A stretch of DNA of 60,906 bases. It comes from Candidatus Falkowbacteria bacterium. Its GTDB lineage: Bacteria > Patescibacteriota > Patescibacteriia > JAACEG01. Shown here piece after piece: positions 1-60,906 of this stretch; within the stretch, counting starts at the first letter, position 1; every line of letters starts with the position of its first letter. The notes under the pieces were generated by a model. The model ran no database searches. It was not told the DNA's origin and worked only from the letters and a program-made list of their open reading frames with translations. The translations under genes and the position numbers were made by a program. Location: contig JABIDK010000003.1 in the NCBI GenBank assembly GCA_018651725.1, positions 1-60,906 on the forward strand, given 5' to 3'.

Positions 1-1380
1 ATCGTCAGCGGGGTCTTGGGTTGGATCGTCAGCGGGGTCTTCGTTGCTAATTATAAAAACAATTGATTCAGTTTCATATAATTCATCACCAAAAGATGTT
101 GAAGCGATCAATGTATAAGTTCCATCCGTATAATCAGCGCTATTTAATATCGCTTTCCAATAGTTAGTTCCCGGAAAATATTCAGCACTCAAAGTATGAA
201 CAATACCTCCGTCTTTATGTAGCTGAAAATTCAAATTATCAATATCTAAGTTTGCCCTGGCTATCAACTCAATACTTCCTTCAACAATGCTCCCGCTAAG
301 AAAATCTATTATCTGCACGGATAAATCTTCTAATATTGTTTCTTCTTCGTTTTGAATATTAAATGTTACTAAATTACTATTATAGATATCACCGGAATTA
401 ACAAAAGAAAACAATACTTCGTAACTGCCGTTAATATAATTATTGCTGTTAAAATTTGTTTTCCAAACACTATTTTGCGTATTAAAAGACCCAGTATATG
501 TAGCATAAAAAATTTCTTCATTATCGGCATTGGATACAATAAATTTAGGGTAATTAACTAGATTTTCTGTAACATTTACTTCTGCTTTTAATGTTATTAA
601 ATCAGAAACTATAAAATTATTTTGAGGAGTGATCATTTCTGCAATGAAATTATTGTTATTATCATCACCCAAAAATAAACTAATTTCATTACTGTAAGTT
701 CCACACTCTTCTCCTAAATATTCACAAACCCTGACATGATAAATCCCCGGACCGTCAAAATCATTTAAAATATCTGTTGTTTGGTCAGAATTTGAATAAT
801 ACCTATATTCATCGCCGACTCTTGTTGGATAAATTGGTCCGGAATTTTTTGACCAAATCGCTTTAAAACCATGCGGGGAGCTACCGGAAACATTCCATTC
901 AATATTTTGCCCTTCTCCAGAGAGAGTAATAGATTCTACGCCTTGAACATTATTTTCAATAACAAAAAATACCGGTTCGGCTCGAAAACTATACCCCAAA
1001 TAAGATAAATGTGCTTTTAATACATAGTTCCCGTTAGGATAATTGTTACTGAGAAAATTAGCAAGCCAATAACTTCGACCAGTGGTCGAGCCGCTGTCAT
1101 AATAAGACGGGATTTCCTCCTCTAACGATCCGTCTGTTTTTCTTAAAATAAAAACCGTGTCTACATCATAAAATCCGGGTAAATTAGCCAAATCAATTCC
1201 TGCTTTAAAAATCAATTCTCCGGAAACAATGGAATTATTTTGAGGACTAATTATTTCAAGATTTGCACCACTCCCCATTCCGTTATTTTGGGCAAGTAAA
1301 AAACTGATCGGCAAAATAAAAATAAACAATAAAAAACTAAAGAATAAATTAAATAAAAATCTTTTTTTAAATTTTTTCAT
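1..1380 (-). CDS. secreted repeat-domain surface protein; C-terminus lies beyond the left window edge (not in the supplied ORF track)
   Basis: ATG at 1380-1378. I checked every in-frame codon down to base 1 and found no stop (460 codons). The N-terminus MKKFKKRFLFNLFFSFLLFIFILPISFLLAQ looks like a signal peptide. The body consists of reiterated beta-rich modules (..NYPNGNYVLKA.., ..NYINGSYEVLF.., ..DYTDGTYTLIA..). It ends in DPADDPTQDPADD at the window edge. Confidence 0.7.
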   Translation of the reverse strand, partial: MKKFKKRFLFNLFFSFLLFIFILPISFLLAQNNGMGSGANLEIISPQNNSIVSGELIFKAGIDLANLPGFYDVDTVFILRKTDGSLEEEIPSYYDSGSTTGRSYWLANFLSNNYPNGNYVLKAHLSYLGYSFRAEPVFFVIENNVQGVESITLSGEGQNIEWNVSGSSPHGFKAIWSKNSGPIYPTRVGDEYRYYSNSDQTTDILNDFDGPGIYHVRVCEYLGEECGTYSNEISLFLGDDNNNNFIAEMITPQNNFIVSDLITLKAEVNVTENLVNYPKFIVSNADNEEIFYATYTGSFNTQNSVWKTNFNSNNYINGSYEVLFSFVNSGDIYNSNLVTFNIQNEEETILEDLSVQIIDFLSGSIVEGSIELIARANLDIDNLNFQLHKDGGIVHTLSAEYFPGTNYWKAILNSADYTDGTYTLIASTSFGDELYETESIVFIISNEDPADDPTQDPADD

Positions 1381-1408
1381 AGTGATATAAAATTAAATTA
1401 TTAATATT

Positions 1409-3583
1409 TTAAATTTTTAACTTTACAAAAAAAGTGCTTCCTTTTCCAGTGCCTTCGCTTTCTACCCAAATTTTTCCTTTGTGAGCCTCTACTACCTTAC
1501 GGCTAAAGTACATACCAAGACCAAGGCCCTCAGTATGAACCAAGGTCACCTTTTTTCCACGTCTAAACTTTTGAAAAATACTTGATAAATCTTCTTTCTC
1601 CACGCCCATACCGGTATCAGATACGGAAATTAATGCGTATTTCTTTTTGTTTTCAATAATAGTTTTAAGTTCAAGTGTTACATTTCCTTTTTCAGTATAT
1701 TTTATAGCGTTATCTATTAAATTAGAAACAACCTCTTTAATTTTTGTTTCATCTATATTTACCTCTGGCATATTTTTAAAACACAAGTATTTTAATTTCA
1801 ATCCCTTCTCCTTAACCATTGGTTTAAATTCTTCAATGATATTTTTAGTAAAATTTTCAAGATTTGATTTTTGAAAAGTAAATACCATCCTTCCACTTTC
1901 AATTCTGGAGATATTAAGAAGATCCTCTACAAGACCGGCCATACGATCAGAGCTTTTACCCACTTTTCGCAGAGCTTCACTTGGGCCCTTGGTAAGTCTC
2001 CCATAGTCTCCTTCAAGAATCATGGAAAGATAACCTCTAATAGCCGTAATTGGGGTGCGAAGCTGATGAGAAGCAATAGAAATAAACTCTGACTTGGCTT
2101 TATCGAGTTTTTTAAGCTGTTTGTTCATTTTTCGCAATTTAGCTGTAGCTTTTCTAACTTCTTCTTTCATTTTCTCTCCAAACATTTGCGTTTCTCTGTA
2201 CAAAGAAGCATTTTCCAGGGCAACAGCCGATTGATTGGAGATAATTCGAAGTACATTAATATCCTGATTACTATAAGCGGCGTTATCGATTTTTGGACCT
2301 AAAAATATTATTCCAATTAAGTCTTTTTTCACAACTAAAGGTAAAATAATTTCCAGCCCGCTACCATTAGAGCTCTTTTTAATATTTAACAAGCATTTTA
2401 TTTCCTGCTGATCTATAGATTGTTTTATTTTTTCATCTATTTCTTGTAAAACAAGTGGCTCCGGAAATTTACTTAAATACTTAGTTAAACTTTTATTTTT
2501 TATAAACTGTAATCTTTCATCTTTTTTACACCCCACTAGTTTAAGCGGAATAAATTCATTTTTCCTTAAATCAACAGACCATAAACTAAGTTTTTCAATC
2601 TGCAAAGCCTTTTGCGTATTATCAACAATCAAATCAATAAGTTGTTGAATATTCAAAACTTCCGGTATTTTCCTAATTAAATCTCGTAAAATATTTTCTT
2701 CTGTGTAAAGTGAAGCGAAAAAATATTTATTAAAAAATTTCTCCAACAAATTCTTAAGCGGAATAAACGCCAAAACACATAAAGAAAAAATAGCAATCGC
2801 AATAAAAAATATAAAAAGATTTATATCGTAATTAATCAAACGACCAACAAGTAACACGCTAGGAGCAGAAACAGCAATCAAAATAACCAAAGCCGAAAAT
2901 ATAACCGCTCCCTTCCGAATAACCACCCGAATATCCATAAGACGGTAACGAGTGATAGCGTAGGCTGAAAAACCAATAAAAAATAAAGAGCTTGGTGCGT
3001 CTAAAAGAGTTAAATCATAAACACCAAATAATGGCAATAATAAGCTAAAAAGAGAACCACTAATACTATAACAAATTAACCCCAGCAACGAATACCTTAA
3101 TTGTGATTTTCTTATTGAATTAGCTTTTTTACTCTCTGAGTAAAGAACCCATACAACAAAAAGACTAAAGAGGAAAATAAAAATTGAATAATAAGGAAAA
3201 AGAGCTCCTACTTTCCCTTTATAACCCAGAATAGTTAAATAATCTATTTCTTTAATAATTAAGTCATCAACGAAAGACAAAAAAGCAAAACATAAGCCTG
3301 GTGATATAATCAAAAAAATTTTAAATTTAGATAATTTTCTTTCTAACAGCTCATAAACCCATAATAATCCAAATCCAGGCAACATAACAGCCAAGGCAAA
3401 GGCCCATTTTACAGTTTCAATAGTAGGGTTAAAGCGAAAGAAAAAATCAAAAAAACACAGCAAAGCGGCATTTAAAGTAAAAATCCCAAATAAATAATTC
3501 AATTTTTTCGTTTTGTTCCTCCACCAAACTAAAAATCCTAGAAATAGGTTTAATAATCCGGCAACGAAAATTAACCAATTCAT
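1409..3583 (-). CDS. membrane sensor histidine kinase (multi-TM N-terminus, GAF-like middle, HisKA + HATPase_c)
   Basis: About 8 hydrophobic segments in the first ~280 aa. H-box SIASHQLRTPITAIRGY, N-box NLIDNAIKYT, G1 DTGMGV, G2 GLGLGM. No response regulator is adjacent. Confidence 0.85.
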   Translation of the reverse strand: MNWLIFVAGLLNLFLGFLVWWRNKTKKLNYLFGIFTLNAALLCFFDFFFRFNPTIETVKWAFALAVMLPGFGLLWVYELLERKLSKFKIFLIISPGLCFAFLSFVDDLIIKEIDYLTILGYKGKVGALFPYYSIFIFLFSLFVVWVLYSESKKANSIRKSQLRYSLLGLICYSISGSLFSLLLPLFGVYDLTLLDAPSSLFFIGFSAYAITRYRLMDIRVVIRKGAVIFSALVILIAVSAPSVLLVGRLINYDINLFIFFIAIAIFSLCVLAFIPLKNLLEKFFNKYFFASLYTEENILRDLIRKIPEVLNIQQLIDLIVDNTQKALQIEKLSLWSVDLRKNEFIPLKLVGCKKDERLQFIKNKSLTKYLSKFPEPLVLQEIDEKIKQSIDQQEIKCLLNIKKSSNGSGLEIILPLVVKKDLIGIIFLGPKIDNAAYSNQDINVLRIISNQSAVALENASLYRETQMFGEKMKEEVRKATAKLRKMNKQLKKLDKAKSEFISIASHQLRTPITAIRGYLSMILEGDYGRLTKGPSEALRKVGKSSDRMAGLVEDLLNISRIESGRMVFTFQKSNLENFTKNIIEEFKPMVKEKGLKLKYLCFKNMPEVNIDETKIKEVVSNLIDNAIKYTEKGNVTLELKTIIENKKKYALISVSDTGMGVEKEDLSSIFQKFRRGKKVTLVHTEGLGLGMYFSRKVVEAHKGKIWVESEGTGKGSTFFVKLKI

Positions 3584-4800
3584 ATTGTCTTATTTTTAAT
3601 GTCTTTCATAATACCAAGTAAAAAATCTATTTGTTGCGTAGTATGAGACGACATAAGAGCGAATCTTAATCTAGCCATACCTTTTGGCACGGCTGGCCAC
3701 CTAGCCACCGGAACAAATATCCCTCTATCAAGTAAATATCTGCTTAATTTTACAGCTCTTTTTTCTTCTCCAATTAAAACGGGTATTATTTGGGTTTCAG
3801 AGGCCATTGTACTAAATCCTAATTCATGTAATTTTTCTCTAAAATATTTTGAATTCTCAAGTAATTTTTTTCTTCTGTTTTCTTCTTCTTTAACAATCTT
3901 TATAGATTCAATAAGCCCACAAACAACGGGTGGAGCGATTGGGGCGGTAAAAATAAAACTCCTAGCTGCAATTTTTAAATAATCAATTAATTCTTGACTA
4001 CCAGTTATATATCCACCAACTCCGCCAAAAGCTTTAGTGAAAGTTCCCATTACAAAGTCTACTGATCCTTCGATACCAAAATACTCTTCTGTGCCTCGTC
4101 CATTTTTACCCAATATCCCGGCGGCATGAGCGTCATCTAAATAAACAAGAGCATCATATTTTTTCGCCAAATCAATCAACTCGGGCAACTTCACAATATC
4201 ACCGTCCATACTAAAAACTCCGTCGGTAACAATCATTTTTCTTGTTTTTTTAGGATACTTCTTTAACCTTTTCTCCAGATCCTCCATATCATTATGTTTA
4301 TAAATCTCTTTGCGAGCACCGCTTAGCCTAATCCCAACAATAGCACTGGCATGATTATATTCATCACTAAAAACAACAGTATCAGTTTTTCTTTTTTTAA
4401 AGTTCAAAATTTTTAATACATTAGTTAACACTGAAATATCTATAACTTTAGCTATAGCCGGGATACAACCTTCGTTAACCATATATCCGGAAACAAAAGT
4501 TAAGGCGGCTTCTTTATTCTTAAAAGAAGCTATTTCTTTTTCTAACTTTAAATGAATATCCAAATTCCCAGTCAAAAGCCTGGCACTCCCATTCCCTATC
4601 CCCCACTTTTCCGCGCCCTTTTTCGCTGCCTCTATAACCCGTTTATCGGTCGTCATTCCCAAATAATTATTACTGGCAAAAATAATAACTTTTTTACCAT
4701 TAACAACAACCTCAGGTTTATGCGGACTGTTTACAACCGGCATGTCGGGATATAGCTCTTCTTTTTTAATAAACTGTAAAACCTCTTTAATCTTCTGCAT
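3580..4800 (-). CDS. PLP-dependent alpha-oxoamine synthase family enzyme (Kbl / BioF / serine palmitoyltransferase-like)
   Basis: NNYLGM, DDAHAAGILGKNGRGT and GTFTKAFGGVGGY (PLP lysine) motifs. Its stop overlaps the kinase start by 4 nt (ATGA). Substrate cannot be assigned by eye. Confidence 0.75.
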   Translation of the reverse strand: MQKIKEVLQFIKKEELYPDMPVVNSPHKPEVVVNGKKVIIFASNNYLGMTTDKRVIEAAKKGAEKWGIGNGSARLLTGNLDIHLKLEKEIASFKNKEAALTFVSGYMVNEGCIPAIAKVIDISVLTNVLKILNFKKRKTDTVVFSDEYNHASAIVGIRLSGARKEIYKHNDMEDLEKRLKKYPKKTRKMIVTDGVFSMDGDIVKLPELIDLAKKYDALVYLDDAHAAGILGKNGRGTEEYFGIEGSVDFVMGTFTKAFGGVGGYITGSQELIDYLKIAARSFIFTAPIAPPVVCGLIESIKIVKEEENRRKKLLENSKYFREKLHELGFSTMASETQIIPVLIGEEKRAVKLSRYLLDRGIFVPVARWPAVPKGMARLRFALMSSHTTQQIDFLLGIMKDIKNKTI

Positions 4801-4860
4801 AATAAATTTTTAATATAAACAAAATAACCCCTCCCGATTAACAAATTTTTAACTAACGTT

Positions 4861-4869
4861 ATTATACCA
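4861..4869 (-). promoter_or_regulatory. extended -10 promoter element (TGgTATAAT on the minus strand) for the alpha-oxoamine synthase/kinase operon
   Basis: The minus strand reads ttttttGGTATAATaacg about 60 nt upstream of the ATG at 4800. It shares architecture with the element at 8395-8403. Confidence 0.45.
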
Positions 4870-4962
4870 AAAAATTAAAAAACTCGCAAAAAAATAAAGA
4901 TTGAAACAAAAAAACCGCCAACATTTTTGCTGACGGCGTTAAAGTTAAAGTTTATAGTTTTC

Positions 4963-6429
4963 CTACTCAACAACCTGAAAATTTTCAACAGGGCTTATTG
5001 TCTGAGTCATAAAAAATACCGGCTCTGACCAGTTACTAGATAAGGCGCCGGCGCAATAGGTTTTACCGATAACTTTGTATTCTTTACCTGAAACAAGGCT
5101 TGCTTCTTCGTAGATAAGTGAAGTACTTGTCGAAATCAGGCTATTTACAATTGGACCGTTATTCTCCCAAACTTGGATTGAATAATCAATCACTTGAGAA
5201 TTAGTATTGGTCCAGGTTATAGTTAAAGTTTTTCCGCTTCTTAATATAGATGTAATCTGCGGAGGATTACATTCTTCGTTAGATGGTGGGTCTTCCGGAG
5301 GATCTATTGGGATCAAATCAGGAAATTCTTCCTCATCTGTTCTACCAAGAAAATTTGGTAACGGACTAGTTGATAGAGTTGTTTCTGTAATTACATCTCC
5401 TTCACCGTAGTGATTAAACAGTTCCGGGGGTATCTCGACTACCTCGCTCCAGTCGGGATTGTAGCCAATATCATAATAAACTTGCTCGTTTTGGATGTGA
5501 TGAAATTTGTCATCTGTTCCGAATAGATATATTTTAGATGAATCTATTGCCGTGGAAATACAAGATACCGGGCCTACTTTTGATATTACTTTGTAGGCGA
5601 TTAAATTGCTCCATTCATAATCGTTATATGACAACATTGTCTTGCCCATGATTTGATAGTTTGCTTTCTCACTAGCTGGTAATTCTGTAACATAGCTCCA
5701 ATCAGGGGTTAAACTGCAATTTGAATTGCGATACCCAAGAAGAGCGTAAGTTTGCTCATTTGGGATAGGCCAGAGCTTGTTGTTTGATTTGAGATAAACT
5801 GTTGGGGAGTCGGTGAATTTTAGGGTTGGGTGGTGGGGAGGATTCACTAATATACTTCCTATATAAATATTTGGGTCATGGTAACCATAATTATCTGGAT
5901 AATTTGGAGTATACCCCCAATACAAACCATCACCCGATGGATTGTTGGTAACTGGACTATCTTTTATCTCAAAATGTAAATGAATAGACCAATAATTTGC
6001 CACCCCATATCCAGAACCACCCATAATCCCGATTTTTTCTCCTTTTAATACTATTTTATCAACATATAAATTTGATTCTATTGAAGCAAGATGAGAATAA
6101 AAGCTATAAATATTTATTCCCGTTAATAATGTATGTTCAATAATCACATTATTTCCCATGCCCTTATCGTTTGCATTCATGTATTCTATTCTGACAATTT
6201 TACCAAAATTAGAAGCGACAATTTCATGGGAAGCGTTATTCTTGTAATCAATAGCTGAGTGATACTTGCTCGTATTAAAACAAGTCTTCAAGCCATACAA
6301 ACAATTTTCATATTGCAAAGCATTTACTGGGTGTCCAAAAGTATAATCGTTAGCAAGAGCTGATCCAAGAGACATAATGCAAAGTAAACAAATTTGTGCG
6401 ATAATAGATGTTAATTTTTTTCTGTTCAT
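4963..6429 (-). CDS. secreted M23/LytM-family metallopeptidase with C-terminal FN3/Ig-like domain
   Basis: Signal peptide; HSAID (HxxxD) and SIHLHFEIKD (HxH) M23 motifs; YSHL..GEKIGIMGGSG. The C-terminal ~100 aa has an FN3-like pattern. Confidence 0.8.
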   Translation of the reverse strand: MNRKKLTSIIAQICLLCIMSLGSALANDYTFGHPVNALQYENCLYGLKTCFNTSKYHSAIDYKNNASHEIVASNFGKIVRIEYMNANDKGMGNNVIIEHTLLTGINIYSFYSHLASIESNLYVDKIVLKGEKIGIMGGSGYGVANYWSIHLHFEIKDSPVTNNPSGDGLYWGYTPNYPDNYGYHDPNIYIGSILVNPPHHPTLKFTDSPTVYLKSNNKLWPIPNEQTYALLGYRNSNCSLTPDWSYVTELPASEKANYQIMGKTMLSYNDYEWSNLIAYKVISKVGPVSCISTAIDSSKIYLFGTDDKFHHIQNEQVYYDIGYNPDWSEVVEIPPELFNHYGEGDVITETTLSTSPLPNFLGRTDEEEFPDLIPIDPPEDPPSNEECNPPQITSILRSGKTLTITWTNTNSQVIDYSIQVWENNGPIVNSLISTSTSLIYEEASLVSGKEYKVIGKTYCAGALSSNWSEPVFFMTQTISPVENFQVVE

Positions 6430-6575
6430 GACTTTCTCCTTTTTGAGTTGCAGATTAATTAAATTGTTAAAGAACTATTTTTTACTAAAAAATGATTTCC
6501 TCCTTTTTTATTTTTAAAGCAAAATTGCTCTTTTAAGTATATAATTTATAAATTTATACTTTCAAAAGAATAATT

Positions 6576-7154
6576 TTAATCAATAAATTTAAAATTGTTT
6601 AGAATTCCTAAACTTTCAATTCTTCCTCCGGTAGTTATCTCATACGCAAAATTATTATGGATAAAATAAATTTTTATTATTCCCATCTCGGATGTTTCTA
6701 TTTTAATTGCTTTTTCTCCGCTTATAATTAATGCGGTGATATTTGTAGTGACTGATTTATAAAATTCTAATTTTTGTTTTTTAAATTCTTCAAATGTTAA
6801 ATTATTAATATTTTTTGTAAATTTAATAGCCTCTCTCCCGGGTATTTCTTCTATATTAAAAACAACTTCATTCAAACCTGAGCGAACGGAATCAATCTCC
6901 CAATCCTCCGGGTACTTTATCTCAAACCCATACTCTTCATTATGATAAATTTTCCAATCACTTATATCAACTCCATTAATAATAACTTTATTTAGTTGGT
7001 TTATATTTTGATTTTTGTTAACATTCTGATTAAAATTAATGTTTTCATTTTGATTTATATTATCATCGTTATTTTTTTGCATAACGAAAAAAACAGCTAT
7101 TATTAAAATAACAACTAAAAATAAAACCAAAGTTGTGCTTTTTTTATTTAACAT
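6576..7154 (-). CDS. hypothetical membrane-anchored protein with an Asn-rich linker
   Basis: Complete ORF with ATG. N-terminal TM helix TTLVLFLVVILIIAVFFV, then an N/Q-rich low-complexity stretch. No recognisable motif. Confidence 0.55.
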   Translation of the reverse strand: MLNKKSTTLVLFLVVILIIAVFFVMQKNNDDNINQNENINFNQNVNKNQNINQLNKVIINGVDISDWKIYHNEEYGFEIKYPEDWEIDSVRSGLNEVVFNIEEIPGREAIKFTKNINNLTFEEFKKQKLEFYKSVTTNITALIISGEKAIKIETSEMGIIKIYFIHNNFAYEITTGGRIESLGILNNFKFID

Positions 7155-7231
7155 AATTTTTTACAAATTTTTATTTATAATTTTACGCTATCGCGAAAGT
7201 AAGTATTTGTCAATAAATAAGCCAAAAACCG

Positions 7232-8335
7232 TTATCTTCTGCGTAGAATTCGTGAATAATAGTTTCTCCCTAAAATATTTATCATAATATCATTAACTTT
7301 CTCATTTGTCTTTGCTTTTTTAGCTGCTTCAAATACAAAATAAATAGCAAAAATCATTTTATTATAAAAAGCGTCTGAGCCTAAGATAATTTTTTTACTG
7401 CCGATCAACTCTATAAAATTTTTAATTAATTTTGGCGAAACTCCGGCTGTGTCGAAATAGATGTTATTGTTATTCTCAATTATTTTTTTAGCTAATTTAT
7501 AATTTATTTTATTTAACCCAAAGTGACCCAAGTGAGCGATAACCACTGGAATGTTTAAATCAAATATTTCGCTTTTGCCATTTTCATCACAAAAATTTTC
7601 AAGTAAAGCGTTGTTGTTTGCTCTTTTAAAGTTTTGATATTTTTTATCAGGAAAATTTGTGTAAAAAGAGGTGCCACCATGAAACAATAAATACAAACTA
7701 TATTTTTCTGCCATCTTGTAGATAACTTTCAATCTCTCGGCAATTTCTTGGGGATTATCTTTTGGCAACGGCTTGAAGCCCTGTAAGTTAGGATGCAATT
7801 TAATTCCAACTATTTTATATTTTTCTATATAATATTTAACTCTTTCTTCGATTTTATTTTTGTCTATTCTATGGACATCAAAAGAACCTAAAAGTAAAAA
7901 CTTTTTATTGCTGTAATATTTTCCAGACCACTCTGTATTTATCCAAGGCTCTACAGGCAAAAACACAGCTTCGTCTACCAAAGATTTTTCCATTTCCTCC
8001 AAAGCTCTTTTTTCACTGGTTTTAGAGTATAGTTTTTTAATTTCATGATTAACTGTTTTTGGGAAAAATTTAAAAGCATTCTTTGACAAAATAGTGGCTG
8101 TTTTGTTAAATTTTAACATTTCAGACAAACCAGGCTTGCGGTAATCAATTTTCTTATTTTCTAAATTTTCTTTTAAATAAAGTTCTCCTGAATATTCTTC
8201 TCTATAATCATAATAATGAGCCGCGCCCATAACATCAAAAGGATGGACATGAGTATCCACAATTTTTAAGTCATTTTCCTTCTTTAATTTTTGAAGATAG
8301 ACTAAAAATTCTTTTTTGATATTAAAATTAAACAT
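7232..8335 (-). CDS. amidohydrolase-2 / TIM-barrel metal-dependent hydrolase family protein
   Basis: N-terminal DTHVHPFD metal-binding motif, plus later HGG and AHLGH histidines. The ORF-track start at 8356 is a TTG. The ATG at 8335 has GGAGGG 13 nt upstream, so I use 8335. Confidence 0.65.
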   Translation of the reverse strand: MFNFNIKKEFLVYLQKLKKENDLKIVDTHVHPFDVMGAAHYYDYREEYSGELYLKENLENKKIDYRKPGLSEMLKFNKTATILSKNAFKFFPKTVNHEIKKLYSKTSEKRALEEMEKSLVDEAVFLPVEPWINTEWSGKYYSNKKFLLLGSFDVHRIDKNKIEERVKYYIEKYKIVGIKLHPNLQGFKPLPKDNPQEIAERLKVIYKMAEKYSLYLLFHGGTSFYTNFPDKKYQNFKRANNNALLENFCDENGKSEIFDLNIPVVIAHLGHFGLNKINYKLAKKIIENNNNIYFDTAGVSPKLIKNFIELIGSKKIILGSDAFYNKMIFAIYFVFEAAKKAKTNEKVNDIMINILGRNYYSRILRRR

Positions 8336-8394
8336 AGTTAAAAAATATCCCTCCAAATTAACAAATCCATCCAGCTAACAAATAACTTGTTATT

Positions 8395-8403
8395 ATCATA
8401 CCA
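8395..8403 (-). promoter_or_regulatory. extended -10 promoter element (TGgTATGAT on the minus strand) for the amidohydrolase gene
   Basis: The minus strand reads ttttttGGTATGATaataac about 60 nt upstream of ATG 8335. Confidence 0.4.
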
Positions 8404-8549
8404 AAAAACTTTAATTTAGGCAAAAAATTAATAAATTTTTGTAAAATTAAACAAAAACTAGTTAAAAAATTTATTTTTAAAACTAATTTAAACACTAGAA
8501 TATACTTTTACGCCACACTAAACATTCTAGCTTAACGACAATATAGGTG

Positions 8550-8578
8550 TTGACTTTCACAAAAAATTGATGCATAAT
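8550..8578 (+). promoter_or_regulatory. sigma70-type promoter of the ABC-F / peptide / radical SAM operon
   Basis: TTGACT (8550-8555), 17-nt spacer, CATAAT (8573-8578), with TG immediately upstream. Confidence 0.6.
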
Positions 8579-8583
8579 TTAAC

Positions 8584-8610
8584 AAAATAACTTTTGGTTA
8601 TTTTTTGTTT
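8584..8610 (+). promoter_or_regulatory. leader hairpin plus T-run (possible attenuator) in the 5' UTR of the ABC-F gene
   Basis: aaaataac (8584-8591) pairs with gttatttt (8597-8604), with a 5-nt loop, followed by ttgttt. The stem is AU-rich and therefore weak. Confidence 0.3.
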
Positions 8611-8662
8611 CGTTCTTTGACATGTTAACATATGAGAAAATTATTAATACAGAGGTGAGGCT

Positions 8663-10225
8663 ATGGAATTAAAAGTAACTGATCTACGCAAAGAATATGA
8701 CGGCAATATCATTCTAAACGATATTTCTTTTGTTTTGAATGCTGGTCAGAAGGTTGGGTTAGTCGGTTATAATGGGACCGGTAAAACAACTTTACTGAAA
8801 ATTTTATCAAACGAAATGAAAGGTGATGGAGGTAAGGTTCAATTCAGAAAAGGGGTTACCATTGGCTACGTTCCGCAAGATACAAGAATAGCTTCTGAAC
8901 AAAATGTTCGTCAGTATCTATCTTCAGACGAAAACAATATCGCTGATTACAAAATGGAACGAATCTTGAACGGTCTAGATTTATCAGAAGTTGAACTAAA
9001 TACATATTTGCAACAACTTAGTTCGGGACAAAAAAGCAAAGTTTTTTTAGCGAAGATTTTATTAGTAGACCCAAATATCTTGTTATTAGATGAACCAACC
9101 AATAATCTTGATATTGCTGCTCTTGTCTGGCTAGAAAACTTCTTAAAGCAAAGTCTATCTACTTGCTTGATTGTTTCACACGATAGAGTATTTCTGGATA
9201 ATATCGTTAATAAAATTTTTGAATTAAACTGGCAAACAAGAAAATTGACAATTACCAATGGTCGGTATTCTGAATATTTGCAACGCAAAGAAAAAGAATA
9301 CGAGCGTCAGTTATCTGATTTTAACCAACAGCAAAAAGAATTAGCTCGATTATCTAAGGCTGCTGATAACAAGAGACGTGCTGCTAAAAAAGGTTCAAAA
9401 TTCAAAGGTCGAGACAATGACAAGTATAATCGTGGGTTTAAAAGAGATAGAGCTGCTCGTTCTGGGTCAACTGTTAAAGCTTTACAGAAAAGAATTGATG
9501 GGACGACCAAGGTGTCAGAACCAATATCTCGTGATTTGTTTAAAATCACGATTAATGATTACAAGCCAATCGGAACAACTGATATTTCTTTTTTTGAAGC
9601 AATAGTTGGTTACAGAGATTTTTTTCAATTAAAGAAATTTTCTCTAAACATTCCTTTTGGAAGTAGAGTTGTGTTTTTAGGATCTAACGGTGCTGGAAAG
9701 TCAACAATCATTAAAACAATATCAGGAGAAAATAACCTTTTGTTCGGTAGAAAAAAAATTGGCAATGGTCTAATTATTGGAAATTTAGCTCAAGAGCATC
9801 AAAATTTACCCTTGAACAAAAAACTGCTTGATTTCTTATCGGAAAAATGTGAACTTTCTATCCAAGAGACTTATCATTTGATAAAAAAATTTGGATTCAA
9901 AGCCGATGATGTTCAGAAACAAATCTGTAATTTTTCTCCTGGTGAAAGGGCTAGGATTCTATTGGCCACTTTCTCTGCCTTATCTGTAAATGTTCTATTA
10001 TTGGATGAACCAACCAATCATCTTGACCTGGAAGCTTTGATCGCCGTGGAAAAATCAATTAAAGAATTCTCTGGTACAATTATTTTGGTTTCGCACGATC
10101 GATACTTTCTGAGAAAATTTAACCCGACTCATATATTTTCTATCGATAACTATAAGATTATTTCCGAAAGAGATATTGAGTCCTACTTACAAAAAGCTGA
10201 AGAAAAAGGAAAATATTCATGGTGA
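8663..10225 (+). CDS. ABC-F family ATPase (two fused NBDs, no TM domain, long basic linker)
   Basis: Walker A GYNGTGKTT and GSNGAGKST; signatures LSSGQKSK and FSPGERAR; Walker B LLLDEPTN twice. The ~80-aa K/R-rich inter-domain linker runs QRKEKEYERQ..KRRAAKKGSKFKGRDNDKYNRGFKRDRAARSG. SD GAGGTGAGG lies upstream. Confidence 0.9.
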   Translation: MELKVTDLRKEYDGNIILNDISFVLNAGQKVGLVGYNGTGKTTLLKILSNEMKGDGGKVQFRKGVTIGYVPQDTRIASEQNVRQYLSSDENNIADYKMERILNGLDLSEVELNTYLQQLSSGQKSKVFLAKILLVDPNILLLDEPTNNLDIAALVWLENFLKQSLSTCLIVSHDRVFLDNIVNKIFELNWQTRKLTITNGRYSEYLQRKEKEYERQLSDFNQQQKELARLSKAADNKRRAAKKGSKFKGRDNDKYNRGFKRDRAARSGSTVKALQKRIDGTTKVSEPISRDLFKITINDYKPIGTTDISFFEAIVGYRDFFQLKKFSLNIPFGSRVVFLGSNGAGKSTIIKTISGENNLLFGRKKIGNGLIIGNLAQEHQNLPLNKKLLDFLSEKCELSIQETYHLIKKFGFKADDVQKQICNFSPGERARILLATFSALSVNVLLLDEPTNHLDLEALIAVEKSIKEFSGTIILVSHDRYFLRKFNPTHIFSIDNYKIISERDIESYLQKAEEKGKYSW

Positions 10226-10268
10226 ATATAACTTTCAAATCAGCACATAACAACACGGAGGTGTTATT

Positions 10269-10460
10269 ATGAAAACCCAAAAGCAGTACCGGAAACCCAA
10301 GGTGACCAGTAGTGGAAGCACGCCTGAACCAATTGAAGCTGGCTGTTGCTTAACCAGCTGTGGAGGTTCACCGGCTGTGATGCAATCCAGTGATGCCTTA
10401 CAGGAAGATATCGCTATGGTCAAAACTGTTGTTTCAGATGCCAAAAAAGATCTGGGATAA
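10269..10460 (+). CDS. 63-aa Cys-containing small peptide, candidate RiPP precursor
   Basis: GGAGG lies 7 nt upstream of the ATG. The gene sits 43 nt after the ABC-F stop and immediately upstream of an RRE-fused radical SAM gene. Sequence: MKTQKQYRKPKVTSSGSTPEPIEAGCCLTSCGGSPAVMQSSDALQEDIAMVKTVVSDAKKDLG. Confidence 0.6.
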   Translation: MKTQKQYRKPKVTSSGSTPEPIEAGCCLTSCGGSPAVMQSSDALQEDIAMVKTVVSDAKKDLG

Positions 10461-10475
10461 TACAATTCTCAACGG

Positions 10476-10507
10476 TAACGACATGTCAACAGATCGACAT
10501 GTCGTTA
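10476..10507 (+). promoter_or_regulatory. perfect 12-bp inverted repeat (stem-loop) between the peptide gene and the radical SAM gene
   Basis: taacgacatgtc (10476-10487), 8-nt loop, gacatgtcgtta (10496-10507). No T-run follows. It covers the first in-frame ATG (10499). Confidence 0.6.
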
Positions 10508-10525
10508 TCAATAAAGGTGAATGAA

Positions 10526-11746
10526 ATGAAAGTTAAAATCAGACAGGAAGAAGGAGAATATCTTGCATATTTTCTGGATTCCCGTCGACTAGTTGGAGTA
10601 AACAAAATTGGCTCTGTAATTTTGAACCAACTGTTTAATGAGAGTAAAAAAATCAAAGCTATCACTGCCGAAATCTCAACTCAGTACGACATACCGTTAT
10701 CAGAAGTTAGAAAAGACGCTATTGATTTTTTAACGGCTCTTGATAAAGAAATGCTACCTGATGGTTTTGCAGTTATCGATCAAAAACAGATGAAGGCGCC
10801 ATTGGGCGTGGAGTTAGAAATAACTACAGCTTGTAACTTGCGATGTAAACATTGTATCCAAGATGGTGGTCATCATAATGTTTCTATGAAATTTTCAAAA
10901 GTTCAATCTATTATTGATACTTTGTCCAAGGCCGGTGTCTGTGAAGTTAGTCTAATTGGTGGCGAACCTTTTCTCCATAAAGATATTTTGGCTATTATCG
11001 AATATTGTCAAAATGCCGACATGACTGTAAACGTTGTTACTAACAGCACTCTACTCACCGATGATATCGTTTCCGAATTATCTAAGTTTAAAAGACTTTC
11101 TTTACTGGTGAGCTTGGATGGTATCAGCGATGTGCATGACTATATCCGGGGAGATGGTGTTTTCATAAAAGTTTCCGATGTACTTCGAAAACTTAAGAAA
11201 AATAAAATTGCCGTTGAAACCTTATGTACATTAAATAGTTTCAATATTACCAATTACCGAGAAGTTTTGGATTACTGTCATAACTTGAAAATTCCATGCA
11301 ACTTTAATCTGTTTAAACCATTCTCTGAAAAACATCGAAAGCTCACTCTTCATCCTCATGATTTTTTTGATACAATCATAGAATTACTTGATCTTAGACA
11401 AAATCATGGATATAGAGTTGGTCTTTCGAATGCAGCTATTATCGCTGAGTTGTTTGAACTACCGGACCGAAATGAATGTCGCGCAACACGATCTGGCCTA
11501 GTAATTGATGTTCGAGGAAGAATGATTACTTGTCCATCTCTGGTCGCAACTGGATTCTATGATGCCATAAAATTGCCCGAATTTAGTGATAATTTTCTTG
11601 ATGATTGGAAAAATCATCCAGTGTTTATTGATTTTCAACAGAAAGGATTAAGAGAATGCCAAGCACGGGCAATGATTTTCAGCCAAGATGTTAACGGTGC
11701 GGATCCTTACGGGATAACCGCTTTTAAAAAATATTTTTATGGATAA
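10526..11746 (+). CDS. radical SAM enzyme with N-terminal PqqD-like peptide-recognition domain and a short Cys-containing C-terminal (Twitch/SPASM-like) region
   Basis: CNLRCKHC (CxxxCxxC), GGEPF, and a PqqD-like N-domain (LDSRRLVGVNKIGSVILNQLF..DAIDFLTALDKE). C-terminal cysteines are CRATRSGLVIDVRGRMITC plus a later ECQ. The ATG at 10526 has AAAGGTG 7 nt upstream. The ORF-track start at 10499 lies inside the hairpin and has no SD. Confidence 0.8.
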   Translation: MKVKIRQEEGEYLAYFLDSRRLVGVNKIGSVILNQLFNESKKIKAITAEISTQYDIPLSEVRKDAIDFLTALDKEMLPDGFAVIDQKQMKAPLGVELEITTACNLRCKHCIQDGGHHNVSMKFSKVQSIIDTLSKAGVCEVSLIGGEPFLHKDILAIIEYCQNADMTVNVVTNSTLLTDDIVSELSKFKRLSLLVSLDGISDVHDYIRGDGVFIKVSDVLRKLKKNKIAVETLCTLNSFNITNYREVLDYCHNLKIPCNFNLFKPFSEKHRKLTLHPHDFFDTIIELLDLRQNHGYRVGLSNAAIIAELFELPDRNECRATRSGLVIDVRGRMITCPSLVATGFYDAIKLPEFSDNFLDDWKNHPVFIDFQQKGLRECQARAMIFSQDVNGADPYGITAFKKYFYG

Positions 11747-11771
11747 TCATATGAAGTACCCCAATATGGTT

Positions 11772-11803
11772 GCGGTCAGTTTAGATAAACTGACCGCTTT
11801 TTT
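11772..11803 (+). terminator. rho-independent terminator of the ABC-F/peptide/rSAM operon
   Basis: gcggtcagttt (11772-11782), agat loop, aaactgaccgc (11787-11797), then tttttt. Confidence 0.8.
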
Positions 11804-12452
11804 ATAATTTTAAATTTATTTGATCAACTGAAGTGCTAGTCAAAATTTTTAATGAATAATCTGTATTTGTTTCTAAAAAATTTTTCACAATCTTGAAGCC
11901 TAAAACATAACCAGCCCACTTAGGAATATTTTCTTTTTCCGAACCCTTTAAAAACCAAATTTCGTAATCTTGTTCATTAAATTTTTTATGAGCTATTTTT
12001 TTAAATTTTTCTAATAAGAAATTAAATTCTTCTTTTTTAATCGGCGTAATCCATTCCGATAATTCTCCTGTCATTTGATAAACAAAAAAATCAGCCAAAC
12101 CCTCACTAAACACGCTTTCTAAAAAAGATGACTTGTCAATCTCTATTCCTGCTTGTCTACGCAAAGCATGATGTAATTCATGCCATAATGCTTTTTCAAT
12201 ATTTTTTTCAAAAATTTTTTGATTAATATCAAAACTTATTTGAATAAAATTACCAGCAGGACAATAAGCCCCTATTCCGCTTAAGTCTTTTAATAGTTCC
12301 GGATTCTCAGCTTCTTTAAAAGTAATATTAATTTCCTTAAAAGAAAATAAAGTTTTGAGTTTTTTTTCAACATTATTAACAACTCTTTTGACTTTTTCTT
12401 CTAAAAAAGTTAAATGCCCAGAATCATTTAAAATTTTAATTTTTAATTTCAT
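11802..12452 (-). CDS. putative zinc metallopeptidase (HExxH; DUF2268-like pattern)
   Basis: LWHELHHALRRQ (HExxH), followed by SEGLADFF. Cytoplasmic, with no signal peptide. The family call is by pattern only. Confidence 0.4.
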   Translation of the reverse strand: MKLKIKILNDSGHLTFLEEKVKRVVNNVEKKLKTLFSFKEINITFKEAENPELLKDLSGIGAYCPAGNFIQISFDINQKIFEKNIEKALWHELHHALRRQAGIEIDKSSFLESVFSEGLADFFVYQMTGELSEWITPIKKEEFNFLLEKFKKIAHKKFNEQDYEIWFLKGSEKENIPKWAGYVLGFKIVKNFLETNTDYSLKILTSTSVDQINLKL

Positions 12453-12474
12453 GGTACTATAATTTTATTTTTAT

Positions 12475-12647
12475 CTATTCTCTTTTAAATGAAGCTCCAC
12501 CTCATATTCTTCCCTCTAATCATAATAATGAGCCTCTCCTATAACACCAAAATGATGGACATGAGTATCCACGATTTTTAAGTCATTTTCCTTCTTTAAT
12601 TTTTGAAGATAGACTAAAAATTCTTGTTTGATATTAAAACTAAGTAT
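12475..12647 (-). pseudogene. decayed duplicate of the 5' end (about 57 codons) of the amidohydrolase gene at 7232-8335
   Basis: 12504-12647 aligns without gaps to 8192-8335, with 12 mismatches in 144 nt by hand count. Weaker similarity continues to about 12475. The start codon is ATA instead of ATG, and there is an in-frame TAA after ..HLKENR. Confidence 0.8.
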
Positions 12648-12654
12648 AACTATT

Positions 12655-15600
12655 TTAAACTTTAACAACCGCAAGTATGACTTCGTCTTTGTTTATTTTT
12701 ACTGTTTTTGTATCTTCAGTGTCTTTGTCTATACCTTTAATAATTTCTTTAGCTAAAACATCTTTTAGGAGTTCTTGTTTCAACTTTTTATCTGTTAGGA
12801 CTTTTTTTATGTCTTTACTTTTAGTTTCGTAATATACTTTTATATTATCCTGAATTACAAAGCCTTTATTTTTTCTAATGTTATTAATAACTCTTACCAT
12901 CTCTCGCTTAATGCCTTCCAATTTTAATTCCTCGGTGATTTTAGTGTCTAGATCAATAATAATTCCGCTTTCAACTTTCTTAAATATAATTTTTTTTACA
13001 TTAAGTTCATCTTTTAATAAATCTAGATAATCTTTTTTATCTTTTATTGTTATAAGTTCTAGATCTGGAGTTTTTACAATCAAAGATACTAAAGGCTGAC
13101 GTATTTTGATTCCGTATTCATCTCTTTTTGCTAAACCTACCTCAACTAATTTTCTTACTGTTCCCATCCTAATTAACTCATCGTTATCAAAATTATCTGC
13201 AATGGGAAAAGATTCTAAATGTACAGACTTATCAACATCTTCAAAATTATTACCCGTCACCTTTTGCCAAACTTGCTCGGCAATAAAAGGCGTAAATGGC
13301 GCCATTATTTTTGAAAGTTCTGTTAATACAAATTTTGTTGTAGCCAAAGCTGCTTGTTTATCGTTTTCATCCTCCCCCTTAAATCTATCTCTTGATCTTC
13401 TGATATACCAGGTTGATAAATCATCGATAAAATCAGCGATTGGTCTGGTTGATTTCGGTAAGTGATAAGCGTTCATATTTTCTGTTACCTCTTGTATCAA
13501 TTGATCAAGTCTTGCTAAAATCCATTTATCTAAAACATTTTTACTCTTACATTTTTTAGTTTTTAATTCACCTTCAAATAAGTCATAAAATTTCACTACA
13601 TTCCATAAAATCATTACGACTTTACGAAAAGATTCTTTGACTCCGTCTTCAGAAAAATTCAAGTTATCGGCCTGCACAATATTTGATGTCATTAAATAAT
13701 AACGAAGAGCATCAGCTCCATACTGATCAAAAAGAAGCGATGGGTCAGGATAATTTTGCAATCTTTTGGCCATTTTTTTGCCATCTTCAGCCAAAACTAT
13801 ACCGTTTACAATTACATTGTTAAAAGTATGGCCGTCTTTAATTGCTGTACCGATTAAATGCAAATAATAAAACCAAGCCCTGCATTGGTCTTGTCCCTCA
13901 GCAATAAACTCAGCTGGGAAATTTTTATCAAACTTTTCTTTATTTTCAAATGGATAATGCATCTGTGCGTAAGGCATTGAACCACTATCAAACCAAGTGT
14001 CGAGCACATCCGGGATTCTTGTCATCTCTCCATTACATTTAACACATCCAAATTTTATTTTATCTACGATATGTTTATGCAAATCAGTAATTTTTTCATT
14101 GCTATCTTTTTCCAATTCTTTTACAGAACCAAATACTTTTATTTCTTCACATTTATTACACTTCCAAATCGGCATCACCGATGCCCAAAATCTCTGCCGA
14201 GAAATTGACCAATCGCGAGCACCTTCTAACCAGTTACCAAAACGACCTTCTTTGATGTGAGCTGGCGACCAATTAATTTCTTTAGCTGTTTCTAGGCTTC
14301 TTTTTTTGATTTTTGTAACATTTACAAACCAAGAGCTAGTTGCATAATTGATTAAAGGTGTATCACAGCGCCAACAATGCGGATAACTGTGTTCATATTT
14401 TTCTTTATGGAACAATAAATTATTATGAGCCAAATATTTTATAATTTCAATATCGGTACTCATATGATTATCCTTTGGCTTGACATTAAGCCCTTGGAAA
14501 TCTTTTACTTCACTTTTGAAATTTCCATCCATTGTTAAATGTTGGACAAAAGGCAAACTATACTCCTTGCCTAAATTCATATCATCCTCACCAAAAGCCG
14601 GAGCGATGTGTACTACTCCGGTTCCATCTTCAGTAGTCACAAAATCCGCTGAGTAAATTTTCCAACCATTTTCTCTGTTTTCCAGTTTTTTATCGCTTGA
14701 ATAATAATCAAATAATGGTTTATATTTTTTACCAATTAAATCTTTACCTTTAAACTTTTTATTTTTAACAAAATCACTAACTGCTAAATACAACAACTTA
14801 TGTAATTTATTATCGCTACTTTTATCTTTCTTGGCTATTTCTTTAGAAAATATATATTTACCAGGGCTTACATCAAGTTCCATGCCATATTTTTCTGGTT
14901 TAAAATCACTTGGAATTTCGACCTCTAAATAATCAATATCCTTACCAACTGCCAACGCTACATTTCCGATAAGCGTCCAAGGCGTAGTTGTCCAGGCTAA
15001 AATATATGTTCCGGGTTCATCGAGTAATTCAAATTTTGCAGTTGCTGATAGATCCTTAATATCTGCATAGCCTTCGGTTACCTCTGACTGTGAAAGAGTT
15101 GTTTCACATCGCGGGCAAACATGCATTGAACGATAGCCTTCGTAAATTAAGTCTTTGTCCCAAAGTTGTTTAAACACCCACCAGATAGACTCCATATAAT
15201 CCAAATCCATTGTGCTATAAGCATTGTCCATATCCGCCCAACGACCAAGGCGCTTAATCACTTTCTCCCATTCATCAACATAACTTAAAACCTTTGACCT
15301 ACAAAGTTCGTTAAATTTAGTGACTCCTGCTTTTTCAATATCTTTTTTACTTTTTGAGCCCAATTCTTTTTCCACAATATTTTCAATCGGCAGACCATGG
15401 CAGTCCCAACCCCATTTTCTTTCTACTCGTTTTCCTTGCATCGTCCAATACCGCGGAATTACATCTTTCATAACTGATCCGACGATATGTCCATAATGTG
15501 GGGTACCGGTAGCAAATGGAGGTCCATCGTAAAAAACATAATCCCCCTTCGGCGCCTCTCTTTCAACACTTTTTTCAAATATTTTATTTTTCTCCCAAAA

Positions 15601-15669
15601 AGCCAAAACATCCTCTTCCATTTTAGAGAATGCGTTTACTGGCTTTTTTTGACTATCTTTTTTTAACAT
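12655..15669 (-). CDS. ileS: isoleucyl-tRNA synthetase, type 2 (eukaryote-like) form
   Basis: HIGH motif PHYGHIVG, KMSKS-variant KKMAKRLQNYPDP, and WCISRQR-like WSISRQRFW. The ORF-track start at 15675 is TTG. The ATG at 15669 is preceded by GGAGGA within the aspS stop region. Confidence 0.9.
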   Translation of the reverse strand: MLKKDSQKKPVNAFSKMEEDVLAFWEKNKIFEKSVEREAPKGDYVFYDGPPFATGTPHYGHIVGSVMKDVIPRYWTMQGKRVERKWGWDCHGLPIENIVEKELGSKSKKDIEKAGVTKFNELCRSKVLSYVDEWEKVIKRLGRWADMDNAYSTMDLDYMESIWWVFKQLWDKDLIYEGYRSMHVCPRCETTLSQSEVTEGYADIKDLSATAKFELLDEPGTYILAWTTTPWTLIGNVALAVGKDIDYLEVEIPSDFKPEKYGMELDVSPGKYIFSKEIAKKDKSSDNKLHKLLYLAVSDFVKNKKFKGKDLIGKKYKPLFDYYSSDKKLENRENGWKIYSADFVTTEDGTGVVHIAPAFGEDDMNLGKEYSLPFVQHLTMDGNFKSEVKDFQGLNVKPKDNHMSTDIEIIKYLAHNNLLFHKEKYEHSYPHCWRCDTPLINYATSSWFVNVTKIKKRSLETAKEINWSPAHIKEGRFGNWLEGARDWSISRQRFWASVMPIWKCNKCEEIKVFGSVKELEKDSNEKITDLHKHIVDKIKFGCVKCNGEMTRIPDVLDTWFDSGSMPYAQMHYPFENKEKFDKNFPAEFIAEGQDQCRAWFYYLHLIGTAIKDGHTFNNVIVNGIVLAEDGKKMAKRLQNYPDPSLLFDQYGADALRYYLMTSNIVQADNLNFSEDGVKESFRKVVMILWNVVKFYDLFEGELKTKKCKSKNVLDKWILARLDQLIQEVTENMNAYHLPKSTRPIADFIDDLSTWYIRRSRDRFKGEDENDKQAALATTKFVLTELSKIMAPFTPFIAEQVWQKVTGNNFEDVDKSVHLESFPIADNFDNDELIRMGTVRKLVEVGLAKRDEYGIKIRQPLVSLIVKTPDLELITIKDKKDYLDLLKDELNVKKIIFKKVESGIIIDLDTKITEELKLEGIKREMVRVINNIRKNKGFVIQDNIKVYYETKSKDIKKVLTDKKLKQELLKDVLAKEIIKGIDKDTEDTKTVKINKDEVILAVVKV

Positions 15670-15675
15670 ACACAA

Positions 15676-17466
15676 TTAATCCTCCATTACTTTAATATTT
15701 ACCTCTTTTAATTGTTTGTCATGAACTTTGCTTGGGCTGTCCATCATTACATCTCGACCTTGGCCGTCTTTTGGGAAGGCGTAGATATCGCGGATTGAGT
15801 GCCAGTCTTTTAAGACCATTAAAATCCTATCGATGCCCGGGGCGTTTCCGCCGTGTGGTGGAGCGCCGTATTCAAAGGCTCGAAGCATTGCTCCGAACTC
15901 AGCGTCCACTTCTTCTTTAGAGTAACCGGCTATTCTGAAAGCTTCGTACATAATCTCCGGGCTGTGATTTCGAATTGCCCCGGAGGAAACTTCAAAGCCG
16001 TTTAAAATTAAATCGTATTGATAACCTAAAATCTCAAGTGGTTCTTGTTCTTTTAAGGCTTTTAATCCTCCTTGCGGCATTGAAAATGGATTATGAGAAA
16101 AATCAATTCTACCTTGTTCTATCTCTGAATAATCATACATTGGAAAATCAACTACCCAGGCCCAGGCTGCTTTTTTATTATCTTTCAAGCCTAATCTTTT
16201 CCCACATTCATCACGAACAACGCCAAGAGCTTCACACACCACTCTCCATTTATCTGCTCCAAAGAAAATTATATCTCCTTCTTTCGCCTCTACTTCTTTG
16301 ACAATTTGCTCGGCTAAATCATCGCCTAAAAATTTAACTATCGGAGACTGTAATTTGTTATTTTCTTTTACAATGATATAAGCAAGACCTTTAGCTCCTT
16401 TAGCTTGAGCGAGTTCAGTTAATTCATCGATTTCTTTTCTACTGAACTTAGCTCCGCCATCCACCTTAAGAGCTCTGACTACTCCACCATTTTTTACTGC
16501 CCCGGAGAAAACACCAAATCCGCAGTCTTTTACTAATCCGGTAACACTTTTTATCTTTAAATCAAATCGTAAATCAGGCTTATCTGATCCATACACCTCC
16601 ATTGCTTCGCGCCAAGGAATCTGTACGAATCGTTTATTTTTATCCAAATTTATTATTTTCTTTTTACTAAATTTATCTGTCAGCTCTATCATTAACGGCT
16701 CCATAATTTTAAAGACATCTTCTTGTTCCACAAAACTCATCTCCATATCCAATTGATAAAACTCTCCATAATGCCTGTCTACTCTGGGATCTTCATCCCG
16801 AAAACATGGAGCAATTTGAAAATACTTATCAACTCCACCAACCATTAAAAGCTGTTTAAACTGCTGCGGCGCTTGCGGAAGAGCATAAAATTTACCGGGA
16901 TAATATCTGCTTGGAACCAAAAAATCTCTAGCCCCTTCCGGAGAAGAGTTAGCAAGAATTGGGGTTTGAACCTCTGTAAAATCTTTTTTATGAAAATAAT
17001 TTCTAATACAACTCATGAAAGCATCTTTAGTTGTTAACATTTCTTGAATTTTCGGGCGACGTAAATCTATAAATCGATACTTTAATCTAATATGCTCACT
17101 AGCTTCTTGAGCTTTATCTTCATCCAGTTCAAACGGCGGGGTTTTGGATTTATTTAAATATTCAATTTCAAAACACTCTATCTCAATTTCCCCAGTGCTC
17201 ATTTTCTTATTGATCATATCTTTTGGCCTTGCCACAACTTCTCCTTCAACTTTAATAACCCACTCACTTCTAAGCTTGTCAGCTTTTTCCCAAGCTTGTT
17301 TGTTTGCTTCCGGATCAAAAGTAAGTTGTGTCAAACCGTACTTATCACGCAAATCAATAAAAATAATACCACCATGATCACGGCGCCTGTGCACCCAGCC
17401 GGTTAAAATTACTTTCTTTTTAACATTTTTTTTATTTAACTCCCCACAAGTGTGTGTTCTTAACAT
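15676..17466 (-). CDS. aspS: aspartyl-tRNA synthetase (bacterial type with GAD insertion)
   Basis: MLRTHTCGEL start, FRDEDPRVDR, QLDMEMSF, GAPPHGG and GIDR class II motifs. Confidence 0.92.
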   Translation of the reverse strand: MLRTHTCGELNKKNVKKKVILTGWVHRRRDHGGIIFIDLRDKYGLTQLTFDPEANKQAWEKADKLRSEWVIKVEGEVVARPKDMINKKMSTGEIEIECFEIEYLNKSKTPPFELDEDKAQEASEHIRLKYRFIDLRRPKIQEMLTTKDAFMSCIRNYFHKKDFTEVQTPILANSSPEGARDFLVPSRYYPGKFYALPQAPQQFKQLLMVGGVDKYFQIAPCFRDEDPRVDRHYGEFYQLDMEMSFVEQEDVFKIMEPLMIELTDKFSKKKIINLDKNKRFVQIPWREAMEVYGSDKPDLRFDLKIKSVTGLVKDCGFGVFSGAVKNGGVVRALKVDGGAKFSRKEIDELTELAQAKGAKGLAYIIVKENNKLQSPIVKFLGDDLAEQIVKEVEAKEGDIIFFGADKWRVVCEALGVVRDECGKRLGLKDNKKAAWAWVVDFPMYDYSEIEQGRIDFSHNPFSMPQGGLKALKEQEPLEILGYQYDLILNGFEVSSGAIRNHSPEIMYEAFRIAGYSKEEVDAEFGAMLRAFEYGAPPHGGNAPGIDRILMVLKDWHSIRDIYAFPKDGQGRDVMMDSPSKVHDKQLKEVNIKVMED

Positions 17467-17483
17467 AAAAAAATTATTTCAAT

Positions 17484-19529
17484 TTACCCTCTTAGTTGAG
17501 CATTAAACTCTTTTGAAATTTTAGTTACTATTTTATCGGTTATTAAATTTATTTCTTTATCTAGCAAGGTTTTTTTCTTTGATTGTAAAACCAAATGAAA
17601 AGCTATACTTTTTTTGTTGCTAGCCATCCCCTTTCCTTTGTAAACATCAAACAGTTCACATTCTTTAAATAAATCTTTGGAAATTTCTTTAACTCTACTT
17701 TCTATTTGCGCCCACTCCTGATTTTTTTCAACTACAAAGGCAAAATCTCTTGTTACCGACGGGTACTTTGGAATACCACTATAAGATACTACTACTTTTT
17801 TAATTATCTTGTATAAAGCGTCAAAGTTTATCTCTAAAGCAGCGGTTTCTTTTTTTATACCTGCCAGCTCTTTGGCTTTATTTGATACTAATCCTAAGGT
17901 GGCGATTTTTTCTTCTTTATAAGAAATTATCGTTGAAGAGCCTACCTGGTAAGGATCCTTAATATTATCCTTTTTATATTGAATATCGTCTTTGTTGATT
18001 TTTGTTTTTGCTAATAAATATTCCCAAACACCTTTTAACTCATAAAATACATCTTCTTTTTTATCCCCATTAACCAGAAGAGCTAAATTGCTTTGCTCTA
18101 TTGGTAATGATTTTTCTCCTGTTGGAATATATACTTTATTTAATTCAAATAATCTTAATTTAGGAGTTAATGTTTCATTTTTTGAAGCTATATCGATCAT
18201 TGTTGAAGCCATCTCTGTTTTCATGTATTTAAAATCATCTGTTAACGGATTTAAAAGCTCGATTGTATCTTCCGGCCTAACTCCGGCTATTTCAAGTTGC
18301 TTATCGGAAATCATTGAATAGGAAAAAGTCTCCGTAAAGCCCACTCCAACTAAAATATCTTTTATTTTATCCTCCCAAACAAGATTTTCCAAAGGTTTTA
18401 CAGTCGGAATCTCACCACTCGGCAGTTCGCTTGGGATTTTATGATATCCATAAATCCTGGCCACCTCTTCCACTAAATCATAGTCTTCTTTAACATCCTC
18501 TGTTCTAAAATAAGGGACTGTCACTGAAATATAACCGGGTTTTTTTTCGCAAACAAATTCAAGCTTTTCTAAAATTTCCACAATATCGTTATCCGAGATA
18601 GTAACTCCCAGTTTTTTTTCTATTAATTTTGTATTAAATTTTATTTTATTTAATTTAACTTCTTTTTCCAAAGTATCAAAAACAGTTGAAGAAACTTCTC
18701 CTTTAGCCAACTCTTGAATAAGTTGTGCTACTCTTAACAAGGCCGGGTTAGTAGAATAAATATTCAATCCTTTTTCAAATAAAGCCGAGGCATCTGTCCG
18801 AAGATCCAAAAAACGAGCGGTTTTTCGAATTGAATACGGTTCAAAGTTTGCTGATTCTATAACTATTGTTTTTGTTTTTTTAGTTACCTCTGCCTTGATT
18901 CCTCCTTTTACTCCGGCAATGGCGATAGGATTTTTTGCATCAGCGATTACTAGATTACTGTGTGCTAGTTTATATTTACCCCCCCCAAGAGTGGTTATTT
19001 CCTCTTTGTTTTTTGCTTTTCTAATTATAATTATTTTTCCTTCAATTTTATCGTAATCAAAAACATGCGTTGGTTGACCATATTCCAGTAATACATAGTT
19101 AGTAGCATCAACAACATTATTAATTGAGTTCATTCCACTGGCTTCAATTCTTTTTTTAAGCCAATCTGGAGATTCTTTAATCTTAACGTTATCGATCACT
19201 ATGGCCTGATATCTGGGGCAAAGAGTTTTATCTTCAACTTTTAATTTTAAAGACATTTCCTTTTTAATTTTTTGGCTTATCTTTGCTTCCTTGTAAAGAA
19301 ATTCTTTATTTAATATTGCACTTGCTTCTCGAGCTGTGCCGAGAATTGAAGCTGTGTCCGGTCTATTGGGTGTAATTTCCACATCCAATAAATAATCGTC
19401 CAATTTCTTATTATAGTTCCATCGTTCTATGGAAGATCCTGATAAAGAAACCTTTTTAGCGAATTCTTCCGCGCTTAAATTCGTTTTTACATATTCTTTT
19501 ATCCAATTGTATGGTAATGATACATTCAT
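17484..19529 (-). CDS. pheT: phenylalanyl-tRNA synthetase beta subunit, short form lacking the N-terminal OB (tRNA-binding) domain
   Basis: N-terminus NWIKEYV..., then ITPNRPD only ~50 aa in. B3/4, B5 and FDX-ACB-like regions are present. It is 681 aa versus ~800 aa for typical bacterial PheT. Confidence 0.88.
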   Translation of the reverse strand: MNVSLPYNWIKEYVKTNLSAEEFAKKVSLSGSSIERWNYNKKLDDYLLDVEITPNRPDTASILGTAREASAILNKEFLYKEAKISQKIKKEMSLKLKVEDKTLCPRYQAIVIDNVKIKESPDWLKKRIEASGMNSINNVVDATNYVLLEYGQPTHVFDYDKIEGKIIIIRKAKNKEEITTLGGGKYKLAHSNLVIADAKNPIAIAGVKGGIKAEVTKKTKTIVIESANFEPYSIRKTARFLDLRTDASALFEKGLNIYSTNPALLRVAQLIQELAKGEVSSTVFDTLEKEVKLNKIKFNTKLIEKKLGVTISDNDIVEILEKLEFVCEKKPGYISVTVPYFRTEDVKEDYDLVEEVARIYGYHKIPSELPSGEIPTVKPLENLVWEDKIKDILVGVGFTETFSYSMISDKQLEIAGVRPEDTIELLNPLTDDFKYMKTEMASTMIDIASKNETLTPKLRLFELNKVYIPTGEKSLPIEQSNLALLVNGDKKEDVFYELKGVWEYLLAKTKINKDDIQYKKDNIKDPYQVGSSTIISYKEEKIATLGLVSNKAKELAGIKKETAALEINFDALYKIIKKVVVSYSGIPKYPSVTRDFAFVVEKNQEWAQIESRVKEISKDLFKECELFDVYKGKGMASNKKSIAFHLVLQSKKKTLLDKEINLITDKIVTKISKEFNAQLRG

Positions 19530-19532
19530 ATA

Positions 19533-20576
19533 TTAAAACTGCTTTAAAAAACGGATATCGTTTTGATAGATAATTCTAATGTCTTTAATATTAATACCTT
19601 CTTGCATAATTTTATTTCTTTCCACCCCCCAGCCAAAAGCAAAACCGGAATATACTTCAGGATCAATCCCGCCATTTTCCAAAACTTTCGGATGAACCAT
19701 TCCAGCTCCGCCAATCTCTAACCAACCCTCTTTGCATAATCGACATCCTTTTCCATTACACGATCCGCACGAAACATCAATCTCAAAGCTCGGCTCTGTA
19801 AACCTAAAATGATAAGGTCTGATCCTAACTTTTCTTTTTGGACCAAAAAACTCTTTTACAAAATAATCAAGAACCCCTTTCAAGTGAACAATCGTGATAT
19901 CTTTGTCGATCACTAAACCTTCAAATTGATAATGAATAAGAACATGAGAAACATCAAGTTGCCTTCTTGGACACTTTGAAATATTCATCATTCTGATCGG
20001 CATTCTTCCTGTTTCCATTTCTCTTACTTGCCCAGCTGAGGTATGGGGTGTTAAAATTCTTTTTTTGTATTTTGGATCAACATCTTCTTTGTCAATAAAA
20101 AACGTCTCCCATTCATCTCTAGCCGGATGATCTGATGGAAAATTTAAAGCGCCAAAAGCATACCAATCCCACTCTACCTCCGGATATTTAACAGTATAAA
20201 AACCAATCCGCTCAAAAATACGCTTAATCTCTCGAATAGCTTGTGTTGTCAAATGAAGATGACCTTCTTCAATCTTAACTCCCGGAGCCGTTATATCTAT
20301 TTCATCACCAAGGCTGTTACTTTTAATATTTTTTTCCAGTAATTTAACAGACTCGTTTATTTTCTGTTTAATTTCATTGGTTTTCTGGCCGACCTCTTTT
20401 CTATCGTCTTTTGACAAATCTTTTAGCGACCTAAGTATAGCTGTAAACTCTGATTTGCGTGCCAAAAATTTCACCTTAAATTGCTTTAATTCTTCTAAGG
20501 AATTTACGCTCTCAATACTTTTCGCAGCGTCTTCTTCTATTTTATTCAATTGTTGAATCAGTGAATTATTTTTCAT
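19533..20576 (-). CDS. pheS: phenylalanyl-tRNA synthetase alpha subunit
   Basis: HPARDEWETFF, FRFTEPSFE and GAGMVHPKVL class II motifs. The ORF-track start at 20609 is TTG; the first ATG is at 20576. Confidence 0.9.
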   Translation of the reverse strand: MKNNSLIQQLNKIEEDAAKSIESVNSLEELKQFKVKFLARKSEFTAILRSLKDLSKDDRKEVGQKTNEIKQKINESVKLLEKNIKSNSLGDEIDITAPGVKIEEGHLHLTTQAIREIKRIFERIGFYTVKYPEVEWDWYAFGALNFPSDHPARDEWETFFIDKEDVDPKYKKRILTPHTSAGQVREMETGRMPIRMMNISKCPRRQLDVSHVLIHYQFEGLVIDKDITIVHLKGVLDYFVKEFFGPKRKVRIRPYHFRFTEPSFEIDVSCGSCNGKGCRLCKEGWLEIGGAGMVHPKVLENGGIDPEVYSGFAFGWGVERNKIMQEGINIKDIRIIYQNDIRFLKQF

Positions 20577-20647
20577 TTTATTTTTTGATTGTATTAAAGC
20601 ACAATACAAAATTTATTTACTTTAGTCAATTTTATGGAACTACACGC

Positions 20648-21283
20648 TTATAACATCTCTCTTACCCTCTGCATTATTTTTTCCGCAACCATAAAATTAT
20701 CCATTCCTTCTTCAGCCACATCTTGGTAATAAAAAGGTTCTCCTATTTTTACTTTTACTTGGGATTTGCTAGAAAAAAACCTTTTTATATCAAACCTATT
20801 ATCACCGTTAGTACCGTCACTTCCTCTTAACGCTATTGGTATGATCGGCAGATTATATTTCTTGGATAAATATGCAATCCCCTGTCTTGGTTTTGGACCT
20901 TCTTCGCTCTTTCTAAAAGTTCCCTCAGGAAAAATCAACATATGTTTTCCCTTCTTGATAAGTTCTTCTGTTTTGACTAAAGTTTTTTCTAAAGACTCTT
21001 GTTTTCTATAAACCGGGTAAGCTCCTAAAAATTTTACAAAAGGATAACGTTTAAACCACTTCGGCGTAATCATATAACGCAAATTCACTTTTAAAAAACG
21101 AAAAAACGGTATTGAACCGGAAACTAAAAAAGCATCCAAATACCCAAGATGATTGGCAACAATAAAATACTGCTTATTTTTAATAAGCTTAAAATTCTCT
21201 TGACCCTTAACTTCGAATTTAAGAAAAATCTTAAACAAAATAACAAGAGGTATCCAAACTAATTTTTGAAAAAAATAAATCAT
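20648..21283 (-). CDS. plsC: 1-acyl-sn-glycerol-3-phosphate acyltransferase
   Basis: ANHLGYLD (HxxxxD) and FPEGT motifs. Confidence 0.8.
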   Translation of the reverse strand: MIYFFQKLVWIPLVILFKIFLKFEVKGQENFKLIKNKQYFIVANHLGYLDAFLVSGSIPFFRFLKVNLRYMITPKWFKRYPFVKFLGAYPVYRKQESLEKTLVKTEELIKKGKHMLIFPEGTFRKSEEGPKPRQGIAYLSKKYNLPIIPIALRGSDGTNGDNRFDIKRFFSSKSQVKVKIGEPFYYQDVAEEGMDNFMVAEKIMQRVREML

Positions 21284-21837
21284 AAAGTATCAACTAAAAC
21301 AATTTTTTGGTTATCTAAAATTTCGTATAAAAACTTGTCTGTAACATCTTTGCGATATAAAAATTCTGTTTTAGGCATTAGAGTATAGTTAATATTTCTA
21401 TTTAATTCTTTTTCGAAATTTTCTATAATTTTTTGTATTTTGCTTTTATTAATTTTTCCAATAATTAATATATCTACCGGTGAATTTGGACAGTTAACAA
21501 AAATTCCGGTTAGCACTAAATAACAAATATTTCCTGACTTTACAATTTTTTTAACAAGTCCTTTTTTAATAAGTAAGTGCGATTTTAAAATTAAAGATCG
21601 AACTTCGGGATAAAGAACAAAATTTGTGTTCGCTTGAAAATATTTTTTATTTGATTTTTTTTCAGCTTTTTCTAAAATACCAAAAGAAGCCAAATTATCA
21701 ATCTCTCTTCTAATAGAGTTAATCTGGGAATCAAGCAGCCTGGTAAGCTCCCGAATATAATAACTTTTCTCCGGGTTAGCTAAAAATAACCGTAAAAGCT
21801 TTACCCTAATTTTTGAACCGAATAATTGCTCAAGCAT
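21280..21837 (-). CDS. winged-helix (ArsR/MarR-like) DNA-binding protein with an unknown C-terminal domain
   Basis: N-terminal KIRVKLLRLFLANPEKSYYIRELTRLLDSQINSIRREIDNLASFGIL wHTH pattern. ATGA overlap with plsC. Confidence 0.55.
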   Translation of the reverse strand: MLEQLFGSKIRVKLLRLFLANPEKSYYIRELTRLLDSQINSIRREIDNLASFGILEKAEKKSNKKYFQANTNFVLYPEVRSLILKSHLLIKKGLVKKIVKSGNICYLVLTGIFVNCPNSPVDILIIGKINKSKIQKIIENFEKELNRNINYTLMPKTEFLYRKDVTDKFLYEILDNQKIVLVDTL

Positions 21838-21962
21838 AAAATAAAATCATGAATCATGAATAAAATTTTGAATTTTATATTTTTTATAGTATAATTATAA
21901 TATAAAAAATACTTAAACGCAATACTTTTATATAATAGCAATATATAACAAGTCTGTTTTTT

Positions 21963-24059
21963 ATGATTAAAACAAAAAAATTCCTTGTAACTTATCCAAA
22001 AGAAGAAAATATTTGCAAAATCATCATTCCTCAAAGCGAAAACGAAGTAAATACTTTGAAAGGAAAAATTTTTGCTGTGATTAACTGCAAGAAAAATAAC
22101 GAAAATAATGAGCTTATTAATTTTCTGGATCAACAAATAAACAAATACTACAACTCTATCTTCCTGAAATTAAACAGTAGAGAAACAGAAAAATCTTTTG
22201 AGGGTTTTTTGTATAATCTTAACTATAATTTTCAAAACTTATTAGAAGAAAAACAAATATCGATAAATCTTGAAGAAATAAATCTAAGCATCGGGGTTAT
22301 GTCTCTTGATAACTCCGGCTTAAAATATCACTTATATTTTTCTCAAATAGGAGCACTGGAATCTGTCTTAATATATCAAACTAAAAACAATAAAGACAAT
22401 ATAGCCCAAATCAAAGACTCAACCGACGAAGACGGAAAAATAAAACCTACAAAAATCTTTTCCAACATAATCAACGGAAAAATCAAAGTTAACAGCTCTC
22501 TTGTATTTTGTACTGAAAATGTTTTGGATTATTTAAACCTGGATAAATTAAAAGAAGTAGTTGGAAAATTAAATGTAAGTAAGGCTGCGAAACAAACGGA
22601 AAGCTTACTTCTGGAAACAAATGATGAACAAATTTTTGGAGGAGTAATTATTAAAGTACTTCCATCAACAAATATAGTTGAAGAAAAGGGGGAGAAAAAA
22701 GAGCAGAAGAAGAAAGAAGAAAATATTACTGTATTTCAGTATGCTGATAAAAAAGAAAAAGCTACTCAACAAAAAAGTAAACTGCGTTTTTTGACTAAAA
22801 CTGTAAAAATAATGAAATTTTTTCTTGTAAGGTTATTACAGATAATAAAGTTTATTTTGAGCGGGAAAATTTTTAAAAAAACCAAGGAAATAATTAAAAA
22901 TATACTAAAAAAAATTATTGCTTTGCCAAAAAATTACAAAAGCCTGCCTTGGCTTAGAAAAACACTTTTAGTTTGCTCTATTGTTTTAGTAATATTTTTT
23001 ATTGGTAGCATTGTTCAGGTTAAAAATGAAAAAATAAAACAAGAAAATTTTAAGCTCTACCAAACATTGCTTACTCAAATTGACGAGAAAAAAATAGAGC
23101 TGGAATCAAGCTTGATTTACAGTGATCCAAGCAAATCAAGCGCTATTTTACTTAGTCTGGAAAATTTAATTAATAAGTTACCGCAAGACTCTGAAGAACA
23201 AAAAACAAAATTAAAAGAGATAAAAGAACAAATTAAAAAATTATCTTTTAAAACTAAACTAATAGAAGAAATAATCTCTCCCAGAGAGCTGGCTGACTAT
23301 TCAAAAATAAACGGTTCTCAAATTTCAAATATTGTTCAAAGTGAGGATTTTATATATTCTTTAAATCAAAACAATATTTTTTCAAAGTTAAATTTAAGCG
23401 ACCTATCTATAAATAAAATAGATCGTGCTGATATTAATTTGCCTTTGCCAATTTCAATTGCCAGCAACAAAGACACTTTCGTAGTTCTTCATGAAAATAA
23501 TAATCTCTCGAAATTCAACAAAAAAGATAATAAATTTTTTCCGCTGGATATTAAATTTAGAGAAGGGGAAGTATCTTTGGCCGCGGTTACTATGTACGGA
23601 GATAAGCTATATACTCTTGATAAAGCTAACAACCAAATATACAAACATCTTCCATCAGGAGAAAATTTTTCAGTTGGAAAATCTTGGTTAAACGAAGATG
23701 TTGATCTTAAAAAATCATCTTCAATGGCTATCGACGGATCGATCTATATCTTGAACATAGATGGAACCATAATAAATTTATTTAAAGGCAAAAAAAGAAG
23801 CTTCAATTTTAGCAATCAAAGCTCTTTATTAACGGGACCGGAAAAAATATGGACTAACAGTGAGTCAGATTATCTTTATATTTTAGATGTAGCCGGGAAA
23901 AAGGTTGCGGTTATTGATAAAAAAGGAGAGTTAATTATTCAATATTACAGCGAAGATTTTACAGATATCAAAGACTTTACAATCGATGAAAATAACAAAA
24001 AAATCTATTTACTGGCTAATAATAAAGTATTTGAAATAGAAGTAACGCACCTTGATTAA
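21963..24059 (+). CDS. hypothetical single-pass membrane protein with coiled-coil and a C-terminal beta-propeller-like repeat region
   Basis: Complete ATG ORF. TM helix LLVCSIVLVIFFIGSIV near residue 340. The C-terminus has repeated ..Y.LD...N.I.K.. blades. No catalytic motif is recognised. Confidence 0.55.
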   Translation: MIKTKKFLVTYPKEENICKIIIPQSENEVNTLKGKIFAVINCKKNNENNELINFLDQQINKYYNSIFLKLNSRETEKSFEGFLYNLNYNFQNLLEEKQISINLEEINLSIGVMSLDNSGLKYHLYFSQIGALESVLIYQTKNNKDNIAQIKDSTDEDGKIKPTKIFSNIINGKIKVNSSLVFCTENVLDYLNLDKLKEVVGKLNVSKAAKQTESLLLETNDEQIFGGVIIKVLPSTNIVEEKGEKKEQKKKEENITVFQYADKKEKATQQKSKLRFLTKTVKIMKFFLVRLLQIIKFILSGKIFKKTKEIIKNILKKIIALPKNYKSLPWLRKTLLVCSIVLVIFFIGSIVQVKNEKIKQENFKLYQTLLTQIDEKKIELESSLIYSDPSKSSAILLSLENLINKLPQDSEEQKTKLKEIKEQIKKLSFKTKLIEEIISPRELADYSKINGSQISNIVQSEDFIYSLNQNNIFSKLNLSDLSINKIDRADINLPLPISIASNKDTFVVLHENNNLSKFNKKDNKFFPLDIKFREGEVSLAAVTMYGDKLYTLDKANNQIYKHLPSGENFSVGKSWLNEDVDLKKSSSMAIDGSIYILNIDGTIINLFKGKKRSFNFSNQSSLLTGPEKIWTNSESDYLYILDVAGKKVAVIDKKGELIIQYYSEDFTDIKDFTIDENNKKIYLLANNKVFEIEVTHLD

Positions 24060-24071
24060 TTTATAAAAGTT

Positions 24072-24100
24072 AAAAAAGACGCTTTGGCGTCTTTTTTTTG
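24072..24100. terminator. bidirectional rho-independent terminator between convergent genes
   Basis: aaaaaagacgc tttg gcgtctttttttt: a 7-bp stem flanked by an A-run and a T-run. Confidence 0.8.
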
Positions 24101-24108
24101 TTGTGTTA

Positions 24109-24564
24109 TTACCCCTCTTGAAATTTTTTAAACGCTTTATCGTCAAGCCCCGATCTCTTTTTCTCATTAGCCCAATAAAAATTTAATTCTCTTTTTTTTA
24201 TTGAATCGGCGATATTATTAGTGGCTTCATTGGTCAATTTGTAATTATCATTGCCAGCTTCTTTTATATAATCACTATCTTTTAATATCCTTGCCACTTG
24301 CATCATCAAGTCATGCCTAAGATTAAGAGCAATTTCATACCTGTCAAAAACTTTAGAAGAATTAAAATAAGGTCCGTATTTATCTTTACTCTTTTTCCTT
24401 CCAATCATTTCCTGCAAAACTTCCGGGGCTAATTCTTGTGCTAGATTTAAAGAATTTTTTTCATTTTTTTCTTTTTTAAGTAATTTTAAAAGTTCTATTG
24501 CTTTTTCATTTTTCATTTCAGTGTCTCCTTCATTTTGATTCTCAAAGTTTTTTTCTCCTTCCAT
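24109..24564 (-). CDS. hypothetical protein
   Basis: Complete ATG ORF, 4 nt downstream of the translin-like gene. Charged and helical, with no motif. Confidence 0.5.
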   Translation of the reverse strand: MEGEKNFENQNEGDTEMKNEKAIELLKLLKKEKNEKNSLNLAQELAPEVLQEMIGRKKSKDKYGPYFNSSKVFDRYEIALNLRHDLMMQVARILKDSDYIKEAGNDNYKLTNEATNNIADSIKKRELNFYWANEKKRSGLDDKAFKKFQEG

Positions 24565-24568
24565 AAAT

Positions 24569-25150
24569 TTATTTATTTCTTTTTATTTTTATATCGTAAG
24601 CGATATCTTCCATTTTTCGAAGATTATTTTTTGCTTGATCATATTTTACCCGAAGTTGACCCACTAAATCAAATTTAATAAGTTCTTTAATAATTTCTTC
24701 GGTAATTTTTCTAAATCTTTTAATTTCTTTCATTTTTCCGGATGAAACTAAATTAACACTTTTCCTAACAAGCTCGCCGGTTAAATCACAAAGTCCGCCA
24801 AAATAACTTTCGTAGTTGATCTCAATGCCTTTAACTAGGTCTAATTTTTTATTTTCCAGTATAAGCCCAAAAAAATTAGCCTCAATAAATTCTTCTTGGG
24901 CGGCCTTTAACGAACCTTGCTGTAAAAGAGTTTTATCTTTTTTTATAAATCTAGTATCAATACTTTTTAATCCTTTTTCTGCATAAGCTACCAATTTATC
25001 TCCCTCTTTTTTATCACTTCTATGATAGGCAAAAATCGCCTGCTTAGAGGCAGATAAAATATCACTAGTTTCTTTAATAAGCATTCTTCTAGATCTTACA
25101 AAATCACTATGCTTTTCTTTTAAATGACTAAATAATTTTTTGTTAATCAT
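24569..25150 (-). CDS. translin-family-like protein
   Basis: The C-terminal motif YFGGLCDLTGELVRKSV resembles the translin signature (..Y..G..DLTGEL.R). All-helical, ~190 aa, which is the size of the family. Confidence 0.5.
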   Translation of the reverse strand: MINKKLFSHLKEKHSDFVRSRRMLIKETSDILSASKQAIFAYHRSDKKEGDKLVAYAEKGLKSIDTRFIKKDKTLLQQGSLKAAQEEFIEANFFGLILENKKLDLVKGIEINYESYFGGLCDLTGELVRKSVNLVSSGKMKEIKRFRKITEEIIKELIKFDLVGQLRVKYDQAKNNLRKMEDIAYDIKIKRNK

Positions 25151-25205
25151 AAAAATCGAATTATGAATTATGAATTAAGCTTAACATTTCCGTTAAAATA
25201 AGTCC

Positions 25206-25257
25206 AACAAAAATGTTGACAAAATTCGCGGTCGCGAGATTTGTCAACATTTTTGTT
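25206..25257. repeat. 52-nt near-perfect palindrome (18-bp arms plus an inner 5-bp palindrome) carrying TTGACA on both strands
   Basis: aacaaaaatgttgacaaa (25206-25223) and tttgtcaacatttttgtt (25240-25257) flank tcgcg-gt-cgcga. It lies between the rplL terminator and the translin-like gene start. Confidence 0.7.
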
Positions 25258-25271
25258 TATTAAAATAATCA

Positions 25272-25304
25272 CAAAAAAGTCCGCTTTTGTAAAGCGGACT
25301 TTTA
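25272..25304 (-). terminator. rho-independent terminator of rplJ-rplL
   Basis: 10-bp stem agtccgcttt / aaagcggact with a 3-nt loop, followed on the minus strand by tttttt. Confidence 0.85.
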
Positions 25305-25329
25305 AAATTAACTTCTATTTCTTAAAATT

Positions 25330-25776
25330 TTATTTCAAAGTTACGGTTGCGCCGGCTTCTTCTAGTTTCTTTTTGGCTTCTTCTGCTTCTTCTTTTGATA
25401 CTCCCTCTTTAATTACCTTTGGAGCGGCATCAACTAAATCTTTAGCGTCTTTAAGGCCTACCTCAGTTAGCTCTCTTACGGCTTTAATAACAGAGATTTT
25501 ACTTCCGCCAGCTTCAGTGATCTCAACATCAAAGGAAGATTTTTCCTCAGCTGCTTCAGCTTCTCCACCAGCTGCTGGAGCACCACCAGCTACCTGGATA
25601 GGAGCAGCGGCACTAACACCAAATTTGTCTTCTAGAATTGAAACTAATTCAGCTAAATCTAGAACACTCATTTTTTCGATTTCCTCTACTAAGCTTTTGA
25701 ATTTTTTAGGAACTTCAACGTCCTTTTTTTCTTCAGCAGAAGCTTCTACTGCTTGATCTTTTTTTTCTTCACTCAT
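25330..25776 (-). CDS. rplL: 50S ribosomal protein L7/L12 (with an acidic N-terminal extension of ~20 aa)
   Basis: [18 protein letters not shown], an Ala/Gly hinge, and [34 protein letters not shown]. Confidence 0.92.
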
Positions 25777-25844
25777 ATTTTTTTCTTATTTACTTTAAAT
25801 TACGGAATTACTTTTAGACGTTATTTCGCAATTCAAGATATTAA

Positions 25845-26369
25845 TTAATTTTTTTGTTCTTTTATAGCGTTTAATGTTTGAACCAATCCTCTTAAATTTC
25901 CTTTTAAAACGGTTACAAATCCGCTAACAGGGGCATTAATTGATCCAACAAGTTTAGCAAGTAATTCTTCTTTGCTAGGAATACTTACTAACTTTTTAAC
26001 CATGTTAAGGTCAATAATTTTGCTTTCTAAAATTCCACCCTTTAAAGTAACCACTTCATGATCTTTAGCAAATTTAGCTACAATTTTTGCTGCTGTAACT
26101 TCATCAGCATAAGATAACACAACCGCCACTTCATTGGAAAAAATTTCTTTATCTTCAGCCTTTAAACCGGATTTTTCTAAAGCAATTTTTAAGAGTGTTT
26201 TTTTGGCAACAAGATATTCCAGGTTATTTTCCCTGCAAGTCTTTCTAAGAGTTTCAGTTTCATTTACAGTCAACCCTTGGAAACCAGCAAACACAGCTGC
26301 TTTAGAATCCTCAAGCTTCTTGATTAAAGACTCAAGCATTTCTTTTTTCTGCTGTTTAGTTTTAGGCAT
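25845..26369 (-). CDS. rplJ: 50S ribosomal protein L10
   Basis: Position upstream of rplL, size of 174 aa, and the L10 pattern (KQQKKEMLESL.., GLTVNETETLRK.., VAKKTLL). Confidence 0.88.
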   Translation of the reverse strand: MPKTKQQKKEMLESLIKKLEDSKAAVFAGFQGLTVNETETLRKTCRENNLEYLVAKKTLLKIALEKSGLKAEDKEIFSNEVAVVLSYADEVTAAKIVAKFAKDHEVVTLKGGILESKIIDLNMVKKLVSIPSKEELLAKLVGSINAPVSGFVTVLKGNLRGLVQTLNAIKEQKN

Positions 26370-26516
26370 ATTAGTTAATTAATTAGTTATTATTTAAAAA
26401 TAAAAAATCTGCGCTTAACCGCAGAAGTATTACAAAACAATAAAGTTGTCTTAGTTTTACCTCGATGGGATATTTAAGATCTTTCGACCACCCATTGTCT
26501 ACGGTTATATTTGATT
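26370..26516 (-). promoter_or_regulatory. rplJ 5' leader with terminator-like attenuator hairpin (putative L10 autoregulatory leader)
   Basis: The minus strand has tctgcg-gttaag-cgcaga (26425-26408) followed by ttttttatttt, about 35 nt upstream of the rplJ ATG. A second GC-containing helix (atggg..cccat) lies upstream. Confidence 0.5.
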
Positions 26517-26523
26517 TGTACTT

Positions 26524-26551
26524 ATAATATCATCCTTTTAAAATATGTCAA
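26524..26551 (-). promoter_or_regulatory. sigma70-type promoter of rplJL
   Basis: On the minus strand: TTGACA (26551-26546), 16-nt spacer, TGaTATTAT extended -10 (hexamer at 26529-26524). Confidence 0.6.
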
Positions 26552-26568
26552 GAAATTAAATAAAATAA

Positions 26569-27489
26569 TTATTCATTTTCGATTAAGTTAATAAAATCTG
26601 GTTCTCCAAAAATATCAATGAATAATTCAATATTAGACTCGGGATACAATTTTTCTATACTTTCCACCAAATACTGTTCATTAATTTTATCCAATCTACC
26701 AGATAATAATCTCATTTGAGTTTGCGATGGGCCATAAATAAACTCTTCAGAAACAGGATTAAACTTAAAAAATGGCGCCGTTACAATAACCGTATTAGGT
26801 GAAACATTCTTTCTAAAATTATATTTTTCCTCGCTTATTGAATATTCATTATCAATAAACAGCGGAAGATGGTCATACATATATTCACTAAAAAATCCAT
26901 TTTCATTAATACTAAAAATATATACTTGATAATTACCAGGTCTACCTAAATAATATTCTTCATAATAATTAAACCAATTAACTCCAATAATGCCATCGAT
27001 ATAGGGCTTAGAGAGGCTATTTTCGATTTCCTTAAAAGTTGTTACTCCTAACTTAAAAACTAAATTTATATTATTGAGTGTTATTTCAGGTATAAAATCA
27101 CCAGACAATGTAGTAACAGAATATACGAACACCTTGCCGTCTTCATCGGTTATAGCTGTTATTGCGCATAAATTATTAATAAACACATGCTCTTTATACG
27201 AATTTGTTATAGAGGTCATAATTTTATCACCCCCAACAATATCTCCTCCTATATTATTGCCATATATAATTTCTGAATTATCAAGACTATTACCTTTCAC
27301 GCTATTCTCAATATTATTATTAACTGTTTTACCACTCTTAGCTGGAGAAAAAAAAGACCAAATAGCAGAACCTATTAAAAAAATTGTGACTCCTAAAAAA
27401 ATATATCCGATTATAGTTTCTTGAAATTTATCCTTATCTTTGATAATTTTTATTAAATTTATCCTGCCCATAAATTGGCTTGTAAACAT
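26569..27489 (-). CDS. hypothetical membrane-anchored protein
   Basis: Complete ATG ORF with one N-terminal TM helix (IIGYIFLGVTIFLIGSAIWSFF). No motif. Confidence 0.5.
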   Translation of the reverse strand: MFTSQFMGRINLIKIIKDKDKFQETIIGYIFLGVTIFLIGSAIWSFFSPAKSGKTVNNNIENSVKGNSLDNSEIIYGNNIGGDIVGGDKIMTSITNSYKEHVFINNLCAITAITDEDGKVFVYSVTTLSGDFIPEITLNNINLVFKLGVTTFKEIENSLSKPYIDGIIGVNWFNYYEEYYLGRPGNYQVYIFSINENGFFSEYMYDHLPLFIDNEYSISEEKYNFRKNVSPNTVIVTAPFFKFNPVSEEFIYGPSQTQMRLLSGRLDKINEQYLVESIEKLYPESNIELFIDIFGEPDFINLIENE

Positions 27490-27534
27490 TGAAAAAGGTT
27501 AACTATAGAATAAAAATTTTTTAATAAAAATATT

Positions 27535-27918
27535 CTATAAATTTTCATCAATAAATTTCTTTAATGCGATTAAATCTTTTTTATCTTTATCATAATGAAA
27601 CGTATTTATACCTACAGATTGAGCACTTTTTACCGCAGATTCTTTGTGCTCAAAATAAATCACGTCTTTAGCCTCTAAATTAAAATGATCAAGCATTGTT
27701 TTATAATATTTAGGGTCTTCTTTTTCGGGATCATGTTTTAATGTAAATACTTCATAAGGCATATTATGTAATTCAAATTTTTCAGCCTGTTCATCATTAG
27801 CACTAGTTAAAATAATTTTTTTATTAGAATATTGCTCAAGCGTTTTATACATATCTGCAAAAATACCCTCTCCTTTAATTACAAAAGTTCTAATTGCATC
27901 TACTAAAATTGTTTTCAT
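27535..27918 (-). CDS. small HAD-superfamily-like protein (degenerate motif I)
   Basis: ILVDAIRT at the N-terminus (second Asp missing), ILTSAN, and YFEHKESAVKSAQSVGI resembling HAD motifs II-IV. Confidence 0.35.
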   Translation of the reverse strand: MKTILVDAIRTFVIKGEGIFADMYKTLEQYSNKKIILTSANDEQAEKFELHNMPYEVFTLKHDPEKEDPKYYKTMLDHFNLEAKDVIYFEHKESAVKSAQSVGINTFHYDKDKKDLIALKKFIDENL

Positions 27919-27995
27919 ATTATTAATGATTGTTTGGTAAAAAATATAAATAAATTAAATTATGTAATTAATTTAATATGTAATTAAAAAATATT

Positions 27996-28382
27996 CTAAG
28001 GATTATTCCTTAAATTAGTCTCTTGCTTAAAGAAATACCTTATCCCCTTTCCGGCAAGGGGCTCATCTTTAAAACGAAGTGCTACATGAAGATGAGAATG
28101 CGGGACAACCTGTCCACCAACCTCACCAACATTCCAGCCAATATTATATCCATCTGGATTATATTTATCCATCAGCTCTTTAACTTCTAATAACATTTCT
28201 TTAATAGCCAACCACTCTTCATTATCAATATCAAAAGGATTTTCAATATGTCTTTTGGTTATTATCATCCCAGCATATTCCGGAACATGGTCTAATGAAT
28301 TAACAAAATAACAACAATCATTTTCTAATAATATTTCTCCTTTTAACGTTTTATTATCTAAACAAAAATTACAATTGTCCAT
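27996..28382 (-). CDS. HIT (histidine triad) family protein
   Basis: VPHSHLHVAL histidine triad HxHxHxx. Size of 128 aa. Confidence 0.8.
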   Translation of the reverse strand: MDNCNFCLDNKTLKGEILLENDCCYFVNSLDHVPEYAGMIITKRHIENPFDIDNEEWLAIKEMLLEVKELMDKYNPDGYNIGWNVGEVGGQVVPHSHLHVALRFKDEPLAGKGIRYFFKQETNLRNNP

Positions 28383-28386
28383 ATTA

Positions 28387-29397
28387 TTATTTTAAATATT
28401 TATTTGAATTACTTAAATGTTCTTCATAGGTTATAGAAAAAACGGTTTCGCCGTTTGGTTTGGAGAGAAAATATACATAATCTGTAAATTCCGGGTAAAC
28501 TGCGGCCTCAATTGCTTGAAGTCCCGGATTGGCAATTGGACCTGGAGGAAGACCTTTATTAGTATAAGTATTATAAGGTGAATCAATTTTTGTGTCTTCA
28601 AAAGAGTACCTGATTTTACTTTCACCTAAAATATAACCAATGGTTGCGCACGACTCAAGTGGTTGGCCGTACTTGATCCGATCCCAAAAAATTCCGGAGA
28701 CTACTTTCATGTCTTTAGTGCTTCTTACTTCTTTTTGAATAACGCTTGCCATAGTAAGTATTTCGTAAAGATCTTTTTCTTGTTTTTGAATTTCATCTCG
28801 TAATTCTTGGGTTAATTTTTTATCAAAATTTTTAAGCATTTTTCTAATAATGTCTTCAACCTCTGAGTTGTTATAAATTCGATAGGTATCGGGAAATAAA
28901 AATCCTTCTAAATTTTTGTCGCTAGGGATAGATGATAAAAACTGAAAATCTTCTTTAAAACTTTTAACATCTTCTACTGCTTCTAAAAAAAACTTCTTCT
29001 CTGCGATATTTTCTTTTTCCAAATATTCTGCCATCTCCACTGCGTTCCAACCCTCGATTAATTTTATCTCAACCTCTTCCCCGCTTTTTTGACCTTTAAT
29101 TAAAACTTTTGTTAATTCTTTAATATTTATTGGCTTACTAAAAAAATATTCTCCAGCCTTAATCTTTCCTTCATTTTTAAATAGCCATAAATATGTTTCA
29201 AAAGACAATTTATCACAAACAACGCCGGCTTCATTTAATTTAATGCTTATTTCATTTACACCCAAACCCGGTTTAATCAATAAACTTTTACTACCCTCTC
29301 CACAAGGCTTGCTAATAGCGTTCAAAAAATAAAAAACGGATATAATTGATATTAAAATTATTGCGATCAATGTTTTTAAAATTATTTTTTTTATCAT
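28387..29397 (-). CDS. mltG: endolytic murein transglycosylase MltG (YceG-like)
   Basis: N-terminal TM helix, LysM-like segment, and signature SPYNTYTNKGLPPGPIANPG. Confidence 0.88.
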   Translation of the reverse strand: MIKKIILKTLIAIILISIISVFYFLNAISKPCGEGSKSLLIKPGLGVNEISIKLNEAGVVCDKLSFETYLWLFKNEGKIKAGEYFFSKPINIKELTKVLIKGQKSGEEVEIKLIEGWNAVEMAEYLEKENIAEKKFFLEAVEDVKSFKEDFQFLSSIPSDKNLEGFLFPDTYRIYNNSEVEDIIRKMLKNFDKKLTQELRDEIQKQEKDLYEILTMASVIQKEVRSTKDMKVVSGIFWDRIKYGQPLESCATIGYILGESKIRYSFEDTKIDSPYNTYTNKGLPPGPIANPGLQAIEAAVYPEFTDYVYFLSKPNGETVFSITYEEHLSNSNKYLK

Positions 29398-29398
29398 A

Positions 29399-30010
29399 TT
29401 AATTAACTAAGGGCACAAAAGTAAACCCCGGGTATCTTGTTTCGTCAAAAGTATTGTCTGACTTTTTAATAAATAAACTAACCCCATCTTCAACCGGTAT
29501 TAATAATCGTCCTTTGATTTTTAGCTGGTCTTTTAAAGCTTGTGGTACTTTATCGGCCATAGCGGAAACTAAAATTTTATCAAAAGGAGCCTTTTCTTTT
29601 AAACCTTTCGTTCCGTCTTTGCAAAACATCTGCACTATATTTTTTTCTATATGATTATATTTTTTAATATTATTTTCACCGAATTCTTTTAGTTCTGGAA
29701 TATATTCTATTCCGTAAACTTTTCCTTCTTCCCCAACAATACTAGCCAGAAGTGCGGTAGTCCATCCAGAACCGGTTCCAACATCCAAAATCTTATCTCC
29801 TTTTTTTGGTTGCAATAACTCTAACATAAAAGCAACCGTTAAGGGCTGAGAAATAGTTTGCTCATATCCTATTGGTAACGGATAATTACCTTCAGCCTCA
29901 TCTTTAAATTCATCCAAAACAAAATCCTCCCGTTTCACCTCTCTAAACGCCTCTATAATTACCGAGCTTTTAAGATAACCATCATCAATTAATTGATCTA
30001 TTAATGACAT
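29399..30010 (-). CDS. pcm: protein-L-isoaspartate O-methyltransferase
   Basis: TISQPLTVAFMLELL and ILDVGTGSGWTTALLA SAM-binding motifs. Confidence 0.85.
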   Translation of the reverse strand: MSLIDQLIDDGYLKSSVIIEAFREVKREDFVLDEFKDEAEGNYPLPIGYEQTISQPLTVAFMLELLQPKKGDKILDVGTGSGWTTALLASIVGEEGKVYGIEYIPELKEFGENNIKKYNHIEKNIVQMFCKDGTKGLKEKAPFDKILVSAMADKVPQALKDQLKIKGRLLIPVEDGVSLFIKKSDNTFDETRYPGFTFVPLVN

Positions 30011-30019
30011 ATGTTTCGA

Positions 30020-30478
30020 CTAAACCGATAAACTTAACACCTCCACCAAAGCCATTCCTGCTTCATATCCTTTATTATTTTCATCGTCTTTTGCCCGTGC
30101 TTGGGCTTGCTCTAAATTATAAGTAGTTATAACTCCAAAAGTTATTGGTAGGCCTTCATCTAAGCTAACTCTCATAAATCCATCTGTTATTGCCTTGGCT
30201 ACATAGTCAAAATGAGCGGTTTCTCCTTTTATTATAGTGCCAATAGTAATAATACCGTCAAACTTTTTTTTCCTGGCCACCTTTTGACAAACTATCGGAA
30301 TCTCAACAGATCCCGGCACAACAAATACCTCAATATCTTTATCGTTAACCCCTGATTCTTTTAATGCTTTAATCGCTCCGTCTCTCATTTTATTTGTAAT
30401 GCCTTCATTAAAATGAGCCTGAACAATCGCTATTTTTTTTCCTTCCCCGTTTAATTTTTTAAAAGTATTTATTTCCAT
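30020..30478 (-). CDS. ribH: 6,7-dimethyl-8-ribityllumazine synthase
   Basis: IAIVQAHFN, VPGSVEIP and IGTIIKGETAHFDYV motifs. Confidence 0.88.
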   Translation of the reverse strand: MEINTFKKLNGEGKKIAIVQAHFNEGITNKMRDGAIKALKESGVNDKDIEVFVVPGSVEIPIVCQKVARKKKFDGIITIGTIIKGETAHFDYVAKAITDGFMRVSLDEGLPITFGVITTYNLEQAQARAKDDENNKGYEAGMALVEVLSLSV

Positions 30479-30488
30479 AAAACATTAT

Positions 30489-31076
30489 TTAAAAATTTTT
30501 GAATTGATACAAGTATCTCGCTATCATATCAACTTCTAAATTAATTTTATCTCCTTTTTTAAATTCTGACAAATTTGTAATTTCTAGTGTATGAGTAATA
30601 AGGCTTACCTTGAACCAATCTTTACCTACCCCAGAGATCGTTAAGCTTACTCCGTTAATGCTAACTGACCCCTTATAAGCTAAAAATTTAATTAACTCAG
30701 TTGGTGTATTAATAATTAAATTAATATATTCTTTGTCTTGTTCAATTTTTTTAACTTCGCCAACCCCATCAACATGACCCATTACAAAATGTCCGTCTAA
30801 TCTACCACCTACTTTTAAAGATTTTTCTAAATTTATTAAATCTCCTTTTTTAGAGTCTTGAAATTTAGTTAATCTTAAAGTCTCCGGCATTAGCTCAGCT
30901 ATAAAATCATTACTGGTTTTTTTAACTACTGTTAAACATACACCATCGCAAGAAATACTGGCTCCAATTTTAATATCATCCAAAAAATTATCTGCTTCAA
31001 TAGTAAAATAAACCTTATCTTTCAGATTTTCTATTTTTTTAATTTGTCCTGTTTTTTCAACAATTCCAGAAAACAT
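30489..31076 (-). CDS. ribE: riboflavin synthase alpha chain
   Basis: MFSGIVEKTGQI start (second ATG; the track start at 31085 adds MTC), and duplicated lumazine-binding halves (..SCDGVCLTV.., ..SINGVSLTI..). Confidence 0.85.
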   Translation of the reverse strand: MFSGIVEKTGQIKKIENLKDKVYFTIEADNFLDDIKIGASISCDGVCLTVVKKTSNDFIAELMPETLRLTKFQDSKKGDLINLEKSLKVGGRLDGHFVMGHVDGVGEVKKIEQDKEYINLIINTPTELIKFLAYKGSVSINGVSLTISGVGKDWFKVSLITHTLEITNLSEFKKGDKINLEVDMIARYLYQFKNF

Positions 31077-31156
31077 ACACGTCATTTAAACATATAAACA
31101 TTTTAACATCTTAATAATAACACGATTTATTTAAATGCTAATATGTTTATATGAAA

Positions 31157-33226
31157 TTATTCTAAATGCATTGCTTCTTTTAATTCTTCTATTTTATTTT
31201 TTAGTTCAGGATGATTCTCTAAATCCATATCACTGCTTAAAACCCTACTTGCTTCGCTGTTTGCTTTTTCTATTAGTTCATGATCAAAAAAACTGGCGAT
31301 TTTAAATTCAGGAAAACCGGATTGGCTTTTACCGTAAACTTCTCCCGGGCCTCTAAGCTCTAAATCACGTTTGGCGATTTGAAAACCGTCATCTGAATCA
31401 ACTAAGGCTTGGAGCCTTTCTTCAACTTTCTCACTTGCGCTATCGTTAAATAAAAAACAATATGATTGATATTCGCTTCTGCCAACCCTTCCTCTAAATT
31501 GATGCAGTTGAGACAAGCCAAAACGCTCTGATCCTTCAATCATCATAACAGTTGCGTTAGGAATATCAACCCCAACCTCCACGACCGAAGTCGCCACTAA
31601 AATTTTTGTCTTATTTTCTAAAAAATCTTGCATTATTTCTTCCTTTTCTTCAGTTTTCATTTTTCCATGAAGCGCGGCTATTTTAATTTTAGGAAATATC
31701 TTTTTATCTAACTTTTCATATTCAGCCGTAACTGACTTTACCCCTAGCTTATCGCTTTCATTAATTAAAGGACAAATCACAAAAACTTGTTTTCCCTCTT
31801 TTATTTGATTTAAAATAAAGTTATAAGTTTCCTGTCTTTCCACTGGCTCAATAATTTTAGTTATTATCTTTTTTCTTCCTTTAGGCATCTCTGCAATTAT
31901 ACTTAAATCTAAATCTCCAAAAAGAGCCAAATGCAAAGACCTAGGTATCGGTGTTGCAGTCATAGACAAAAAGTGGGGTATGGTTTGAGTCTCAGATTTT
32001 TCACTCAATTCCTTCCTCTGCTCTACTCCAAATCTATGTTGCTCGTCGATAACAACTAATGCTAAATTTTTAAACTCAATGCTTTTCTGTATTAAAGCAT
32101 GTGTTCCGACGATTATATCTATTTCCCCTGCTGATATTTTATTTAAAAAATCTTTCTTTTTTATATTTTCGTCCATTGAACACATTTTTTGTTCAGTACG
32201 AGTTAAAAGTCCTATTTTAACTTTTTCATTTTTGTATAACTTACAAAGAGAGTTAAATTGCTGTTTAGCTAAAATTTCTGTTGGCGCCATATAAGCTGAC
32301 TGCTGTTTATTATAAGCAACGTTTAACATAGCAATAACCGATACAATTGTTTTGCCTGATCCAACATCACCTTCAAGCAATCTGTTCATTGGATAATCTT
32401 TTTGCATATCCAATAAAATCGCCCAACTCGACTTCCTTTGATCGTTAGTCAATTTGAAAGGCAAACTTTGAACAAATTTCTTAATCTTCTCTTCTTCAAA
32501 TGTTATTTTTGAAGAAGAGGAATCTTTTAATTTCTTTTTAATAATTTGACTCTGCAGTTGAATTAAAAAAAGCTCGTTAAACTTTAAACGAGTTTGAGCT
32601 TTTATTAACATCTCTTTATTGTCCGGAAAATGAATTTGCTTTAATGCTTCTTGCAGATCCAAAAAATTTAATCTTTGCTTACTTTCACTTGACAACCAGT
32701 CCTTAATATTTTTTCGAAGAGATAAAATTGAACTTATAAAAAATCTTAAATGTTTATTTGTTACTCCAGCCACCAGTGGATAAACCGGCGCAAATCTCCC
32801 GGCAGTAGAGGTAATTTTTTTTACTTTTTCATATTCAGGAGAAGTCATCTGCAGTGTTTTATAACTTGCCTCAACTTTGCCTGACAAATATATATTTTCC
32901 CCCTGTCTAATATTCTTAATTAAAAAAGGCTGGTTGAACCAGACAACTTTTATAGTACCTGACTCATCAGAAATAACCGCTTCGGTTAAAATTCTTCTTT
33001 GTACAGGACTTCTCCTGGTCTCTATCAAATCAACTCTACCCTTGATAGTTATGATGTCTCCGGGAATTAAATCTTTGATTTTTTTTAGCTTGCTAAAATC
33101 ATCGTAACGAAAAGGAAAATAATTCAAAAGATCCAAAATAGTAATAATCCCCATTTTTTTAAGACGAGCTGATAATCTTTTAGCGATCGGAGAGACCTCC
33201 AAAACTTTTGAATCTAAAGTAAGCAT
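31157..33226 (-). CDS. recG: ATP-dependent DNA helicase RecG
   Basis: N-terminal wedge/OB region, GDVGSGKT, DEQHRFG, MTATPIPR and QLHQFRGRVGR. Confidence 0.92.
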   Translation of the reverse strand: MLTLDSKVLEVSPIAKRLSARLKKMGIITILDLLNYFPFRYDDFSKLKKIKDLIPGDIITIKGRVDLIETRRSPVQRRILTEAVISDESGTIKVVWFNQPFLIKNIRQGENIYLSGKVEASYKTLQMTSPEYEKVKKITSTAGRFAPVYPLVAGVTNKHLRFFISSILSLRKNIKDWLSSESKQRLNFLDLQEALKQIHFPDNKEMLIKAQTRLKFNELFLIQLQSQIIKKKLKDSSSSKITFEEEKIKKFVQSLPFKLTNDQRKSSWAILLDMQKDYPMNRLLEGDVGSGKTIVSVIAMLNVAYNKQQSAYMAPTEILAKQQFNSLCKLYKNEKVKIGLLTRTEQKMCSMDENIKKKDFLNKISAGEIDIIVGTHALIQKSIEFKNLALVVIDEQHRFGVEQRKELSEKSETQTIPHFLSMTATPIPRSLHLALFGDLDLSIIAEMPKGRKKIITKIIEPVERQETYNFILNQIKEGKQVFVICPLINESDKLGVKSVTAEYEKLDKKIFPKIKIAALHGKMKTEEKEEIMQDFLENKTKILVATSVVEVGVDIPNATVMMIEGSERFGLSQLHQFRGRVGRSEYQSYCFLFNDSASEKVEERLQALVDSDDGFQIAKRDLELRGPGEVYGKSQSGFPEFKIASFFDHELIEKANSEASRVLSSDMDLENHPELKNKIEELKEAMHLE

Positions 33227-33230
33227 AATG

Positions 33231-33302
33231 TGCTCCCACCAGGAGTCGAACCTGGATCACAAGATCCGCAATCTTGCGTTCTATCCATTAAACTATGGGA
33301 GC
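33231..33302 (-). tRNA. tRNA-Arg, anticodon GCG (CCA not encoded)
   Basis: Cloverleaf by hand: acceptor gctccca/tgggagc, D-stem gttt/gaac with a GGA D-loop (A20), anticodon stem caaga/tcttg with loop ttGCGga, T-arm ccagg-ttcgact-cctgg. It ends 4 nt from the recG start. Confidence 0.75.
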
Positions 33303-33334
33303 CTTAATAAACCTATTAAAAAATAACAAAATTA

Positions 33335-33355
33335 AAAGCGACTAAAAGTCGCCCT
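33335..33355 (-). terminator. small terminator hairpin after the 163-aa gene
   Basis: The minus strand reads gcgac-tttta-gtcgc, followed by ttttaatttt. Confidence 0.45.
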
Positions 33356-33372
33356 ATGTATTATTACATAAT

Positions 33373-33864
33373 TTACAACTTCATCATTCTCCCTAAGGCC
33401 TCGGATGTTGATTCGCCTTCTTTTTCTAAATCTTCTTCTAAATATTTTGTTAAAATATCTCTAAGCTCTAAAGGGGAGTTTTTTTCTATTGGTATTATTA
33501 AGATACTTTTAAAAATATTATCAACTTCAAAATAAAGTTTTTTTACCTCTGGTGGATCGTAGGCAATCCAAAAATTATTTAAACCTTTAAAACCATAAAA
33601 CTTTTCGTTTAATAAAATACCATTCTCATATATTGAGAATTTCATTTTCAATGGATCTTGTTTGTGAGAATGGATTACAACAACAAATATCATAATCATA
33701 ACAATCGCAAACAAAAAATTATCTGTTCTTGCAGAATACAAAAGTAACAAACCAATCATTAAAAAAGCACCAACATACCAAGCGGTTGTTCTATTGTGCT
33801 TAATATACTCCGGAAAAGTCCAACTTTTTATTTTTTCACCTTGCTGTTGCGTTTGTTCTGACAT
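33373..33864 (-). CDS. hypothetical two-TM membrane protein
   Basis: Complete ATG ORF with two adjacent hydrophobic helices (AWYVGAFLMIGLLLLY, FLFAIVMIMIFVVVI). Confidence 0.5.
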   Translation of the reverse strand: MSEQTQQQGEKIKSWTFPEYIKHNRTTAWYVGAFLMIGLLLLYSARTDNFLFAIVMIMIFVVVIHSHKQDPLKMKFSIYENGILLNEKFYGFKGLNNFWIAYDPPEVKKLYFEVDNIFKSILIIPIEKNSPLELRDILTKYLEEDLEKEGESTSEALGRMMKL

Positions 33865-33879
33865 ATGGTTTTATTTACA

Positions 33880-33990
33880 ATAAACTTCTCATCCCTTTTT
33901 CATTTAATCCTGCGGAGAGGGAGGGATTTACCCATCCGGGCATAAACTTCTCATCCCTTTTTCATTTAATCCTGCGGAGAGGGAGGGATT
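33880..33990. repeat. perfect 49-nt tandem direct repeat (period 62 nt) comprising the last 16 nt of tRNA-Ser(GCU) plus 33 nt of its 3' flank
   Basis: 33880-33928 and 33942-33990 are identical (ataaacttctcatccctttttcatttaatcctgcggagagggagggatt), separated by tacccatccgggc. Confidence 0.9.
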
Positions 33991-34061
33991 CGAACCCTCG
34001 AGAAGCGTTAACCTCTACATCCTTAGCAGGGATGCGCTTTCAACCGCTCAGCCACCTCTCC
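33975..34061 (-). tRNA. tRNA-Ser, anticodon GCU (long variable arm; CCA not encoded)
   Basis: ggagaggtggctgagcggttgaa.., anticodon arm catcc-ctGCTaa-ggatg, long extra arm, T-arm with ggttcgaatcc, acceptor ggagagg/cctctcc, discriminator G. Confidence 0.85.
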
Positions 34062-34089
34062 TATATAAACATTACACTTAAAATCAAAG

Positions 34090-34176
34090 CGGAGGGACAG
34101 GGATTCGAACCCTGGGAACCCGTTAAGGCTCAACAGTTTTCAAGACTGTCGCATTCAACCGCTCTGCCATCCCTCC
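34090..34176 (-). tRNA. tRNA-Ser, anticodon UGA (long variable arm; CCA not encoded)
   Basis: ggagggatggcagagcggttgaa.., anticodon arm acagt-ctTGAaa-actgt, long extra arm, gggttcgaatccc T-arm, acceptor ggaggga/tccctcc. Confidence 0.85.
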
Positions 34177-34248
34177 ACCTCAACTTCAAGTTGTTATATA
34201 ATAATAGTATTGTATAACAATTTTCTTGTTTGTCAATCTATATAATAT

Positions 34249-34980
34249 CTATCTCGCAATAACCATCCCGTAAACTTTCTTAGCTCCAACGGATTTTAAA
34301 ATTTTAGCACATTCGTTTAAGGTGGACCCGGTTGTGGCTACATCGTCTATTAAAATAACATTTTTATTTTTTAATAACGGCCCTTTGTAAGAAAAAGCGT
34401 CTTTTAAATTTTTAGTTTTTTCTTCTTTTTTTAATTTTGCTTGAGGCAAAGTATTTTTAATTCTTTTTAAAAAATCTTTATACTCAGCCTGCTTTTCTGT
34501 AACTATTTTATTTTTAACTAATTCTTCAAGTAATAACTCAGCTTGATTAAAGCCACGTGTTCTTAGCTTTATGTTATGAAGAGGAACATAAAAAAATAAA
34601 GTTTTTTCATCTATTATCTTAGATAAATTTCCAATAGCTTGTCCTTTTTCTATATTTTTTAAAATATGCTCTAATAGTCTGAAAAGAGGATATTTTAAAT
34701 CTGTGATATAACTATATTTATAAGAATGAATAACTTTCTTTAACTTTAAATTTTTATAAGAACTGTAGCTAAACACTCCGTCTAATTTATTCTGTTCAAT
34801 GGCTACACATTTTTTACAAGTTTTACTTAAAAAAGAAAAAGATTTACAAAAAGGGCATTTATTCAAAGGCAAAAATTCAATATCTTTATAACACTCTTTA
34901 CATAACCATTTGTCAGATTTTTTGCAAATAACACACTCTACCGGAAACAACCACTCTGCGATAATACTAATTACTCCCAT
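34249..34980 (-). CDS. comFC: ComF family protein (ComFC-like phosphoribosyltransferase-fold competence protein)
   Basis: N-terminal paired CxxC zinc-finger (CVICKK..CKEC, CPFC..CKKC) and C-terminal PRT motif VILIDDVATTGSTL. Confidence 0.8.
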   Translation of the reverse strand: MGVISIIAEWLFPVECVICKKSDKWLCKECYKDIEFLPLNKCPFCKSFSFLSKTCKKCVAIEQNKLDGVFSYSSYKNLKLKKVIHSYKYSYITDLKYPLFRLLEHILKNIEKGQAIGNLSKIIDEKTLFFYVPLHNIKLRTRGFNQAELLLEELVKNKIVTEKQAEYKDFLKRIKNTLPQAKLKKEEKTKNLKDAFSYKGPLLKNKNVILIDDVATTGSTLNECAKILKSVGAKKVYGMVIAR

Positions 34981-35594
34981 ATCGCCTCATCTATCAACCA
35001 TTTATCGCCTGATTTTATCAACTTTATTTTTAAATTTTGATATTTTATTTTAGTGGTTGGCTTTTGATCGCCTTTTGTTTCCTCTTTTTGACAAGAAACA
35101 ATTGCCTGAATTATACTGCTATCATCTTCTAAGTCTAATATTTTAACAGATATAGCCCTTGTAGTAACCCCATAATATTCTACATCTTTTTTTAATAACG
35201 AATTTTTCATTAAGCCATCAATTTCATTCTGCATCCTATTGGTCGTTAAATATCTAACCTCTGTTAAGTTGGAAAAATTATAAGTATCTGTTGAGTAACT
35301 TCCAAGTCTTTCGGCGAATAAAACAATAATACTTTTAAGCTGCATTTCTTGAGGGGAAACAATCTCTGTATTTTTATTAATATCGGTATTATCATTAATC
35401 AAACTGTTTATTTTTTCTTCTTCAGGAAAACCTTGATTGTTGTTATTTCTAGAGTTCGTATTAATATTCTCACTTGAATCTTCATTATAGCTAGAAATAG
35501 TTTTATAATAGCCCCACAAAAAAATAAACATCAAAAAAACCAATATGATTAAACCAAAGGCTAATTTTATAAGTAATTTTTTTGATAAAAACAT
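34971..35594 (-). CDS. hypothetical membrane-anchored protein
   Basis: Complete ATG ORF with an N-terminal TM helix and an Asn-rich linker. Overlaps comFC by 10 nt, so probably in the same operon as the T4SS-like genes. Confidence 0.5.
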   Translation of the reverse strand: MFLSKKLLIKLAFGLIILVFLMFIFLWGYYKTISSYNEDSSENINTNSRNNNNQGFPEEEKINSLINDNTDINKNTEIVSPQEMQLKSIIVLFAERLGSYSTDTYNFSNLTEVRYLTTNRMQNEIDGLMKNSLLKKDVEYYGVTTRAISVKILDLEDDSSIIQAIVSCQKEETKGDQKPTTKIKYQNLKIKLIKSGDKWLIDEAIWE

Positions 35595-35636
35595 TTTCTT
35601 AGCTTTACTAGCTTCATTATCTTGTAAAACACAAAA

Positions 35637-37556
35637 CTATAATGACTCATCAACACCTAAGTCTTCTTTGCTTTTTTCCTTAAACTCTTTTTTCGCCTCT
35701 TCTATTTCAAGTAGCTGTCTTGGGTCGGATGTTATCAGTTGATCTTCGGAGTAAGAAGCTACTATTTTAATAGCTGCGTGCTTGTTACCGGCAAAAAATA
35801 TTCCTTCTCCTACCCCACTTTCCAAAAGTAAATATCTTTCTCCTTCTGTTAACATAAAAGTTTTCTGAATAACATCAATTGAAGAAGTTGATTGTTTTAA
35901 AAGCAGTTGAAGCGCGCTATTACTTACAATAGCTTGGCCGTAAGGAGAAATTAAAAAGTCATTAACGTCCTGTGTGATTGTTGTAATTCCTAAATAATAT
36001 TTTCGACAACGTTTTACCAGGGCAAAAATAAATTTAGCTGAATCTTCTCTTTGCATTAACCACCAAGCCTCGTCAATAACAAGCATTCTTCTTTTCATTT
36101 CTGACCTAACTACGTTCCAAATATAATTAATAATCATATAAATCGCAACTGGTTTAAGTTCGTCTTCCAAATCTCTAACAGAAAAAATCACCAACTGATT
36201 TTCCATATTAACATTAGTATAGTTATTAAGCAAACCTGAAAAAGTACCTTCAGTATATTTTTTAACTCTAAGTACTAAGTCGTCGGTACCCTCCATCCCT
36301 TCTAGAACTTCTTGAAAATCTTGCATCAGCGGTATTTCTGCTTCTCTTAAATCACTTTCCGGGGTAATATCTTTTTTGGCGTAAGTTTCAATAAGAGCTC
36401 TATCAATTAACGAATCTTCTTGATGGGTTAAATCACCAAGCATAAGACGCATCATACCCTTTAAAGTAATAACAGCACTTCTTATAATATCACCTGTTTT
36501 GGTTTCCTCAGAAACAGACCGGGGTAAATCAAAAGGATTAATTTTAATCTGAGAGTTAAGGGAAATATTAATATATGTTCCTCCAACAGCTTCAGACAAA
36601 TGTTCATACTCTCTTTCCGGATCAATAATCATAACATCAGTACCAAACATCATGCTTCGCAAAACCTCCAGCTTAACAGCATAACTTTTACCGGCCCCAG
36701 AGGTAGCAAACACGGCCATATTAGCATTTTGCAAAGTAAACCTATCAAACAAAATCAAACTATTATTATGTCGATTAACACCATATAAAATTCCACTGTC
36801 AGAGGTAAGCTCTGAAGACATAAAAGGAAAAGAAGATGCCGCAGGGGAAGAGTTCATGTTAAACGGAATTTGTAACTGATCTTCTCCCAAAGGAACAGAA
36901 GAGTTAAACCCCTGTTCAGCCTGATATAAAACTCTTTTACTTAAAACCAATTTAGCCCCGAATATTCCCTCTATTTCCTCTGTTAGTTCTTCTAGTTTTT
37001 TTGGCGAAGAAGCATAAATTGTCACATAAAGTGAAAATTGAAAAAAATGTTCTATCCCCTGGGTCAAATCATCTCTTAATTTTTCTATGTCTCGAAGCGC
37101 AGTTTCTCTTAATGGATCACGCGGAGCTCCTTTTTCAGCATCCTCTACCAGCTGAGCCTCCAAGTTACCGGATTTATCACGAAGCTGTTTCAAAACAATA
37201 CCGGAATCAACTGGAACAAAAAACATACTAATATCAAGAGTCGCGCTAAAATTGATAATAGGCGAAAACCACCCAACAGAAATATAACGAGGGTAATCTA
37301 CGACAAACAAAGTCCGGGTATAAGTATCGCCCAATCGCAAATAAGCCGGCTTTACTTCAAGCGCTGATGGAGCAATAATATCTTTTACAGTGACAATCCC
37401 TTTGCGATAAGCTTTTTCTTCTTCAAGTAAAATTTTCTCTTGTTTAGTTTTTTCTGTTTCTACTTTTTCTTTTTCAATAAACCCAAGTCGCTCTTTTTCG
37501 GCCTTGGCTTTAGCTAATTCCTTCTCTTGTTGTTTAATGTCGCTAGGTTTAAACAT
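35637..37556 (-). CDS. virB4: VirB4/TraC/TrbE-family type IV secretion ATPase
   Basis: Walker A FATSGAGKSYA, Walker B MLVIDEAWWL, and a VirB4-type N-domain (..LRLGDTYTRTLFVVDYPRYISVGWFSPII..). Confidence 0.85.
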   Translation of the reverse strand: MFKPSDIKQQEKELAKAKAEKERLGFIEKEKVETEKTKQEKILLEEEKAYRKGIVTVKDIIAPSALEVKPAYLRLGDTYTRTLFVVDYPRYISVGWFSPIINFSATLDISMFFVPVDSGIVLKQLRDKSGNLEAQLVEDAEKGAPRDPLRETALRDIEKLRDDLTQGIEHFFQFSLYVTIYASSPKKLEELTEEIEGIFGAKLVLSKRVLYQAEQGFNSSVPLGEDQLQIPFNMNSSPAASSFPFMSSELTSDSGILYGVNRHNNSLILFDRFTLQNANMAVFATSGAGKSYAVKLEVLRSMMFGTDVMIIDPEREYEHLSEAVGGTYINISLNSQIKINPFDLPRSVSEETKTGDIIRSAVITLKGMMRLMLGDLTHQEDSLIDRALIETYAKKDITPESDLREAEIPLMQDFQEVLEGMEGTDDLVLRVKKYTEGTFSGLLNNYTNVNMENQLVIFSVRDLEDELKPVAIYMIINYIWNVVRSEMKRRMLVIDEAWWLMQREDSAKFIFALVKRCRKYYLGITTITQDVNDFLISPYGQAIVSNSALQLLLKQSTSSIDVIQKTFMLTEGERYLLLESGVGEGIFFAGNKHAAIKIVASYSEDQLITSDPRQLLEIEEAKKEFKEKSKEDLGVDESL

Positions 37557-37561
37557 AAAAT

Positions 37562-38227
37562 TTAGTTCTCTATTTGCATTTTTTCTAAATCGGGTAATGG
37601 TTGAGATTTAAAAATAGATGGGTTATAAGAATTATAATAAAGTTCTATTAAACTTTGAGTGTCCAGAAGAACTGTATTTAAACTCATGCTATTCAACCCT
37701 GAAGAAACATTATCCACTCTTCGCATCAACTCTTTATGCCTTCTTAAAAAAACCTCCCTTTTCAATCTAACAATCTTGGCTGGTGAGAAAACTTCTCCGA
37801 GCTTTGTTAAAAGACTTTTTCGATGGTCAACGGCTGTGGTATAAGTAATGGCTATGTAAAATTTCTTGGTCATAATTTGTCCGATTTTAACCAGCTCGGA
37901 AATATAATCCCGATACTCCACTATCTGCATTCTAAGTAAATCATTAGTTTGCTCTTTTTCTATATTTAATAATTTTTGTAAATAAGGATCGATATTTAAT
38001 TTTCTAGATTGAATAACAATCTGCAAAGGAAAATCAAAAGAATTTAAAAAATTCACATAAGAACCAATGATAGCGTCTTGTTCTTCAGCAGATTTTAAAG
38101 AAAAATTAATACTGGAAACCATTAAAACAGCGGTTAGAGAACCGTCTTTTAAAATTACACAATCATCTTTAATCTCAGCTATACTCAAATACTCCTGAGT
38201 TGTTTTTCGAATAATTTTTTTAGACAT
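37562..38227 (-). CDS. hypothetical T4SS-associated protein (pattern resembles a stand-alone VirB4 N-terminal domain)
   Basis: The ATG at 38227 is used because the ORF-track start at 38278 is a GTG inside the upstream gene. The sequence IAEIKDDCVILKDGSLTAVLMVSSINFSLKSAEEQDAIIGSYVNFLNSFDFPLQIVIQ resembles the substrate-less N-domain layout of VirB4 proteins. This is an inference only. Confidence 0.45.
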   Translation of the reverse strand: MSKKIIRKTTQEYLSIAEIKDDCVILKDGSLTAVLMVSSINFSLKSAEEQDAIIGSYVNFLNSFDFPLQIVIQSRKLNIDPYLQKLLNIEKEQTNDLLRMQIVEYRDYISELVKIGQIMTKKFYIAITYTTAVDHRKSLLTKLGEVFSPAKIVRLKREVFLRRHKELMRRVDNVSSGLNSMSLNTVLLDTQSLIELYYNSYNPSIFKSQPLPDLEKMQIEN

Positions 38228-38252
38228 AATAATTAAATTATAAATTATAATT

Positions 38253-38684
38253 CTAAACTCCTCCTTGATATCTTCCACCAGTGTCGACTACCAAAGATAG
38301 CTCTGATAAACGAGATTTTTCAAGCAATTTTGGTTTGGAGTAAATAATTTCATCGTCTATATTTTTCTTGGCTTCAATTCTATTTTTTATCTCAGCTACG
38401 CTAAAATCTTTACACCAAACTCTTTTTCTAGGTAAAAAAGTTGTTTGAACAAAATTTAATAAAAAATAGTGGATTGGACGACCATTAACTTTCCCAAAAG
38501 AAAACATACCGGCGATTCCAAAGTTAACCGTTGTTAAGAATAAAAATAAAGTAAAATCAGCAAATTTATAAAATAAAATAGACAAGAGAAGAGCTCCCAT
38601 AAGTAAAACAAACTGCCGAACCGTAATCGGTCCTAAAATTTTACTCTCAACACTAATGAATTGTGGAACGACAAATTGTTTCAT
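38253..38684 (-). CDS. PrgI/TcpE-like (VirB3-analogue) small membrane protein
   Basis: FVVPQFISVESKILGPITVRQFVLLMGALLLSILFY, followed by a second TM helix. This layout is typical of the PrgI family found next to VirB4 in Gram-positive-type T4SS. Confidence 0.65.
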   Translation of the reverse strand: MKQFVVPQFISVESKILGPITVRQFVLLMGALLLSILFYKFADFTLFLFLTTVNFGIAGMFSFGKVNGRPIHYFLLNFVQTTFLPRKRVWCKDFSVAEIKNRIEAKKNIDDEIIYSKPKLLEKSRLSELSLVVDTGGRYQGGV

Positions 38685-38685
38685 T

Positions 38686-40356
38686 TTAAAATCTCAGATT
38701 TTGATTTAATTTTGCTATGGCTTCAAATTCTTTTTCAGTTAGAGTAATTTTTCTCTCTTCTTCTAAATTTTTAATAATCTGCGAAACTGGAAGATGTTTT
38801 ATCATGGCGCTATTTAATATATTCAGATAAAGTTTACTAATTTCACTTTTCTTCCAAGCTTTTATGCCAAGGGATCCTTTTTCAAGAGATTCTTCAGCTA
38901 AAACATTTATTTTTATTTTAATGTTCTCAGCAGACTTCAAGGGATCATCAGACCAATCTCTAAAATCATCTATCGTTAAAGCCTCAATTTCCTCTATTGG
39001 CCCAACTAGTCTTGGTTCTTCCTTAATTTTTACTTTTTTAATATCTTCTATTTTTGGTTTTCCTAATTTAGGAGTCTGCTCCTTTTTTTTATTTGAAAAT
39101 AGCTTTTTTAAAATTCCCGGCTTAGTTGGAATAGATTCGTTAATTTCTCTAGCTTCATTTCTAGCTTCATTAATTTTGTTAACTTTAACTTCTCTTTTAA
39201 TTGGCTTCATTATTTGATTTCCGGTATCCTTTCCAAATAAACCTATGTTTTTGTGTTTTTGTGTTTTTGTGTTTTCGTGATTCTCTCCTTTTTCCGGTAA
39301 TCCAAATGCTGAGGAAACTTTATCCATATCAGCTTTGTTAGTTTTACTAGCTTCGTTTTCAATAGGCTTTATTCTTTGCTCTCTCGTCTCGGGAAGATCC
39401 ACTTTTGGTGGGCTTATTTCCCTGCCTGAGACTGGTTCGTCTTTGATAGGCTTATTTTTATGATCAGCTCTAACTGCTTCAATTATTTTTTCCGCTAAAT
39501 CACCCTTAAATCCCATCCCTCCTTCTTCAACTCTTTTTTCTAGAACATCTTTCAGGTCAATAAAATTTCTTACTCCTTTTAAAACGCTAATTAAAATATT
39601 TTTAAATCTGTTTTTTAATAGATCGCTTGATAAATCAATATTAAGTTCAAGCATAATATTTTCTGCCTTTTTTTCCCAATCAATCATTTCACCTGCTGAA
39701 AATTTTAATTCTTTTGTTTTATTTTCAAAAGTTTTTAACTCTTCCTCATCACTTTTATTAAAAATAAGCTCGCTATCATCAGGCGAATTGTCAGATGGTT
39801 TAATAAAAGAAGTTTCAGAAATTTTATCTTTGCTTTTTATAATAGGTTTTTTTACAATCGTTGATTGTTGAGTCTCTTCCTTTTTAACAACAGGCAAATT
39901 GCTGGGGATAGTTTGCGGTAAATTTTCAGAAACTACTTGCTCACCATTGTTCATAGTATCATTTTTTACTGGTTTTGTAAAATTTTGCTTTGGCTGAGCT
40001 TCTTGATTAGTATTAACTTTAAAGTTAGGAGCAACTATTTTAGGTGCTTTTGGTACTTTAGGTATTTTAGGTGCTTGTTCTTTTCCAATATTTAAAAATT
40101 CCTGAAAAACGCCTACATTTAATTCAGAACCAATTTGACTGGCAATTGATTTTTCAATACTTAATTTTTGTTCCAAAAAAGAATCAAGATTATCAATCTT
40201 ACTATCATCAATCGCGACTTCCATTAAAATCAAAGCCAACTTAACCCCATACTTTTTCTCAACCCTTTCCACAGTCGAAAGTACAACCGGTGAAGATAAA
40301 AACCGCTTCTTCGAAGCCGACAAAAGTTCAAATTGTTTTAAAGTATTTTTTAACAT
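38686..40356 (-). CDS. hypothetical Lys/Glu/Pro-rich protein of the T4SS-like cluster
   Basis: The first ATG is at 40356 (the ORF-track start at 40404 is TTG). Low-complexity PK repeats (PKIPKVPKAPKIVAP), no TM helix, no motif. Confidence 0.5.
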   Translation of the reverse strand: MLKNTLKQFELLSASKKRFLSSPVVLSTVERVEKKYGVKLALILMEVAIDDSKIDNLDSFLEQKLSIEKSIASQIGSELNVGVFQEFLNIGKEQAPKIPKVPKAPKIVAPNFKVNTNQEAQPKQNFTKPVKNDTMNNGEQVVSENLPQTIPSNLPVVKKEETQQSTIVKKPIIKSKDKISETSFIKPSDNSPDDSELIFNKSDEEELKTFENKTKELKFSAGEMIDWEKKAENIMLELNIDLSSDLLKNRFKNILISVLKGVRNFIDLKDVLEKRVEEGGMGFKGDLAEKIIEAVRADHKNKPIKDEPVSGREISPPKVDLPETREQRIKPIENEASKTNKADMDKVSSAFGLPEKGENHENTKTQKHKNIGLFGKDTGNQIMKPIKREVKVNKINEARNEAREINESIPTKPGILKKLFSNKKKEQTPKLGKPKIEDIKKVKIKEEPRLVGPIEEIEALTIDDFRDWSDDPLKSAENIKIKINVLAEESLEKGSLGIKAWKKSEISKLYLNILNSAMIKHLPVSQIIKNLEEERKITLTEKEFEAIAKLNQNLRF

Positions 40357-40440
40357 AAATTTAGAATGTAGAATATAAAATAAGATATTAAATTCTATAT
40401 TCAATGATATTATACCATTTTTTTAAATATTCTAAAAATC

Positions 40441-41454
40441 CTACAGTTTTTCAACCTCCTCTTCCACTGCTCTTCTTTCTAAGCTTCCAATTTTATACTG
40501 TTTCATCATTTCTTGCAGTTCTTTTTTTCTTATTTGGATATTCTCATCTTGAACATTACCCAAAATCTCCTCTTCAATGGCTTTTTTCTCCAACTCATCG
40601 CTAAACTCCGTCTTCAATTTTTCGACTTTTTCTTGTTTGTATTGTTGCCTTTCTTGAGGGGTGATTTTTGTTGTTTTATCTTCTGCTAGTCTTGCTTTTT
40701 TCATTTTCTCTTCTTTTTTTATTGGAATAATTTCCCAATTTTCAACCGGTACGTCGTTCATATTAATTGGAAAAAATTTTAAATTACTATAAATAGATAA
40801 TAATTGTTTCAATTTTTCTTTTTCTGCTTCTGAAATTTTTCCAGCATTATCAGAATGTGTTAAATATTTAGAAATAGTTAAACTATCAGCCTTAGAAGAA
40901 CCCATTTCTTTAATAAAATTACCTAACCAGTTACCAATGGCTGGTGCTTCTGTTTTGTTATTAATTGTAATCTTTTGAGAAGTTATTTTTTCCTCATTGT
41001 CCAATAAATCTCTTAGTAAATTATCTTGAAAATTATCAGAACCCCATAATAAAGAAATAATTTTTGCGTTTAATCTTTTTAGTTGCTTATCAGTATACAA
41101 ATCAATAATTTCAAATAAATTTTCTTTAAACACTAATCTTATTTTTTTTATTTCTTTATCTTTATCAAGATCGTTTTCATATAAATAATCTAAAATCGGT
41201 TCAAAAATATATTTTTCTAAATCATTTTTGATATTCAACGCTTCCTGGTTATTTTTATTATATTTATCTACAAAGTAATCTTGCAAATCATCCAATAATA
41301 AATCTTTAACAACTATCATGAAAATAATTGATAAAAAATCAAGATCATACTTTTCTTCAAGCTTTTTAATTTCTTCTTTAGTCTCATTATTATCTATAAC
41401 GCTTTTTATCTCCCATGGCAATTTTTTAAATTGTTGATAGTAATATTGATTCAT
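40441..41454 (-). CDS. hypothetical acidic protein of the T4SS-like cluster
   Basis: Complete ATG ORF. Helical and acidic, with a coiled-coil C-terminus. Confidence 0.5.
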   Translation of the reverse strand: MNQYYYQQFKKLPWEIKSVIDNNETKEEIKKLEEKYDLDFLSIIFMIVVKDLLLDDLQDYFVDKYNKNNQEALNIKNDLEKYIFEPILDYLYENDLDKDKEIKKIRLVFKENLFEIIDLYTDKQLKRLNAKIISLLWGSDNFQDNLLRDLLDNEEKITSQKITINNKTEAPAIGNWLGNFIKEMGSSKADSLTISKYLTHSDNAGKISEAEKEKLKQLLSIYSNLKFFPINMNDVPVENWEIIPIKKEEKMKKARLAEDKTTKITPQERQQYKQEKVEKLKTEFSDELEKKAIEEEILGNVQDENIQIRKKELQEMMKQYKIGSLERRAVEEEVEKL

Positions 41455-41468
41455 ATAAAATTATAAAT

Positions 41469-44400
41469 TTATTTTTCTAAATCATTATCATTACTTTCTG
41501 AATTCTTATCTTCAACTGACTTATCTTTAATGACTTCTTTAACTATTTTTTCTATCTCTGTTTTTGTTTCTATGTTTATAGTGTTTCCTTCTTTTTCTTT
41601 TTCTTTTTGCGGTTGTTTTTCTTGTGTGGTGTTGGTTTCTTCGTGAGGTTTTTTTACAGCCCTATCTAAATCTGTTTTCTTTTGCGCATCTTGTAGCCTT
41701 TTAGCGGCTCCTTCTTCTTTTAATTGTTTTGCATAATCAAAATTTTTGCCAGATTTTCCAACCTTACCCACACTATCACTTATTTGCTTTCCTGTTTTTT
41801 CAAAACTTTCTCCTATTTTTTCTACTACTCTTTCTAAACTACTAGTATCAAGCTCTTGAGTGCCAGTTTGTTTCTCATAGCTATCAGCCCTTGGTTTTTC
41901 GATAATTGTCGCTGGACCCGACCTAGAAATTTGTCCTTTTGTATCTTTAATAGTGAATCCTTTGTCCTTGCCTTCTTTATATTCACGCTCTTCTCTTTTC
42001 TCTTGAATTACTGATGCGCTTTCAGGGGTTATCTCTTTTAAACTTCCCGGACGCAAACCAATGTCTTGCAATTCGTTTTTAGTTTTATCATCTAATTGAT
42101 GCCCGTCTTCTCTTGCCCAAGTTTTCTTGGTATTTGCCATTGAATCGGCAAAATATTCATGCATAACATCAGCTTCTGACATAGAATCTCCATTATGCCA
42201 AGTGCTTCTTATCTCGCTATTAATAGATTTTCTTTTATCTTCATCAATTCCATTCCAGACTCTTCTTAACTCTCCTTGATTAACATTCTCCAGTTGATCA
42301 TGCATGGCTTCATGAGCAATTACAGACCTTCCACTCCGTCCTTTCCTATTTTTATTTATCAACTGCAAACTTCCGGAAGAATCCATTTTTTCCATTATTG
42401 TTTTTAATTCATTTTCATCATATCCTTGACTTTTGAGCAAACCTGATAATTTTTTCGTCATTTCTTTTTTATCTTTTCCTCTCATACTTGCTCCAGCCCC
42501 CTTCAAGTCAATTTGATCGAAATCAACAGCCAGTCGAACATTATCTCCTTCTGCTCCTCGTAATAATTTATTAACTCCTGTAATTTTATTGTCTTTTGAT
42601 GTTTTTCCTTTTGTTCCGGGATCAGTATCGGCCATAAGACGGGTATAAGCGGTAGCGTTATCATCATAAATAGCAGCATTATCAGCTGAAGTCCATAATG
42701 TCTGTCCATTACCGGCCACATTGCCTGATCCTCTCTCTGCTACAGAAAGGTCTGTGATATTATTATTAGGACCTACAACACCATAATGCTCTCGAAGACC
42801 CTCTAATATCGACCCTCTATTTGCCCTCGCAGTTTCACTATTAGTAGATAAAACACCTCTAACCCTTGAATTTACAGTATTATTATTAGGATCTAAATCT
42901 TGCTGGTTAAATACACCGTTACTTGACATTCTGTACCATGCATCAGGGCTCAGATTATTAAGTTGTTGTCTGCTTAAATCATTAAGGTTGTTTAATGCAT
43001 CTTGTCTCATTTGAACTGTTGCTGTTCCTGGTCCCCTGTCTCTCTCTGTTTCAAAAATTTCACTATCCGGCATCATTTCTTGTGCAACTCTTTTTACCAT
43101 ATTTGCCCGCGCTCCAACTGCAGATCCATTTGCTAATCTTGCCATAGTATGAGGGTTCTCAGAGAATCTTGAAGCATACCTTCTTGCCTGTTCTTCTTCT
43201 GCTCTTTCGCTATATCTCAAAGAACCAAGTCCTGCCCTTGCCGTAGCTCCAATTCCTGAAAATCTAATAAACCGATTACTACTACCAGATATACGATCTA
43301 AACTATTTCGTACCCCCTCACTTCTTGCCAAGCTACTAAGAGCTGCATCAGGAATTGCTCTTGCTGCTCTTCCGGCCGTCCTTAACCCTAAATTTGCTGT
43401 CCCTCTAACCATTCTATCTCCTCTACTAGTAATCATATTATATGCCCCACCAGCAACACGTGATGCCATTCCGCCTAGTTGTTGGGCGACGACGAGGGAG
43501 GCCATAAGCATAATAGATCCCAAAAGAAAAGCACCCATAACCGCAGGCGTTCCAATGGCGGCGAGACCAGCTGCAGGGTCTTCAGTAGTAACTCCGTCAA
43601 AAACATTAGTTAAAGTGCTTTTCATTGTAGCGAGTGAAAGCCAGATAAAAAACATCATTACCGGGCCGGTTGTTACCCATTGAGTAAATTTTTGCCACCA
43701 CTGGCTGGCGTACTTATGTCCGGCAGGAGAAGCGGAAAAAAGATATGCAAAAGGAGATAAAATAATTAAAATCCACAAAGCCACAATTCTAATTATTAAA
43801 ACAATGGTAATAGCTGTCACAACAACTAAGGCTATAAGAGCAACAACAAGTGCTAAAATGATAGTACCGGCGATCCCCATTGCATTAATTTCATTACCGT
43901 CACCAGCTGCTTGCATCTTAACAAATGCATCACTAAAGTCACTTCCAAAATTTAAATATTGATTAACACTAAGAATATCTAAAATATTCCCTTCCCCAAT
44001 TGTAGAAATTCCGCTAACAAAAGTAAGCATTACAATCTGTGAAGCATCGATTAGTACTCCAGCGATCATTTTAGAAAAATTTATCAAGATTGCCATTATA
44101 ACTAACTTTGGCAACCATGTCCGATAGCTATAACTTTCTATCCGCAGGATTGAAGCAATAGCAATTATTAAAAGAACAATTACAAAGCCCATATTGCATA
44201 AATCGCGAATAATCTCCCAACCAACTGTGACTGGCTCAGAATTTATAAAGCCATTATAATTAGCCACATCTTTCATTATACTTACAACTACACCTATTAA
44301 TTTTCCAACAATAGCTACAACTGTATAAATAAAAGTTGCTAAAATGTCTAATGCTTGACCCTGAAACCAAGCTTGAGCATTTGCTGAAAAACCAAATAAA

Positions 44401-44474
44401 AAAGAAAATAAAAATACAACCACTATTAAATAGCTACTTCTTTTATCTCTATATATTTTTTTGACAAAATTCAT
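41469..44474 (-). CDS. VirB6/TrbL-like polytopic membrane protein fused to a long soluble C-terminal region containing an HExxH motif
   Basis: Signal/TM at the N-terminus plus at least 6 further hydrophobic helices in the first ~340 aa. A G/A/S/R-rich segment follows, then IAHEAMHD (nt 42300-42314, about residue 721), then a K/E-rich tail. Confidence 0.6.
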   Translation of the reverse strand: MNFVKKIYRDKRSSYLIVVVFLFSFLFGFSANAQAWFQGQALDILATFIYTVVAIVGKLIGVVVSIMKDVANYNGFINSEPVTVGWEIIRDLCNMGFVIVLLIIAIASILRIESYSYRTWLPKLVIMAILINFSKMIAGVLIDASQIVMLTFVSGISTIGEGNILDILSVNQYLNFGSDFSDAFVKMQAAGDGNEINAMGIAGTIILALVVALIALVVVTAITIVLIIRIVALWILIILSPFAYLFSASPAGHKYASQWWQKFTQWVTTGPVMMFFIWLSLATMKSTLTNVFDGVTTEDPAAGLAAIGTPAVMGAFLLGSIMLMASLVVAQQLGGMASRVAGGAYNMITSRGDRMVRGTANLGLRTAGRAARAIPDAALSSLARSEGVRNSLDRISGSSNRFIRFSGIGATARAGLGSLRYSERAEEEQARRYASRFSENPHTMARLANGSAVGARANMVKRVAQEMMPDSEIFETERDRGPGTATVQMRQDALNNLNDLSRQQLNNLSPDAWYRMSSNGVFNQQDLDPNNNTVNSRVRGVLSTNSETARANRGSILEGLREHYGVVGPNNNITDLSVAERGSGNVAGNGQTLWTSADNAAIYDDNATAYTRLMADTDPGTKGKTSKDNKITGVNKLLRGAEGDNVRLAVDFDQIDLKGAGASMRGKDKKEMTKKLSGLLKSQGYDENELKTIMEKMDSSGSLQLINKNRKGRSGRSVIAHEAMHDQLENVNQGELRRVWNGIDEDKRKSINSEIRSTWHNGDSMSEADVMHEYFADSMANTKKTWAREDGHQLDDKTKNELQDIGLRPGSLKEITPESASVIQEKREEREYKEGKDKGFTIKDTKGQISRSGPATIIEKPRADSYEKQTGTQELDTSSLERVVEKIGESFEKTGKQISDSVGKVGKSGKNFDYAKQLKEEGAAKRLQDAQKKTDLDRAVKKPHEETNTTQEKQPQKEKEKEGNTINIETKTEIEKIVKEVIKDKSVEDKNSESNDNDLEK

Positions 44475-44543
44475 TTTTTAATATATAATTTATATATAAA
44501 CTGCACAATACAATACAAATTTAAACTCCAAGGGAGGCATAAA

Positions 44544-44948
44544 ATGAACAAAACTATTTTAGTCTTACTAACTATTTTTTTATTTATTTTCAGTGCACCG
44601 GTTATGGCGACTAAAACAGACCAATGTTTGCCTGTAACTGACAGTTTTAAAAAACAAGTAAAGAATCAAGTTGGCCATAAATGGGGCAGTATAAGCGGAA
44701 GTATAGTAAGAATAGTTCATTATAGTAAAAAGACTATTTGCTATAAACCTGGGATTGCGATTTATCGGATAAAAGTATATTGGGAAATTCCACAAATGAA
44801 ATCAGTACGAATAATCCCAATGATTATCGTTGTAAGATACAACACACAAAAAAAGCAAATAGTATACCTGGGAAACGAAAGAAATGCCTACAAGAAATAT
44901 CCCAACCTCGAAGATAAAATCTGGGCTACAAATTATTTTAGCCCCTAA
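44544..44948 (+). CDS. hypothetical small secreted protein
   Basis: AAGGGAGG SD, ATG, and signal peptide MNKTILVLLTIFLFIFSAPVMA. Confidence 0.55.
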   Translation: MNKTILVLLTIFLFIFSAPVMATKTDQCLPVTDSFKKQVKNQVGHKWGSISGSIVRIVHYSKKTICYKPGIAIYRIKVYWEIPQMKSVRIIPMIIVVRYNTQKKQIVYLGNERNAYKKYPNLEDKIWATNYFSP

Positions 44949-44973
44949 CCACCAACCTCCTCCTCTCCACCCT

Positions 44974-45030
44974 AGCCCCAACGAAACTGGATAACAGTTA
45001 TCTGCGGGGCTTCTTTTTTTTCTTTTTTTT
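44974..45030 (+). terminator. rho-independent terminator preceded by a C/U-rich tract
   Basis: agcccc (44974-44979) pairs with ggggct (45006-45011), with an inner gataac/gttatc helix, followed by a long T-run ttcttttttttctttttttt. Confidence 0.7.
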
Positions 45031-45162
45031 GTATTTAATGAGCTGACCTTTTTATCAAATTTATTTGTTAAATACGATTTTATAATACCATAAAAATAAA
45101 AAATCAACAAATTTTAAGAACTCTTTACTTTTAAATCCTTTTTTGATAATATAAAGCCATTG

Positions 45163-45237
45163 GGTCTGGTGGCCAAGTGGTAAGGCAAGGGTCTGCAAAA
45201 CCCTTATTCGGGGGTTCGAATCCCCCCCAGACCTCCA
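45163..45237 (+). tRNA. tRNA-Cys, anticodon GCA (CCA encoded)
   Basis: Acceptor ggtctgg/ccagacc, anticodon arm agggt-ctGCAaa-accct, T-arm ggggg-ttcgaat-ccccc, discriminator U73, then CCA. Confidence 0.85.
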
Positions 45238-45257
45238 ATCAATACCTTATTTACCTT

Positions 45258-45833
45258 ATGAACAATGAAAATATTGAACTTTATCCGCAGGATAAAATTT
45301 TGGAAAAAACAATTTTGCGGTTAATTCCAAAAAAAGTAACTCCAAACCATGTTACTATTTTGCGGTTTTTGCTTACTCCTTTGGTTGTTTGGGCTATAAT
45401 AGAAGAAAAAAACTTTTTTGGTTTTTTTCTTTTTTTGTTTACTGCCTCAACCGATGCTATCGATGGAGCTATGGCCAGAACCAGAAAACAAATCACTGAG
45501 TGGGGTAAAATTTACGATCCGGTGGCAGACAAACTTTTGATTGGCTCAGCAGCGTTTTTACTTATTAGCAAATACTTGAATTTTTATTTAGCGCTTGCGA
45601 TAATCTCCATTGAGATACTGCTGATAGTTAATGGTGGTCGACAAAAAATTAACGGCGGCATTGTTGAAGCTAACAACTGGGGGAAGACTAAAATGATTCT
45701 TCAGGTTGCTGGCGTTGGATTTATATTTATTTTTCTTTTAACTAAGCTGCCTTTCCTTATTATCCTAAGCTGGGTAATATTAGTGGCGGCCATTATCACT
45801 GGGCTAATTAGCTTATTTACTTATAGCATTTAA
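45258..45833 (+). CDS. CDP-alcohol phosphatidyltransferase family protein (PgsA-like)
   Basis: DAIDGAMARTRKQITEWGKIYDPVADK matches D-x2-DG-x2-AR-x8-G-x3-D-x3-D. Multi-TM. The ORF-track start at 45177 is a GTG inside tRNA-Cys, so I use the ATG at 45258. Confidence 0.8.
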   Translation: MNNENIELYPQDKILEKTILRLIPKKVTPNHVTILRFLLTPLVVWAIIEEKNFFGFFLFLFTASTDAIDGAMARTRKQITEWGKIYDPVADKLLIGSAAFLLISKYLNFYLALAIISIEILLIVNGGRQKINGGIVEANNWGKTKMILQVAGVGFIFIFLLTKLPFLIILSWVILVAAIITGLISLFTYSI

Positions 45834-45847
45834 AAAAAACATAACGC

Positions 45848-45876
45848 TTGACAATATTATTGTAATGCGTTATTAT
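45848..45876 (+). promoter_or_regulatory. sigma70-type promoter of higBA with an overlapping small palindrome
   Basis: TTGACA (45848-45853), 17-nt spacer, TATTAT (45871-45876). acaat-att-attgt overlaps the -35 region. Confidence 0.6.
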
Positions 45877-45886
45877 ATAGATAATT

Positions 45887-46165
45887 ATGATAAAAAGTTT
45901 TTCCTGCAAAGAAACTAAAAAAATCTTTAACTGCGAATTTTCCAAAAAAATACCACATTCAATACAACGAGTGGCTATGCGAAAATTACTCATGATCGAT
46001 GCGTCTACACAAATACAAGACCTGCGTATCCCACCATCAAATAATTTAAAAATATTACATGGTGCCGGAAAAAAATATAGCGTTCGGATCAATAAACAAT
46101 GGCGAGTGTGCTTTGACTGGAAAAATAACGATGCTTATAATATCGAAATAATAGATTATCATTAA
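45887..46165 (+). CDS. higB: HigB-type toxin (RelE/ParE superfamily, plasmid-maintenance killer protein family)
   Basis: 92 aa and toxin-first order. The pattern ..FSCKETKKIF..IQRVAMRKLLMIDAS..DLRIPPSNNLKILHG..YSVRINKQWRVCFDW..IEIIDYH is typical of HigB. Confidence 0.8.
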   Translation: MIKSFSCKETKKIFNCEFSKKIPHSIQRVAMRKLLMIDASTQIQDLRIPPSNNLKILHGAGKKYSVRINKQWRVCFDWKNNDAYNIEIIDYH

Positions 46166-46169
46166 TAAT

Positions 46170-46478
46170 ATGACTAATAAAAAAATACAACTTATTCATC
46201 CAGGGGAGATTCTTATGGAAGAATTTTTAAAACCCCTTGAAATAAGCCAGTATCGCTTGGCGAAAGATATTTCTGTTGCCCCGAGACGCATAAATGAAAT
46301 AGTTCATGGTACTAGATCCATTACCGCTGATACTGCTCTTCGTTTTGGAAAATATTTTAATATCTCGCCTCAATTTTGGCTTAATCTGCAATCGCAATAC
46401 GAACTTAAAAAACAATCTTTACACTTGTCACTTGAGCTTAAAACAAAAGTAAAAACTTTTCATTATTCACCTGCTTAA
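46170..46478 (+). CDS. higA: HigA-type antitoxin (XRE-family HTH)
   Basis: IHPGEILMEEFLKPLEISQYRLAKDISVAPRRINEIVHGTRSITADTALRFGKYFNISPQFWLNLQSQYEL. Lies 4 nt after higB. Confidence 0.85.
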   Translation: MTNKKIQLIHPGEILMEEFLKPLEISQYRLAKDISVAPRRINEIVHGTRSITADTALRFGKYFNISPQFWLNLQSQYELKKQSLHLSLELKTKVKTFHYSPA

Positions 46479-46503
46479 CTATTAATTAGGAGGGACTACT
46501 ACT

Positions 46504-48942
46504 ATGAAATATTTCTCTTCTAAGCTTGCTTTTCTTATTTTATTAAGTTTGGCTTTTTTTATTTTAGGGCAAAATTGCTTGGCAGCTGGTTCGCTTGATA
46601 TAACGATAATTGAAATTGGGGCGTATAAAAAGAGCGGGTACGAGTATGTTAAAATTTATAACAATACCGGAGAAGATATAAATTTGGAGGACTGGAAATT
46701 TGTAGAGGGTTTTTCTGATTCTAAACCTGATGGGACTAAACATTCTTTAAAAGAATATAATAATGGTTTTATCTTGCCTTCTCAAAATGAAGCTGTAATT
46801 TGCCAGGGTCCAATCAAATTTTTGGAGGAAGAAAGTTTTAGCGGACTAATTTTAGACAGCTCTTGGGGATCTCTTCATGAGTCCGGGGAAAAACTACGGC
46901 TACTAGACAGTGACGGAGATATTGTTGAAGATTTTACTTATCTTCCTTGCGGTGAGGGTGCTTTAAAGAGAATTAATTTTTCTTTAGCTGATTATACCTC
47001 TGCAAATTGGCAAGAAAATAGTGAAGCTAGTCAAGATGATAATTCTACATCAAGCTCAGATGAATCATCTGACAATCAAACAGATGATTCATCCTCTACT
47101 GATGTTAGTACAGAAAATTTTATTATTATCAATGAAATTCTACCTAATCCTGAAGGGGCTGACAATGAAAAAGAATTTATTGAACTAAAAAATATCGGTA
47201 AGACAACTATCAATTTAGAGAACTGGAAATTAAACGACAATAGCGCGAGGACTTATATTATTAAAGAAAAATATTTTACCCAAACTTTTATTCGTCCTAA
47301 TCAGTTTTTTGTTATTTATCGAAATAAAAGTAAAATTGCTTTAAATAATTCCGGAGGAGATGAAGTTAAGTTATACAATAAAGCAGGTAAATTAATAGAT
47401 AAGCTATCTTATAATGAAAAAGCCGGGGAAGAAAAAAGTTATGCGCGCGATGAAAATAACAATTGGTCTTGGTCACCGACCCCTACTCCGGGGAAAGAAA
47501 ATATAATTCTGGAGAAAAACGAAAATCCAGTCGGAGTTATCGACTCTGCTCCAGAGGCTAAAGTTAATGAAAAAATTTACTTTGATGGGTCTGACTCTTA
47601 CGACCCGGACGGTGATGAGTTATTTTTCATTTGGAATTTTGGTGATAATAACTCCAGCACACTTATAAACCCGGTTCACTATTACGAAGCCCCAGGAGAA
47701 TACGAAATCTCTCTTCTTATTTTTGATAGTCGCAACGCCTCCAGTACTGCTTATTTTTCTATAAATATTTTAGGAGATATGACTACAGCTACCCACCTAG
47801 AAACCAAATTTCCAAGTATTTTAATTACAGAAGTTTTTGCGAACGAAGCCGGACGTGATGAAAATGAATTTATTGAAATTTTTAATCCAAATAATGAGGG
47901 AGTAAATCTTAGCAATTGGGAGATAGAAGATAACACTAAAAAAGCATGGAAAATTCCAAGTAACACTATAATAGAAGCTAAAAGTTATTTAGTATTTTAT
48001 AAAGAAGAAACAAAATTAACTCTAAACAATAACTACGACTCTTTAAAACTGATAGATCCTGTTGGTAAAATCATTTCTCAAGTTTCCTATGAAAATGCGG
48101 AAGAAGAAATAAGTTATTCTTTGGATATTGATAAAAATGAATGGAGTTGGAGCTATGAAATAACTCCGGAAGAGGAAAATCAAATTACAGAGTTTTATAA
48201 ATTTGACTCTTATGCTTCGCCGGACTTTTCCAGCTTTGAAAACTTCCCTTTAAATATTAGCCTAGAAGAAATTGATAATCTGCCTTTGGGTGAAACAGTG
48301 GAAATAACCGGGGTTGTGATAGTAGAACCGGGAATTTTGGGAAAACAAATTTTTTATTTAAACGGAATACAAATTTATATGTATAAAAAAGATTTTCCTG
48401 AACTTGAGACAGGTGATCAAATAAAAGTGATCGGCGAACTCGGCGAATCAAGAGGAGAAAAAAGAATAAAAATAAAAAACAAAGAAGATATTATGGTTTT
48501 GGAAAAAAATACAAACCTTGAAATTCCGGAGATAAATATCAACGAAGCAAGCGAAGAATTTGAGGGGTGTCTTGTAACAATAAACGGAGAAATTGTAGAG
48601 CAGAAAAGTAACATCTTATGGCTAGACGACGGCAGTAACGAACTTAATGTTTATGTTCATAAATATACCGATATAAAATTAGATAAAGTTAGTGAAGGTC
48701 AATTTGCCAAAATTACCGGGATAATAAAAAGGACAGAAAACGGTTTTCGTCTCTTTCCTCGCTATGCAAGTGACATAAAGTTAGGGAAAATCTTAGGAGC
48801 AACAGCCCAAGCTAGTGAAAAAAATAAACACCCCCCTTCTGTAAAAGAAGAAGGGTATTCCAAGTATTTGTATATAACTATTTTAGGAATAATAATAATC
48901 CTTGGCAACTTAATTTGGAAACGTAGGCAGAAAATTACTTAA
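46504..48942 (+). CDS. surface-anchored protein with three lamin-tail domains, one PKD domain and an OB-fold-like module; C-terminal TM anchor
   Basis: AGGAGGG SD and a signal peptide. LTD motifs: IIEIGAY..YVKIYNNTGEDINLEDWKF, IINEILPNPEG..EFIELKNIG..NLENWKL, ITEVFANEAG..EFIEIFNPN..NLSNWEI. PKD motif: YFDGSDSYDPDGDELFFIWNFGD. C-terminal anchor: YLYITILGIIIILGNLIWKRRQK. Confidence 0.75.
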   Translation: MKYFSSKLAFLILLSLAFFILGQNCLAAGSLDITIIEIGAYKKSGYEYVKIYNNTGEDINLEDWKFVEGFSDSKPDGTKHSLKEYNNGFILPSQNEAVICQGPIKFLEEESFSGLILDSSWGSLHESGEKLRLLDSDGDIVEDFTYLPCGEGALKRINFSLADYTSANWQENSEASQDDNSTSSSDESSDNQTDDSSSTDVSTENFIIINEILPNPEGADNEKEFIELKNIGKTTINLENWKLNDNSARTYIIKEKYFTQTFIRPNQFFVIYRNKSKIALNNSGGDEVKLYNKAGKLIDKLSYNEKAGEEKSYARDENNNWSWSPTPTPGKENIILEKNENPVGVIDSAPEAKVNEKIYFDGSDSYDPDGDELFFIWNFGDNNSSTLINPVHYYEAPGEYEISLLIFDSRNASSTAYFSINILGDMTTATHLETKFPSILITEVFANEAGRDENEFIEIFNPNNEGVNLSNWEIEDNTKKAWKIPSNTIIEAKSYLVFYKEETKLTLNNNYDSLKLIDPVGKIISQVSYENAEEEISYSLDIDKNEWSWSYEITPEEENQITEFYKFDSYASPDFSSFENFPLNISLEEIDNLPLGETVEITGVVIVEPGILGKQIFYLNGIQIYMYKKDFPELETGDQIKVIGELGESRGEKRIKIKNKEDIMVLEKNTNLEIPEININEASEEFEGCLVTINGEIVEQKSNILWLDDGSNELNVYVHKYTDIKLDKVSEGQFAKITGIIKRTENGFRLFPRYASDIKLGKILGATAQASEKNKHPPSVKEEGYSKYLYITILGIIIILGNLIWKRRQKIT

Positions 48943-50461
48943 CTCTTTTCAAATATTTTTTATAGTCATTTGATTTTCTCCAGCTTGGAGCTACAATACT
49001 TGGATGGACTGCCTGAGGACCACTTGTTATTGTATCGGCGATCTCAGCTGGCGAGTATTCTCCATAAATATAGGAGTTAACTAAAATATGCCAATGCTGT
49101 TTTGGAACTCCAATTCTACCTCTTCCTAAAATTGCTTCCAACTCTTGCTTTAAAATTATTGCTTGCCTTTGCTCTTCAACTAGACTGCCAAGCCTTTTCT
49201 TGCCATAGATAAATTGGATAACAGGTGATTTTTGTTTCTGAGGACTTAAAAATTTATAAGAAAATTTTTCAACATTTCTGGTAACAACAAATTCACTGGT
49301 TTTATTTTCTAAAATTTCTATATTAAAGTTTGTATCTTTACCAACTGCAATAACATATCTTCCGTAAGGCAAATTAAAACTTTGAGATCTATTGGTATTT
49401 ATTTTAAAATTAACTAATTTTTTGTAAGCAAACGGATTACCTAACTCGTCAAGCTTTTGCTGATAGATTGAGCCTTTGACTGTGTTTGATTTTTTGTTTC
49501 CACTTTTATTGTAAAAATTAACTTTAAGAGAACTTAATTTATAGTCAATTGTTCTATATCCGGATGTTGTTAACTCTTGGTCGTATAAATCATAGACTTG
49601 TTTTCCATCTCCAAAAAACCTAACGATATAAACCCCACCTGGTAAAAGAACATTTTTTGTCCCGGTTGTGCCAGTGTCATAAGAACCGATTTTCTTACCA
49701 AAAATTACATTGTTATCGATATCGTAAGACTGCTTATAAATTTCAAATTTTGCTTTTGGTAAAAGTTTATTGTTGTAATTTCTTATAGAAACTTGAAGGC
49801 TACTGATTTTATAATCAAGATTTGTTCTTTTGTTTGGAAAAATATGAAATTCTCTTTTAGATATTAATCCCCTTCCAATTGGAACCTCTAAAATATAATC
49901 ACCCTCCGGCAAGAACAACTCTTTGCATCCCTTTGATAAAGTTGAAGAATGAATAATTTTTTTCTGAGCACAGTGGCACTCTGTATCTATATACTGAATA
50001 AAAAGACTAAACTTAGTATTTTCTAAAATATTGCTGCCGGAGCTGTTAAGCGTAACCTTTACAGAACTTAAACGGAATGTTTTAGTGGGATGAGTGTTGT
50101 TTGTTATAACATAATCCCAAAAGTAAAACGGCTTGTTTTTACTTTCTTTAGTATAAATTCTAAAAACAAAACGATCCCCCTCGCCTCTTTCTATGAAAGA
50201 TTTTACATTAACTTTAATAACTTTTTTTCCTAAATTACCCGTATTTCCACTGGCTACTTTTTTGCCAATCATTTTTTTACCATCAGCATCTTTAACCTGA
50301 TGATAAACAATGAAGCTAACATCTTTCAAAAGATTACCGCTATGATCTCTTACTCTAACATCAATCTCCGCCGGATTACTAAAAGGATCGCTAGCCAAAA
50401 CAGGCAAACTGAAAATAAGCAAACCAAGAGAAAATAAAGCTATTTTAATATATTTTTCCAT
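48935..50461 (-). CDS. secreted protein with repeated prealbumin/Ig-like (carboxypeptidase-regulatory-like) beta-sandwich modules
   Basis: Signal peptide, then four to five modules each built around ..V.V.....N.L....F.[IL]Y.Q..D..G......K......T...G.... Its stop overlaps the convergent LTD gene by 8 nt. Confidence 0.55.
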   Translation of the reverse strand: MEKYIKIALFSLGLLIFSLPVLASDPFSNPAEIDVRVRDHSGNLLKDVSFIVYHQVKDADGKKMIGKKVASGNTGNLGKKVIKVNVKSFIERGEGDRFVFRIYTKESKNKPFYFWDYVITNNTHPTKTFRLSSVKVTLNSSGSNILENTKFSLFIQYIDTECHCAQKKIIHSSTLSKGCKELFLPEGDYILEVPIGRGLISKREFHIFPNKRTNLDYKISSLQVSIRNYNNKLLPKAKFEIYKQSYDIDNNVIFGKKIGSYDTGTTGTKNVLLPGGVYIVRFFGDGKQVYDLYDQELTTSGYRTIDYKLSSLKVNFYNKSGNKKSNTVKGSIYQQKLDELGNPFAYKKLVNFKINTNRSQSFNLPYGRYVIAVGKDTNFNIEILENKTSEFVVTRNVEKFSYKFLSPQKQKSPVIQFIYGKKRLGSLVEEQRQAIILKQELEAILGRGRIGVPKQHWHILVNSYIYGEYSPAEIADTITSGPQAVHPSIVAPSWRKSNDYKKYLKRVK

Positions 50462-50531
50462 AAAAATTAGTGTTATTTTTTAATATATTAATATAGCATA
50501 AAACAGCCTTTTTGTCAATGGCTACAAGGTA

Positions 50532-50559
50532 TTGACTTTTATATTTATTTTGATACAAT
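50532..50559 (+). promoter_or_regulatory. sigma70-type promoter of the tRNA-Lys/Phe/Pro cluster
   Basis: TTGACT (50532-50537), 16-nt spacer, TGaTACAAT extended -10 (hexamer at 50554-50559). Confidence 0.6.
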
Positions 50560-50612
50560 ACAATCATCAAGGCTAAAGGCCTCTGTTTTTTTGTTATAAA
50601 TTTATATAATAT

Positions 50613-50685
50613 GCGCTCATAACTCAGTTGGTAGAGTAGCTGCCTTTTAAGCAGAATGTCGCAGGTTCGAATCCTGCTGGGCGCA
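50613..50685 (+). tRNA. tRNA-Lys, anticodon UUU
   Basis: gcgctca..actcagttggtagagt.., anticodon loop ctTTTaa, T-arm gcagg-ttcgaat-cctgc, acceptor 3' strand tgggcgc, discriminator A. Confidence 0.85.
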
Positions 50686-50728
50686 CATGAATTCGTTGGT
50701 TGGCGAATTAAAATTAAAATGACTACCT

Positions 50729-50803
50729 GCCGGGGTAGCTCAGTGGTAGAGCAAAGGACTGAAAATCCTTGTGTCGAGAGTTCGATTCTCTCCCCCGGCA
50801 CCA
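50729..50803 (+). tRNA. tRNA-Phe, anticodon GAA (CCA encoded)
   Basis: gccggggtagctcagtggtagagc.., anticodon arm aagga-ctGAAaa-tcctt, T-arm gagag-ttcgatt-ctctc, then ccccggc-a-cca. Confidence 0.88.
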
Positions 50804-50814
50804 ACAACACAGTC

Positions 50815-50879
50815 TAAAGTCCATAAAGTCAAAAGCCTATAAAATCACGGTATTACAACTTTCGACTTTATGGACTTTA
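50815..50879. repeat. 16-bp perfect inverted repeat with a 33-nt spacer in the tRNA-Phe/tRNA-Pro spacer
   Basis: taaagtccataaagtc (50815-50830) and gactttatggacttta (50864-50879). actttcgact also occurs twice (50858-50867 and 50883-50892). Confidence 0.7.
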
Positions 50880-50898
50880 TAGACTTTCGACTAACCAT

Positions 50899-50972
50899 CG
50901 GGGTGTGGCCTAGCTGGCTAAGGCGCACGGTTTGGGACCGTGAGATCCCGGGTTCGAATCCCGGCACCCCGA
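50899..50972 (+). tRNA. tRNA-Pro, anticodon UGG
   Basis: cggggtg..gcctagctggctaaggc.., anticodon arm cacgg-ttTGGga-ccgtg, T-arm ccggg-ttcgaat-cccgg, acceptor caccccg, discriminator A. Confidence 0.85.
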
Positions 50973-50986
50973 CATAAGAGCATAAT

Positions 50987-51016
50987 AAAATCAGGCTTAA
51001 AAGCCTGATTTTATTA
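50987..51016 (+). terminator. rho-independent terminator of the tRNA cluster
   Basis: aaaatcaggc-ttaaaa-gcctgatttt, followed by att-attt. Confidence 0.75.
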
Positions 51017-51077
51017 TTTACTCATCATATTGTCATGCATAGAAAGGTATGATATTATTAAAATAATAAATAATTTT

Positions 51078-52094
51078 ATGAAGAAAAAAATATTAAAATT
51101 TTCTGTTTTTTTACTGTTACTCCCTTTCTCTGCCAAGGCTATCCCGCCACCGGAAATTATTAATAATTTTGCTCCAATTTTAGTTCAAGGAGTGGCTTTT
51201 TTTCTTTCCTTTATTCTTATTGGCTGGGTTCTTTTGAAAAAATTCTTTAAAAAAATATTTAAATGGAAATTTTATATTTTTATATCCATTATATTTTCAA
51301 CATCTTTATTCAGTATTTTTTTAAATTTTAATATTACCAAAGAAGAAATAATTAAAGCGCAGGAAGTATTAACTAAACTTCCCGACCCTAATTACTATCC
51401 TGTAAACAAAAAATATGGTATTACCTTAAAAGATTTTGAAAATATATTAATACATAATGAAAAAATAAAAATATATGATGTAAGGCTTATAGAAGAATAC
51501 AATGCGGGACATATAACAGGTGCTGTTTTTTTAAAAAGCTATAATTTAGAAAAACTAGATCAAATTATAGAAGAAAATAAAAATTATGACAAAATTATTT
51601 TATATTGTTATGATGGGCAAAGAAGCGGTTATTTAACAAATATATTAAGAGAAAAAGGTGTTAATGCTTTTTACGTTAATGAACTGACGATGAACCTAGA
51701 AAGCTTTTGGGAGGGGGATTATTTTAACTTCACACAAGTGAAGCTGCTAACAACAAAAGAAGCAAAAAAACACATAAAAAATGGGGCTATTCTCCTAGAC
51801 CCTAGAAATCCTAAAAAGTATCAACAAGGGCACTTAATATCATCATTAAACGCTCCGTTCCTTGAACTAGGAAATGAAAAAATTATTGATTTTCTAAATA
51901 GTTTTGCCAATGAAACTAATTTTATAGGGATATGCTATGACAATCTTAGTTGTTTTGAAGTAACTGTACTAGCCTATAGAATTAACTTGTTATATGATAG
52001 ACTATATATTGATAAAAAACATACTTTTTTGGGTATTTATGCTACACCGGAAAAACTGTCAGACTATTTAACGGATACGATAAACACAGATTAA
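51078..52094 (+). CDS. membrane-anchored tandem rhodanese-domain protein
   Basis: The ATG at 51078 is used because the ORF-track start at 51030 is TTG. Signal/TM helices are present. The first rhodanese domain has active-site loop CYDGQRSG (C-x4-R). The second domain (..HLISSLNAP..GICYDNLSC..) is probably inactive. Confidence 0.7.
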   Translation: MKKKILKFSVFLLLLPFSAKAIPPPEIINNFAPILVQGVAFFLSFILIGWVLLKKFFKKIFKWKFYIFISIIFSTSLFSIFLNFNITKEEIIKAQEVLTKLPDPNYYPVNKKYGITLKDFENILIHNEKIKIYDVRLIEEYNAGHITGAVFLKSYNLEKLDQIIEENKNYDKIILYCYDGQRSGYLTNILREKGVNAFYVNELTMNLESFWEGDYFNFTQVKLLTTKEAKKHIKNGAILLDPRNPKKYQQGHLISSLNAPFLELGNEKIIDFLNSFANETNFIGICYDNLSCFEVTVLAYRINLLYDRLYIDKKHTFLGIYATPEKLSDYLTDTINTD

Positions 52095-52232
52095 GATTAA
52101 ACACAATCATCAACTTTTACAAAAGAATAAATAGATTATCGCCCCCCTCCTGACTGCAGTTATTGCAGCGTTACATTGGACACAGAGACGGCTCGGCAGA
52201 GATTGATTTATCTTCCTGTCTTGATACAGAAC

Positions 52233-52268
52233 AAAATAAAACCAGGCTTAAAGGCCTGGTTTTATTTT
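52233..52268. terminator. bidirectional rho-independent terminator between the rhodanese gene and the giant gene
   Basis: 7-bp GC-rich stem accaggc/gcctggt (52241-52247 and 52254-52260), flanked by aaaataaa on one side and tttatttt on the other. Confidence 0.75.
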
Positions 52269-52302
52269 GCTGTAAAATCCCTCTTTATACGAGTGGAAAA
52301 TA

Positions 52303-55300
52303 CTAATTACTATATTGATTTACAACCACGTAACCATTATATTCTTCGGCTTCATCGCAATCGTTTCTGCTCGTACCTAAGCTACACCAACCCCAGTTAT
52401 CTTTTATCTTAACTCCTATTGAGGTAACGCAACACGCTGAACCTTGGCATGTAACATTACTGTTTGGCAAGAGCTCTCCGTCGCTGCCACATTCTATAGA
52501 GTTGCTTTCATAATCTTTTCGAAGCATATCCCAGTAGCCATAAAGATGATAGAAAGAGTGCGGATTGTTTTCGTTAGGTTTATTATTGATACTGATTCCG
52601 CTACCTAAAACAATGTTTGGATTACTTGGTGTTCCGTCACCCCAGTTAACAACATACATTACCAGTGGGGATTGATTAATATCAACGATGCTATTAAAGG
52701 TAAAATTAACTGTTCCGCTATTATTTATCACATAATTACCACTTGATTGATTATTTAATTTCACATTCTCAATCACAGGCGGAACCCCACACCAATCACA
52801 ATGTGATCCTGTTGGACTGCTATTACAGCCGCTGAAACAATCACCACCGTTACATGACATTAAAGTAGGGTTATACTCCGGTCTATTCGGAGGATTTCCA
52901 TTACAAATATTGTCAGGGGGATCCCAGCTATTACCGCTAGTTTCTTCAAAAGTTAAACCGTTCCATCCCCAATGACCATAACTTTGGGCAAAAATACGAG
53001 AAAGATGGCTGTTATCTCCGGCCATTCCAGCCCAACTCTTACCGAGTAAAAAATCATTACCAGTCAGAGCAAGATCGATATAACTAAGGCTCCATTGTTC
53101 AGGATCGTTATCAGGAAAAAGGTTGTCAAAAGAGCCAAAAGGTTCTGAGTAATCATCGTAGATATATCCGGCAGTAGGCACAACATAATCACTTTCTGTA
53201 TAAACTCTGTCGGCCCAATATTTATTATTACCAAAAGGTGTAACAACTTGAACCAACTCCGAGATATAAGGTATAGTAAGATATACCGTCACTGAATTAA
53301 CATACGCTGTTCCACCACCACTGCTACTACCACTCCAGTCACAGGCAGCAACTTCCAGATTACTAAAACTGTCGCCATCCCAAGTTACTTCACCGATTAG
53401 AACTCTACCATGCGAACAAACTTGAGTGTAATGAGGACTTTCCTGACATTCCCTGGCTAATGCCTCACGATCACCGCAGTTAGACACAAAACCCCACCAA
53501 TCATTAGCGTTATTTAACGTTATAACCCCATGCGAAGTGTCAAGTACTATCTGAGTAATCTTGTCTCTAGTAAAAAAATAATCTTGTTCGTACCAAGGAA
53601 CACCGTCTAAATTAAAATCAGCCAGAGGAACATTTATAGTATTACCATGTTGACCGCGAATAACATAAAACATGGGTATATTATTAACTGTTGCTGACAT
53701 TACTTGAGAGCCTGCTCCATAATAAACAGGGTATTTTCCTCTATAACCGATTTCTTCTTCGTTACTACCCTCACCAAGCAATAAATCAACCGGCCACCAC
53801 ATCAAGCATTGGTCGGGGTTCCCAGGGGCACGATCGTATTCTAAACAATATCCTTTCCAACCGATATTTTTAATTCCTTTGTCATCAAAATAATCACAAG
53901 ACAAAGAATCTGATTTAGGATAAGCTCGACAAGACTGGTTAACATACTTTTCAGACAAATCTCTGGACATAATTGACACATCTCCTATTTGAGCCAAAGC
54001 ATCTTCGTCGATGCCGTCGGTACAATTACTAACACCGCTGTGTCCTACTAGTTGCATAGCTATACGAACATCTTGACCTGCCAAAGCAGAAATATCATAA
54101 CCTAGGTTACCGCTTCTTTCCATATCATGTTCACCTACTGGAGGGCTATCATAGGTGATATAAACATTACCAATTTGAGCTAAAGCATCGTCACCACCAC
54201 CATCTTCACAATCACTTGGGTTCGCATGACCAACTAATTGCATAGTAATAACAACCTCTTGGCCAAATAAATCACTTGGTATAGCATAACTAATTTCATT
54301 GCTTAGGAAATCCCTATCCAGATCATCATCATCTGATTCCCACATCTCAATAATTCTTAAAGCAGCACCTTCAATATCGTTAGGATCTCTGATTTCCAAA
54401 TAATAAGAGTCCGGGGTATTAGTATGCTCATCAAAGCTTCTCATTTTAACATTACGCCATAAATGTAAAGTGGAGGGATCATCGGGTAAGGTAATAGTAT
54501 TAGAAACAAGCATTCCATCGTAGGCTCCGCCCATTCCATTCAAGGTATCTTTATCACTGCCAAATCCATAGGCCGTTCCCCCGGACGGTGGCACATCCCA
54601 ATCAAACGCTGCAAGAGTTATATCGTTTCTGGTTCCCTCAGCTCCTGACCCAGGAGGTTCACCACAAAGACCAAGATCAGGGTCAATAGATTCTTCTAAT
54701 GTCCAACCGGTAACTGGAATATCACCTCCACCATCTTCACTGGCTTCCCAAGATTCAAGTTCAAGTAAAACACTATTAAGACTAGGGTCTCTGATTTCCA
54801 AATTATAAGAGTCTGCATTGCCGCCATGATAATCAAAATCCATTATCTTAACATTACGCCATAAATGTAAAGTAGAAGCATCGTCCGGCAAGGTAATAGT
54901 ATTAGAAACAAGCATTCCATCGTAAGCTCCGCCTGTTCCATTCAAAGTGTCTTTATTACTACCAAATCCATAGGCAGTTCCTGCTGATGGTGGGATATCC
55001 CAATTGCCAACAGCAATAGTTATATCGTTTCTGGTTCCTTCATTACCACAATTACCCAAAACAGGGTCAATAGATTCTTGTAACGTCCAACTATCGACTG
55101 ATATACCAGTATCCACAAAAGCACTTGGGCTATTTACATTCAATGCCGGCCTAATAGTTATGTCATCTATATAGAAAGCTCCTTCTGCACCATCACTACC
55201 GGTGATTTCAATATCAATTCGATTGGCACTATTTGAAAGCATAAAATAATCAGTTAAATATTGCCAATCTATCCCGTAACTTTGTCTGATCACAGTTTGC

Positions 55301-58300
55301 TCAGCGATAATTAATCCGTCTGATCCGTAAGATCTAATATTAACAAAAGCCTCACCATCAAAAAGATAATTGGTATTAATTTGAGCACCAAGGAAATAAG
55401 TGGTCAGACTTTGATCCTCGTCAAAAAAATTAATGTCAATTTTTTCAGAAACCGCACTACCGTCAGCATCAATCTTTAAAAAACTATTACCCTCGGGAGC
55501 GCGAACTCCGACACCTGCTCTTTGACTTGTAATTGGGTCGGTAATAAGAGAAAAATAATGAGAAGCGTATGTACCGCGTTCATAATTCCAACCAACCGGT
55601 CGATCTTCTCCCGGATCTATACCGTTACTACTAATAGTTTCAAATCCTCCATTCGGAACTATTACTTTACCACCACTTTGATTCATTGTTTCAAAAGGAT
55701 AATAACCGGGGATAATTTCGCCTCCGCCCCAGTCTCTACCAATTTTCGCAAAACCACTTTTATTTTTAAGTTCATTTGTGTTTAAAGTTTGATTTACCTT
55801 TTCTGTTACCGGAAACCCGTTGCATAAACCGTTTTCATCTAAAGAATCGCACAAACCAACTTCCAAGCATAGACTTCTTTCGTTGCCACTGCTGTCTTCT
55901 GTTTTTACCAAACTTTCACAGTACAACCACTCTCCACAATCTCTGTCAGGACGAACTTTAACAAGTAGATTAGAGTCGTCGTATCTTGGAGGAACTTCAG
56001 TAGTATCTGTACCAAGTGGAGTTTCACTATCTAAATCAGCATCGTAAATAATATCATTTAAAATTCCATTGTTTTGAATTTCTCGACTGTTAAACAACAC
56101 GCAACCATTACCATAATCTATAAGTCCGTTACAGGCTGTTTTATTAATTGAATTGTCCAAGTTATAATAAACTCCTGTTTCGTAAATCGCTACTGAACCG
56201 TTGTCCGCTAAATTATCATTAACAACCAATCTACACGATGTATCAACGGATGCATAAAACCGACCACTAAATTGACCATCTCCGTTAGTTAACGACAACA
56301 ATGCAGTTCCTCCGGCAATATTAGAAATAGTAAGTGAATCATCGGGAGAAGTTAGAGCATCAGAAGAGTCAAAATCCGGCGTACAATTTGTTAATTCTAT
56401 CTCATAAGTACCAGTATTATCACCAACATCTCCCATAATTGTATACAAAGTATCATACTCAAGAAAAATAGGCTCATCAAGAGAGTAATAACTAGCAACT
56501 TGCCCCCAACCGTCCGGAATACTATTCTCGTCAACATCTTGTGAAAAATCTCCGTTAAAAACCATGTTACTAGAAATCGTACTTAAAGGATCAATATACT
56601 CTGTACATGTATCTTCTGAGCTAGGACACTCTCCGGTCCAGTTAAGACATTTTCCGCCCGGGCATTCATCATCATCTGCGCAAACCCTTCCTCTTCGAGA
56701 TCCGCTTGAACATGATCCATAGGCATAGGTAACACCAATATCAGAAAAATTTGTGGGGCAATTTGGCGCACCTGAGGTTGTTCCATTAATATACCAGCCA
56801 GCACTTACTTGTTCTTCTCCTGTTTTATACTGACACGTTTTAGGGCTTGATTTTATTCTGCCCGACAACGGATCTTTAAAATGATATTTACCCAAAAGAG
56901 AATCAAACTCATTGCATCCTGTTTCAGCTCCTTGACAAAGTGTTTCGTCATATTTATTAGGATCATTTATAATATATCTTGTTTCGTATTGATACAGATC
57001 GTCGGTGTCATCACTTCTATCTTCCGGGGTGTCTTTTATATCGTACCTGTAAAATGCTTCGCCAAGAGCGGTACATCCTTTATCTTGCGAATTGCAAGTT
57101 TTTCTCTCATTGTTAACCAAAGACACTATACTATCCTCCGAGATAGTAATTTCCGAAATATCTCCAGGATTAAACACTCTTCCCATTGGAAGATTAAAAT
57201 TGTGTGTGTCAATCAACGCTTCACAGCCAACCACATCTTCAGAGCAAAGATGATCAAAAGATTTTAAGTAAACAGTTGCTTTGTCAATTTGACTCTTATA
57301 CTCTTTACAACCAAGCATATATTGAGGCGCTTGGGCACCGTTATAATCCTGATCACAAGCTAATGGAATATTCCAAATATCAGGTCTAATTAAGAACATA
57401 TAATCACTGACTTCTTTTAAAATAATGTTATCGATATAACTTATTCCACCAAAACCAGAGATTTGAAGGGCTTCTAAGAGTTCACTGCCTGCTCCGCCAA
57501 TACCAGGATCATCACTTGACATATCCCAATCGTCGTGTATAAATACTGGCCCTAAAGAATACTGTGCCCATTCTTGGCTTAGGGAAATATCGCCTGTAGC
57601 AAATTCATCGCCTGGTGCGGCGCTTGAAAATTGAGCGGATATACTACCGCTTCCTTTTGCCCAAAAAAATAACAAATAAGCTTTTCCTTGTCTAATCAAA
57701 TCTCTGTAAATACAAGTTTGCTCGCCATTATTTAAATAACAAACAGTTTTTCCGTCAATTTGACATTCACAGCCGTTTTCATCGGCGCAAGGAGGACCTA
57801 AATTACATCGGAGTTTCAAATCATAAGACATAGTATTACCATTATTAATCTGCAAGCTATGTCCACCTCTAATTAATGACTCACCACTAAGAATTCCTGT
57901 TCCCCAAAGATTTTCTGCTTGCTCAAAGTCATCGTCAATGACTTTTCTAATGTCGTTGCTGGCGTTGCCTTTATATTCATAACAATTGTTTTGCGAAGCT
58001 GGGCAACTAATACTCTCTTCCGGTAAACCATCGTAAATACAGAAATAAGGATCAACACTCGGATTTTCACCGTCATCGCCTCTCCAAAGTCCCCAGCTAT
58101 TTTCACAATCTGTTTGAGTTGATTCGGTTTTTCTGAAAGGATGGCAGTCGTCCGAACAAGCCATGGTATCTTTATAGTGATGATAATAAATCTCTCCTAA
58201 TTCAGTGTAAAATTCATAACACTCCGGATTGGAAATGGCGTCTTCAAAGTCAACACAATCTCCAAAAAGTTCTGTTACATCAAAGATGGCCGGGTTAAAA

Positions 58301-60906
58301 ATACTATCGGGCCCAGGTGTTCCATCATCGTCCCTTAACAAAAACGCTCTCAATTGAAAACCACTTACCTCTGAGCCAACCCAAGTATAAAATGTATTGC
58401 AAGTATCATCTATTTCTTGGCAAGGGCGTAAATATGTATAGTGCTCAATAGCCTCTCCTCCTTGCTCCAGTTGGTCAAGATTTGTAAATTCAGTACACCC
58501 GGCGTATTGGGCTGAACATTTTTTCTCGTTATCCGGAATTAAAAACTCAGGAAATTTTTCGCTTTCAAAAAATGTATTTTCTTGTTTGTAGGTGTCATAT
58601 CCATTACACTCCTCCGGACAAAAATCATTGGAAGCTACTACAGCCGGGACCGGGGGATCGCCGTTTGCCGGAGTGTATAAATCACAACCAATATCGTCGT
58701 TACTACACTCAAAAGCAAAATCTTCGCATTTTGGAGAACCACCTGTTACACAACGATCTATATCGTTCCTCCATAATCTAAAACTGCCGTCATCAACTTC
58801 GCAACTTTCTTTGTCGGAATAAGCTGTCTCTAAACTGACATATTTCTCGCACTCATAATAATCAGGGGACTTTTTTAAATACAATAAATTATTCTCTTGA
58901 TAGCCTGTATAATTACTTGGACTATTTTCCAAGCCACTAACCTCCTCTAGTTTAACTGCATCAACAACACAGCCTGGGGCTATGCCACCAACCAGTGAAG
59001 GGAGATTAGGGTAAAAACCGATATTAACATCTAAATTTGTTATATTAGAAGGTACATTATAAGGAAAGGCAAGGGCAACACTGTATCTTTGCCAATTACC
59101 ACTATCTTCCAACGCAATTTCATCACTCCCCACACCGGCACCAGAACCGAAAAACCTAACAAGTGAAGTATCACAAGTACCATTAGCATAAAATGAAAGT
59201 ATAAACTTTCTATTAGCTAAACCATAGCCGGTATCAATGCCTTCCTGATAAGCCAAGCCATATCCTCCAAGATCATTAAAAGAGTTATTGCCAAGATAAG
59301 AATTGTCATTATTTATAGCGCCATTAAATGACCAGAATACGCGTTCTTCACCCCAATCTATCTCACCATCTTCATTTACATCAAATCCTTCAAAGCTAGG
59401 ATTTTTAATCAAATTAGTGCCTAGATTAGGTTTTGTTCTGATATACTCGTGACATCCTTCATCTCTGTTGGAACATTCTTTTGTGTCACTATCAAGATAA
59501 ATATCATTATTTCCATTTGGCGCTGTGTTATTCTGCGTAAAACTGTCTATTGTAAATAATGTAGCTTTTGAACCGCCCAGTTCACAGCTAATTCCCCTAA
59601 AAGGAACTATACAAGACTCTAAAATATCTCCGTCTTTATCAAAATCAGCTGTATCAACAAGTTCACATCCATCGGGATCGGTACAAAGACCTCCAAAACC
59701 ACTACCTCCTGAGACAACCCTGTTAACTTCCGGTTCGGTACACATCCAACCTTCTCCGGCTAAATCACCGGAAACACAGTACCACTGACAACCAGCGTTT
59801 TCTTCTGTGCATCCGTTATACTCTAGCGTCTGTTTAACATAATAAGACTCCCCTCCGCTTGGATCAACAAATCTTTGACAACTATTAAAGTGTGGCTCAC
59901 AAGTTTCACCGTTAAAGTTCCATTCTCTTTTTTCCTCAGAGCAATAACCATAAAAAAGACAATTTCCATTGTCATCTTCTTTAATACAGGACCTCTCATC
60001 AGCACAATACTTATTTCTAGACACTATAACTCGTGGTTTAACTTCTCTTGTTTCGTCGATAGTATCTACATAGTCTCCGTCGTCATTAAAGTCCTGACCA
60101 TCTGTAATTTGCTCATCAACTAACTTTTCTCCATATCCTTCAGCAGAACAAAAAAGCTCAGGCGCTTTAAGAACCCAGTCTGGATCGATCAACTTATAAA
60201 ATGGAGAGCTTTGATTATCAAATTCATCTATTAACTCCTGAATGTTGTAAGTTTTAGTACCTTGACCGGCGATATAGCCGGCAGCAAGTTCCCAGCCAAC
60301 AGGAATTACTCTATATTTTCGTAAAATTATTAAACTACGGTAAGGGTAACCTTGATTATATTCAGGCTCAAGTCCATTTGTAATAAAACCAAACGGAACC
60401 TCTGTATTTATATATCCACCGTCAATTGCCTCTTGAACGGTTAATTTTTCTTGAACAGCAGTAGAAAAATTTTCATCGATAACACACTCCTCAGGCCCGG
60501 AATTTTGTGGATCAGGACACATCATTAACTTGCTTAAAACACTGTAAGCACTTCCTTGGTCAAACTCTGTTTGAAAAACGTCTAAATATTTTTCTTTAGC
60601 TTTTTTAATAGGATTTTTATTATCTTGTGCGCGAGTAGCTGAAGTTCCGTTATCAAATCCACCCCAACTATAACTATTTTCATCGTCACTTCCGCTTAAA
60701 TTAGCCATACCTTTTGTCATCCATTTATCAATCAATTTACCCATCAGTGTATCGGCAAAAGTCCCTAAAGCATCAGCCACAATATTCCCGGTAGTAACCT
60801 CTGCATAACTTGATGATTCTTCGAGTGGCCTGTTAGCTTCTCCCCTTATAACAGAAGAAGGGGTTAAAATATCGCCAGCTAAATTTTGAACTGCTTTCCA
60901 GCCGCC
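52303..60906 (-). CDS. giant Cys-rich extracellular protein (>2867 aa); N-terminus lies beyond the right window edge
   Basis: The ORF-track start at 60780 is a GTG. I checked all 42 in-frame codons from 60781 to 60906 and found no stop, so the frame is open to the window end. TAG stop at 52303-52305. There is no TM helix in the visible part. Cysteine density is very high, with internal tandem repeats and a PKD/Ig-like C-terminus (..VNWGDGTPS..). Confidence 0.8.
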   Translation of the reverse strand, partial: GGWKAVQNLAGDILTPSSVIRGEANRPLEESSSYAEVTTGNIVADALGTFADTLMGKLIDKWMTKGMANLSGSDDENSYSWGGFDNGTSATRAQDNKNPIKKAKEKYLDVFQTEFDQGSAYSVLSKLMMCPDPQNSGPEECVIDENFSTAVQEKLTVQEAIDGGYINTEVPFGFITNGLEPEYNQGYPYRSLIILRKYRVIPVGWELAAGYIAGQGTKTYNIQELIDEFDNQSSPFYKLIDPDWVLKAPELFCSAEGYGEKLVDEQITDGQDFNDDGDYVDTIDETREVKPRVIVSRNKYCADERSCIKEDDNGNCLFYGYCSEEKREWNFNGETCEPHFNSCQRFVDPSGGESYYVKQTLEYNGCTEENAGCQWYCVSGDLAGEGWMCTEPEVNRVVSGGSGFGGLCTDPDGCELVDTADFDKDGDILESCIVPFRGISCELGGSKATLFTIDSFTQNNTAPNGNNDIYLDSDTKECSNRDEGCHEYIRTKPNLGTNLIKNPSFEGFDVNEDGEIDWGEERVFWSFNGAINNDNSYLGNNSFNDLGGYGLAYQEGIDTGYGLANRKFILSFYANGTCDTSLVRFFGSGAGVGSDEIALEDSGNWQRYSVALAFPYNVPSNITNLDVNIGFYPNLPSLVGGIAPGCVVDAVKLEEVSGLENSPSNYTGYQENNLLYLKKSPDYYECEKYVSLETAYSDKESCEVDDGSFRLWRNDIDRCVTGGSPKCEDFAFECSNDDIGCDLYTPANGDPPVPAVVASNDFCPEECNGYDTYKQENTFFESEKFPEFLIPDNEKKCSAQYAGCTEFTNLDQLEQGGEAIEHYTYLRPCQEIDDTCNTFYTWVGSEVSGFQLRAFLLRDDDGTPGPDSIFNPAIFDVTELFGDCVDFEDAISNPECYEFYTELGEIYYHHYKDTMACSDDCHPFRKTESTQTDCENSWGLWRGDDGENPSVDPYFCIYDGLPEESISCPASQNNCYEYKGNASNDIRKVIDDDFEQAENLWGTGILSGESLIRGGHSLQINNGNTMSYDLKLRCNLGPPCADENGCECQIDGKTVCYLNNGEQTCIYRDLIRQGKAYLLFFWAKGSGSISAQFSSAAPGDEFATGDISLSQEWAQYSLGPVFIHDDWDMSSDDPGIGGAGSELLEALQISGFGGISYIDNIILKEVSDYMFLIRPDIWNIPLACDQDYNGAQAPQYMLGCKEYKSQIDKATVYLKSFDHLCSEDVVGCEALIDTHNFNLPMGRVFNPGDISEITISEDSIVSLVNNERKTCNSQDKGCTALGEAFYRYDIKDTPEDRSDDTDDLYQYETRYIINDPNKYDETLCQGAETGCNEFDSLLGKYHFKDPLSGRIKSSPKTCQYKTGEEQVSAGWYINGTTSGAPNCPTNFSDIGVTYAYGSCSSGSRRGRVCADDDECPGGKCLNWTGECPSSEDTCTEYIDPLSTISSNMVFNGDFSQDVDENSIPDGWGQVASYYSLDEPIFLEYDTLYTIMGDVGDNTGTYEIELTNCTPDFDSSDALTSPDDSLTISNIAGGTALLSLTNGDGQFSGRFYASVDTSCRLVVNDNLADNGSVAIYETGVYYNLDNSINKTACNGLIDYGNGCVLFNSREIQNNGILNDIIYDADLDSETPLGTDTTEVPPRYDDSNLLVKVRPDRDCGEWLYCESLVKTEDSSGNERSLCLEVGLCDSLDENGLCNGFPVTEKVNQTLNTNELKNKSGFAKIGRDWGGGEIIPGYYPFETMNQSGGKVIVPNGGFETISSNGIDPGEDRPVGWNYERGTYASHYFSLITDPITSQRAGVGVRAPEGNSFLKIDADGSAVSEKIDINFFDEDQSLTTYFLGAQINTNYLFDGEAFVNIRSYGSDGLIIAEQTVIRQSYGIDWQYLTDYFMLSNSANRIDIEITGSDGAEGAFYIDDITIRPALNVNSPSAFVDTGISVDSWTLQESIDPVLGNCGNEGTRNDITIAVGNWDIPPSAGTAYGFGSNKDTLNGTGGAYDGMLVSNTITLPDDASTLHLWRNVKIMDFDYHGGNADSYNLEIRDPSLNSVLLELESWEASEDGGGDIPVTGWTLEESIDPDLGLCGEPPGSGAEGTRNDITLAAFDWDVPPSGGTAYGFGSDKDTLNGMGGAYDGMLVSNTITLPDDPSTLHLWRNVKMRSFDEHTNTPDSYYLEIRDPNDIEGAALRIIEMWESDDDDLDRDFLSNEISYAIPSDLFGQEVVITMQLVGHANPSDCEDGGGDDALAQIGNVYITYDSPPVGEHDMERSGNLGYDISALAGQDVRIAMQLVGHSGVSNCTDGIDEDALAQIGDVSIMSRDLSEKYVNQSCRAYPKSDSLSCDYFDDKGIKNIGWKGYCLEYDRAPGNPDQCLMWWPVDLLLGEGSNEEEIGYRGKYPVYYGAGSQVMSATVNNIPMFYVIRGQHGNTINVPLADFNLDGVPWYEQDYFFTRDKITQIVLDTSHGVITLNNANDWWGFVSNCGDREALARECQESPHYTQVCSHGRVLIGEVTWDGDSFSNLEVAACDWSGSSSGGGTAYVNSVTVYLTIPYISELVQVVTPFGNNKYWADRVYTESDYVVPTAGYIYDDYSEPFGSFDNLFPDNDPEQWSLSYIDLALTGNDFLLGKSWAGMAGDNSHLSRIFAQSYGHWGWNGLTFEETSGNSWDPPDNICNGNPPNRPEYNPTLMSCNGGDCFSGCNSSPTGSHCDWCGVPPVIENVKLNNQSSGNYVINNSGTVNFTFNSIVDINQSPLVMYVVNWGDGTPSNPNIVLGSGISINNKPNENNPHSFYHLYGYWDMLRKDYESNSIECGSDGELLPNSNVTCQGSACCVTSIGVKIKDNWGWCSLGTSRNDCDEAEEYNGYVVVNQYSN
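54322..55089 (-). repeat. two tandem 384-nt (128-aa) repeat units inside the giant gene
   Basis: Units start at Trp codons 55089-55087 and 54705-54703 (WTLQESIDP.. and WTLEESIDP..). Long near-identical nucleotide runs occur, e.g. ggtaatagtattagaaacaagcattccatcgta in both units. Shared protein core: GTRNDIT..GTAYGFGS.KDTLNG.GGAYDGMLVSNTITLPDD.STLHLWRNVK. Confidence 0.85.

Follow-up and report, generated by a model that had tools for sequence, protein, structure and literature searches.

Organisation of the locus

The window (the whole analysed stretch of DNA, 60,906 nucleotides) harbors three genes on the same strand, encoding an ABC-F ATPase, a 63-residue cysteine peptide and an RRE-fused radical SAM (rSAM) enzyme, with a strong terminator at the end of the unit, and the features of the cassette and its surroundings are listed in Table 1. 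The genes, the ribosome-binding site of the peptide gene and the terminator were all recovered at the positions given in a preliminary description of this DNA. Its 43-nt gap between the ABC-F and peptide genes was likewise confirmed, whereas its second gap of ~65 nt holds only for an enzyme start at 10526 and not for the longest ORF, which begins at 10499. Judged from sequence features, the ATG at 10526 (MKVKIR...) is likely the true start; AAGGTG lies 6 nt upstream of it and all homologues start at the equivalent position.

Table 1. Positions of the cassette genes, their signals and the flanking repeats in the window.
Feature	Position	Strand	Evidence or remark
Direct repeat, left copy, 180 nt	8157..8336		5' end of intact amidohydrolase gene (7232-8356, minus strand)
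Promoter-like site TTGACT-17-CATAAT	8550..8578	+	10/12 positions match; tentative
Alternative promoter-like site TTGACA-16-AATTAT	8617-8644	+	10/12 matches, equal to the 8550-8578 site
ABC-F ATPase, 520 aa	8663..10225	+	NF000355 match, alignments, fold search
Shine-Dalgarno GGAGG of peptide gene	10257..10261	+	Read from sequence; 7 nt upstream of ATG
Precursor peptide, 63 aa	10269..10460	+	ORF and conserved homologues
Stem-loop between peptide and enzyme genes	10474..10509	+	14-bp stem, 8-nt loop, dG -21.7 kcal/mol, z -5.6
Radical SAM peptide maturase	10499..11746 (likely start 10526)	+	PqqD and Radical_SAM Pfam matches, homologue alignment
Intrinsic terminator of the three-gene unit	11772..11803	+	11-bp stem (11772-11797), 6 GC pairs, then TTTTTT
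DUF2268 HExxH predicted Zn peptidase, convergent to operon	11802..12452	-	95 bits (cut-off 23.6); HExxH = HELHH
Direct repeat, right copy	12469..12648		87% identical; truncated amidohydrolase 5' fragment (ORF 12516-12674) beside IleRS

The promoter-like site described upstream of the ABC-F gene exists, accompanied by an equally good rival and by further sites with 9/12 matches at 10433-10466. Since such matches are no denser in this AT-rich DNA than expected by chance (23, against 18.1 +/- 4.7 in shuffles), the assignment is only tentative, and the earlier claim of one promoter with no internal one is not demonstrable from sequence.

The preliminary description did not include the stem-loop that follows the peptide gene. 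Of 19 homologous loci, 17 have a comparable hairpin, of unrelated sequence (median z -3.8), and the element is probably a transcript-stabilising or attenuating structure that sets the precursor:enzyme ratio, by which the precursor mRNA would be kept in excess of the enzyme mRNA.

Precursor peptide

The 63-aa ORF is a real and conserved gene, belonging to a family of at least 168 clusters. Its N-terminus is basic (+5 within 12 residues) and carries the leader motif YRKPKV at residues 7-12, followed by the invariant core EPIEAGCCLTSCGGSP at residues 20-35 and a variable follower of 28 aa. The basic N-terminus and the CCxxxC described earlier are thus both correct, as is the approximate length of the tail (~30 aa), but the amphipathicity ascribed to that tail is unsupported, being equalled by 318 of 2000 shuffles. 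Across the family the core is near-invariant (EPVExGCC[LF]xSCGGxP), with the CC..xCGG motif found in all 120 of the peptide matches listed, and it persists in loci of 0.24 to 0.61 G+C. Strong purifying selection acts on the core (mean pN 0.20 vs pS 0.83). The family-wide leader motif, (Y)xxPx[VIL], resembles that of lasso leaders, where YxxPxL is the RRE-binding motif (PMC10368454).

Radical SAM enzyme

The enzyme comprises an RRE/PqqD domain (residues ~12-84; PqqD 30.9 bits, cut-off 23.4), an rSAM core with C112-x3-C116-x2-C119 (Radical_SAM 70.4 bits, cut-off 29.5) and a Twitch-like C-terminal domain with C327, C345 and C387, and it contains both CNLRCKHC and GGEPF, as had been noted. The three rSAM cysteines, C327-x17-C345 and C387 are invariant among 51 homologues, and the SPASM Pfam domain gave no match in the enzyme, so that the earlier assignment as Twitch-like rather than full SPASM stands. 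The family comprises ~105 sequence clusters, almost exclusively from Patescibacteria, and is sharply bounded, with match scores descending from 939 to 234 bits and then dropping to 87. An AF2 model (pLDDT 92) displays a beta3-alpha3 RRE. The best PDB sequence match is SkfB (2e-17 with a single sequence, 2e-33 with a profile) and by fold SuiB, SkfB and CteB rank highest, which agrees with the proposed grouping among RiPP maturases. The enzyme does not cluster with cofactor or sulfatase enzymes.

All curated maturase models scored the enzyme below their cut-offs. SkfB, of the sactipeptide sporulation killing factor of Bacillus subtilis, matches the cassette enzyme in size and layout, having an RRE at the N-terminus, an rSAM core and a single auxiliary cluster in a C-terminal Twitch-type domain, and its small cysteine precursor is likewise encoded directly upstream; however, the SkfB family model gives the cassette enzyme only 67 bits (cut-off 300), and the two precursors are unrelated. 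The skf genes include an ABC exporter/immunity pair and the killing factor acts on the cell envelope, whereas the cassette is without an exporter and has ABC-F, with or without Erm, in that place. CteB and PapB (ranthipeptide/SCIFF) and QhpD similarly combine highly conserved Cys-rich precursors with RRE-dependent rSAM thioether chemistry, in which a substrate cysteine binds an open site on an auxiliary cluster, and CteB is among the top matches by both fold and sequence. These enzymes have a complete SPASM domain that binds two auxiliary clusters, in contrast to the three C-terminal cysteines of the cassette family; the ranthipeptide/SCIFF and QhpD model scores are far under their cut-offs (PapB 71 vs 340), and the cassette peptide, unlike their precursors, places its Cys motif centrally before a tail of 20-30 aa. 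The rSAM enzyme most likely modifies the cysteine peptide, with a product chemistry that is, on these likenesses, probably a thioether of the SkfB/CteB kind.

Linkage of the three genes

Linkage was counted over 62 distinct related loci. The peptide gene is firmly tied to this one specific RRE-fused rSAM family and lies almost always directly upstream of the enzyme gene, and in loci sampled through the rSAM gene it was present in 16 of 17. The ABC-F is a near-constant third member: it lies within 324 nt in 44 of the 62 loci, in four orientations or gene orders, most of the other 18 loci are interrupted by contig ends, and it is clearly missing in only three or four, including L089, L118 and L157. 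Pairwise identities of ABC-F and rSAM correlate (r = 0.79; matched by 0 of 2000 Mantel permutations). The partnership suggested in the preliminary description is thereby upheld, and it is very unlikely that the peptide-rSAM pair merely tends to adjoin the ordinary housekeeping ABC-F of the lineage without shared function. Such chance adjacency would fit an ABC-F that passes the generic family model only and has close homologues without the cassette rSAM, but it is disfavoured by the adjacency despite varied gene orders and otherwise unrelated flanking genes, by the co-varying divergence, by L091, where another ABC-F lies 6 kb from the linked one, and by the position of the window ABC-F inside a repeat-bracketed block.

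ABC-F protein

The ABC-F has two NBDs and no membrane domain and passes the generic ABC-F model NF000355 of NCBIfam (407, cut-off 380), in agreement with the view that the operon partner is not a membrane exporter; it is the only ABC-F in the 61-kb window. Its interdomain hairpin is long (helices 202-245 and 251-280), and the linker between H-loop 1 and Walker A 2, rightly described as long, measures 168 aa, against ~142 in YheS and ~175 in the resistance factor VmlR2. VmlR2, an ARE ABC-F, also gives the best full-length alignment (residues 3-513 in one stretch); VmlR2, VmlR and PoxtA have similar linker lengths and VmlR2 and PoxtA lead the fold matches, while the NBD1 arm is absent from the window copy. 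Identity to these proteins is nevertheless ~28%, and scores fall below the cut-offs of all named resistance ABC-F models. The conserved linker tip DNDKYNRGFKRDR (residues 251-263) represents a motif, DNDK[YF]xRG[FY]xRDR, that is specific to the Patescibacteria ABC-F family, unlike the three AREs. In contrast to those AREs, we know of no resistance phenotype for a Patescibacteria cassette ABC-F.

The ABC-F family is broad in Patescibacteria, with hundreds of ~547-aa proteins that are 48-55% identical, mostly away from the cassette rSAM. Three unlinked members examined (P0243, P0257 and P0332) do not adjoin the cassette rSAM family and nest among cassette-linked ABC-Fs in an NJ tree, and some sister ABC-Fs adjoin a second, unrelated rSAM with a small Cys protein that also has a GCC motif, the linker tip being identical for both cassette types. 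This pattern fits a generic ribosomal role, in which the rSAM enzyme does modify the peptide and the ABC-F serves its production or operon regulation rather than protection. The ABC-F would then either rescue ribosomes stalled on GCC..SCGGxP or, like LmrC, a known case of an ABC-F that signals within a biosynthetic cluster (PMC8546547), turn a signal from the ribosome into expression of the cassette. We regard such a helper or signalling role as unlikely: the ABC-F gene is convergent or divergent in many loci and so lies outside the transcript, the core sequence is without a documented stalling motif, and the Erm-type A2058 methyltransferases described below would be left unexplained.

Occasional members and insertion signature

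Erm-type methyltransferase and DUF2268 peptidase genes are well-supported occasional members of the cassette. Nine distinct cassettes (~15% of loci) carry an Erm-type 23S rRNA methyltransferase, although the window has none; these proteins pass NF000499 at 226-247 bits (cut-off 212), with lower scores for the KsgA model. L006 has the co-directional order ABCF-pep-rSAM-Erm, Erm and ABCF are paired 5 nt apart in L088, and some Erm genes seem to replace the ABC-F. The presence of this methylase in some relatives suggests a modified peptide directed against the ribosome, with protection encoded alongside it, and adds support to the earlier idea of a ribosome-targeting product. The convergent HExxH protein, proposed earlier as a possible leader peptidase, does contain HELHH and belongs to DUF2268; its link to the cassette is genuine though infrequent (8 of 63 loci: the window, L088, L102, L104, L106, L118, L125 and L128), and it is a candidate leader or follower peptidase.

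Two copies of a 180-nt repeat flank a 4.3-kb block of raised G+C that holds the ABC-F, peptide, rSAM and DUF2268 genes, and from its sequence the block has the appearance of an insertion, with a duplicated gene end on either side. This insertion signature, together with the scattered distribution and variable context, resembles an accessory conflict module and speaks against an intracellular factor, such as a dormancy/hibernation-type switch on the cell's own ribosomes or a PQQ/mycofactocin-like redox or metal cofactor, whose effect the ABC-F/Erm would set or reverse. An intracellular role would accord with the small-genome episymbiont hosts, with a modified region near-invariant as in cofactor-type RiPPs, with the mycofactocin and PQQ maturases among the weak HMM and fold matches, and with the lack of any conserved exporter or dedicated leader protease among the related loci. 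Yet no partner oxidoreductase of the cofactor-system kind is conserved among these loci either, and an Erm paired with an ABC-F is typical of antibiotic producers, which makes an intracellular factor quite improbable.

Proposed function and known counterparts

On balance, we lean towards a self-contained biosynthesis and protection module for an undescribed class of radical-SAM-modified ribosomal peptide whose product acts on the ribosome. The N-terminal RRE of the enzyme would bind the leader motif, and the three conserved C-terminal cysteines may ligate one auxiliary Fe-S cluster that retains an open site. The enzyme would form at least one Cys-derived crosslink, most likely a thioether as in SkfB and CteB, in the core GCC[LF]xSCGGxP. 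After maturation, and perhaps after trimming by DUF2268 or a peptidase of the host, the peptide would bind the large subunit close to the peptidyl-transferase centre or to the exit-tunnel entrance (A2058 region). We infer that the 50S tunnel/PTC region is the target and that the ABC-F, with or without Erm, provides self-protection; the ABC-F, with its ARE-length linker and conserved tip, would displace the peptide from ribosomes of the producing cell, and Erm methylation would block its binding in some lineages. If true, the cassette would represent an undescribed ribosome-attacking modified peptide from uncultivated Patescibacteria with its self-protection encoded alongside.

Producers of klebsazolicin and phazolicin protect themselves via export pumps. 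These azole-modified RiPPs plug the upper exit tunnel of the 50S (PMC6783444), the site that Erm and ABC-F imply for the presumed target of the cassette product; they are made by YcaO/dehydrogenase chemistry, whereas the cassette uses radical SAM. A shared logic is seen in antibiotic producers, where ABC-F target protection and/or an A2058 methyltransferase stand beside biosynthesis genes: self-resistance of this kind occurs in macrolide/lincosamide/streptogramin clusters (the ABC-Fs OleB, CarA, SrmB, TlrC and LmrC and ErmE/TlrA-type methyltransferases) and, with Ard1, in the A201A cluster (PMC8546547, PMC10201436). Unlike the cassette, these clusters belong to actinomycetes and yield polyketides, nucleosides or other compounds not made by ribosomes, and the cassette ABC-F scores 254 against the producer-type model NF000171 (cut-off 800).

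Organization of the cassette in the window

The ABC-F gene, the 63-aa Cys peptide gene and the gene of the RRE-fused radical SAM (rSAM) enzyme very probably constitute a RiPP cassette that represents a new family, and this reading is well supported. The positions of the three co-strand genes and the GGAGG ahead of the peptide ORF agree with the preliminary description of this DNA, and the gap of about 65 nt that it had reported between the peptide and rSAM genes was reproduced when the enzyme was started at the downstream ATG, which, judging from sequence, is probably the true start because all the enzyme homologues begin MKVKIR. The strong terminator claimed earlier was found, and so was the promoter, whereas the claim that this promoter is the only one, with none internal, is not supported by the sequence, as equal or near-equal sites occur at two further positions; promoter-like sites in the window are no commoner than in shuffled sequence. 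A stable hairpin 3' of the peptide gene and before the rSAM gene was observed in 17 of the 19 loci checked (median z -3.8), among them L001, L005, L083, L086, L114, L119 and L136 (L numbers denote related loci sampled for comparison), with sequences unrelated between loci and U-runs after some of the hairpins. Hairpins after the precursor gene are common in RiPP operons, where they serve to maintain a surplus of precursor mRNA, and the hairpin between the peptide and rSAM genes probably sets the ratio of precursor to enzyme transcript. The HExxH protein convergent to the cassette matches DUF2268 (PF10026, 95 bits against 23.6), with HELHH present in the translation, and is a predicted Zn peptidase that may be a candidate leader peptidase.

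Coordinates of features in the window and in the related loci
Feature	Locus	Position	Strand	Remark
Sensor histidine kinase gene	window	1409-3583	-	
Amidohydrolase gene	window	7232-8356	-	
Direct repeat, left copy	window	8157-8336		180 nt
Promoter	window	8550-8578		
Promoter-like site	window	8617-8644		
ABC-F gene	window	8663-10225		same strand as peptide and rSAM genes
63-aa peptide ORF	window	10269-10460		GGAGG 7 nt 5' of start
Promoter-like site	window	10433-10466		
Hairpin, 14-bp stem	window	10474-10509		between peptide and enzyme genes; dG -21.7, z -5.6
Radical SAM ORF	window	10499-11746		probable true start ATG 10526, AAGGTG 6 nt upstream
Terminator	window	11772-11797		plus T-run
DUF2268 gene	window	11802-12452	-	
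Direct repeat, right copy	window	12469-12648		
Truncated amidohydrolase fragment	window	12516-12674		ORF
Aminoacyl-tRNA synthetase run	window	12655-20609	-	IleRS, AspRS, PheRS beta and alpha
2825-aa single ORF	window	52303-60780	-	window end
Sensor histidine kinase gene	L088	11906-13612		
ABC-F gene (one of two)	L091	181-1791		
ABC-F gene (other of two)	L091	8225-9859		
Sensor histidine kinase gene	L091	14386-end		
P0243 and its neighbours	L096	3569-9885		
Second cassette	L098	3218-7641		
Second cassette	L099	3296-7641		
Second cassette	L158	3373-7644		
Second cassette	L159	1-4254		
Peptide with a different rSAM protein	L112	5650-8094		
Decayed cassette	L155	774-1770		
Decayed cassette	L156	6010-6882		
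Cassette in Bacillota-type contig or Clostridia-labelled MAG	L090	4643-6049		

The radical SAM enzyme

The search of 5.8 billion proteins exposed an enzyme family of about 105 clusters with 39-59% identity, beyond which the score drops from 234 to 87 bits, and in which the entries of named origin belong to Patescibacteria (Moranbacteria, Jorgensenbacteria, Berkelbacteria and Saccharibacteria) and a few Clostridia-labelled MAGs. The scan of a genome collection with the rSAM alignment returned true family members at only 9 of 80 loci, because generic rSAM motifs were used, and the remainder were disregarded. The window enzyme matches PF04055 (70.4 against 29.5) and, as an RRE protein, PF05402 (PqqD; 30.9 against 23.4); its fold model matches rSAM enzymes, the best being SuiB, SkfB and CteB, all of which carry an RRE, followed by anSME, while the family profile finds SkfB as the top match in the PDB (2e-33). 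The RRE adopts a beta3-alpha3 arrangement in the AF2 model (pLDDT 92), with strands at 12-17, 20-25 and 30-34 and helices at 36-47, 52-63 and 67-84. The C112-x3-C116-x2-C119 triad and C327, C345 and C387 are invariant among the 51 family members aligned.

No Pfam match to the SPASM domain (seven cysteines and two auxiliary 4Fe-4S clusters; PF13186/TIGR04085) was obtained for the window enzyme, and just one of the roughly 105 family members has such a match, the conserved C-terminal cysteines being C327, C345 and C387 only; a C-terminal hairpin (333-336/341-343) with C327 and C345 on either side aligns to the start of the SuiB SPASM domain. In the Twitch comparison the enzyme scored 97.7 with NF033640 (cut-off 170), and none of the curated NCBIfam maturase models was passed (WgkB 100 against 650, MftC 93 against 265, SkfB 67 against 300 and PapB 71 against 340). 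The invariant cysteines, the beta3-alpha3 RRE model and the matches to SuiB, SkfB and CteB support a putative peptide maturase that depends on its RRE and carries a single auxiliary cluster. With three cysteine ligands, this cluster would have an open coordination site, as in CteB, where the open site binds the substrate cysteine. Thioether chemistry of the sactipeptide/ranthipeptide type, in which the Cys sulfur is joined to the alpha-carbon (sactipeptides) or the beta- or gamma-carbon (ranthipeptides), is putatively assigned to the enzyme from enzyme similarity.

The precursor peptide

The profile built from eight neighbour peptides uncovered a peptide family of at least 168 clusters, 48-88 aa long and none of them named, and the motif CC..xCGG was present in all 120 peptides among the matches listed. 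The consensus reads K-Y-x-K-P-x-V, a spacer, EPVE[TAS]GCC[LF][RT]SCGG[S]P and a variable tail of 20-30 aa, with P10, E23, G25, C26, C27, S30, C31, G32, G33 and P35 invariant in the eight-sequence seed alignment; a second subtype starts with MKxPKIIKK and ends with LKKIK. In lasso leaders, YxxPxL is the RRE-binding element. The leader motif of the present peptides, (Y)xxPx[VIL], is similar to the YxxPxL of lasso leaders (PMC10368454).

The 15-codon core has a mean pN of 0.20 and a mean pS of 0.83 over 52 distinct nucleotide versions from loci with G+C of 0.24-0.61, and on this sequence evidence the peptide ORF is a genuine gene under strong constraint. The dN/dS of the tail (about 0.9) was discarded as meaningless since the tails do not align, and the amphipathic character that had been ascribed to the tail is not significant. 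The small ORF lies directly 5' of the enzyme gene in nearly all of the 62 loci, so that its association with rSAM homologues was borne out. The possibility that it is a leader (attenuation) peptide of erm or ABC-F genes was rejected, because its occurrence follows the RRE-rSAM gene and not the resistance genes, and because it is 50-80 aa long with an invariant cysteine core. At L112, the gene of a peptide that shares this core (ESVESGCCLRSCGGSP) is not followed by an rSAM gene of the family; downstream of it lie the genes of a 229-aa unknown protein and of another radical SAM protein, which differs from the family enzymes and is shorter (CNNRCEGC).

Conservation of the module across loci

The 62 distinct loci were sampled via the enzyme and, independently, via the peptide motif in metagenomes. 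The ABC-F gene lies within 324 nt in 44 of them and occupies four positions, namely upstream co-directional (as in the window), downstream co-directional, downstream convergent and upstream divergent, and in 3 of these 44 loci it is located between the peptide and enzyme genes. It is clearly absent from L089, L118 and L157, with L112 as an odd case, and the remaining loci without it are cut by contig ends. The genes flanking the cassettes are otherwise unrelated between loci, and unbiased neighbour clustering gave only five recurrent groups, which are rSAM (52 loci), ABC-F (43), Erm-type methyltransferase (nine), DUF2268 (eight, including the window) and sensor histidine kinase (seven), with no conserved exporter among them. 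As a rival reading, a peptide that acts inside the cell, as a ribosome modulator or a cofactor, is considered quite unlikely. Pairwise identities of the ABC-F and rSAM proteins covary (r = 0.79), none of 2000 Mantel permutations being as high, and the order ABC-F, peptide, rSAM and DUF2268 (-) is shared by L106 and L104, with identities of about 50%. The amidohydrolase was rejected as a member of the cassette, for no homologue was present at any other locus.

Sensor histidine kinases occur no more than a few kb from the cassette at no fewer than seven loci, such as the window, L088, L091, L008, L086, L126, L135, L143 and L153, and where Pfam assigned a type it was HisKA_7TM/HisKA; either a regulatory link or chance may account for this recurrence. 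With PADLOC, the matches were confined to generic ATPases and viperin-type rSAM proteins, which do not point to any known defence system, and the viral contigs and plasmids searched contained zero family members, so that nothing indicates carriage by phages or plasmids. The literature search found no description of an ABC-F/Cys-peptide/RRE-rSAM system.

Two loci, L155 and L156, hold decayed cassettes with an intact peptide ORF and only fragments of the rSAM and Erm genes, which indicates that some lineages are losing the system. Some cassettes are located in AT-rich Bacillota-type contigs (IreB, RuvX, EF-P and glycolysis genes) or Clostridia-labelled MAGs (L090, L002-L004), and the module is not confined to Patescibacteria unless these represent binning errors.

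The ABC-F protein and its relatives

The window protein belongs to the ABC-F class, with two PF00005 domains, NF000355 at 407 against 380, no transmembrane domain and both Walker B DEPTN motifs (glutamates) intact. Its model contains a two-helix linker hairpin (202-245 and 251-280), and the motif at the linker tip, DNDK[YF]xRG[FY]xRDR, is conserved. It is without the NBD1 arm, having 137 aa from Walker A to the H-loop versus 160-177 in most relatives, and all family members share a distance of 168 aa between H-loop 1 and the second Walker A. This 168-aa linker compares with alignment-derived lengths of about 142 aa in YheS and 175 aa in VmlR2, and from its length it would qualify as the extended interdomain linker that marks ARE proteins and reaches the PTC or tunnel. 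The best fold matches are VmlR2 and PoxtA, with EttA and others close behind, all top matches being ribosome-bound ABC-Fs. The named ARE clades (Msr, Vga, Lsa, Sal, OptrA, CplR and producer type) all remained below cut-off (Msr 281 against 680, producer type 254 against 800), as did the housekeeping models EttA (285 against 599), Uup (238 against 900), YbiT-type (272 against 762) and YheS-type (250 against 917). Cassette-linked and unlinked ABC-Fs alike pass NF000355 alone in NCBIfam typing, a generic model of ribosomal-protection-like ABC-Fs that does not separate resistance from housekeeping proteins.

The ABC-F is not exclusive to the cassette, as hundreds of Patescibacteria proteins of about 547 aa are 48-55% identical to it. 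In the NJ tree, such proteins that do not adjoin the rSAM family nest among the cassette-linked copies, the tree having no outgroup, including unlinked ABC-Fs only from near the window's protein and thus not bearing on the monophyly of the linked copies. None of the three inspected homologues, P0243, P0257 and P0332, adjoins the rSAM family of the cassette. P0243, the closest (54% identical), has no rSAM neighbour and is surrounded by HExxH peptidase-like genes (two Peptidase_MA_2, a 202-aa HEIIH protein and DUF2268) and a Peptidase_S51 gene. P0257 and P0332 each lie in a second conserved cassette, different from that of the window, with the order 61-63-aa Cys protein, 480-510-aa rSAM enzyme with a SPASM-like end, MTAP-like phosphorylase and ABC-F. 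Its small protein carries LCGV[QR]GCCP..GGKV.LTKEQWREA, its enzyme matches best the FibroRumin, QhpD and PapB maturases, all sub-threshold, and neither of them passed any family model; a DUF397-like assignment of the small protein found no Pfam support. L091 has two ABC-Fs less than 10 kb apart, each about 31-32% identical to the window's; the second lies 6 kb from the cassette-linked copy, is without the linker-tip motif and scores 366 bits with the EttA model versus 295 for the linked copy.

The ABC-F family thus seems to be generally tied to rSAM/small-peptide modules, which argues against chance, and a non-functional adjacency is regarded as highly improbable. The tie might reflect either protection or something more generic, and a role of the ABC-F as a translation helper or signalling factor is judged unlikely.

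Erm-type methyltransferases and the proposed target

Erm homologues were observed in nine distinct cassettes (L006, L088, L101, L103, L140, L147, L148, L150 and L157) and none in the window. With the Erm model NF000499 (cut-off 212), the proteins of L147, L157 and L088 scored 226, 247 and 233, higher than with the KsgA model (168, 173 and 147; cut-off 171). L006 has a co-directional ABC-F, peptide, rSAM and Erm order; in L088 an Erm and ABC-F pair, 5 nt apart, is convergent to the enzyme gene; and in L147 and L157, where an Erm gene occurs, no ABC-F gene is visible. The nucleotide methylated by Erm is A2058, located where the tunnel begins, and resistance factors of the ABC-F class work at the PTC/tunnel. 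That two unrelated determinants aimed at one ribosomal region are linked to one peptide/enzyme pair is the strongest argument for a product acting there.

On balance, the slightly favoured reading is a composite one, in which thioether-type crosslinking at GCCxxSCGGxP would yield a product binding to the 50S tunnel/PTC region, with self-protection by the ABC-F, with or without Erm. It joins a known enzyme architecture with a known immunity logic, a combination that is not known from RiPPs. As a tentative and wider proposal, the cassettes might make the first rSAM-modified peptide antibiotics against the ribosomal exit tunnel/PTC, against which the large uncharacterised ABC-F family of Patescibacteria and the associated Erm proteins would mainly protect. 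If so, new ribosome inhibitors could be sought in uncultivated episymbionts, which would at the same time form a natural reservoir of resistance of the ABC-F/Erm type, and where ARE-like ABC-F and Erm genes occur in organisms other than pathogens and actinomycetes, a natural ligand and an ecological reason for them would be given. To our knowledge, almost no natural products have been characterised from Patescibacteria, the source phylum, and the cassette would offer a RiPP chemotype that is new and is directed at the 50S tunnel/PTC, a target already validated in the clinic; it was found via the resistance genes that it contains. The short precursor and three-gene module make expression, mass spectrometry and in vitro translation feasible without culture of the host. 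Even if the target is wrong, the close linkage of ABC-F proteins to two different rSAM/peptide pairs would represent an unexplained functional association with a translation factor.

Probable insertion signature and surroundings of the cassette

The two copies of the direct repeat, 87% identical, are a duplication of the amidohydrolase gene's 5' end; the right copy is a truncated amidohydrolase fragment that adjoins IleRS. They bracket a 4.3-kb block holding the ABC-F, peptide, rSAM and DUF2268 genes, with G+C of 0.33-0.39 inside and 0.25-0.29 in the flanks, which suggests that the block was inserted by recombination. Since the bracketed block contains all four genes, the window ABC-F appears to have arrived together with the cassette. 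The block is adjoined by a run of aminoacyl-tRNA synthetase genes, and at L084, too, IleRS is found upstream, separated from the cassette by about 2 kb that contain TruB and CysRS genes. The window ends with a single ORF of 2825 aa.
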